Positions 1 through 36,770 of a stretch of 36,770 nucleotides of DNA are shown here, piece by piece. Position 1 is the first letter of the stretch. The number at the start of each line of letters is the position of its first letter. Both the position numbers and the translations under genes were made by a program. Under the pieces are notes generated by a model. The model was not told where the DNA came from, did no database searches, and worked only from the letters and a program-made list of their open reading frames with translations. Source of the stretch: Armatimonadota bacterium (GTDB taxonomy: Bacteria; Armatimonadota; Zipacnadia; Zipacnadales; UBA5352); NCBI GenBank assembly GCA_034722055.1, contig JAYENL010000106.1, positions 1 through 36,770 of the forward strand. Direction: 5' to 3'.

Positions 1-722
1 CGTGGGCCAACGCCGACGCCATGGGCGTTGACCCCGCACAGGCGCAGGCGCTGGTGCTCAGCCATGGCCACTATGATCACACCCGCGGCCTTCCGGGGCT
101 CCTGCAGCGGCTCGGCGAGCTGCGCGTGATCGCCCACCCGCTGGTGTTCGAGCCCCGCTACCATGAGACCCCGGACGGCGAAATGGCGGACATCGGTCCA
201 CCGATGTCGCGCGAGGAGCTGGAGGAGCTGGGAGCGCGGTTCGAGCTCAGCGACGAGCCCGTGCAGGTGCTGGAGGGCGCCGTGACCACGGGCGAGGTGC
301 CGCGGAGGTCGGGACTGGCGCCCGAGGCCCCGCACCTGATGGTGGAGCGCGACGGCCAGGTCCGGCCGGATGACTTCCGGGACGACCTCTCGGTCGTCGT
401 CGAGACCGGCGGCGCGCCGGTCCTGGTGACCGGCTGTGCCCACGCGGGCCTGGTGGACATTGCCGAGCGGGCGGAGGAGGTGGCGGGACGGTATCCGAGT
501 GCCATCATCGGCGGCACGCATCTCGCGGATGAGTCCGAGGAGCGCATCGCCGCTGTGGCCGCCGGGCTGCACCAGAGGGGAGTGCGCTGGCTGGCGCCAA
601 TGCACTGCTCCGGCGAGAGGGGCGCGGAGCTGTTGGAGAAGCACTTCGAGGCGGAGGTCCTTCGTCCCATCACAGGCGACACGATCGGGGCCTACGACGA
701 CGGCAGCATCAGCATTGTATGA
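1..722 (+). CDS. MBL-fold metallo-hydrolase (MJ0301/DHPS-like subfamily), 5'-partial
   Basis: Motifs SHGHYDH (HxHxDH), GCAHAG, GGTHL and PMHCSG. The frame is open to the window edge upstream of the ATG at 21. Confidence 0.85.
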   Translation, partial: WANADAMGVDPAQAQALVLSHGHYDHTRGLPGLLQRLGELRVIAHPLVFEPRYHETPDGEMADIGPPMSREELEELGARFELSDEPVQVLEGAVTTGEVPRRSGLAPEAPHLMVERDGQVRPDDFRDDLSVVVETGGAPVLVTGCAHAGLVDIAERAEEVAGRYPSAIIGGTHLADESEERIAAVAAGLHQRGVRWLAPMHCSGERGAELLEKHFEAEVLRPITGDTIGAYDDGSISIV

Positions 723-765
723 GCGTGAGCGCTGCTGCGCCGCGTATTTATAGGAGGAGACACCA

Positions 766-1542
766 ATGAAGGTCGCAGTCGCATCCTCAGGAGACAGCAT
801 AGACGCTCAGATGGACCCGCGCTTCGGACGCTGCATGTGGTTCGTGATCGTGGATACGGACACCATGGAGTTCGAGGCCGTTCAGAACCCGGGTCCACAG
901 ATGGGCTCGGGAGCCGGCACGGCGGCAGCGCAGCTCGTTGGCGACTCCGGCGCGGCGGCCGTGGTGGCAGGCAACTACGGCCCCAACGCCGCGCAGGCGC
1001 TGCAGGCCGGCGGCATCCGCACCTTCCAGGCGGCTGGAATGACCGTGCGCGAGGCCGCGCAGGCCGCCGCCTCCGGCCAGCTTCAGGAGGTCGGCGGCGC
1101 CACCACCGCAGCGCATACCGGCGTCGGCGGCGGCCAGACCGCCGGTCCCGGCGGCCAGCCCGGTGCCGGGATGGGCGGGGGCATGGGCGCCGGAATGGGC
1201 CGAGGCATGGGCCGCGGCATGGGGGCCGGCATGGGCCAGGGCCCGGGCGGCATGGGTCAGGCCCAAGGCGTCGGTCCCGGCGGCCAGCAGGGCCAGGGAC
1301 AGCAGAGCTGGGGGCCCCAGCCCGGCATGATGGGCCCCATGGGGCCCATGGGTCCGGGCATGATGGGCCCGGGGATGGGGCCCGGCATGCAGGCGCCGAT
1401 GGGCGGTCCCGTGTCGGCCGAGTGGGAGGAAGAGATGCGCAAGTACCAGCTCAACATGCTGCGCATGCAGGCGGACATGCTGGAGCAGCAGCTCCAGTTC
1501 ATCCGCTCGCAGATCGAGTACCTGGAATCCGAGGAAGAGTGA
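766..1542 (+). CDS. NifB/NifX-family (dinitrogenase FeMo-cofactor-binding domain) protein with Gly/Met-rich linker and C-terminal coiled coil
   Basis: MKVAVAS..DPRFGRCMWFVIVD..NP..GAG..AAQ..GNYGPNA..L is typical of the family. RBS AGGAGG precedes the ATG. The C-terminal half is GMG repeats followed by an amphipathic helix. Confidence 0.85.
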   Translation: MKVAVASSGDSIDAQMDPRFGRCMWFVIVDTDTMEFEAVQNPGPQMGSGAGTAAAQLVGDSGAAAVVAGNYGPNAAQALQAGGIRTFQAAGMTVREAAQAAASGQLQEVGGATTAAHTGVGGGQTAGPGGQPGAGMGGGMGAGMGRGMGRGMGAGMGQGPGGMGQAQGVGPGGQQGQGQQSWGPQPGMMGPMGPMGPGMMGPGMGPGMQAPMGGPVSAEWEEEMRKYQLNMLRMQADMLEQQLQFIRSQIEYLESEEE

Positions 1543-1899
1543 CTGCCTTCCAGGCCTGACGTAAGGCAGATCCAAGGAAGGGACGAATGAGGGATGATGG
1601 AAAGCGATTCGGCCGGTCCTTCCGGTGGCGCAGGTGGTCAGCAGGCGGGCGGCGGATGGGGACAGCAGTACTTCAGTCCCTGGGGGCCGCCGCAATTCGG
1701 CCCGTGGGGCCCGCAGCCTCCCATGATGGGCCCGATGGACATGCCCCCTCCGTGGCTGGGCGGGCCGATGATGGGACCGATGGGCCCGGGGATGCCCCCG
1801 GAGGTTGCGGAACAGATGCGTCAGTACGAGCTCAGCATGTTGCGCATGGAGGCGGACATGCTGGAGCAGCAGCTCCAGTTCATCCGCTCGCAGATCGAG
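1469..1899 (+). repeat. Exact 50-bp direct repeat (1469-1518 and 1850-1899) inside a longer near-identical coding duplication
   Basis: AGGCGGACATGCTGGAGCAGCAGCTCCAGTTCATCCGCTCGCAGATCGAG occurs twice, offset by 381 bp. Confidence 0.95.
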
Positions 1900-1923
1900 C
1901 ACCTGCAGTCACAGGGAGAGTAG
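1594..1923 (+). CDS. Small Pro/Gly/Met-rich protein with coiled-coil C-terminus, paralogous to the tail of the upstream gene
   Basis: The C-terminal MLRMEADMLEQQLQFIRSQIE is nearly identical to the tail of 766..1542. Start is 1594 or 1597. Confidence 0.75.
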   Translation: MMESDSAGPSGGAGGQQAGGGWGQQYFSPWGPPQFGPWGPQPPMMGPMDMPPPWLGGPMMGPMGPGMPPEVAEQMRQYELSMLRMEADMLEQQLQFIRSQIEHLQSQGE

Positions 1924-1950
1924 CCCCCCGCGGACCGGGAGCGTTGGAAG

Positions 1951-2847
1951 ATGAGTGCTATCGACCACAACCTGACCATCGCCGTGGCCGCCGGCAAGGG
2001 CGGTACCGGCAAGACTCTGATCGCCTGCAGCCTGGCGCAGGCACTGTCCCGACAGCGCCCGGGCGCGGTGCAGGTGCTGGACTGTGACGTCGAGGAGCCG
2101 AATGTGGACATCCTGTTGCACCCGGAGATCGCTGGCCGCGAGGTGGTGAACATCCTGGTGCCGGAGGTGCATCCGGAGAGGTGTGTCCACTGCAAGAAGT
2201 GCGCCCACGTGTGTGAGGTGGGGGCCATCGCGGCTATCGGGGAGGCCGTGGTGACCTTCCACGACCTCTGCTCGGGCTGCGGGGCCTGTGCCTGGGTGTG
2301 TCCCACTGGGGCGATCGAGGAGGTGCCGATGCGCATCGGCGATGTGGTGCGGGGGCGGAGCCCGGAGGGCGTGGAGTTCCACCAGGGCCGGCTGGACGTG
2401 GGCCACCAGCGCTCGGGGCCGGTGACGCGCGCGGTCAAGCGCGCCATCTCCGGCGAGATGATCACCATCACCGACGCGCCGCCGGGCACCGCCTGCCCCA
2501 TGCAGGAGGCGGTGGAGGACAGCGACTACTGCGTCCTGGTGACCGAGCCCACGCCCTTCGGCCTGGCGAATCTGCGGGAGGCGGTGGAGACCTGCCGCCG
2601 CATGGAGATCCCCTGCGGCGTCATCGTCAACCGCGACCGCGACGGATACATGCAGATGGATGAGTACATCGCCGCCGAGGAGCTGACGGTGCTGCTGCGC
2701 GTGCCGGAGCGGCGCGCCATCGCCGAGGCATACTCCCGCGGCGAGACCCTCATCGGCGCCACCGATGAGTGGCGCCATGAGCTGATCGACGTGTACCAGA
2801 CAATCGTGGAGCAGGCTGCCGTGCAGCCGGCGAGTCCGGGCGCGTGA
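1951..2847 (+). CDS. MinD-superfamily P-loop ATPase with inserted 2x[4Fe-4S] ferredoxin domain (COG1149-type)
   Basis: Deviant Walker A GKGGTGKT, DCDVEEPN, CVHCKKCAHVC, CSGCGACAWVCP, DAPPGTACP and LVTEPTPFG. Confidence 0.9.
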   Translation: MSAIDHNLTIAVAAGKGGTGKTLIACSLAQALSRQRPGAVQVLDCDVEEPNVDILLHPEIAGREVVNILVPEVHPERCVHCKKCAHVCEVGAIAAIGEAVVTFHDLCSGCGACAWVCPTGAIEEVPMRIGDVVRGRSPEGVEFHQGRLDVGHQRSGPVTRAVKRAISGEMITITDAPPGTACPMQEAVEDSDYCVLVTEPTPFGLANLREAVETCRRMEIPCGVIVNRDRDGYMQMDEYIAAEELTVLLRVPERRAIAEAYSRGETLIGATDEWRHELIDVYQTIVEQAAVQPASPGA

Positions 2848-2910
2848 GGCGTCGGACTGGCCGGGCGCGGGGCACGTTGCAGCCCTCCGTCACGAAAGGA
2901 GAGACGGATC

Positions 2911-3150
2911 ATGCCCCGAGGCGACGGAACTGGACCTCCCGGAGGCGGGGGACGCGGCGCGGGCCGCGGAGCCGGCGGCGGGCGGGGAGCCGGCGGCGGC
3001 GGACGCGGACGCATGGGCGGCTTCGCAATGGGTGTGGGCGGCAACTGCATCTGCCCCAACTGCGGGGCGGAGCGTCCACATCAGCGCGGTGTGCCCTGCA
3101 ACCGCATCAAGTGCCCAAACTGCGGGAACGTCATGACCCGCAAGCGATAG
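2911..3150 (+). CDS. Small DUF5320-like protein with Gly/Arg-rich N-terminus and Cys-rich C-terminal metal-binding module
   Basis: Starts MPRGDGTGP and ends CICPNCG..HQRGVPC..IKCPNCG..MTR. RBS AAGGAG is present. Confidence 0.8.
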   Translation: MPRGDGTGPPGGGGRGAGRGAGGGRGAGGGGRGRMGGFAMGVGGNCICPNCGAERPHQRGVPCNRIKCPNCGNVMTRKR

Positions 3151-3198
3151 GACGACCTGCGAGACGATCCTCATCATCACAAACAGGAGGTGTACTCA

Positions 3199-3549
3199 AT
3201 GCCTGGACTCGATGGAACAGGACCCGGTGGAATGGGCCCGATGACCGGCGGAGCGCGGGGCTGGTGCAATCCGGCCAGCCCCATGAACGCCGGCTGGGGC
3301 GCGTGGGGCGCGCCCTACTCGCCCATGGGATACGGCTACCCCTACGGCGGCTACGGCCGCTGGTCGTACCCCGGCTGGGGCTACGGCATGGGCATGCCCT
3401 GGGGCGGCTACGGCTGGGGCTTCCGCCCCGGCATGGGCATGGCCTGGGGTCGCGGCCGCGCGCCGTTCGGCTACGGCCGCGGGATGGCCTGGGGCCGTGG
3501 CGGCGGCTTCGGCCGCGGCATGGGCCGCGGCATGGGCCGCTGGTGGTAG
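3199..3549 (+). CDS. DUF5320-like Gly/aromatic-rich low-complexity protein
   Basis: N-terminal motif MPGLDGTGPGGMGPMTGGARGWC. RBS AGGAGG at 3185-3190 favours the ATG at 3199 over the GTG at 3190. Confidence 0.8.
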   Translation: MPGLDGTGPGGMGPMTGGARGWCNPASPMNAGWGAWGAPYSPMGYGYPYGGYGRWSYPGWGYGMGMPWGGYGWGFRPGMGMAWGRGRAPFGYGRGMAWGRGGGFGRGMGRGMGRWW

Positions 3550-3559
3550 CCTGAGGCTT

Positions 3560-3618
3560 GGTGGCGGCCGGCTGCTGTGAGCCTTCTGCTCACCTTCCCT
3601 TGGTGGCCGGCCGCCACC
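3560..3618 (+). terminator. Strong stem-loop just after the DUF5320-like gene (possible terminator or processing site)
   Basis: 13-bp inverted repeat GGTGGCGGCCGGC/GCCGGCCGCCACC encloses a GTGAGC/GCTCAC inner stem. There is no U-tract. Confidence 0.4.
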
Positions 3619-4240
3619 GCACCTCGGCGAGAGCCCCGAAGCGCACATGCGCCACCAAGGCTCTCACGCCCATTATCCGACGATTCGACAGAACGCGCAA
3701 GGCGCGTCGCGACGAGGCTGCGAATGCGCAGTGTCCGCGGAAGACGAGGACCGGGTGGCCTGGCGGCGCTTGCGCGCGTCTGGCCTGCGGTTGCAGTCCC
3801 GCCTGAAGACGCATCCGCGTATCTCCCCATGGGCACAGGCCCGCCTGCGCCCACAGTATCTCATCCTGGGAAGCCGGCGCCCTCGCCGGCTTATGGCGCG
3901 CAGTGCCACTCGACCCTTGGGCCGCCTGAGGCAAACGGCGCGCGGGCGAGGGCGCCCGCGCCCCAGCACTGACGTGGCTTGCAGCGCCTCCGCGCGCAGC
4001 CGACAATCTGAGGACGCACCCCTGGCCGGTGCGCAGTGCGCCCGTCCTGACGGCGGGGCCGCCGGTGCCACGGACGACAGACGGCAAGGACAGGCGGGCT
4101 GGGCAGCCCGCGGCTCCGTAGGACATGACGGCAACGGATTGCAGCGAACGGTCGGGAGAGCCGTTGTGGCACAGTCGTTAGTCGTCAGCTTGAAGCTTGC
4201 GACTGGAAGCTTGTAGCTCTGGAGGATAGGAGCACTCATC

Positions 4241-5113
4241 ATGTCAGACCTGAAACAGATCACGATCGTCAGCGGCAAGGGCGGCACCGGCAAGACCACG
4301 ACGGTGGCCGCATTCGCGGCCCTCAGTGAGGACAAGGTCATCGCCGACTGCGATGTGGACGCCTCCAACCTCTACCTGCTGATGCACCCCAACGACACCG
4401 AGCAGGGCGAGTTCGTGGGCGCGAAGATCGCCGTGCGTGATGAGGACGCGTGCATGAAATCCGGCATGTGCGAAAAGCACTGCCGCTTCGAGGCCATCAC
4501 GGTCGATGAGGTCGATGAGCTGGCCTGCGAGGGCTGCGGCATGTGCGTGGTGGTCTGTCCGACCAACGCTCTGCGCCTGCAGCCGGTGGTGGTCGGCCAC
4601 TGGTTTACCGGCGAGTGCAAGTACGGGCCGATGGCCCACGCCCGCCTGCTGCCGGCCGCCGAGAGCTCCGGCAGGCTGGTGACCCTGGTGCGGCAGAAGG
4701 CCGAGAACCTGGCCTACGAGCACGACCTGCCGCTGATCCTCATCGACGGCCCGCCCGGCCTGGGGTGCACCACCACAGCCGCGCTCGCCGACGCCGATAT
4801 GGCGGTGGTGCTCACTGAGCCGACGCTCTCGGGCATCCACGACATGGAGCGGCAGATACAGATGGTGGAGCACTTCGGGCAGCGCTCGGCGATCATCATC
4901 AATAAGGCCGACCTCAATTCCGAGAACGCCCAGCGGCTGCGTACCTGGTGCGCGCAGAAGGACCTGCCGATCCTGGGCGAGATCCCCTGGGATCCCACGG
5001 TCACGGACGCGCTGGCCCAGGAGATGCCCCTGGTGGAGCACAACGACGGGCCGGCCGCCCAGGCCATGCGCGAGGCCTGGGAGCGCACAGCCGATCTCAT
5101 CGCCAGCCTCTGA
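4241..5113 (+). CDS. Second MinD-superfamily P-loop ATPase with inserted ferredoxin domain (COG1149-type)
   Basis: SGKGGTGKTT, DCDVDASN, CMKSGMCEKHC, CEGCGMCVVVCP, SGRLVTLVR, DGPPGLGC and TEPTLSGIHD. Confidence 0.9.
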   Translation: MSDLKQITIVSGKGGTGKTTTVAAFAALSEDKVIADCDVDASNLYLLMHPNDTEQGEFVGAKIAVRDEDACMKSGMCEKHCRFEAITVDEVDELACEGCGMCVVVCPTNALRLQPVVVGHWFTGECKYGPMAHARLLPAAESSGRLVTLVRQKAENLAYEHDLPLILIDGPPGLGCTTTAALADADMAVVLTEPTLSGIHDMERQIQMVEHFGQRSAIIINKADLNSENAQRLRTWCAQKDLPILGEIPWDPTVTDALAQEMPLVEHNDGPAAQAMREAWERTADLIASL

Positions 5114-5137
5114 CGCGAGGAAGGCTCGGACGCTGCC

Positions 5138-5968
5138 ATGGAAGACCGGATGGAGCAGTACGAGCAGCAAACACAGAGGATCAACGAGCGGATGGAGCAC
5201 ATCGACCATGTCGTTTTGATCCTCAGCGGCAAGGGCGGGGTGGGCAAGAGCACGGTGGCGGCGAATCTAGCCGTCGCTCTCGCGGAGCGCGGCCAGCAGG
5301 TGGGGCTCATGGACGCGGACCTGCACGGGCCGACAATCCCCCTGTTGACGGGGATGCGCGGGGAGGGCGTGGTGGGGACTGAGGGAGCCATGCGGCCGGC
5401 CGAGCTGAGGCCGAACCTGGCGGTGATGTCGATCGGCTTCCTCACCGTCGAGCCCGACACGCCGACCATCTGGCGCGGCCCGCTGCGCGGGGGCGTGCTG
5501 CGCCAGTTCATCGCTGACGTGGAGTGGGGGGAGCGCGACATCCTGGTGGTGGACCTTCCGCCGGGCACCGGCGACGAGCCGCTGACGCTGGCGCAGTCGC
5601 TGCCGCACGCCGACGGCGCCATCATCGTCACCACCCCGCAGGAGGCCAGCCTCTCGGACTGCCGCAAGGCCATCAACTTCGCGCGAAAGGTTGGCCTCGA
5701 TGTGCTGGGCGTGATCGAGAATATGTCCGGCTTCATCTGCCCGCACTGCGGGAAGCGCACTGACATCTTCTCGGTCGGTGGGGGCGAGGAGATGGCCCAG
5801 AGGATGAATGTCCCCTTCCTGGGCAGCGTGCCACTATCGGCGGAGATCGTGGCATTGAGCGATCAGGGCCGTCCGCTGCTGGACGAAGCGGCGCCCGAGA
5901 GCGTGCGTGAGGCCTACCGTGAGATCATCAGCCGGCTGCTCCCACAGATCGGTGAGAGCGAGGCATGA
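5138..5968 (+). CDS. mrp: Mrp/NBP35 (ApbC) family Fe-S cluster carrier ATPase
   Basis: SGKGGVGKST, DADLHGP, IWRGP, VDLPPGTGDE, VTTPQ and GVIENMSGFICPHCG. Confidence 0.92.
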   Translation: MEDRMEQYEQQTQRINERMEHIDHVVLILSGKGGVGKSTVAANLAVALAERGQQVGLMDADLHGPTIPLLTGMRGEGVVGTEGAMRPAELRPNLAVMSIGFLTVEPDTPTIWRGPLRGGVLRQFIADVEWGERDILVVDLPPGTGDEPLTLAQSLPHADGAIIVTTPQEASLSDCRKAINFARKVGLDVLGVIENMSGFICPHCGKRTDIFSVGGGEEMAQRMNVPFLGSVPLSAEIVALSDQGRPLLDEAAPESVREAYREIISRLLPQIGESEA

Positions 5969-6912
5969 ACCCCATGGCTGAGTACAAGCATCTCTACGGA
6001 CCCGTGCCGTCGCGGCGGCTGGGGAGGTCGCTGGGCATCGACATGGCGCCCATGAAGACCTGCTGCTTCGACTGCATCTACTGCCAGCTCGGCCCCACCA
6101 CCGTGCACACCGCCGAGCGCGGGGACTACGTGGACGTCGATGAGGTCCTGGACGAGCTGGAGCGGTGGCTGTCCAGCGGCAGAGAGGCCGACTGGCTGAC
6201 CTTCTCCGCCTCCGGTGAGCCGACGCTGAACATCGACCTCGCCGAGGCCATCGTCAGGGCGCGCCAGCTCTCGGAGATGCCCGTGGCGCTGCTGACCAAC
6301 GGCGCCCTGCTGTGGAAGAAGGGGGTGCGCGACGCCGCCATGCAGGCGGACCTGATCATGCCGTCGCTCGACGCTGCCACTGAGGAGACCTTCCAGGGCA
6401 TCAACCGCCCCGTGTCGGAGATCACGCTGGAGCGCTACATCCAGGGCCTGCGCGAGACGGTGGCGGCCTTCCATGGTGAGGTGTGGCTGGAGGTGATGCT
6501 GGTGGCAGGCGTCAACGACAGCGAGGAGGAGCTCGACGCCCTGCAGCGCGCCATCGACCGCATCGCTCCAGACGAGGTCCAGCTCAATACCGTGGTGCGC
6601 CCCGCCCTCAGCGGCGAGGCCGAACGGGTTGACAATCACACACTCATCCACGCCCGTGTCATCCTCGGTCCCCGCGCCATGGTCATCCCCTCAGCCTGGG
6701 AGGGCGAAATGGCTGAGATGGCCGAGCATGACGAAGCCGAGGTGCTGGCGCTGGTCAACTACCGCCCCTGCACCCTCGAGGACGTCGCCCACGGCATCAG
6801 CATGCACCCCAACGAGGCGCTCAAGTACCTCCAGCATCTGGTCTCCGAGGAGAAGATCCGCATGGAGGAGCGCGACGGGGAGACGTTCTACCTGCGAGCG
6901 GAGGCGGAGTGA
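5965..6912 (+). CDS. Radical SAM protein (COG0731/TYW1-like bacterial family) with probable C-terminal winged helix
   Basis: YGPVPSRRLGRSLGID, CCFDCIYC (CxxxCxxC), SGEPTL and LTNG. The start overlaps the mrp stop (ATGA). Confidence 0.88.
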   Translation: MNPMAEYKHLYGPVPSRRLGRSLGIDMAPMKTCCFDCIYCQLGPTTVHTAERGDYVDVDEVLDELERWLSSGREADWLTFSASGEPTLNIDLAEAIVRARQLSEMPVALLTNGALLWKKGVRDAAMQADLIMPSLDAATEETFQGINRPVSEITLERYIQGLRETVAAFHGEVWLEVMLVAGVNDSEEELDALQRAIDRIAPDEVQLNTVVRPALSGEAERVDNHTLIHARVILGPRAMVIPSAWEGEMAEMAEHDEAEVLALVNYRPCTLEDVAHGISMHPNEALKYLQHLVSEEKIRMEERDGETFYLRAEAE

Positions 6913-7003
6913 CGCCAACGATCAACGGCCCGAGCGGGCAGGGAAGCCCGCCCCTCCCTGACGACTGGACAAACAGCCAACCGCCAACGGCAATGACAAC
7001 GCC

Positions 7004-7954
7004 CTACGCCGGTTCGATCCACTCCACCACGTCGCGCAGCGTGCAGACGAGGACGCCGTCGCGCTCGGCGGCCCACCGCAGCAACGCAGGCAGCGCGCGG
7101 TTCTCCGGGTCGTGCAGGTAGTGCGAGTAGGGGTGCCAGGCCACCACCCACAGGAGAGCGTTCTGGTAGGCGAAGTCGGCGACTGAGAGGTTGTAGTCGA
7201 TCCACCGGTCGAGGGCGTCATCGGCGGTCCAGGGCGCCTTCGTCCAGCTCTCCCCCACCGCGCGGTGGCCCCACTCGGCGCGCCAGGCCTCGTAGGCGGC
7301 CCTGTCCACGTTCATGATGGAGTCGAAGAAGTTGCGGTCGGTGAGGCTCATGATCGGCAGCTCGATGAGTCCGCTGTCGTAGGCATACACCACGTCCTCG
7401 GCCGGGCCGCTGACCGCCTGCATGTAATCGTCCGGCCCCGCGCGGAAATTGTACTCGCAGCTCACCCACCGGAAGCCGTTGTCGAGGATGACCTGCTGAT
7501 TATCGGGCAGGCCCCGCAGTCCGTGCTCGTACCCACCCGGCCCGCGCAGCACGGTTGAGGTGTGACCCAGGCGCTCCTCGAACAGCTCATCCGCGCGCGA
7601 CAGCTCCCTGTGCAACAGGCCGAGGTGTTCGGTGTTCAGAGGCTCGTGGGAGTAAGTGTGCGAGTCCAGGTCGTGGCCGCCATCGAGCACCTCACGCAGG
7701 TAGCCCACGTCCTCGGTCGGCTCCAGGCCATTGGCGATTTGGAAGAAGTGCAGGCGTACGCCGAGCTGCTCGGCGGTGTCGCACAGGCGCAGGATGTAGC
7801 TCTTCAGGGCCGGCATGGAGCGGCCGTGGCAGACGCCGTCGGGCGCATAGCCGGCGGCCATGTCGGTGTCGTAGGTCATGGCCATGGCGCAGCGCACGCC
7901 GTCGGGGAGCGTCACCTGGACGGGAGTGCGGTCGCTTGCGGCAGTGCTGGTCAT
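7004..7954 (-). CDS. Polysaccharide deacetylase (NodB/CE4-like) family protein
   Basis: MTYDTD, DSHTYSH (HxxxH), LRGPGG and WHPY motifs. RBS AGGAGGAG lies upstream. Confidence 0.75.
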   Translation of the reverse strand: MTSTAASDRTPVQVTLPDGVRCAMAMTYDTDMAAGYAPDGVCHGRSMPALKSYILRLCDTAEQLGVRLHFFQIANGLEPTEDVGYLREVLDGGHDLDSHTYSHEPLNTEHLGLLHRELSRADELFEERLGHTSTVLRGPGGYEHGLRGLPDNQQVILDNGFRWVSCEYNFRAGPDDYMQAVSGPAEDVVYAYDSGLIELPIMSLTDRNFFDSIMNVDRAAYEAWRAEWGHRAVGESWTKAPWTADDALDRWIDYNLSVADFAYQNALLWVVAWHPYSHYLHDPENRALPALLRWAAERDGVLVCTLRDVVEWIEPA

Positions 7955-8123
7955 CGGTCAGCTCTCCTCCTGGGTCGGTCCCGGCTGCCTCCCCCCGCCC
8001 CGAGCTTCGCTCGGCCCACCCCCGTCCCTGGCGCCACACACGACGTGGCGCACGCGGGAGGGGGAACGGACTCCCGCCCTCGGCCGTCCTTCCCCTCCAG
8101 GACGCCGCGCGCCCCAGCCGTTC

Positions 8124-8391
8124 GCCGTGCGTCGTTCGGAGCGACGGGTCTTCAGACCCGTCGGGCCGTTGTGTCGTCTCTCACGACAAAGGCGGACGCA
8201 TCTCAAGATGCGTCCCTCCGGATGGCTTCGGGCCTGGTCGTACGGAGCCGCGGGGGCAGCCCCACCCGCCCGGCCGCTTGCCGTGCGTCGTTCGGAGCGA
8301 CGGGTCTTCAGACCCGTCGAGTCGTTGTGTCGTCTCTCACGACAAAGGCGGACGCATCCGAAGATGCGTCCCTCCGGATGGCTTCGGGCCT
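8124..8391. repeat. Two 112-bp direct repeats (8124-8235, 8280-8391), each an inverted pair of REP-like hairpins
   Basis: The copies differ at 4 positions. Each has GGAG-CGACGGGTC-TTCA-GACCCGTCG on + and GGAG-GGACGCATC-(4 nt)-GATGCGTCC on -. Confidence 0.9.
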
Positions 8392-8594
8392 TGTCAACGG
8401 CCGGCGGCGTGGGCACGCCGCCGCTCCGTACAGCAAAGCCATGTCGTCTACTGTAGGGCGCGGACCCGTGCCGCGCCTGTCGTTGCCGTCCGTCGTTGCC
8501 CCCCCCTCCCGCCTGCCAGCGAAGCCAGCGAAGGAGAGAGGGATGGAGTGCGCCCCACAAACTCCACCGGGTGAGGCCCCGTCGGCATCCTGCA

Positions 8595-9392
8595 TCACGG
8601 CTCACTCGTCACACTCCCGCACGCGTCCAGCAAGTCGTCCAGCGCCACAGTATCGCCCCAGTGCGTCTCGTGGTAGCGGATTCCCCACCGAGTGGCGATG
8701 CGCTGGGGCAGGAAGTCGGGCGGCTCTACGCCGATGGTGGCGTCGCGGATGAGGATGACCCGGTAGCCGAGGCCGAACATCGGCCCCATGCCGCCGGGGG
8801 CGTTGAGGATACACATGTCGGTAGCGAAGCCGGCGTAGATCAGGTTCACGATCCCCCGCTTGCGCAGCACGCGGTCGAACTGCGGGGTCTGGTGGACGAT
8901 CGGCTCACCCGGCTGGGGCGCCACCACCTCCGGGAAGTCCATGGTGGCCAGCCCCGAGCGGTTCACGTAATCAACCCCGTGCGACCGCTCCAGGATGGCC
9001 TTCCGGTGGCCGGGGATGGCCTCTGATGGCGCCTCGGGCTTCGGGATGGCGCTCTCCGCCGGCTCGTCGAGGGCGTAGTCGTACCACTCGGGGTAGCGCT
9101 TGGCGATGCCCTCGGCCTGCACGTGGCAGACGGCCAGCCCGCAGCCGCGCGCGGCATCCAGCGCCGGACGGATGGCCTCGCGCATGATGCGGTAGGCCTC
9201 CGCGGTCACGCCCGGGTAGCCCATGCCGACGCAGAAGTCCGGGTCCAGCTCCGGCCCGCCCGGGCAGCCGATGTTCCAGCAGTGGAGGGAGACAAGCGCG
9301 GTCTCATCGACGGGCAGCCGCAGCGGCTCCTCCTCGTAGCCGGGGTCGGTGATGGGGATGCTGCGGTAGTACCGCCCGGTCAGCTCCAGCAC
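8595..9392 (-). CDS. Isochorismatase/cysteine hydrolase-family protein
   Basis: ETALVSLHCWN, LRKRGIVNLIYAGFATDMCI and LGYRVILIRDAT. The GTG at 9392 follows GGAGG (9405-9401). The ORF-track start at 9743 overlaps the upstream gene. Confidence 0.75.
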   Translation of the reverse strand: MLELTGRYYRSIPITDPGYEEEPLRLPVDETALVSLHCWNIGCPGGPELDPDFCVGMGYPGVTAEAYRIMREAIRPALDAARGCGLAVCHVQAEGIAKRYPEWYDYALDEPAESAIPKPEAPSEAIPGHRKAILERSHGVDYVNRSGLATMDFPEVVAPQPGEPIVHQTPQFDRVLRKRGIVNLIYAGFATDMCILNAPGGMGPMFGLGYRVILIRDATIGVEPPDFLPQRIATRWGIRYHETHWGDTVALDDLLDACGSVTSEP

Positions 9393-9397
9393 GCCCG

Positions 9398-10645
9398 TCA
9401 CCTCCGGTTGCGGTCCGCGACCCGCCCGACGATGGCGGCCGCCCGCTCGCAGTCCTCCTCCGTGTACTTCTCGCAGAACGTGGACCAGCGAATCCAGGTG
9501 TCCAGGAAATCGTGGGCCGTGGTGCAGGCGTAGCGGCCGTAGCAGTACTGCCGCGAGGCCGGCGGGATGGAGTAGGGGTAGCGCTGCTCCTCCGCCCACC
9601 GCTGCAGGAAGGTGCAGGCCTCGGGCATCAGGTAGTAGCGGGCGGTGCTGGCCCCGGGGATGCCGCCCTCCGCGAGTTGCTCGCCGAACTCGTCGGCGGT
9701 GCAGGTGAACTGCTCGGGATCGATGCTCATCCCGAACATCCACGCCGAGTAGACATCCATGTAGTCGGGGATGGGCAGCGGCGTGACGCCGTCGATCTCC
9801 CCAATGAGCCGGCTCATCAGCCGTACCATGCGGTCGATGTGCGCCACCTGGTCCTGGATGATCTCGAGCTGCGCCAGGCAGATGGCGGCGGTGGACTGGG
9901 TCATGCGGTAGGCGTAGCCCGGCTCGGTGTGCAGGCGGCCGAAGCCCGGCTCCATCTCCGCGCCGCGGCTCTGGCCGATAAAGCGCAGGCGCTCCGCCAG
10001 CTCATCGTCATCGGTCACCACGCAGCCGCCCACGTCCGAGCCCATGGTCTTCTCGGCGTCGAAGGAGAAGCCGCCGGCGCGGGAGAGCGTTCCGGCCAGC
10101 CGCCCCTTGTAGCGCCCGAAGACCGCCTGGCACGCGTCCTCGTAGACGAGGAGGTCGTGCTCATCGGCCAGCTCGTTGATGGGGTCCATGTCGCAGATGA
10201 TGCCGGTCTTGTGCACCACCAGGATGGCGCGTGTGCGATCGGTGATGAGTGGCTCGATGGTGGCCGCGCTCATGTTCACCGTGGCCGGCTCGGTGTCGGC
10301 GAAAACGGGGATGTAGTCCTCCGCCACCAGGCCCTGGACGGTGCCGTAGTCGGTGACGGGGCTGACGATGATCTCGTCGCCGGGCTCGAAGTCGAAGGCC
10401 GCCGCAAGGGTGGCCAGGGCCGGCGTGCAGCCCGGTGTGCCGATGCAGTGCTTCACGCCGTAGGCCTCGGCGAAGGCGGTCTCGAAGCGCCCCAGCATAT
10501 CGACCGTCAGGCCGCTGTCCACGACCTCCTGGAGGTACTCCATGGCCCGGGGGCCGATTTCACGGGGGAACGTTGAGGGAAGCTCCCCGATCTCGTCGGC
10601 GTGCGCCGTCGCGCCCCAGGCGGCTCTCTCTCGTTGCTCAGACAT
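9398..10645 (-). CDS. DegT/DnrJ/EryC1/StrS family PLP-dependent aminotransferase
   Basis: PGDEIIVSP, ITDRTRAILVVH, VYEDACQA and FSFDAEKTM (PLP Lys). RBS AGGAGG at 10660-10655. Confidence 0.9.
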   Translation of the reverse strand: MSEQRERAAWGATAHADEIGELPSTFPREIGPRAMEYLQEVVDSGLTVDMLGRFETAFAEAYGVKHCIGTPGCTPALATLAAAFDFEPGDEIIVSPVTDYGTVQGLVAEDYIPVFADTEPATVNMSAATIEPLITDRTRAILVVHKTGIICDMDPINELADEHDLLVYEDACQAVFGRYKGRLAGTLSRAGGFSFDAEKTMGSDVGGCVVTDDDELAERLRFIGQSRGAEMEPGFGRLHTEPGYAYRMTQSTAAICLAQLEIIQDQVAHIDRMVRLMSRLIGEIDGVTPLPIPDYMDVYSAWMFGMSIDPEQFTCTADEFGEQLAEGGIPGASTARYYLMPEACTFLQRWAEEQRYPYSIPPASRQYCYGRYACTTAHDFLDTWIRWSTFCEKYTEEDCERAAAIVGRVADRNRR

Positions 10646-10811
10646 CACGATGCGCCTCCTCAAGCGAGGTGGATTCGGACGGTACTTCCTCCCGAGGGCC
10701 CGACAGACCTTCGCGGCTCGGAGGATGTACCGCCTGCGCGGTGAAATGCCCGCAGGGGTCGGATGCATCTGCGGCCCGGGACGACAGCATGCAGTGACAG
10801 GAGGGCATGCA

Positions 10812-12230
10812 ATGGACACGATCACCGTACCGCAGCGCGAGATCCCCGTCATCGGGGAGTACGACGTCATCGTGGCGGGAGGGGGGCCAGGCGGGATACC
10901 GGCGGCCGTCGCCGCGGCGCGCGCGGGCGGCAAGACGCTGCTCGTCGAGCGCTACGGCTACCTCGGGGGCATGGCCACAGCCGGCCTCATCGCAGTCATC
11001 CTGGGCGTGAGGGCCTCCGGGACCGACGAGCCCATGATCGGCGGGATCGCCGAGGAGCTCTGCCGCCGGATGGCTGAGCTCGACGGCGCACCGCCCTATG
11101 AGGAGGCTATCGCCAGCGGTGGGATCCGCTTCGAGCCGGAGGCCTTCAAGCTCGCCAGCGATGAGCTGGTGCTGGACGCCGGCTGCGAGCTGCTGCTGCA
11201 CTCCTGGGCCGCGAACACAGTGGTGGACGACGGGCGCGTGCAGGCGCTGGTGCTGGAGGGCAAGTCCGGCCCGCGGGCGGTGCTCGGCGAGGTCTTCGTT
11301 GACGCCACCGGCGACGCCGACCTGGTGGCGCAGGCCGGCGCGGACTTCACATTCGGGCGCTCGGCCGACGGCGCGGTGCAGTCGATGGGCAGCATGTTCC
11401 GCATCGGCGGAGCGGACTCCCAGCGCCTGCCCACCGGCGAGGCCATGGAGGACTTCCGCCGGCGCGCCCGCCAGGCCATCGACGAGGGTCGCATCACCGC
11501 CTACAACCCGCACTGGGGCGGCGCCATCGCCGGCAAGGACCGCGGCCAGTACATGGCCAACTGCACGCGCTTCGCAGGCGACCCCTGCAGCGTGGAGGAC
11601 CTGACGCGGGGTGAGGTGCAGATCCGGCGCGACACCTGGGAGATCGTGGACTTCTGGCGGGAGTGCGTGCCGGGGATGGAGGAGGCCTACCTCATCCAGA
11701 CCCCGCCGCATATCGGCCTGAGGGAGAGCCGGCAGATGGTGGGGCTGGAGGTGGTCACCGGCCAGGACGTCACCGAGGCGCGACGCCGGGATGACGCCGT
11801 GGCGCGCTGCCCCTACTGGATCGACATCCACTGCCCGTTGGGCCGCGTCAAGCACGACACGCACCTGTGCTACACGGGCTGCCCCAACGAGCCGCCCTGC
11901 GCCATGTACGAGGAGCACTACGACGAGCTGCCCGGCGACCCGGACGCCGAGTCCGACCGAGCGGGCCTGTACCCCCGCGACGGACTGTGGTTCGACATCC
12001 CGTGGGGCTCTCTGGTCTCCGCGGAGATACAGAACCTGCTGGCGGCCGGCCGCGCCATCTCCGCCGACCACCAGGCCATGGCCGCCCTGCGCGTGATGGG
12101 CCCCTGTATGGCGATCGGGCAGGCCGCCGGCGAGGGAGCCGCCATGGCTGCGGACGCGGATGGCAACGCCGCGGCGGTGGAGATCAGCGCCCTCCAGGAG
12201 CGCCTGCGGGCCAACGGCGCGGCGGTGTGA
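10812..12230 (+). CDS. FAD-dependent oxidoreductase (FAD_oxidored/HI0933-like family)
   Basis: YDVIVAGGGPGG, VERYGYLGG, FVDATGDADL, IGLRESR and NLLAAGRAISADH..RVMGPCMAIGQAAG. RBS AGGAGG. Transcribed divergently from the DegT gene. Confidence 0.88.
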   Translation: MDTITVPQREIPVIGEYDVIVAGGGPGGIPAAVAAARAGGKTLLVERYGYLGGMATAGLIAVILGVRASGTDEPMIGGIAEELCRRMAELDGAPPYEEAIASGGIRFEPEAFKLASDELVLDAGCELLLHSWAANTVVDDGRVQALVLEGKSGPRAVLGEVFVDATGDADLVAQAGADFTFGRSADGAVQSMGSMFRIGGADSQRLPTGEAMEDFRRRARQAIDEGRITAYNPHWGGAIAGKDRGQYMANCTRFAGDPCSVEDLTRGEVQIRRDTWEIVDFWRECVPGMEEAYLIQTPPHIGLRESRQMVGLEVVTGQDVTEARRRDDAVARCPYWIDIHCPLGRVKHDTHLCYTGCPNEPPCAMYEEHYDELPGDPDAESDRAGLYPRDGLWFDIPWGSLVSAEIQNLLAAGRAISADHQAMAALRVMGPCMAIGQAAGEGAAMAADADGNAAAVEISALQERLRANGAAV

Positions 12231-12319
12231 TGCGCCTCCGACCTCCGCGGCGAGGACCGTGCATTCGCTACAATGTGATCGGGGGCAAAGGCTATATGCC
12301 AACCTATCGGTAACTGGCC

Positions 12320-12398
12320 TGGAGGGGCCGTCGCGCAGCGAAGCAAGCGATGCGATGGTGCGAGCCTCTGAGCACCATCGCAGGTTCCACCCCGGCCC
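12320..12398 (+). repeat. Branched REP-like element, copy 1
   Basis: TGGAG-GGGCCG-[hairpin]-[hairpin]-GGTTCCACCC-CGGCCC. Confidence 0.85.
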
Positions 12399-12588
12399 AC
12401 GTCATCTGCGGCAAATCACAACGACGGGGCGCGAACGAGGGCGCGCCGCTCCAGACGCCTCGACGAACGACAACGACGGGCGGGCAAGGAAGCCCGCCCC
12501 TCCGTACGGCCTCTCTGCGCTACCCACATCTTGCGGGAGGCCTACGATGGAGTTGAGCCGGGACTGTGCGCGTGTCTTGTTGTCATGC

Positions 12589-12664
12589 GGAGGGGCCGCC
12601 CGAGCGCAGCGAGGGTGCCGCGTGCGTGGTCGTTCTGTGCAGGCGGCAGGTTCCATCCCGGCCC
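12589..12664 (+). repeat. Branched REP-like element, copy 2
   Basis: GGAG-GGGCCG-CCC(GAGCGCAGCGA)GGG-TGCCGC..GCGGCA-GGTTCCATCC-CGGCCC. Confidence 0.8.
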
Positions 12665-12676
12665 GGCCGTTCTCAC

Positions 12677-12726
12677 CCGAACATCGGCCGCGGAGCGGGC
12701 GTCTGTTGCAGCGAATCGGTGGTGCG
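12677..12726 (+). promoter_or_regulatory. 50-bp element shared with 14784-14833, upstream of an exported-protein gene
   Basis: 46/50 identical to 14784-14833, including an identical core GGCGTCTGTTGCAGCGAATCGGTGGTGCG. The regulatory role is inferred from position only. Confidence 0.5.
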
Positions 12727-12817
12727 TCGAGCAGACCATCCGTCGCCACAGGGCGCCGGGGATAGCGTGTGCCTGTAGGATCACCACCACCGGAGCCATG
12801 CAGGAGAGATCGGCGAG

Positions 12818-13612
12818 ATGATCCACCACACACCAGCCAACCCGCCAGCGGTCGGTCAACGGCGTCAGCACAGTGGCAGTCCGCCGCTGCTTCTGTGCGC
12901 GAGCGTGGTCACTGTGGCGCTACTGTGCGGCGCACAGGGCTGCCGCGACGTCCAGCCACAGTGGCGAGTCATCGACCGGCCCGGGAAGGCCATCGTCGGC
13001 CAACGCAACACCCATGCGACCTCCGGGGTCTGGGTGGCACGACACTATGGGTGGGACGATCCGGAGCTGACGGACAAGCGGTCGGTCGCGGCAATGAACC
13101 TGTATATGGTGGAGGACTGCGGGGGGTGCCCCGTGCCCAGCATCTGGCACATAGCCACCGGTCTGCAGGATTACCTCCAGGTCGAGAGGGTCGAGGGCGT
13201 CGAGATCACGGAGCGAGTCCGCTATACGAAGGACCCCCTCGAGCGAGCTGACTTCGAGGACTACAAGGCCTCAATCGATGACAACCGCCCCGTTATCCTC
13301 ACCTTCTGCTACGACGCCGGGACAGGGGAGGACCCGGCTTACGCCAGGCAGCGCGCCATCCGCGCCTTCAGTGCCGTCGGCATCGGGTACATCGAGCGCG
13401 GAGGTCGGCGGTATGTGATCTGCCACGACGGCTTCGACTCGCCGCCGGTGAGGCATAAGGCGATCGAGGATCAGGTCGCCGCCGAGGACCTGGGCCTGGG
13501 CAGGCAGTCCGGACCATGGCAGCAGACGGGCACATCGATCTACCGCTGGGACGGCAAGCACGAGAACGTGGTCATGGTGTTCGTAAGGCCCGCACAGAAG
13601 CGTCGGGAGTAG
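12818..13612 (+). CDS. Hypothetical exported protein or lipoprotein with weak C39-like (papain-fold) resemblance
   Basis: Hydrophobic stretch ending AQGC. Pattern IDDNRPVILT..AVGIGY..YVICHDG. The start position is uncertain. Confidence 0.65.
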   Translation: MIHHTPANPPAVGQRRQHSGSPPLLLCASVVTVALLCGAQGCRDVQPQWRVIDRPGKAIVGQRNTHATSGVWVARHYGWDDPELTDKRSVAAMNLYMVEDCGGCPVPSIWHIATGLQDYLQVERVEGVEITERVRYTKDPLERADFEDYKASIDDNRPVILTFCYDAGTGEDPAYARQRAIRAFSAVGIGYIERGGRRYVICHDGFDSPPVRHKAIEDQVAAEDLGLGRQSGPWQQTGTSIYRWDGKHENVVMVFVRPAQKRRE

Positions 13613-13833
13613 CGCAGCTTGCGGCTGCGAGTCCCGGCTTGGGCCGAAGCAGGCACAGGAGCCCTGCCCGCGTCGCGGCACGCAACGCGATCCGACAGGC
13701 AGCCCAAGCGGCGACGAGCGCCGAATTGGGCGCTGCATCTCCGCCAGGGCGCACTACGAAGGCATGCCAACCACCACCGCAGAGAGGCGCAAGCGGTGGT
13801 GATTGGTCAGGGTAGCTCGGCTGTCCCTCCTGA

Positions 13834-14538
13834 CTATCCTTCCCCGAACGGATCGTAGAAGGTCCACAGCGGCGGATGGACCTCGTAGCTGCTGCTGTGG
13901 GGCGGCTCCCAGCCCGGGTGTGGGATCGGGCCATGCTCGGCCCTCAGCCACTTGGCGTGGCCGTCGATGAAGGCCAGGTTCATGCCGTCGTTGTGATCGT
14001 CCCGGCAGGCGTAGTACTTATGGTGCAGCAGGTACTGACAGCCGCCGCCGGCGCCCTTCTCGGTGATCATCAGGGTCTGCGCGGGACGTCGGAACTCCGC
14101 AAGCGTCGGCCGTCCAAACATGCTCACACGTCCGCCCGATGGGTCCGCGCCGTGCCGGGGCAGACCGTACGCAACGCCGTAGCAGTTGTACCTCGTGCTG
14201 GGGCAGCGGTAGACCTGCACGTTCTTGATGTAGGGGTATATCGCGTTGCTCCAGCAGTCGAAGTAGCCGTAGCTCGGGTGGTAGTTGAACTCGGGGTGGC
14301 CTGGCACCCACGGCTCTGACCGGGTCGGGCCGTTGTAGAGAGCGCAGAAGGTCTCATCGTAGTCCTGGGCGTACATCAGCATCCCGAGGGCCAACTGCTT
14401 GAGGTTGCTGAGACAACTCGCCTGCCGAGCCTTCTCCCGCGCGCGGGCGAAGACCGGGAACAGAATGGCTGCCAGGATGGCGATGATGGCGATCACCACC
14501 AGCAGCTCGATCAGGGTGAAGCCCTTCCGTCGTCGCAT
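13834..14538 (-). CDS. DUF1559 / prepilin-type N-terminal cleavage-methylation protein with H-X9-DG motif
   Basis: [44 protein letters not shown] and [24 protein letters not shown]. Confidence 0.93.
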
Positions 14539-14783
14539 CAGACTACCTCCTCATCCTTCGCTTTGGGGCAACTGGCGGATCTGGTTAAGGATACTGGACG
14601 CCCTGCTCCCACCGAAGGCCGCGCCGCCATTCTTGCAGCAGCCCTATCGTCACATCAATTATTTCGCCATCCGCTTGCCTGCACCTCCCCTGCCTGCAAG
14701 GAATCTTCGCGTTTGACCACCCGCTGGCGATTGGAGCGGGCCACAGCAGCCGCTCGCTTGTCAGGGCAACGCCCGGGGCCGCG

Positions 14784-14833
14784 CCGAAGATCCGCCGCGC
14801 AGCCGGCGTCTGTTGCAGCGAATCGGTGGTGCG
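14784..14833 (+). promoter_or_regulatory. Second copy of the 50-bp upstream element
   Basis: 46/50 identical to 12677-12726. Followed by TGGTATCAT (extended -10-like) near 14848-14856. Confidence 0.5.
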
Positions 14834-14906
14834 CTGCACCGGCATCGTGGTATCATGTGAGCAGGCCGGGCTCGACATCTCGTCACGCGCGGGGAGGCCC
14901 ACGACG

Positions 14907-16415
14907 ATGACAACGTCTCGAACGGCAGCTCTGTTGGCGGCGCTCGCCACCCTGTCGCTGGTGGGTGTGGCGCCGGCTCAGCGCGGCCAGGTGGCGACCA
15001 ACAAGGCCGTGCTGAGCTCCATGTATGGTGACGTGCAGACCCGCCACGGCACCGCCGGCTATCACCCGGCCACCCGCAACGAGGTGCTCTCACCCGGCGA
15101 CGCCGTGAAGACCGGAGCCGACTCCCGCGCGGAGCTCTCCATCGGCGAGGGGGGCTACGTGCGCATGGACGAGAACTCGCAGGTGCTGGTGACGGCGATC
15201 AACGTCGGCGGGCGCACCACCTTCCAGGCCATCGTCGGCGGGATTTGGGTGACGATCGAGCGCGCGCTGGGGGGCTCCAGCAAGTTCGAGGTGCGCATGC
15301 CCAGCGCCCTGGCAGCGGTCACAGGCACCGTCTTCCGCTGCCAGGTCGATGAGGAGGGGGTGTCCGAGACCTACGTCTACGAGGGCGCAGTGCAGGTGAA
15401 CGTTGGCGATCAGAGCCTGCGCGTGGAGCCGGAGCAGCGCTGTCGCGTGCCCCGGAACCTGCGGGCGGCTGTCGAGCGGTTCAGCCTCACCGGCGACGAT
15501 GAGTCCGCCTGGGTCATGTACAACCGGCACCGCGACATCGTCCGTCACCTGGGGAATCCGACCATCGTGGTCGGCCTGCGCGAGCACAACATGCCGGAGG
15601 AGGGCGTCTTCGCGGCCTCCAGGGCCATCGCGGGCCAGCTCGCGCTGCATGGCCTGCACAGCACGTCAATCGAGGACGTGGAGGGCGGGCAGTTCAGCTT
15701 CAACCCCGACGGCACCATCCGCTGGCGCCGCACGCCCATGGCCGGCTACTGCGTGATCGGGGATGTGACGCTGGAGCGGCTCCGGCGCGTGAACGAGCGC
15801 ATCTTCTCCGCGCGTGTGCGCGGCGACATCCGGCTGGTTCGGGACGGCGAGACCGAGGCGCTGACCTCCATCGAGACCCTGGTGCCGGGCGTCGGGCGCA
15901 ACCCCAAGCAGGCCGTGGGGGCGGCGCTGCTGTCGCTGGGCAAGCGCGTGGGGGCGGGCCTGGCGCCTCGGATCATCCGCGAGCTGATGCAGGCGCACGT
16001 GGGTGCGGTCCGCATCGACCTCACCAGCGCGACCCGCCAGCAGGTGGCGCAGGTGCGGCGGCTGGTCACTGAGATGGAGGGCGTGCTGCGGACGGCGCCG
16101 CTGGTGCTGCCCGGCGATCGGATCTCACTCGCCGTGGTCACACAGGTCTCGCCCGACCAGATCGCCGCCGTCATCGAGCAGCGCGCGGGCGAGCAGCTCC
16201 AGCGCGTGCTGGTGGGCGAGCGCGTGCTGTTCGTCAAGTTCAAGCCTACGCCGGCCGGCCAGTCGCAGGCGACACAGCCGCCGCAGGCACAGCAGCGACC
16301 TCGGGCTGGGCCCGAGGCCGGTCCGGCGGCGGGGCGTCTCGGACGTCCTCAGCAGCGCAACCGACCGCAGCGGCCCTGGAGGCCCGGCGTCCTGCGGCCG
16401 CCGACCGATCGTTGA
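14907..16415 (+). CDS. Exported FecR-domain protein with uncharacterised C-terminal domains
   Basis: Signal peptide, then LSPGDAVKTGADSRAEL..VRMDENSQV..FEVRMPSALAAVTGTVF..VYEGAVQV (FecR domain). ATG at 14907 follows GGGGAGG. Confidence 0.82.
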   Translation: MTTSRTAALLAALATLSLVGVAPAQRGQVATNKAVLSSMYGDVQTRHGTAGYHPATRNEVLSPGDAVKTGADSRAELSIGEGGYVRMDENSQVLVTAINVGGRTTFQAIVGGIWVTIERALGGSSKFEVRMPSALAAVTGTVFRCQVDEEGVSETYVYEGAVQVNVGDQSLRVEPEQRCRVPRNLRAAVERFSLTGDDESAWVMYNRHRDIVRHLGNPTIVVGLREHNMPEEGVFAASRAIAGQLALHGLHSTSIEDVEGGQFSFNPDGTIRWRRTPMAGYCVIGDVTLERLRRVNERIFSARVRGDIRLVRDGETEALTSIETLVPGVGRNPKQAVGAALLSLGKRVGAGLAPRIIRELMQAHVGAVRIDLTSATRQQVAQVRRLVTEMEGVLRTAPLVLPGDRISLAVVTQVSPDQIAAVIEQRAGEQLQRVLVGERVLFVKFKPTPAGQSQATQPPQAQQRPRAGPEAGPAAGRLGRPQQRNRPQRPWRPGVLRPPTDR

Positions 16416-16706
16416 CCGGGGCCGGCCGCCATCGCAGCGCTAACCGCAACCTTCAGGCCTGATCACCTGCGGGGGTCGGCCTGCACGATGCGCCTCTGCC
16501 CCTGCACAGTGACTCGTGCGTCGAGCTTTTGCCGGGGCGCTTCCGGCGCATCTTCCCGCTGAGAACATGAAAATGTGCGGAACATAAAGCCAGGCGAGTT
16601 GTCTCTTACGAATAGTGCTGGCCTTATTCAGGCAATCACGGTATCATAGAGCCTGAGGAATCGACATGCGCGCGCCACCCGCGGGACGCGGGGGAGGCTG
16701 AGTACC

Positions 16707-18209
16707 GTGCGTGCATCACGACTCATCGTATTCGCGACGTGCGCCGCACTGATCCTGGCGGCTTCCGCTGTACTGGCCGATCAGGGGCAGGTGGCCACCA
16801 GGCAGGCCGTGCTGACCTCCATGTACGGAGAGGTCCACATCGCCCACGGCACAGAGAGCTATCATCCGGCGAGCCTCAATGAGGTTCTGAGGCCGGGGGA
16901 CACGATCAGGACCGGCCCCTCTTCCCGCGCCGAGCTCACCGTCGGCGAGGGCGGCTTCGTGCGCCTGGATCAGAACTCGCAGGTGCGGGTCACCGCACTG
17001 AGCACCGGCGCCAGGACCACATTTGAGGCTGTTGTGGGCGGCATCTGGGTGACGATAGAGCGAGCCCTCACGGGGGGGAAGAAGTGGGAGGTTCGCATGC
17101 CCAGCGCCGTGGCATCGGTGAAGGGCACGGTGTTCCGCTGCCGGGTGACTGAAGACACCTCTGAGACAGTGGTCTATGAGGGCCGGGTCGAGGTCTCGGC
17201 GGGGATACAGCTCCTGCAGGTGGAATCCGACCGCCGCTGTCGCGTGCCCCCCGACCTGCGCGCGGAGCTGGGGCCGTTTGACCTCACCAGCGATGATGCG
17301 TCCGCGTGGGTGATGTACAACCGTCATCGCGACATCGTCCAGCACCTGGGCAGTCCCGCAATCATGGTGGCCCTCAGGGAGCATGAGATGCCCGCCGAGA
17401 GTGTCTTCAGCGCTTCCAGGCGCATCGCTGCCCAGTTCGCTCTCCACGGCCTGCACAACACCTCCGCCCAGCAGGTTCGCGGAGAGGAGTACTCCCTCAA
17501 TCCAGACGGAACCGTCCAGTGGCGCAACCTTCCGGACGCGGACTTCTACGTCATCGGCGACGTCAGCCTGGATGGACTCGGGCAGGATGGCAACGCCCTG
17601 TTCTCGGCGCGCGTGAGCGGCGACATCATGCTGGTGCGCACCGGTGCGGAGACGCCCGTCAGCTCCGTTGAGGCCACCTCACGGGGCTTCGGACGCGACC
17701 CCGAAGAGGCCCTCGGTGCCGCACTGACGTCGCTCGGCAGGCGCGTCGGCATGGCTATGGGGCCCCGTGTGATCCGGGAGATGATGCGTGGGCGAGGGCG
17801 ACCGGAGGCGGTGCGCGTTGATGTCAGCGGGGCCACGCGCAGCCAGGTCGCGCACCTGCGGAGGATCATCTCCGAGATGGACACCGTCCTGCGTGCTGCT
17901 CCGCTGGCGCTGCCCAACGGGGCCGTGTCACTCGCTGTGATCACGGAGGCCGCACCCGGCGAGATCGCGGCGGAGCTTCGGGAGCGCATTCCGGATCAGC
18001 TTCAGCGGGTGGAGCCCATCGAGCGCGTGCTGCTCGTCGTCTTCCGAACGCCCGAGACTGCTCCGGGCGAGGTCTTGCCCCAGCAGCAGTTGGGCGCGGA
18101 GGACGAGGAGGGAGAGGCCAAGCCCCGAAGAGCCCCGCCGCTGCCCCCGCAACCGGCTCCCCAGCAGGAGCCGCCGCCCCCACTGCCTGAAGGCGAGGGG
18201 CAGGCCTGA
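16707..18209 (+). CDS. Exported FecR-domain protein, full-length paralog of 14907..16415
   Basis: Colinear similarity (QGQVATRQAVLTSMYG, SAWVMYNRHRDIV, PRVIREMM). GTG start after GGGGGAGG. Confidence 0.82.
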   Translation: MRASRLIVFATCAALILAASAVLADQGQVATRQAVLTSMYGEVHIAHGTESYHPASLNEVLRPGDTIRTGPSSRAELTVGEGGFVRLDQNSQVRVTALSTGARTTFEAVVGGIWVTIERALTGGKKWEVRMPSAVASVKGTVFRCRVTEDTSETVVYEGRVEVSAGIQLLQVESDRRCRVPPDLRAELGPFDLTSDDASAWVMYNRHRDIVQHLGSPAIMVALREHEMPAESVFSASRRIAAQFALHGLHNTSAQQVRGEEYSLNPDGTVQWRNLPDADFYVIGDVSLDGLGQDGNALFSARVSGDIMLVRTGAETPVSSVEATSRGFGRDPEEALGAALTSLGRRVGMAMGPRVIREMMRGRGRPEAVRVDVSGATRSQVAHLRRIISEMDTVLRAAPLALPNGAVSLAVITEAAPGEIAAELRERIPDQLQRVEPIERVLLVVFRTPETAPGEVLPQQQLGAEDEEGEAKPRRAPPLPPQPAPQQEPPPPLPEGEGQA

Positions 18210-18230
18210 CGGAGGCGGTCCGCGATCGCC

Positions 18231-19922
18231 GTGCTCGAGACCAGTCTCAGCAGACGGGCCGCGGTTACCGTGGCATTCGTCATCGCCGTGCTCGGGGTGA
18301 TGGCAGGAGCGCGGCTGCACTCGCTGAGGGCTCTGGAGCTGCTCGCGGTGGAGTGGCGGTTGCGGTTGGACCACCCGCGGCCTGATGTGGACGACTTCGT
18401 CCTCGTCGGGATCACCTCAGAGACGCTTGATGAGCTGCCGCTGTGGGGGCCGACCGCGCTGGAGCGCTCCAGGTACGTCCCCGTCATTCGGAATCTCGAC
18501 TCCTGGGGCGCCCGCACCATCGCTCTGGACGTCTTCTTCGCCGGCGAATCCGACGACCCCGACGCCGACCCGGACCTTGTGCGAGACACCCGGCAACTGG
18601 CCGAGGCCATCGCCGGCGCCGACAACGTGGTCATCGTGGCCGGGGCCAACCCCCAACTGCGCGACGGAGCGGAGAACGCCCGCTTCCAGTTCCCCGCTGC
18701 GCCCGTCGCCGCCGCCGCGTGCACCGTTGCCTCCCCCCTGCTGCCCAGGCCCGACAATACCATACGGCGCGTGGAGAGCATCCAGGAGGCCGCCGACGGC
18801 ACTGTCGCATGGCCGTCCCTGTCGCGGGCGCTGCTCCGCGACGCCGTGAAGCACGTCCCGTCCGAGTTCATCATCCACTGGGCCGGGCCCGCTGGGACCG
18901 TGAAGACGGTCCCCTTCGAGGACGTCGCGGCCGGAACCGCCGATCCCGGCGCCTTCAGAGGCCGCTTCGCCCTCATCGGCGTCACGGACGAGATCAAGGA
19001 CCTCTTCTCCACGCCGGTGGGCCCAATGAGCGGCGTAGAGATCCACGCGCAAGCGGCGGCCACCATACTCTCGGGCAAGTACGTGCGCGAGGCCGGCGCT
19101 ACCACCGGTCTGCTCATCGCCCTTCCCGCCTGCCTGCTCGTCAGCTTCGTGGGCCGAGGGGGCCGGCTCTGGTGGACGTGGGGCGTGACAGGCCTGGTGG
19201 GAGTAGGCTGGACGGTGGCGGCGGCGCTGGTCTTCGTTCGCTCCTGTGTGCTGCTGCCGGTCATCGGCCCTGGCTTCGCGATGGTAGCCTGCGGGGTGCT
19301 GGTCTCCGCGCTGCAGAGCGAGGCGGCGCTGAGCTCGCTGGGGCGCCTGTGGCCGAGCTGGGTCTCCGAGGAGGGAGAGCAGCTCGAGGTCACGGTCCTC
19401 GTCTGCGACATGGCCGGATACACGGAGCGCTCGGAGCGCTCCTCGGCGGCGGAGATGATGGAGATGATGCGCGAGTTCTTCGCCATCGTCGATGGCACGG
19501 TGGCGCCCCACGGCGGCATCTCGGCGCGGCGTCCCGGGGACGCCGCGGTGGTGTTCTTCCGCCCCGACGACGACCGGCCACACCACGCCCGACGGGCCCT
19601 CGCGGCAGCGCAAGAGCTGCGCCACAGGCTGGCGGAGCGCTGGCCGAGCGAGGACATCGGCTTCGGCCTCACGCTCACCACCGGCGAGGTGTCGCTGGGC
19701 TGGGTTGGTGAGCAGCCGCCCGAGCCGCAGATCCTCGGCGACCCCGTGAACGTGGCCTTCCGGCTGCAGAGCGAGTGTCGGGAGCGCGGCTGCCCCATCC
19801 TGGCCGACTGGGCGACCGCCACCGCCGACGAAGAGACGTCAGCGTCGATGCGCCCCCTGGGCCAGGTGCAGGTCCGCAACCGCCGCGAGCCGGTGCAGAT
19901 ATTCGCGCCGGCAGGGCAATGA
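18231..19922 (+). CDS. CHASE2-domain class III adenylate/guanylate cyclase-like membrane protein
   Basis: N-terminal TM, CHASE2 motifs (VLVGIT..TL, IALDVFF, DLFSTPVGPMSGVEIHA), three TM helices, and a cyclase domain VLVCDMAGYT..PGDAAVVFF..LGDPVNVAFRLQ. Confidence 0.85.
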   Translation: MLETSLSRRAAVTVAFVIAVLGVMAGARLHSLRALELLAVEWRLRLDHPRPDVDDFVLVGITSETLDELPLWGPTALERSRYVPVIRNLDSWGARTIALDVFFAGESDDPDADPDLVRDTRQLAEAIAGADNVVIVAGANPQLRDGAENARFQFPAAPVAAAACTVASPLLPRPDNTIRRVESIQEAADGTVAWPSLSRALLRDAVKHVPSEFIIHWAGPAGTVKTVPFEDVAAGTADPGAFRGRFALIGVTDEIKDLFSTPVGPMSGVEIHAQAAATILSGKYVREAGATTGLLIALPACLLVSFVGRGGRLWWTWGVTGLVGVGWTVAAALVFVRSCVLLPVIGPGFAMVACGVLVSALQSEAALSSLGRLWPSWVSEEGEQLEVTVLVCDMAGYTERSERSSAAEMMEMMREFFAIVDGTVAPHGGISARRPGDAAVVFFRPDDDRPHHARRALAAAQELRHRLAERWPSEDIGFGLTLTTGEVSLGWVGEQPPEPQILGDPVNVAFRLQSECRERGCPILADWATATADEETSASMRPLGQVQVRNRREPVQIFAPAGQ

Positions 19923-19961
19923 ACCGGAAGCTGCGCCGGCTCGCGTGGGCGCCAAACGAAC

Positions 19962-19991
19962 TTGACACCGGACTTGTGCGTCCGCTATAAT
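19962..19991 (+). promoter_or_regulatory. Consensus sigma70 promoter for tRNA-Leu (and possibly ferritin)
   Basis: TTGACA at 19962-19967, 18-bp spacer, TATAAT at 19986-19991. Confidence 0.85.
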
Positions 19992-20011
19992 CACAGCACA
20001 ACATGGCATGG

Positions 20012-20099
20012 GCCGAAGTGGTGGAACTGGTAGACACGCTGTCCTCAGGAGGCAGTGGGGTACTCCCCCGTGCCGGTTCGAATCCGGCCTTCGGCACCA
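20012..20099 (+). tRNA. tRNA-Leu(CAG)
   Basis: Acceptor stem GCCGAAG/CTTCGGC, D-loop GGAACTGGTAGAC, anticodon arm CTGTC-CTCAGGA-GGCAG, long variable arm, T-arm GGTTCGAATCC and encoded CCA. Confidence 0.96.
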
Positions 20100-20178
20100 G
20101 ATGACCTTCACGGCGGCGCCACGGCAGGTGTCGCCGTCTGTGTGTACACAGGGCGAAAGTACGATCGGAGGAGACGTG

Positions 20179-20700
20179 ATGATCGACGAAGGCATGGCTG
20201 GGGCCATCAACGACCAGATCAACGCTGAGCTGTACTCCGCGTACATCTACTACTCCATGGGCGCCTGGTTCGAGGAGCAGAACCTGCCGGGCATGGCCCA
20301 GTGGATGAAGGCGCAGACCCAGGAGGAGATGTTCCACGCCGACAAGTTCTTCAACTACCTCGCCGAGCGCGGCGGACGCGTTCTGATGCAGGCTATCGAC
20401 GAGCCGCCGACAGAGTGGGACTCGCCCCTGGCGGTCTTCGAGCACGCCTACGAGCACGAGCAGTACGTGACCAGCCGCATCAATGACCTGGTGGACCTGG
20501 CCGTCGAGCTCAAGGACCACGCCACGAACCAGTTCCTGCAGTGGTATGTGGAGGAGCAGGTGGAGGAGGAGGCCAGCGCCGACGAGATCGTCCAGCAGCT
20601 CAAGCGCATCGGCGACAGCGCCAACGCCCTCTATATGCTGGACAAGGAGCTGAGCGCGCGCACCTTCTCCCTGCCCGCCGAGGGCGAGGAAGAGGAGTAG
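20179..20700 (+). CDS. ftnA: Non-heme ferritin
   Basis: INDQINAELYSAYIY, QEEMFHADKFFNY, HEQYVTSRINDL and FLQWYVEEQVEEEA. RBS GGAGGAG. Start is GTG 20176 or ATG 20179. Confidence 0.95.
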   Translation: MIDEGMAGAINDQINAELYSAYIYYSMGAWFEEQNLPGMAQWMKAQTQEEMFHADKFFNYLAERGGRVLMQAIDEPPTEWDSPLAVFEHAYEHEQYVTSRINDLVDLAVELKDHATNQFLQWYVEEQVEEEASADEIVQQLKRIGDSANALYMLDKELSARTFSLPAEGEEEE

Positions 20701-20728
20701 GCCGCAGGCACAACCGGTTGCACCCACC

Positions 20729-20758
20729 ACGGGGCGCCCGACATCGGGCGCCCCGTTT
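20729..20758 (+). terminator. Hairpin between convergent genes (terminator or REP-like)
   Basis: ACGGGGCGCCCG-ACAT-CGGGCGCCCCGT followed by TT. Confidence 0.55.
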
Positions 20759-20910
20759 GCTATGGCGAGAGGTCCCACGAGCGAGCGTGCCGTGGCGCTT
20801 CCCGCTGCTGGAGGCCGTCAGCAGGGACATGAACGCCATCGAGGTCGGCGACGTCTGCTCCACTGCTGTCAGCGATGACCGAAGCCGCAGTCACGCATGT
20901 CTCCGCTCGG

Positions 20911-22869
20911 CTACTCCCCGAACGGCTGCCACTCGCCGATGTCATCGATGACGCGGATGCGGTCAGCGGCGCCGAGGGCCTCGTAGGCGTCCACCGTCCA
21001 CTGGTAGGCCTCGGGCATCTCGCCGACAAAGGTGATCGGTCGCGGGAAGACCAGTGCCAGATTCTGCGGAAGGTCGCCAATGCGCAGCACGCCCATGATC
21101 TCCGCAGTGTCGGGGTTCTGGTGCGAGGTGACCGGGTCCGCCAGCACGATCTCGCTGACCTCGCCATCGAGGATCGCGGCATAGATGGCGTGCGCCGCGA
21201 AGGCGCCCTCGCCGTAGACCGCGGTCTCCCCCACCGCCTCCCGGTCGCGGATGACGCGCAGCGCGGCCAGCAGGTCCAGCGTCTGGCGCTCGGGCACCGT
21301 GAATCCGCAGATGACCATGCCGCGGCGGACGGTCCATTGCAGGCCCTCACCGATGGCGGTGGAGCCGAGGCCGCGCGGCTCCACGATGCCGGTGGCGATC
21401 TCGGATGGGACGCCCGGCCGGCCGGTGCCGCCGTAGGGCGAACGTCCTCCGGGGAAGCAGGTGACAATCGCCGGCTGGGGGCGGTCGCCGAGCTTCTCCA
21501 GCCGCAGGTGCGCGCGGACCTCAAAGCCGTCGCCGGGGTCGATGTCGAAGCGATATGAGACCACGCCGCCGCCCCCGCCCTCGTCGCGCGTAAAGACCAC
21601 GCGCGGCCGGACCGGGTGGGGGATCTGCCGGAAGCTGACCGCGCGCAGGCGCTTGATGGCATCCTCCTGGTGGGCGGCCCATTGCTCCTCGCTGCGCACC
21701 TCCACGGGCTTCGCGGGCGGGATGAGGAGCTTCTCGATCTCCCCCATCCTGTCGTCCTCGGGCAGCTCGCCGCCGAAGACCAGCAGGTTCTCCTCCGGCT
21801 CCTCGAAGTCCGTGACGTCGTCGGTGACCGGAGAGGTATCGCCCTTCAGGTGGCGATTGAACCACTCGAAGATGGCCTTGCGCAGCATCGGCGTGTAACC
21901 GTGGAAGCTAAGGTCCTCGACGAGCCGGCAGTTCTCCGCCGCGCCCATGGCCTCGTAGACCCGCCGGATGCGATGCACCTGGCGCTTGTAGGCGTAGGGC
22001 CGCCAGAGCCCGTCATCGGCGCCGGCGGCCACCAGCAGCGGCCGGGGGGCGATCAGGGCGCCGATGTGTGCGGTATCCCAGCGGTAGTAGTTGACGAAGC
22101 ACGCGCAGTCACAGTGGCCGTCGAGGCATCGGTCGCAGATGAGCTGCTGCATGTCCCCGGTCTGGCAGACCGGGGAGACGCACTTGATGCGCGTGTCGGC
22201 GGCGGCAAGGTTCCAGGAGATCACGCCGCCGCCCGACAGGCCGGTCACGCCCATGCGATCGGCGTCCACGTCATCGCGCGAGGCCAGGTAGTCCAGCGCC
22301 CGCATGGCGTTCCAGACCTCGGTGCCGGAGGGCGTGTAGCCGCGGCTGATCCAGTCCCAGCGGCCCTCGCGGTAGGTCCCGTGGTGGATGCCCTGGCACT
22401 CGCCGAGCTGGATGGGGTCCACCACCAGCGCCACGTAGCCGTGAGAGCCGAACCAGCGAGGGTTCTGCTGGTAGGTGAGGTTGACCTTGCCCCTGGTGTG
22501 GCCGCACAGATACAGCACCGCCGGCAGGGGCTCGTTGATCTCGTGCGGCCGATAGAGGTTCGCGGCCACGTGCGCGCCGGGCACCGACTGGTAGTGGATC
22601 TTCTCGACCACGTAGTCATCGCGCTCCAGCGTGCCGGCGACCGTGGCCTCCAGGGGCGTCCGCTCCGGCAGCGGCCACAGCCCCAGGCACTCCAGCCACC
22701 TCGTGCGCCGCTCGTCCTCGCTCCACTCGAGCTGCTGCGCGCTGGGCGGGATGAGCATGGCCTGCGACGAGATGGCGGTCGCCTCATCGCACAGCCAGTC
22801 GTAGACGGAGCCTGTCGGCGCTCCCATCGCGGCGGCGCCTATGGCTGTCACGGGCAGAAGTGTCATCAT
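20911..22869 (-). CDS. Alpha/beta hydrolase (acetylxylan esterase/dienelactone hydrolase-like) with a second degenerate hydrolase domain
   Basis: PAVLYLCGH, RALDYLASRDDVDADRMGVTGLSGGG (nucleophile elbow) and ALIAPRPLLV. The C-terminal repeat ends ALVFPRPITF. Confidence 0.8.
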   Translation of the reverse strand: MMTLLPVTAIGAAAMGAPTGSVYDWLCDEATAISSQAMLIPPSAQQLEWSEDERRTRWLECLGLWPLPERTPLEATVAGTLERDDYVVEKIHYQSVPGAHVAANLYRPHEINEPLPAVLYLCGHTRGKVNLTYQQNPRWFGSHGYVALVVDPIQLGECQGIHHGTYREGRWDWISRGYTPSGTEVWNAMRALDYLASRDDVDADRMGVTGLSGGGVISWNLAAADTRIKCVSPVCQTGDMQQLICDRCLDGHCDCACFVNYYRWDTAHIGALIAPRPLLVAAGADDGLWRPYAYKRQVHRIRRVYEAMGAAENCRLVEDLSFHGYTPMLRKAIFEWFNRHLKGDTSPVTDDVTDFEEPEENLLVFGGELPEDDRMGEIEKLLIPPAKPVEVRSEEQWAAHQEDAIKRLRAVSFRQIPHPVRPRVVFTRDEGGGGGVVSYRFDIDPGDGFEVRAHLRLEKLGDRPQPAIVTCFPGGRSPYGGTGRPGVPSEIATGIVEPRGLGSTAIGEGLQWTVRRGMVICGFTVPERQTLDLLAALRVIRDREAVGETAVYGEGAFAAHAIYAAILDGEVSEIVLADPVTSHQNPDTAEIMGVLRIGDLPQNLALVFPRPITFVGEMPEAYQWTVDAYEALGAADRIRVIDDIGEWQPFGE

Positions 22870-23051
22870 CTCACTCACCTGTCCTGACTCGTCGATTGAA
22901 TGGATCGTGGGCGGCGTCTTTCGCTGCCAACACCTCTTGTCGGCCTTCGGCCCACATCGGGCGTGCCCACCCCCCAACTCCGTACGACATAGTGCTGGGC
23001 GATAGGAACCCGCGTAGTATCCTGCCTCACACTAACCGCTTGCTTCCGCCA

Positions 23052-23267
23052 TGGAGGGGCCGCCGCGAGCGGAGCGAGCGGTGTGACGTCGCGAGCGCAG
23101 CGAGTGACCTCACAGGTTCCACCCCGGCCCACTCGTTGAGTAGCGCAGGCGCCCCCGCCTGCGCGCGGTTTAGCCCCTGGGTAGAGCTGCGGGCCGGGGT
23201 GGAACCTTCGGCCTGTTCGCTACGCTTACAGGCCTCACCGGGCGCTGTGCGCCCGGCGGCCCCTCCA
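23052..23267. repeat. Inverted doublet of branched REP-like elements (copy 3: 23052-23130 +; copy 4: 23191-23267 -), REPIN/MITE-like
   Basis: Termini TGGAGGGGCCG ... CGGCCCCTCCA. Both halves carry GGTTCCACCCCGGCCC. Confidence 0.88.
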
Positions 23268-23390
23268 CCGGAATCCTCCTTCTCCTGATCAGAACCAAGC
23301 CCCGCCGACCTCCTCTGTCATCATTCTGCCATCACTCCTGAGAGCGAGACACTAGTCCGCGGGCGGGGTGACACCTTCGGTCTGCTCTCG

Positions 23391-24359
23391 TCAGGTCCCC
23401 GGTGGCGCAGGGGGCGCCGCGGCGGTCGCGAAGCTCCTCATGCTGCTGAACAGCCAGCCGCGCTGCCCCAGACGCCCGGTCTCCGGCAGCGCCTCACCGG
23501 CGCGCCGGGCTCCGACTCGCCAGTAAAACGTCTCGCCGGGCGCAAGCCGCGCCTGGATGGTGTGCGACATGACGCCGCCGCTGGCGCGCCGAATCTGCAT
23601 CTGATGCTCCGGATGCCGCAGGCCGGAGGGATCATCCTCCCGGAAGACCTGTAGCAGGTACTCATCAGCGCCCAGCGTGGCGTTCCACCTGAAGGTGATC
23701 GACGCCGTGGGCTGATTGCGGGCGCCGGGGGCCGGGGACTCGAGCACTGGCGGCGTGAAGTAGGTGACGCCGGCGGTCGGGAGGCTGCCCTCGCTCAGCG
23801 CGCCAGGGGGATCGACGTCGAGCACCGGCGTAACCGCCTGAGCCGGCGAGGCGCTCGTGGCGATCGGCGCGCCGCTGCCCGCCCGCTCCATCGGCTCCAC
23901 GACGCGCTGCACGCGGTGGTAGTAGATCCGCCCGCGCTGCAGCGCGTCATCAAAGAAGATGAACTGCATCGTGCCGGTCTCTTCCTCACCCGCCGCCGAG
24001 ATCCAGGTGAACTCCTCGTCGATATCGAACGGGCCGGACGCCCCCGGCGCATCATCCCACGTGCCCGCCGGCAGGTGCGACTCCAGCACCACATCCACCA
24101 GCCTCTGTGCGGTCAGGCTGAAGTATCGCTGGCCCTCGGCGCGGTAGAATAGCCAGGCGAAGATCTGCTCCTTGAGCGGGATCGATGGCTGCTCGAGATG
24201 GAGCCTGATGACGGCCTCATCGCCGGGCGCCTCCTGATACAAATGCGCCCATGTTCCCTGAACGCGCTGCGTCGTGGCGCCATCTCCGCCGCCACAGCCG
24301 GCCAGCAGAAGCAGGGAGAGCAGAGCTACGCTCACGACGATAGCTGCACAGGATCGCAT
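23391..24359 (-). CDS. Hypothetical lipoprotein with C-terminal fibronectin-III/Ig-like region
   Basis: Lipobox LLAGC after a hydrophobic signal. PVLESPAPG..TFRW..GADEYLLQV..FYWRVGAR pattern. RBS AGGAGG. Confidence 0.75.
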   Translation of the reverse strand: MRSCAAIVVSVALLSLLLLAGCGGGDGATTQRVQGTWAHLYQEAPGDEAVIRLHLEQPSIPLKEQIFAWLFYRAEGQRYFSLTAQRLVDVVLESHLPAGTWDDAPGASGPFDIDEEFTWISAAGEEETGTMQFIFFDDALQRGRIYYHRVQRVVEPMERAGSGAPIATSASPAQAVTPVLDVDPPGALSEGSLPTAGVTYFTPPVLESPAPGARNQPTASITFRWNATLGADEYLLQVFREDDPSGLRHPEHQMQIRRASGGVMSHTIQARLAPGETFYWRVGARRAGEALPETGRLGQRGWLFSSMRSFATAAAPPAPPGT

Positions 24360-24490
24360 GAGTCCGACCTCCTCGAGAGATGATTCCCCGCCGCACATAC
24401 GCATTGTAGTGGTGACTTGCGCAATCCCGCGTATGTTCACGACGAGCGCACTCAGCGCTTGGTTGGGTTGGAGATGAGCGGCGTACCTCG

Positions 24491-24709
24491 TGGAGGGGCC
24501 GAGCCGGGCGCTGCGCGCCCGGTGAGGCCGGTGAGCGCAGCGAACCGGCCGAAGGTTCCACCCCGGCCCAGGACGCATCTGTGCCGAGAGCGGAACGGCG
24601 TGGAGGCGAGGGCGCCCGCATTACTTAACGCGTGGGCCGGGGTGGAACCTGAGCGGTGCGTTAGGGAACGCACCGCTCACCGCTCGCTTCGCTCGCGGCG
24701 GCCCCTCCA
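24491..24709. repeat. Second inverted doublet of branched REP-like elements (copy 5: 24491-24569 +; copy 6: 24634-24709 -)
   Basis: Its reverse complement aligns with 23052-23267, including part of the spacer. Confidence 0.88.
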
Positions 24710-24830
24710 TGGTGGGCGCGAGCGTCCTATCGTAACGCAACAAGGTACGCGAACTTCTGCGAGTCAGCACTACCCTCCCTTCCGCGCTCTCCCGTTAAGT
24801 CTTGATGACTGCTCGGCTGCCCGGCGATCA

Positions 24831-25859
24831 TCACAGCTCCGCGGCGTCGAGGCCCGCCTCCTCCGGGTCGAAGACACCGTGCTGCTTGAAGGCCTCGTAG
24901 CCCCACTGCTGCCACAGCGGGTTGACGCCGATGGAGGCGTTGTCCCCGTAGTCCTTGGTGATCAGACCGCCCCCGCGCCCCATCTTCTCCACCATCTCGC
25001 GGGCCCTGGAGCGGATCAGCTCCTCATCGCCGGTGGGCAGCGTCACCTGGATGTCCACCGGCAGCCAGAAGGTGGTGCGGTCCGAGAGCTCTCCCAGCCT
25101 GTCCAGCCCGTGCAGCTCGGGCTGGTCGAACTGAAACAGGTCCATCCCCAGCTCCACCAGCGGCGGGACGATGTCGCAGACGTACCCGCAGGAGTGCATC
25201 CAGACGGTCATGCCGTAAAAGTGGCAGCGGTCGATGAGTCGCTCGAAGGTCCACTTGAACATCCGGTCCCACATGCCCGGCGCCACCAGCAGCCGCTTCT
25301 GCGTCCCCCAGTCCTCGCAGAAGAACACCCCGTCGCAGCCGATGTCGGCGTAGATGTCCACCTGGCCGATCACGATGTCGCTGACCATGCGGTTGAGGTC
25401 GTTGACGAACTCCGGATCCGCCGCGCAGGCCTCCAGGTAGCCGCCGAAGGTGGGCAGGTAGCGGGCGCGGTTGAAGCAGCATCCGGTCAGCGAGCCGAGC
25501 AGGTAGCGGTCGCGGTTGGCCTCCCGTACCTCGGGGCCGTGCTCGTAGCGCTCCGGGTTGTCAAGGTCCGGCGGCTCGTAGGTCTCCAGGTCCTCGCGGC
25601 AGGTGACGGCCGGCTCCACCACCTCCCCGCCCTTGGTCCAGTCGATCAACCGCCGCCAGGTGCAGCCCCACTCGTCCTCCCACAGCTCCCCACCGAGGCC
25701 GTCCTCGCGGCGGTTGGGGTCGAAGTCGGGGTTGGCGCGCGGGCCGATGCTGGCGATGTCACGCAGGCGCGTCCTCCCATCGAAGTTTGAGTATGAGAAG
25801 CCGATGCGCGGCGGACTGTCATGCTCCAGCACCCGCCGGATGATCTCTCGTGACGTCAT
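24831..25859 (-). CDS. Uroporphyrinogen decarboxylase (URO-D/MtaA-CmuA-like) family protein
   Basis: MTSREIIRRVLE, EDEWGCTW, FFCEDWGTQ, WMHSCG, DIQVTLPTG and GGGLI. Confidence 0.85.
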   Translation of the reverse strand: MTSREIIRRVLEHDSPPRIGFSYSNFDGRTRLRDIASIGPRANPDFDPNRREDGLGGELWEDEWGCTWRRLIDWTKGGEVVEPAVTCREDLETYEPPDLDNPERYEHGPEVREANRDRYLLGSLTGCCFNRARYLPTFGGYLEACAADPEFVNDLNRMVSDIVIGQVDIYADIGCDGVFFCEDWGTQKRLLVAPGMWDRMFKWTFERLIDRCHFYGMTVWMHSCGYVCDIVPPLVELGMDLFQFDQPELHGLDRLGELSDRTTFWLPVDIQVTLPTGDEELIRSRAREMVEKMGRGGGLITKDYGDNASIGVNPLWQQWGYEAFKQHGVFDPEEAGLDAAEL

Positions 25860-26163
25860 CGTCCACTCTCCTGGAGACTACGGGGCAGTCTCGTCCCGTA
25901 TCAGCACGTTCCCCAGTGATGAGGATTCCCCATATCGGACCACGCAACCTGCCCTCGCGTCGCTGGCATCACTCACAGGAGATCATGGCAGGGAAGATGG
26001 CAGTCGATACGGAAGAGACGCCAGGCTCCGCAAGCCGAGGGGGTACGCTGAAGCGCAACGAGCGACGGGCGAGGACGCGCGTGCCATGGAACGGAATGCT
26101 CATTGCCCCTGCCCTGGCTGATCGCGCGTCGCTTGCGGCAGGACGCCGCCAATGGAGGCTGTC

Positions 26164-27171
26164 ATGCACATCTCTGACCGAGCGCGCGAGCTGCATGAGC
26201 GCGCCATCATCGTCGATGCGCACAATGACACCCTGGTGCTGCGCCTCTCCCGGGGTGAGCACCTGAACGTCACCGAGCGCGACGAGCGCTATCACGTGGA
26301 CGTGCCGCGCGCGCTGGAGGGCGGCCTGACCTGCAGCTTCTTCATGCTGGGGTCGGGGGACCTCGATCAGGCCATGAAGCTGGTGGATGCAACCTGGCGG
26401 CTGGCCGACGAGCACCCCGAGCAGGTGATCTACGTCACCTCGACCGCCAACATCGAGCGCGCCAAGGACGGGGGCGCTCTGGCCGTCGTCGGCCAGCTTG
26501 AGAGCTGCACGTGCCTGAATGGGAGCCTCGCCACGCTGCGAAACCTCTATCGCCTGGGCGTCCGCGTGGCAAACCTCACTCACGGGGAGGGTGGGGAGGG
26601 CACCACACAGCAGAAGAGGAGCCTCTTTGACTACTGCGCGCCCGCGGACCGCGACGAGGCCCGCGAGCTGCCCGGCCTGACCGACTTCGGCCGCCGGGTC
26701 ATCGCGGAGTGCAACCGCCTGGGGATGGTCGTGGACCTGGCCCACGCGTCGGACGCGACCTTCTACGAGGCCATCGAACTGTGCGAGACGCCACCGATCT
26801 TCTCGCACGGCGCGGTCTTCTCGCAATGCCCGCACTGGCGGGGGCTGACCGATGACCAGATCCGCGCGCTGGCCGAGGCCAGGGGCGTGCTGGGCATGGC
26901 CTTCCACCCGCTCTTCATCGACCGTGACGCGCCCAGCATGGAGCGGCTCATGGACAGCATCGAGCACGTGGTGGAGCTGGTCGGCCCGGATCACATCGGC
27001 ATCGGCGCGGACTACGACGGCATGCCGGAGACCGCGATCCCCATCCCGCCGGCGGTCGAGCGGCTGCCGGAGTTCACCGAGGCCCTGGTGGAGCAGGGCT
27101 TCGACGACGAGACGATCCTCAAGGTCCTCGGCGGCAACTTCATGCGCGTGCTGCGCGAGGTGGTGGGGTAG
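26164..27171 (+). CDS. Membrane dipeptidase family (peptidase M19) protein
   Basis: VDAHNDT, NLTH, GLTDFGRRVIAECNRLGMVVDLAH, IFSHG, GIGADYDG and KVLGGNFMRV. Start is 26164 (after GGAGG) or 26152. Confidence 0.9.
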   Translation: MHISDRARELHERAIIVDAHNDTLVLRLSRGEHLNVTERDERYHVDVPRALEGGLTCSFFMLGSGDLDQAMKLVDATWRLADEHPEQVIYVTSTANIERAKDGGALAVVGQLESCTCLNGSLATLRNLYRLGVRVANLTHGEGGEGTTQQKRSLFDYCAPADRDEARELPGLTDFGRRVIAECNRLGMVVDLAHASDATFYEAIELCETPPIFSHGAVFSQCPHWRGLTDDQIRALAEARGVLGMAFHPLFIDRDAPSMERLMDSIEHVVELVGPDHIGIGADYDGMPETAIPIPPAVERLPEFTEALVEQGFDDETILKVLGGNFMRVLREVVG

Positions 27172-27301
27172 GGCGGCGAACGTCGGCAGGCTGCAGGCCC
27201 GCGGGACGGGAGATCGAGTGGAACGACCGTGGTGGGCCGGCCTCGGGCGTCTGCTGCGCAGCCGCAGCTCGTGCGGCCCCTCCGACGGCTACGAAACGGC
27301 G

Positions 27302-27862
27302 GCAGGCTGGAAGCCTGCGGCGACGATGCCTCGGTCCGTAGGGCAAGCATCCCTGCCTGCCAACGCCCGCAGGCTACGAGTCGGAGCGGGAGAGCGGAGA
27401 ACAAACAGCGGACGGGTCTGAGGACCCGTCCCTCCGAACGGCGCACGGGCAGGAGTGCCCGTGCCACGGAACGACAACGGCGAACGGCCGCAGGCTGGAA
27501 GCCTGCGCCACCATGCCTCGGTCCGTAGCGCGGGCATTCATGCCTGCCAACGACCGCAGGCTACGAGTCGGAGCGGGAGAGCGGAGAACGCCGAACGGCG
27601 CACGGGCAGGAGTGCCCGTGCCACGGAAGGACAACGGCGAACCACCGCAGGCTGGAAGCCTGCGCCACCATGCCTCGGTCCGTAGGGCAAGCATCCCTGC
27701 CTGCCAACGACCGCAGGCTACGAGTCTGCAGGGGGACAGCCCAGAACGACGACAAACAGCGGACGGGTCTGAAGACCCGTCCCTCCGAACGGCGCACGGG
27801 CAGGAGTGCCCGTGCCACGGAACGACAACGGCGAACGGCCGCAGGCTGGAAGTTTGCGCCAC
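27302..27862. repeat. BIME-like tandem array of about three mosaic units built from four different REP-like hairpins
   Basis: GCAGGCTGGAAG(C/T) recurs at 27302, 27490, 27647 and 27841. Units also carry GTAG-GGCAAGCATCCCTGCCTGCC, GGACGGGTCTGA(A/G)GACCCGTCC-CTCC and GCACGGGCAGGAGTGCCCGTG-CCAC. Confidence 0.9.
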
Positions 27863-27887
27863 GACATGTAGATGAGCGAAGGGGATC

Positions 27888-29330
27888 GTGATGACTCAGC
27901 GATCGATCATCGACTGCGACGTCGTGGTGCTCGGGACCGGCGCGGCCGGGATGATGGCCGCGCTGTCAGCCGCCGAGGCCGGGGCCGAGGTTTACTGCGT
28001 CTCGAAGATGGCCCCCCGCGCCCCGAGCTGCACCACGCGCGCCTATGGCGACATCACCTGGTCCACGGACGAGACCGCCGACGAGCTCTTCCGGCAGGTC
28101 GTGGAGACGGGCGGCTTCCTCGGCAACCAGAAACTGGTCCGGCGCTTCGCCCAGCGCGTCCCGTCGGCGCTGAGCGCCCTCACCGCGATCGGTATCGAGC
28201 TCGACGAGCCGCGGCCGGCCGGCGACGGCATGCCGGGCACCGTCCGGTGGTCGTACCGCGGAGCAGACTCCGGCCAGGAGCTGCTCGACGAGGTGGGTGA
28301 CGAGGCCAGCCGGGCGGGGGCGCGCTTCATGTACGGCCTCGTGGCCACGGAGCTGCTGGTCGGGGATGGCGGGATCGGAGGGCTGGCGACTATCTCCCTG
28401 AAGGCCCGCCAGCCTGTCATCTTCAGCGCGCCGCAGGTCGTGATCGCCACCGGCGGTGGGGCGTGCCTCTACCCGCGCGCTGACAACCCGGGCGGCACCA
28501 CCGGCGACGGCATCGTCATGGCCTACGAGGCGGGCGCGGAGCTGGTGGACCTGGAGCTGATCACCTTCGCATACCCGCCGAAGCGCGTCGCCGACGTGCT
28601 GCAGCGTGGAGAGGAGCTGCGGGATGAGCTGCTGGGCCTCGGCCACGCGCACTACTTCCTCGGCGGGGTTCGCATCGACGCGGAGGGCGCCGGGTCAGTG
28701 CCCGGCCTGATGGCCGCCGGCGAGGCCAGCGGGGGGCTGTTCGGGGCCGGACGCCTCGGCGGCAGCGCGCTGGGCGACTGTTTCGTCTTCGGGCGCGATG
28801 TGGGCCGGGCTGCCGCCATCGCCGCCGAGGACCGCGACGCACGCGACCTGTCCGACGACCTCATCGACGCCGCCTGCCAGCGCATCAACGAGATCCTGCG
28901 GGGCGAGGATGACCCCGCGCCCGTCGCCGAGCGCATCCGGGAGATCGCATGGCAGGGCATCGGGCCGGTGAAGACCGAGGCCAGCATCACCCGGGCGCTG
29001 GCGGAGCTTGATGCCATCGACCCGCACCGTGATGGCCTCGGGGGTGCGGATCGCGACAGCATCCGCACGGCAGTCGAGGCGCGGAACATGCATATGCTGG
29101 CGTGGCTGGTCGCAACGGCGTCACTGAAGCGGAAGGAGACGCGCGGCTGTTACTGGCGGGCGGACCACTCGGAGCCCGACAACGAGACACAGCTTCGGAA
29201 CATCGTCCTGCGCAAGGGGGCGAGCGGCTGCGAGGTCACCTCGCAGCCGCCCGTGATGACTGAGCTGAGGGAGCCGAGCCACCCGCGCATCGGCGCGGGC
29301 TGCTTCGGATACATCAGCCGCGACCGATAG
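27888..29330 (+). CDS. FAD-binding protein of the succinate dehydrogenase/fumarate reductase/L-aspartate oxidase flavoprotein family (atypical, short)
   Basis: DVVVLGTGAAG, VVIATGG, TTGDGIVMAYEAGAELVDLE, HYFLGG, GLMAAGE, RLGG and RKETRGCYWRADH. Confidence 0.82.
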   Translation: MMTQRSIIDCDVVVLGTGAAGMMAALSAAEAGAEVYCVSKMAPRAPSCTTRAYGDITWSTDETADELFRQVVETGGFLGNQKLVRRFAQRVPSALSALTAIGIELDEPRPAGDGMPGTVRWSYRGADSGQELLDEVGDEASRAGARFMYGLVATELLVGDGGIGGLATISLKARQPVIFSAPQVVIATGGGACLYPRADNPGGTTGDGIVMAYEAGAELVDLELITFAYPPKRVADVLQRGEELRDELLGLGHAHYFLGGVRIDAEGAGSVPGLMAAGEASGGLFGAGRLGGSALGDCFVFGRDVGRAAAIAAEDRDARDLSDDLIDAACQRINEILRGEDDPAPVAERIREIAWQGIGPVKTEASITRALAELDAIDPHRDGLGGADRDSIRTAVEARNMHMLAWLVATASLKRKETRGCYWRADHSEPDNETQLRNIVLRKGASGCEVTSQPPVMTELREPSHPRIGAGCFGYISRDR

Positions 29331-29336
29331 CCCGTC

Positions 29337-30080
29337 TCAGGGATAGTACTCCCCGGAGTAGCCCTGCCTGTCGAGGTAGCGCTGGACCGACTCGATGCGG
29401 TCACTGCTCCCCGGATGGCTCATGGCCAGGATCTCCAGGTCGCTGGGGTCCTCGCCCTGCAGCTCCCGGAAGGTCTCCAGCACCGGGATGGCCGCGGTGG
29501 GGTCGTAGCCCGCCCCGGCGGCCCAGCGGCAGCCGAGCCTGTCGGCCATGTGCTCGTGATCGCGGCCGTAGTCCTGCAGCATGAGGCCGCCTACAAGCCC
29601 TGCGATGTCCCTGGCGGTGTCCTTGCCCAGGAGCATGTCAATGAGCAGGCTGGCGCCGATCTGCCGCTCGATCCTGCGCACCGCGTGCTGCTGGCGGATA
29701 TGCGTGATCTCGTGGCCGATGACCCAGGCCACCTGGTCCTCGTCTCGATCCAGGGTGTCGATGAGGCCCTCGTAGAAGTAGATGGGACCGCCCGGCAGCG
29801 CGAAGGCGTTGTTGACGTCCTCCCGCACCAGCGTGAAGCTGTAGGGGTAATCGGGCGGGGAGGCCGCCTCCCCCACGCGCCGGCCGATGTCCTGCAGCCA
29901 CTGCGCCAGGTCGCTGCTACGGTCCACCTCATGCTCGGAATCGAACTCCGCCGCGGCGTCTTCGCCGATCTCGATCTCCTGGTCCCTGCTGATCAGGAAG
30001 GTGGTGCCCCCGCAGCCGGCCAGCAACAGCCCCAGCGAGGCCAGCAGCGCCAGCAGCATGAGCCGTCTCGCCCTCGTCAT
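29337..30080 (-). CDS. M48-family zinc metallopeptidase lipoprotein
   Basis: Lipobox LLAGC, NAFALPGG, GHEITH (HExxH), YGRDHEHMAD and SHPGSSDRI. RBS AGGAGGAG. Confidence 0.9.
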   Translation of the reverse strand: MTRARRLMLLALLASLGLLLAGCGGTTFLISRDQEIEIGEDAAAEFDSEHEVDRSSDLAQWLQDIGRRVGEAASPPDYPYSFTLVREDVNNAFALPGGPIYFYEGLIDTLDRDEDQVAWVIGHEITHIRQQHAVRRIERQIGASLLIDMLLGKDTARDIAGLVGGLMLQDYGRDHEHMADRLGCRWAAGAGYDPTAAIPVLETFRELQGEDPSDLEILAMSHPGSSDRIESVQRYLDRQGYSGEYYP

Positions 30081-30238
30081 CGTCTGACTCCTCCTGCCCC
30101 TGCAATGCCGCCCGTCTCTCATCCGAGTATTCGACGCCGGGGGCGGCGCGCCTGCCCAACTCGCCGCTTTGGGGCCGGGCAGGAAGGCGGCCACCGTGTC
30201 TCCACGGTGGCCGCCCGGAGGCCGCACCTCGGCGAGCG

Positions 30239-31255
30239 TCACTCGCCAAGCAGGTGCGCACGTACAAACTGATAGGCCCGCTCGTGGGCCTGCCTGATCT
30301 CTCGGGGATCGCCGCCCTTGAGGCCGTGCCCGCCGCCCTCGATGGTGATCAGCTCCAGCGGCACGCCGGCCTCCTCCAGCCGCTGAGCCAGAATCTGCGC
30401 CTGCGAATACGGGACCGTCCGGTCCTCGGTGCCGTGCATCACCAGCACCGGCGGGTCGTCAGGCGAGATGTGCGTGACGGGCGAGGCCTGGGCGAACCGC
30501 GCCGGAGCCTCGTCGAGGGTCGTGTCCATGAATGCCAGCAGGGCGCGCTGCTGGTGCATGGAGTCATCGGCGGTGAGGTCGGTGGGCGGGTTCTTGGCGA
30601 CCACGCACTGCGCGAAGTTCGCAAGCTGATTGCCGCCCGCGTCCAGGTCCTCTGCGCCGGGCTCCATGAAGGCCATCATCAGCACCAGATGCCCCCCTGC
30701 CGAGCCGCCCCACAGCCCCAGGGCGTCGGGATCGACGTTGAACTCCCCGCCGTGCTTTCGTATCCAGCGAATGGCCCGGAGGCAGTCCTCCACCGCGGCT
30801 GGGTAGGGCGCCACGCTGGAGAGCCGGTAATCAAGCGAGAACACGGCGATGCCGTCGGCGATGGCCCGAGGGCCCTGCACGGCGTTGAAGCCGCCTTTCT
30901 TGCTTCCGCGCCGCCACCCGCCACCGTGGATGAAAACGATCGCCGGATGCACCTGATTGTCAGCGGGGAGGTAGGCGTCCAGCAGCAGCCGATGACCGTC
31001 AACCACCCCGTACTCGACGTCGCGCATCTCCCACCAGTCGCCCATGAAGCTCACGGTGGGCCCGGATGCGCTCTCCGCAGGCGGAGCATCGCCGGCATCG
31101 ACGAGCTGTGCGCGCCGGTCCCGGGGTGGCTCCCGCTGTCCGCCGGGCTGCGGCTGCGCCACACAGGTCGCGAGGATACCGCCGAGCGCAACCACGGCGC
31201 TGATGCCGATGATCCGACGTCCGGGTGTCGCCAGCGCGCCATGGCAGGAACGCAT
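30239..31255 (-). CDS. Exported alpha/beta hydrolase (esterase/lipase, HSL/BD-FAE-like)
   Basis: IHGGGW, GGSAGG, SPVTHISPDDPPVLVMHGTEDRTVP and GGGHG. ATG at 31255 follows AGGAGG. Confidence 0.9.
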   Translation of the reverse strand: MRSCHGALATPGRRIIGISAVVALGGILATCVAQPQPGGQREPPRDRRAQLVDAGDAPPAESASGPTVSFMGDWWEMRDVEYGVVDGHRLLLDAYLPADNQVHPAIVFIHGGGWRRGSKKGGFNAVQGPRAIADGIAVFSLDYRLSSVAPYPAAVEDCLRAIRWIRKHGGEFNVDPDALGLWGGSAGGHLVLMMAFMEPGAEDLDAGGNQLANFAQCVVAKNPPTDLTADDSMHQQRALLAFMDTTLDEAPARFAQASPVTHISPDDPPVLVMHGTEDRTVPYSQAQILAQRLEEAGVPLELITIEGGGHGLKGGDPREIRQAHERAYQFVRAHLLGE

Positions 31256-31337
31256 GCGAGCTACCTCCTGCAGGCCCACGCAGGTACTCCTCCTGCTCTC
31301 GCAAACGCCCCAGGGCGGCGGATTGTTCACCGGCAAA

Positions 31338-31465
31338 CGACCGCAGGCTGGAAGCCTGTGGGCAGATCGCGCGGCAACGACCGTGGTGGGCCAGCCTCGC
31401 GCCTCCGGCGCTCGTGCGGCCCCTCCGACGACGCAAACGACCGCAGGGTGGGAGTCTGCGGCACG
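31338..31465. repeat. REP-like cluster homologous to 27185-27320
   Basis: Shares AACGACCGTGGTGGGCC..GCTCGTGCGGCCCCTCCGACG and CGCAGGCTGGAAGCCTG. Confidence 0.75.
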
Positions 31466-31707
31466 GTCTCAACACCTGCCGGGGGCGGGCGCCCCCGACG
31501 CTGCTGTTATCACGGACTCTTCCGCTGGGCTATGGTTTGGGCGATGGCGCCGGAAATGATGGGAAGTCCCCAAATCGGGCCCATAGGTGCCGCAAAGCGC
31601 TCCTGCAGGGGTCAGCGCCATGTGCGCCGAGACCCTGCCGGGCAGCCCGCCCCTGGTTGCCGTTTGTCGTTGTGTCCGTACCAGGGACCACCTTGGGCCG
31701 GCCTCGT

Positions 31708-33660
31708 CTACAGCGCCGGCACCAGAAGTTGCTCGGGCTCGGCGGCGACGATGTTCGGAATGCCCTCCAGGCGCATCCAGTGATCCTCCGCCGCGTCCGT
31801 GGCCTCCACCCACCAGACGCGCCCTCCCAGTCCCTCAGGCTCCACGGACTGCTCAACCTGCTCGACGATGCGCACATGCTCGCAGAGCGTCTCCCCGTCG
31901 GGGCGGAACAGGCGGAAGGTGGCTGGCTCCGCCTCGCTGGCGCCCATGACGAGGGTGAACTGCTGCGTCGCCCGCGGCACGTAGAAGAACAGGCGGCTGG
32001 AGGCGCTGGGCCCCTTGTCGTGATCGCACAGGTGGATGCGGTCGGGTGCGAAGAGCGCCGCGGTGGCGCTCTGGGGCATCGCCCACCACGCGTTGTTGTG
32101 CGCTGTCACCGCCATCACCCACGGGCCTGCGGCGTCAGCCTCATGCTCCACGCGCGCCTGCTGGCCCAGGTCAATGTGCGCCTGAGCCGCCCGCGAGCCG
32201 TCGGGGCGGAAGAAGGAGACAGCGGAGCCGGCGGTGTACCGTCCCAGCCGCAGGTTCCTGACGTCGATCGCCAGCGTCTCGCCTGGTTCCGCGCGCGCAA
32301 CGAAGGTGTGCATCCCGCGCAGGACCAGCCCCGTCGGCTCCGGGGGATCATCGGGAATCGCCTCGGCGGGAAGCGGCTGCCACTGGGGGGCCTCGGTCAG
32401 AAGCTGCTGCAGGTGCGCCGGGCGCTCGACGGGCAGGGGCGCCGGCTGCAAGGGGGACTCGTAGTCGCCCCCCGCGGCGGCGTAGCGATCCAGCTCGGTG
32501 TTGACCGTCCGCAGCGCCTCCAGGAAGGGCCGCCGGTCCTGGGGCGTGGCGCCCATTCGGTGCAGCGCCCAGAACCAGTAGCCGGCGGTGTTGATGGCGC
32601 GGTGGTAGAGGTTGCCCGGCAGCACCTCCAGGAAGGTGCGGGGCACCTGGCCGTTCTCGTAGCCGTAGCGCAGCCCGGGGCAGAAGAGGATCGGGACCCG
32701 GGCCTGGGCGCGCACCTCCTCAGCGTAGCGGAGGAACTGCTCGTCGAATGCCCCCGGATAGGTGCTCTCCGGGCCCACCCAGCATGGTACCTCCGGCGTC
32801 GAGAAGCCGGCCGCAACGCCGCGGTACCAGGGCCGGTTCTTCCACAGGAAGAAGCCCAGGATGGCGTCGGGGACCAGGGCCTGCACCCGCTCGCGGGTCC
32901 GCTGGGCCATCTCCCGGATGCGCTCGACCTGGAAGTCCCGCAGCTTCTGCTCCAGGCCGCGGTCGGCAATCAGCTCCCGGCGCTCGGGGATCGACAGGCC
33001 TTCGAACTGCAGGTCCGCGCCGGTCTGCTGCACGAACCGGCCCAGCGCGAAGTCGCCGTAATCCACGCCCCCCGGCGATCCGCCGCCGAAGCCGTAGGTC
33101 TCGGAGTCGATCAGGAAGCCGTCAATCTGGTACTGCTCCCCCTGCAGCATCTGTGCGACGCGCACGAATCGCTGCTCGATGACGCGAGTCCAGTAGACGT
33201 CATCGACGGGGCTGGGGCGCGCGCCGTTGTTGCATCGCCGGGGGTTGTCGCGCAGGCCGTCGTTGATGTTGGCCCAGTCCTGCGCGTAATCGCACATGTA
33301 GAGGAAGTGCAGCCCGCTGTGCTTCGCCGCGCGAGAGGTGGGCCTGACGAGGCGCCAGCAGCGCAGCGTGGATGGCGGCGTGCGGCCCTCGGGGTACTCG
33401 TCATCGATCTCCTCGTCGCCCGAGGGGTCGTTGGCGATCTCCAGGCGGCTGATCACAGCGTTGAGGCCGGCCGCCTCCGCCTCCGGGAACCACTCGGGGT
33501 CGGCGCAGTAGTTGTACCCGCCACGGAAGCGCTCCGTCCTGATCCACTCCAGCTTCGGCGACAGCCCCTGAAGCGTCTCCTCGACGCCCTGGGCCCGAAC
33601 CGGGCCGATGATCAGCGCCATGAGCATGACGGTGCACAGTGCTATGGCAGGAGCGTTCAT
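31708..33660 (-). CDS. Hypothetical secreted protein (650 aa), possibly glycoside-hydrolase-like barrel plus beta-sandwich domains
   Basis: Signal peptide MNAPAIALCTVMLMALIIGPVRA after AGAGGTGAGG. The ORF-track extension to 34530 overlaps the upstream gene in another frame. The fold call is tentative. Confidence 0.7.
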   Translation of the reverse strand: MNAPAIALCTVMLMALIIGPVRAQGVEETLQGLSPKLEWIRTERFRGGYNYCADPEWFPEAEAAGLNAVISRLEIANDPSGDEEIDDEYPEGRTPPSTLRCWRLVRPTSRAAKHSGLHFLYMCDYAQDWANINDGLRDNPRRCNNGARPSPVDDVYWTRVIEQRFVRVAQMLQGEQYQIDGFLIDSETYGFGGGSPGGVDYGDFALGRFVQQTGADLQFEGLSIPERRELIADRGLEQKLRDFQVERIREMAQRTRERVQALVPDAILGFFLWKNRPWYRGVAAGFSTPEVPCWVGPESTYPGAFDEQFLRYAEEVRAQARVPILFCPGLRYGYENGQVPRTFLEVLPGNLYHRAINTAGYWFWALHRMGATPQDRRPFLEALRTVNTELDRYAAAGGDYESPLQPAPLPVERPAHLQQLLTEAPQWQPLPAEAIPDDPPEPTGLVLRGMHTFVARAEPGETLAIDVRNLRLGRYTAGSAVSFFRPDGSRAAQAHIDLGQQARVEHEADAAGPWVMAVTAHNNAWWAMPQSATAALFAPDRIHLCDHDKGPSASSRLFFYVPRATQQFTLVMGASEAEPATFRLFRPDGETLCEHVRIVEQVEQSVEPEGLGGRVWWVEATDAAEDHWMRLEGIPNIVAAEPEQLLVPAL

Positions 33661-33677
33661 GGTCCTCACCTCTCGGT

Positions 33678-36032
33678 TCAGCCTCGTGACGAGCGGGTGA
33701 ATGCAGTCCACGTTGCCACCAGCACCGCTCCGGCGCCGCAGATGACGCTGGCGAGTCCGCAGGTGCTGGGCAGCCCCAGCACAGGCGCGAACAGAGCCCC
33801 CGCCAGCACTGCCCCGCCGGCGGCGCCAACGAGGTCGGCGGCGTACAGCGCCGCCGCGGCGCGGCTGAGGCCCCGGGTCGCGTGGGCCCGGGACGCCAGC
33901 GGAAAGATCAGTCCCACCAGCAGCCCGATGACGGCGGTGGCCAGCGGGAACAGCAGTGGCAACGCCCGGCCCTGCTGGGCTGCGAGCGCCGGGAGGCCCG
34001 CGGCGAGCGTTCCCGCCACCGCCGCCAGCAGAACGAAGGCGAGCATGAGCAGATGCAGCGTGCGTATCGCCGGCCGCTCCCCCGTCCCCCGCTCCGCCAG
34101 CAGGCTGCCGGCCGCCGCACCCACCATGAAGGCCCCGATGATCACGCCCACCATGGAGTAGACGTACCCGTAGAGAGACTGGAAGGCGAAGAGCAGCGAG
34201 ACCTCCAGGGCCATGGAGACGAAGCCGCTGCAGGCCACGGCAACCGGGATGAAGGACGCCGCCACCGGCCGGAGCCACGACAGCGCCAGCAGCATCGACA
34301 GCCCCAGCCCCACCACCAGCATCAGCTCCTCGGCGCTCACCCGGCTGAGGCGCTCCAGAAGGGCGGCCGACGCGGGCTGGAACTGCGTCAGCCACCAGGA
34401 CTGGTCGAGGAAGTAGCCGATGGGCCGCAGGTCCCGGTTCACGGGCGCGTCGCTCGCGTCGGCCAGGACTGCATTCACCGCGGTCAGCGTGGAGGGGTCC
34501 AGCCTGTCGGGCAGCATGGCCTCCAGCCACGGAGCGTCCACCTCGCGCTCGCTCATCCGGCGCTGCAGCTCGCGCCAGTCGGTGGTCAGCGCCTGTCCGC
34601 GCCCGGCCACGCAGACGGTGCTCTCACCGGGCATGCGGGCAATGTGCGGGAAGCGGATGGAGGCGGTTGATAGCAGCGAGCAGTGCAGCCGCAGGAGCGC
34701 GGGGCTGAAGTAGCCCCTCGACCCGGGCACCTCCCAGCCCACCACGCCGCCCTCGGCGAGCGCTGCCTCTGCGGTCGTGTAGAACTCCCGCGTGTAGAAG
34801 CGGTTAAGCTGAGCTGTCGCGGGGTCGGGAAGGGCGATGATCACGGCATCCCAGCTTCGCTCGGTCGAGGCGATCACGCGTCTGCCGTCGCCGATGATGA
34901 CCTGCACGGCCGGGTGCTTGAGGGCCTGGCGATCCCCTGGCGCGGCCCACCGCTGCGCGACCCCCAGCAGCGCCTCGTCCAGCTCCACGTACGCCACGCG
35001 GTCCGGGCGGTGCTTCAGCACCTCACGGAGGCCACCGGTGATCCCACCCCCGATCAGCAGCACGCGCCGGGGCTGAGGATGCTGCAGGAGCGTGAAGTGA
35101 ACCAGCTCGTCGATGGTCCCCGGAAGCGGCGGAGAGGCGCCGCTGTAGAGGCCGTTCTCATACACGTAGATGCCGGTCCGTTGCTGGCGGACCACCGCGG
35201 TGTTGCCGAAGATCGTCTCGATGTTCGCCAGCAGCTCGTGATTGTACCAGCGCCACTGCAGGGACCGGCGCTGCAGCCACGCGGTAGCTGGCGACGCCAG
35301 CATTGCCACCAGCAGCGCCCCGCCCGCCACGACCAGCGCCGCCCGCAGCCGCCCGCCGTCGGAGCCGGTCAGAAGCAGCGCGGCCGGCACGGCGTTTACC
35401 ACGGCGACCGCCAGCGCCATCGTGAAGGGGTCCAGCAGCACCACCACGGCGGTGGCAAGCAGGACGCCTCCGATGAGGTGGCCCACGGCATCGGCGGCGT
35501 AGGCGGGGCCGGCCGAGGCCCGGCGGCGCGCGCGGCAGTACAGGTCGCAGCCCACGGCAAACTGGGCCCCGTCGAGGGCCGCCGGGCCGGACGCCACGAC
35601 CGCTCCCACCAGCAGCATCTGGCCCAGGCCCAGCATCTCGCCGGGTCGCGTCGCCAGCCATGCCAGCACGCGGCCGAGCACGGGGACGGTCGCCGCGTCG
35701 AGTGAGCCGATTCCTACCAGCAGCAGCGGCGCCGCTCGCACCAGCGACAAGGCAATCAGCAGAAGCGGCCCGGGCAACGCGCACAGCATGGCCATGCGCC
35801 GGGCCGCGCCTTGGTGGGCCTCATCGGCCCGGAGGCGGCGGGCCGCCAGAGTGCTCCCGGCCGCACCCGCCAGCAGCCAGCAGGCCAGCAGCAGGCCCAT
35901 GGACAGCTCGTTGCCGTAGGCCACCACCAGCAGCTCACGCATCAGCAGTACCTGCGCCACCCCCGCCGCGAAGCCGGCGGCGAGCAGGGCGGCCAGTGCG
36001 GAGAAGGATGCGGGGCAACTGTTCATGGGCAC
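33678..36032 (-). CDS. Multi-pass membrane protein fused to a spermidine-synthase-like SAM-binding domain
   Basis: AQVLLMRELLVVAYGNELSMG, PRRVLLIGGG, YVELD, GDGRR, LPDP..LNRFYTREFY, FQSLYGYVY and LYAADLVGA. Start is GTG 36032 or ATG 36026. Confidence 0.85.
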   Translation of the reverse strand: MPMNSCPASFSALAALLAAGFAAGVAQVLLMRELLVVAYGNELSMGLLLACWLLAGAAGSTLAARRLRADEAHQGAARRMAMLCALPGPLLLIALSLVRAAPLLLVGIGSLDAATVPVLGRVLAWLATRPGEMLGLGQMLLVGAVVASGPAALDGAQFAVGCDLYCRARRRASAGPAYAADAVGHLIGGVLLATAVVVLLDPFTMALAVAVVNAVPAALLLTGSDGGRLRAALVVAGGALLVAMLASPATAWLQRRSLQWRWYNHELLANIETIFGNTAVVRQQRTGIYVYENGLYSGASPPLPGTIDELVHFTLLQHPQPRRVLLIGGGITGGLREVLKHRPDRVAYVELDEALLGVAQRWAAPGDRQALKHPAVQVIIGDGRRVIASTERSWDAVIIALPDPATAQLNRFYTREFYTTAEAALAEGGVVGWEVPGSRGYFSPALLRLHCSLLSTASIRFPHIARMPGESTVCVAGRGQALTTDWRELQRRMSEREVDAPWLEAMLPDRLDPSTLTAVNAVLADASDAPVNRDLRPIGYFLDQSWWLTQFQPASAALLERLSRVSAEELMLVVGLGLSMLLALSWLRPVAASFIPVAVACSGFVSMALEVSLLFAFQSLYGYVYSMVGVIIGAFMVGAAAGSLLAERGTGERPAIRTLHLLMLAFVLLAAVAGTLAAGLPALAAQQGRALPLLFPLATAVIGLLVGLIFPLASRAHATRGLSRAAAALYAADLVGAAGGAVLAGALFAPVLGLPSTCGLASVICGAGAVLVATWTAFTRSSRG

Positions 36033-36149
36033 GCCCGCTGTTCGCCTGTCTCGCCCCGAATCCCTCCGCGGCGGACGGAGACGGCCCTGCTGCCTTTACG
36101 GCTTCGTGAGGCGTGTCACGCATCTTTTCCCCTGCTTCGAACTGGGCGC

Positions 36150-36177
36150 TTGACTCGGCCCGGTGAAGGCCTATAAT
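36150..36177 (+). promoter_or_regulatory. Sigma70-like promoter for the PEP-CTERM gene
   Basis: TTGACT at 36150-36155, 16-bp spacer, TATAAT at 36172-36177. Confidence 0.65.
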
Positions 36178-36255
36178 GGCAGTGAGGTACCAGGGAAACC
36201 AGCACTGCAGCAGGCCCGCCGGCAATCGGACGACAACTGCATAAGGAGCTGAAGC

Positions 36256-36770
36256 ATGCGCCACCTCGTAGCCACAACGGCTCTGGTTCTCATCGCGAGC
36301 GGCATCGGGCTCGCGGACTATGTCGAGCTCTCCGACTGGGGTCCTGTGGGGGACTCCGACTACGAGTTCCACTACAAGTACTACCGCGAGACCTTCGAGC
36401 CTGACGACCCCGCGTTCCTCGACACCGGCGGAACCTGGACCCTGACCTACATGCTCGACAACGCCTACCTCATCAGCGGTGCGAGCTACTGGGACAGCGG
36501 GACCATCTTCAATGATGGCACCGCGGCGATCTGGACCTACAACGGCAACGACCTCCCTGGCCCAGACTCGGTCTACGGGACCTTCGACCTGAAGGTCACT
36601 AACGCCCACGGCAACATCGACTGGGTCACCTACACCGTAGACTTCGACGGCGACGGTACCGACGACTTCAGCGGCCAGGTTCTGGCGCCTTTGCCGGAGC
36701 CGGGCACGTTTGCCCTCGCCAGTCTGGGACTGGCGGCCATCGCTGTGCGCCTCCGGCGCCGCCGCGACTG
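36256..36770 (+). CDS. PEP-CTERM sorting-domain surface protein (about 171 aa; stop probably cut by the window edge)
   Basis: Manual translation: RBS TAAGGAG, signal MRHLVATTALVLIASGIGLA and C-terminus LPEPGTFALASLGLAAIAVRLRRRRD, followed by TG at the window end. Confidence 0.9.
   Translation, partial: MRHLVATTALVLIASGIGLADYVELSDWGPVGDSDYEFHYKYYRETFEPDDPAFLDTGGTWTLTYMLDNAYLISGASYWDSGTIFNDGTAAIWTYNGNDLPGPDSVYGTFDLKVTNAHGNIDWVTYTVDFDGDGTDDFSGQVLAPLPEPGTFALASLGLAAIAVRLRRRRD

What the first reader, a model, noticed from the sequence alone, without database searches (positions are those of the whole stretch)
12320..24709. Six-copy branched repeat with fixed ends and sequence-variable but always base-paired inner hairpins
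Seen: copies at 12320-12398(+), 12589-12664(+), 23052-23130(+), 23191-23267(-), 24491-24569(+) and 24634-24709(-). All read GGAG-GGGCCG-[HP1]-T[HP2]A-GGTTCCA(C/T)CC-CGGCCC. HP1 stems vary: TCGC/GCGA, CCC/GGG, CCGC/GCGG, CCGGGCGC/GCGCCCGG. HP2 stems vary: TGCGATGGTGC/GCACCATCGCA, TGCCGC/GCGGCA, TGTGA/TCACA, GGCCTGT/ACAGGCC, GGCCGGT/ACCGGCC, TGAGCGGTGCGTT/AACGCACCGCTCA. Length stays at 76-79 nt. Every copy has AGCGNAGC in at least one loop. Removing HP1 and HP2 leaves a simple REP, GGAG-GGGCCGGG-TTCCAC-CCCGGCCC. Established: d(GCGNAGC) forms exceptionally stable ssDNA mini-hairpins, and GGAG is a REP foot. Inference: a cloverleaf-like ssDNA or RNA element selected for shape and size rather than sequence, possibly an undescribed class of HUH-transposase substrate or structured ncRNA. 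Variants with the same outer stem occur at 27234-27283 and 31388-31426, with a decayed fragment near 23361-23385.
Basis: partly seen in the sequence, partly recalled or inferred. Interest (0 to 1): 0.78.

Follow-up and report, generated by a model that had tools for sequence, protein, structure and literature searches.

The report
Four-armed REP repeats inside transposon shells
The six repeats belong to a family of about 190 copies that flanks a small "domesticated" transposase gene (RAYT) in this Armatimonadota genome and is likely its single-stranded DNA substrate; unlike the plain hairpins known for such repeats, each copy is predicted to fold into a perfect four-way junction with swappable arms, and most copies sit inside the ends of two unrelated insertion sequences.

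Summary
The genome holds 192 matches, nearly all intergenic, and the element flanks a RAYT gene on another contig and six RAYT relatives in kin genomes. It is a REP: a conserved 26-nt core (GGAG foot, 6-bp stem, 10-nt cap) with two hairpins inserted at one fixed point. 272 of 319 distinct interiors close a gap-free four-way junction (shuffles about 11); one-armed forms were not seen. Size is not fixed (52–128 nt in this genome), and the core is conserved in sequence, so "shape and size rather than sequence" holds only for the arms. 130 of 192 copies lie just inside IS630-type or IS4/Tn5-type ends; the IS4-type units carry 9–10-bp target duplications. In the same copies the REP core has diverged 1.5–4% and the IS ends 11–19%. 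Against the model: in inverted pairs the predicted equilibrium fold pairs the two cores with each other instead, and no activity is shown. The scan had already read what appears to be this family as a RAYT REP on another piece of this genome. The junction rule, the GGAG-footed RAYT clade and the IS shells are added here. New variant of a known kind.

The parts
12321..12398 (+). Four-way REP copy, rare arm class (HP1 TCGC/GCGA, HP2 TGCGATGGTGC stem); no clear IS end upstream
12478..12503 (-). Armless 26-nt cousin: GGAG foot, 6-bp stem, 10-nt cap of another family
12513..12531 (+). IS4/Tn5-type 19-bp end, followed by a leader (12532-12588) to the foot of the next copy
12589..12664 (+). Four-way REP copy, class D
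22990..23354 (.). 365-bp IS630-type shell (TAGTG...CACTA; both ends degenerate, the right end read by eye) holding an inverted B-A REP pair
23053..23130 (+). Four-way REP copy, class B
23191..23266 (-). Four-way REP copy, class A (tandem GA/GA at the HP2 junction)
23361..23385 (-). Decayed copy, cap end only, just outside the shell
   Evidence: read by eye
24407..24772 (.). 366-bp IS630-type shell holding an inverted A-B REP pair; terminal repeats 24407-24433 and 24746-24772
24492..24569 (+). REP copy, class A, with a 2-nt insertion that breaks the perfect junction
24634..24708 (-). Four-way REP copy, class B
27234..27283 (-). GGAG-footed REP of a sister family (the type beside the RAYT gene on contig C61), not the four-way type
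31388..31426 (-). Second copy of the sister-family REP

Best explanation
The six copies are REP elements that flank a RAYT (HUH/Y1 transposase) gene of this Armatimonadota lineage and are likely its single-stranded DNA substrate; each is a conserved 26-nt GGAG-footed core with two exchangeable hairpins inserted at one fixed point, predicted to fold into a gap-free four-way junction, and most copies lie inside IS630-type or IS4/Tn5-type ends. Shown: the family, its place beside RAYT genes, the core-plus-two-arms anatomy, the compensatory arm types, the IS ends, and target duplications for the IS4-type units. Inferred mechanism: on transient ssDNA the ultrastable GNA hairpins fold first; outer stem and cap would stack into one helix so that the RAYT still sees an ordinary footed REP while the two arms stack crosswise, which would explain why arms come in twos with no linker. 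The RAYT would cut at C|T (A3-G4 of the foot are kept) and rejoin, spreading and reshuffling inverted pairs. Such pairs were caught at least twice inside DDE insertion sequences that then lost their transposase. The IS4-type shells were inserted by their own transposase; the IS630-type ends now diverge as fast as the DNA beside them, so RAYT binding or a host use of the core, not the IS transposase, most likely keeps the core intact.
For: The RAYT gene on C193 has an inverted pair on each side. Its protein scores 92.6 against a cut-off of 80 on NF047646, keeps HUH, Tyr and WQ..R motifs, and its best PDB match is E. coli TnpA-REP 4ER8. Six related RAYTs in kin genomes are flanked by the same core with new arms; with the own gene they form one side of a branch, 82/78. 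The wider 32-protein clade (100/97) has GGAG-footed hairpins, while 5 of 5 outgroups inspected have GTAG. Junction rule: 109 of 135 own and 163 of 184 other distinct interiors, against shuffle means 5.9 and 4.8; a 1-3-nt linker in 1 of 319; 13 and 16 different fully paired 4-bp junction stems for HP1 and HP2. One-armed interiors: 0 of 169 own and 0 of 218 in loci. The same arms sit on four other caps, with compensatory changes in cap and outer stem. Variation: core 1-2%, paired arm sites 4.1%, unpaired 14.1%, flanks 29%; 23 of 32 double changes restore pairing. 191 of 192 copies lie outside my called genes, with convergent gaps enriched, 46 of 150 against 259 of 2168. IS ends: 105 IS630-type and 25 IS4-type among 192 copies, matched to transposase-bearing elements in kin; 9-10-bp duplications in 15 of 23 IS4-type units. 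Core 1.5% against IS ends 18.8% and leader 19.6% in 95 copies; 3.8% against 11-13% when copies are picked by the IS end.
Against: No binding, cleavage or structure is shown. In inverted pairs the predicted equilibrium DNA fold pairs each core with its partner's complement: the local outer stem forms in 0 of 94 half-units, against 68 of 94 folded alone. The four-way fold would therefore need kinetics or protein in pairs, and the gap-free arms could instead belong to the pair's fold. The 7-protein branch is not strongly supported (82/78). No RAYT of that branch was among the loci examined for G005, G007, G010, G016 and G017, which carry the cap motif 15-26 times (30 of 64 matches were fetched, and the assemblies are incomplete). 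The own RAYT has Asp and Arg where E. coli has the metal ligands N119 and H123, so it may be impaired. E. coli TnpA-REP tolerates no change in GTAG. 35 of 138 IS630-type ends have lost the REP. Copies are related, so substitution counts are not independent events. Hairpin self-repair by template switching (recalled) can make compensatory changes without selection.
Confidence: 0.78

Rival explanations
1. The REP pair is inert cargo. Copies are spread only as IS630- and IS4-type MITEs by DDE transposases, and the arms stay paired through hairpin self-repair, not selection.
For: 130 of 192 copies have an IS end within 125 nt. IS4-type units have 9-10-bp duplications, which point to DDE insertion. 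A 409-bp unit is cleanly absent at the orthologous site of the congener. The same IS630 ends carry other cargo in G005 and none in a G001 unit. The shells account for the A-B and C-D pairing.
Against: The IS ends diverge as fast as the leader (18.8% and 19.6%) while the core is at 1.5%, the reverse of what a MITE needs. Eight genomes of genus g3 have no match to the IS630-type end pattern, and seven of them carry the cap motif. Copies beside the RAYT have no IS end. Self-repair would not fix the unpaired cap loop, the zero linker or the strand bias of GNA loops. No intact partner transposase was found in this genome.
Confidence: 0.1
2. The element works mainly as RNA, a transcribed cloverleaf that stops exonucleases or ends transcription, and that is what selects its shape.
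For: Enriched in convergent gaps; within 150 nt of a stop codon, 59 copies are sense and 20 antisense. G-T outnumbers A-C 56 to 28 on the foot strand. RNA folds give the cloverleaf for four of the six copies. REPs are known to affect mRNA stability (passages).
Against: Both orientations occur equally in tandem gaps (47 and 43), and the sense excess near stops follows partly from the geometry of inverted pairs. The loops are GNA triloops with all four N and GGTA tetraloops, the DNA mini-hairpin type; the review read says the RNA counterpart r(GCGAAAGC) is much less stable. No Rfam or tRNA match. It flanks RAYT genes. A secondary RNA role is not excluded.
Confidence: 0.08
3. The functional structure is the long hairpin of the inverted pair (a REPIN-type fold with a six-way junction); the single-copy four-way junction is incidental.
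For: Predicted equilibrium folds of pairs use core-to-core pairing (z -7.5 and -9.9). 47 of 51 close pairs are feet-out. The doublet is argued to be the replicating unit in Pseudomonas (passages).
Against: Pairing with a partner does not need a self-complementary outer stem or cap, yet both show compensatory variants. 53 of 192 copies are true singles. The RAYT gene itself sits between far-apart copies. E. coli TnpA-REP binds one REP as a monomer.
Confidence: 0.12

Closest known systems
REP/BIME/REPIN with RAYT (TnpA-REP): E. coli REPtron (PMC3333891, PMC3479197, PMC8266576) and Pseudomonas REPINs (PMC3116915)
   Same: Intergenic, high copy number, 4-nt foot 5' of a GC-rich stem, inverted feet-out pairs of unlike partners, cognate Y1/HUH gene flanked by the repeat; in E. 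coli the upper stem has a structural, sequence-tolerant role.
   Different: Foot is GGAG, not GT(A/G)G; the unit is 52-128 nt and branched, with two hairpins closing a gap-free four-way junction, where the described types are short, long, bulged or double-foot hairpins; most copies here are nested in IS ends.
Complex-loop GTAG families and long TIRs of 'TIRtrons' (Di Nocera 2013, PMC3733652)
   Same: Alternative self-complementary inserts in a fixed REP stem (GTAG-3, GTAG-14); degenerate REPs joined to unrelated stem-loops in hundreds of copies beside RAYT genes in P. putida and P. fluorescens.
   Different: As described in the text, those inserts extend the apical loop or adjoin the REP; no two-arm junction and no GGAG family is named in the main text. 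The figures with the sequences could not be seen.
IS630-family and IS4/IS50(Tn5)-family MITEs
   Same: Terminal repeats match transposase-bearing IS630 (up to 25 of 27 nt) and IS4/Tn5-type (19-bp) elements in kin genomes; 9-10-bp duplications for the IS4 type; CTAG context for the IS630 type.
   Different: The interior is a RAYT REP pair far better conserved than the ends. The known REP-IS link is the reverse, IS elements inserting into REPs (IS1397, IS621).
Integron attC sites (recalled)
   Same: ssDNA substrates read by shape, with variable inner palindromes and a similar length range.
   Different: No integron integrase over cut-off in the genome, no cassette arrays, and the partner enzyme is an HUH transposase.

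Membership tests
REP/RAYT (REPtron) system | Short palindromic repeat in many intergenic copies | tested here: met
   192 matches; 191 outside my called genes
REP/RAYT (REPtron) system | Cognate RAYT gene (HUH + Tyr) flanked by inverted copies | tested here: met
   C193 gene, NF047646 92.6 > 80; six relatives likewise flanked
REP/RAYT (REPtron) system | Conserved tetranucleotide 5' of the stem foot | tested here: met
   GGAG, 1.8% variation; shared by the 32-protein clade
Canonical GTAG-type REP (Di Nocera families; Quentin subclasses 2.2-2.8) | Foot reads GT(A/G)G and the body is an unbranched hairpin | tested here: not met
   Foot GGAG; two-arm junction in 272 of 319 interiors. It works like these REPs but is not filed among them.
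REP/RAYT (REPtron) system | Inverted doublets (REPIN/BIME) | tested here: met
   47 of 51 close pairs feet-out; 102 of 192 copies paired
REP/RAYT (REPtron) system | RAYT binds the single strand and cuts at C|T | not testable with these tools
   C precedes 57 of 83 IS630-type unit ends, which fits both C|T cutting and CTAG targeting
IS4/IS50-type MITE (outer shell of C-D units) | Terminal repeats shared with an autonomous IS4-family element | tested here: met
   1471-bp element L419 with 19-bp ends; transposase scores 421 > 160 on NF033590 and has Tn5 domains
IS4/IS50-type MITE (outer shell of C-D units) | Target duplication of about 9 bp | tested here: met
   15 of 23 paired units match at >=7/9 or >=9/10; L419 itself shows none
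IS630-type MITE (outer shell of A-B units) | Terminal repeats shared with IS630-family elements | tested here: met
   L376 25/27, L373 21/27 and 18/27, L372 and L383 20/27; L373 scores 250 > 100 on NF033545
IS630-type MITE (outer shell of A-B units) | TA duplication at an empty site | tested here: inconclusive
   One empty site in the congener fits within 1 nt either way; TA intact at both ends in 32% of 41 units
IS630-type MITE (outer shell of A-B units) | Terminal repeats better conserved than the interior | tested here: not met
   Ends 18.8%, leader 19.6%, REP core 1.5%; the shell looks like a relic in the older classes
Structured ncRNA / tRNA-like | Match to a described RNA family | tested here: not met
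   Rfam at gathering on the window and at E<=10 on 22950-24800, and ARAGORN: nothing on the element
Structured ncRNA / tRNA-like | Discrete transcript from one strand | not testable with these tools
   No RNA holder listed
Integron attC | IntI integrase and cassette array | tested here: not met
   38 recombinase matches, best 77 bits against a cut-off of 265

The most novel reading that the evidence does not exclude
A RAYT lineage has turned its hairpin into an immobile, Holliday-shaped ssDNA junction whose two side arms are free cassettes, reshuffled by the enzyme and used to beat SSB or to dock junction-binding host proteins; each copy is then kept by selection at its locus, and the dead IS630/IS4 shells and target duplications that came with it give a built-in neutral clock to measure that selection and decide whether REPs persist by selfish copying or by host benefit.
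Probability: 0.25. Interest if true: 0.78.

Novelty: new variant of a known kind. Interest (0 to 1): 0.55.

Why it matters
Described REPs are unbranched hairpins with a GT(A/G)G foot, and how RAYTs spread them and what keeps them is still open. This family widens the substrate range to a GGAG-footed, four-way-junction form and makes a sharp structural prediction (two arms or none, no linker) that can be tested with oligonucleotides. Because many copies arrived inside IS-derived shells with their own target duplications, core and neutral DNA of the same age sit side by side, which allows a direct test of selfish copying against host-level retention.

Tried and rejected
Rfam and ARAGORN found only tRNA-Leu at 20012; the GGTTCCA likeness to a tRNA T-arm was dropped. 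Integron attC, suggested by GTTRRRY-like 3' flanks: no IntI, and the flanks of non-own copies are not conserved that way. The exact armless core: no match in 17 of 18 family genomes, two one-mismatch copies in G014. Pairing of the foot with the cap loop as a pseudoknot: the class with cap TTCCAT mostly has C before the foot, which breaks it. Unlike arms as a way to rescue local folding in pairs: no difference from an identical partner, although partners are never alike (alignment score at most 0.61 in 47 own pairs and 0.62 in 48 others). The A-B and C-D pairing rule (0 of 47 same-cluster pairs, 5.7 expected) first looked like a REP rule but is explained by the IS shells. The residue matching E. 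coli H101 is R, T or K in the GGAG clade and H in most outgroups, but one GTAG outgroup (L126) has R, so this is only a lead. Whole-leader profiles did not hit the own IS630 remnant on C123 at E<1; the link rests on the kin elements. No relative of the L419 transposase was found in the own genome with this query. A second empty-site comparison fell in a larger indel. Sequencing runs: no RNA holder listed. No covariance model was built and R-scape and ISfinder were not available; an alignment-free junction test was used because the arms do not align across classes.
Full report
OBSERVATION. The six copies are in the window as described. From GGAG to CGGCCC they are 75-78 nt. They lie in gaps between ordinary metabolic genes and genes without Pfam match. 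The window has no Rfam match on them. The genome (6.14 Mb, 68% GC, 330 contigs) has 192 matches to both fixed ends (one, on C128, looks like a chance 5' match). The 3' end alone matches 263 times against 16 in the reversed genome. Lengths run from 52 to 128 nt, 135 of them 75-79 nt, in 13 multi-copy interior classes. Of 51 neighbour pairs under 400 nt apart, 47 are inverted with the feet outward; 53 copies are true singles. With a crude codon-usage gene caller of my own, 191 of 192 lie outside genes. Convergent gaps hold 46 of 150 copies against 259 of 2168 gaps overall, and in tandem gaps the foot strand is sense 47 times and antisense 43 times.

PARTNER ENZYME. The genome has six Y1_Tnp genes. 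The one on C193 has an inverted pair of this element on each side. Its protein passes the REP-associated tyrosine transposase model (92.6 bits, cut-off 80) and its best solved relative is E. coli TnpA-REP. The nearest named record, at 77% identity, is an Armatimonadota genome. The cap motif occurs in 12 of 17 genomes of the family and once in 1 of 23 others. The full pattern is in 6 of 9 family genomes and 0 of 291 other genomes sampled from the phylum. I fetched 30 of 64 RAYT-like matches from 23 kin genomes. Six are flanked by the same core with different arms, and with the own gene they form one side of a branch at 82/78, neither shown nor rejected. A wider branch of 32 proteins (100/97) is flanked by GGAG-footed hairpins, 31 clearly and L107 in degenerate form, while the five outgroups inspected have GTAG. 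Many sister enzymes use a plain 26-nt unit: GGAG, 6 bp, a 10-nt cap, 6 bp. The own genome has 435 such units against 26, 30 and 52 for three control feet. Against this reading: no enzyme of the 7-member branch turned up in five genomes that carry the cap motif 15-26 times, and the own protein has Asp and Arg at two E. coli metal-ligand positions.

ANATOMY. The element is that 26-nt unit with two hairpins inserted after the sixth base pair. I tested this without alignment: does the interior split into two hairpins, each closed by three pairs, with nothing between them? It does in 109 of 135 distinct own interiors and 163 of 184 from kin genomes and 120 metagenome stretches, against shuffle means of 5.9 and 4.8 (the metagenome scan stopped at its limit and its pattern allowed only 56-86 nt). 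Of these 272, 201 close by Watson-Crick pairs, 49 by a tandem GA/GA and 22 by a single G.A at the junction. A 1-3-nt linker appears once. HP1 shows 13 and HP2 16 different fully paired 4-bp stems at the junction, with the first pairs nearly fixed (C-G; T-A or G.A). One-armed interiors were 0 of 169 in the genome and 0 of 218 in fetched loci. The same two-arm insert sits on four other caps, including cases where cap or outer stem changed on both sides. In six classes searched by the arms alone (125 of 136 distinct copies kept; 11 with shifted or damaged ends dropped), foot, outer stem and cap vary 1.1-1.8%, paired arm sites 4.1%, unpaired arm sites 14.1% and flanks 29%; 23 of 32 double changes restore pairing. 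C-G-closed GNA or GNNA loops are on the foot strand in 150 of 175 copies and on the other strand in 15. A review of mini-hairpin DNA states that GCGNAGC and GCGNNAGC are unusually stable as DNA, that r(GCGAAAGC) is much less stable, and that one such fragment binds SSB poorly (PMC13037366, start of abstract and passages). These counts are not independent events, because copies are kin.

OUTER SHELLS. Homology extends 60-105 nt beyond the foot and stops at sharp ends. Of 192 copies, 105 have one kind of end, 25 another, 59 neither and 3 are cut by contig ends; random windows match 5 and 6 times in 3000. The first kind (TAGTG...) matches the ends of IS630-family elements in kin genomes, up to 25 of 27 nt, one of them with a full transposase. 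It bounds A-B pairs here and in the congener, other cargo in G005, and is unmatched in eight g3 genomes, seven of which carry the cap motif. The second kind is the 19-bp end of a 1471-bp IS4/Tn5-type element, and 15 of 23 such units have a 9-10-bp target duplication. Copies beside the RAYT gene have neither end. In the window, 22990-23354 and 24407-24772 are IS630-type units and the 12589 copy follows an IS4-type end. The congener lacks the element at both orthologous gaps, and one 409-bp unit elsewhere is cleanly absent there, though a TA duplication cannot be read. In 95 copies chosen by arms and leader only, the IS ends differ 18.8% from class consensus, the leader 19.6%, the arms 6.4% and the core 1.5% (rows with damaged ends were left out, which lowers the core figure). 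Chosen by the IS end instead, the core differs 3.8% and the ends 11-13%, and 35 of 138 IS630-type and 20 of 51 IS4-type hits have no REP behind them (3 and 12 hits are expected by chance).

MECHANISM. Shown: family, position beside RAYT genes, anatomy, IS ends, duplications, relative conservation. From the literature read: E. coli TnpA-REP binds one REP on ssDNA through the foot and lower stem, does not touch the tip, needs an upper stem for structure but not sequence, cuts at C|T even far from the REP and recombines the pieces (PMC3479197 section 17; PMC8266576 section 15 and passages; PMC3333891 passages). Inferred: the GNA arms fold first on transient ssDNA; a perfect junction would stack outer stem on cap and arm on arm (stacked-X geometry, recalled), keeping the REP surface while one arm alone would kink it; RAYT cutting and rejoining spreads and reshuffles pairs; pairs were captured twice by DDE elements, and at least the IS4-type shells were moved by their own transposase. 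The main weakness is thermodynamic: in inverted pairs the predicted fold pairs core with partner core, and the local outer stem forms in 0 of 94 half-units against 68 of 94 alone. What holds the core at each locus, RAYT-linked copying and conversion or a host use, is not settled.

KNOWN SYSTEMS. It works like, and meets the testable marks of, a REP/RAYT system, but fails the canonical GT(A/G)G-plus-hairpin definition. Quentin 2018 (PMC6006769; abstract, passages, section 12, a search of both supplements and part 5 of 7 of the table) lists short, long, bulged and double-foot types; two table rows have a consensus starting with GGAG, and no Armatimonadota name was found. Di Nocera 2013 (PMC3733652; passages, sections 5 and 16) has no GGAG or 'branched' in its main text but describes complex loops and REP-plus-stem-loop composites whose figures I could not see. 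RepRanger (PMC12306157, term search only) gave no hit. PMC4690160, PMC3116915 and PMC3184786 were seen as passages. Nine searches found no paper on a four-way-junction REP, a GGAG family or REPs inside IS630 MITEs; the library lacks most subscription papers, and unseen figures and supplements may bear on this. The IS630 preference for TA/CTAG, the Tn5 9-bp duplication and attC features are recalled.

VERDICT. Real, a REP of a RAYT (about 0.88 for that identity, 0.78 for the whole model), a new variant of a known kind. Interest 0.55: the gap-free two-arm rule and the double capture in IS shells would surprise a REP specialist and make the question of REP maintenance testable, but the system type is known and the fold and activity are predictions.

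Noticed in passing
window 23391-24380 (-): 329-aa frame with no Pfam match lies between the two IS630-type units. It is missing at the orthologous site in G001, G010 and one G007 locus, present there in G003, and has homologues elsewhere in G005, G007 and G010; it may have been lost or moved between repeats.
   Followed up: partly
window 12230-14826: In the congener the FAD-oxidoreductase gene is followed directly by the FecR-domain gene; the 2.6 kb here (two REP copies, frames 12818-13612 and 13834-14538) is absent there, and a 50-nt direct repeat sits at 12677-12726 and 14784-14833.
   Followed up: partly
window 8113-8427 and 27171-27920: BIME-like mosaics of other REP families: eight armless GGAG+6 bp+10 nt+6 bp units in the window, and a GTGG-footed hairpin type that also flanks the Y1 gene on C324.
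   Followed up: partly
window 6931-6957 (-): A near copy of the armless GGAG REP at 12478-12503.
   Followed up: partly
G000 contigs C61, C100, C256, C30, C324: Five further Y1/RAYT-like genes, each flanked by its own repeat family; the genome carries at least six such systems.
   Followed up: partly
L344, L359, L362, L365, L368, L371 (G005): The same IS630-type ends enclose different hairpin cargo, so these shells have captured several repeat types.
   Followed up: partly
G000 C226:5123-6251 and C137: A frameshifted IS630 element with different ends has inserted into the leader of an A-B unit on C226; another frameshifted IS630 element on C137 sits between CTAG sites.
   Followed up: partly
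RAYT alignment: The GGAG-footed clade shares an N-terminal HPxRL-type motif and replaces the His after the WQ..D motif by Arg, Thr or Lys, a candidate for reading G at foot position 2; one GTAG outgroup also has Arg.
   Followed up: partly
window 1143-1259 and 3349-3548: Tandem 12-nt and 45-nt repeats inside reading frames, coding for Gly/Met/Arg-rich stretches.
   Followed up: no
window 14826-18209: Two tandem FecR-domain paralogues (about 72% DNA identity) ahead of a CHASE2 adenylate/guanylate cyclase gene.
   Followed up: no
G000, many short contigs: 38 tyrosine-recombinase-like matches, none an integron integrase.
   Followed up: no
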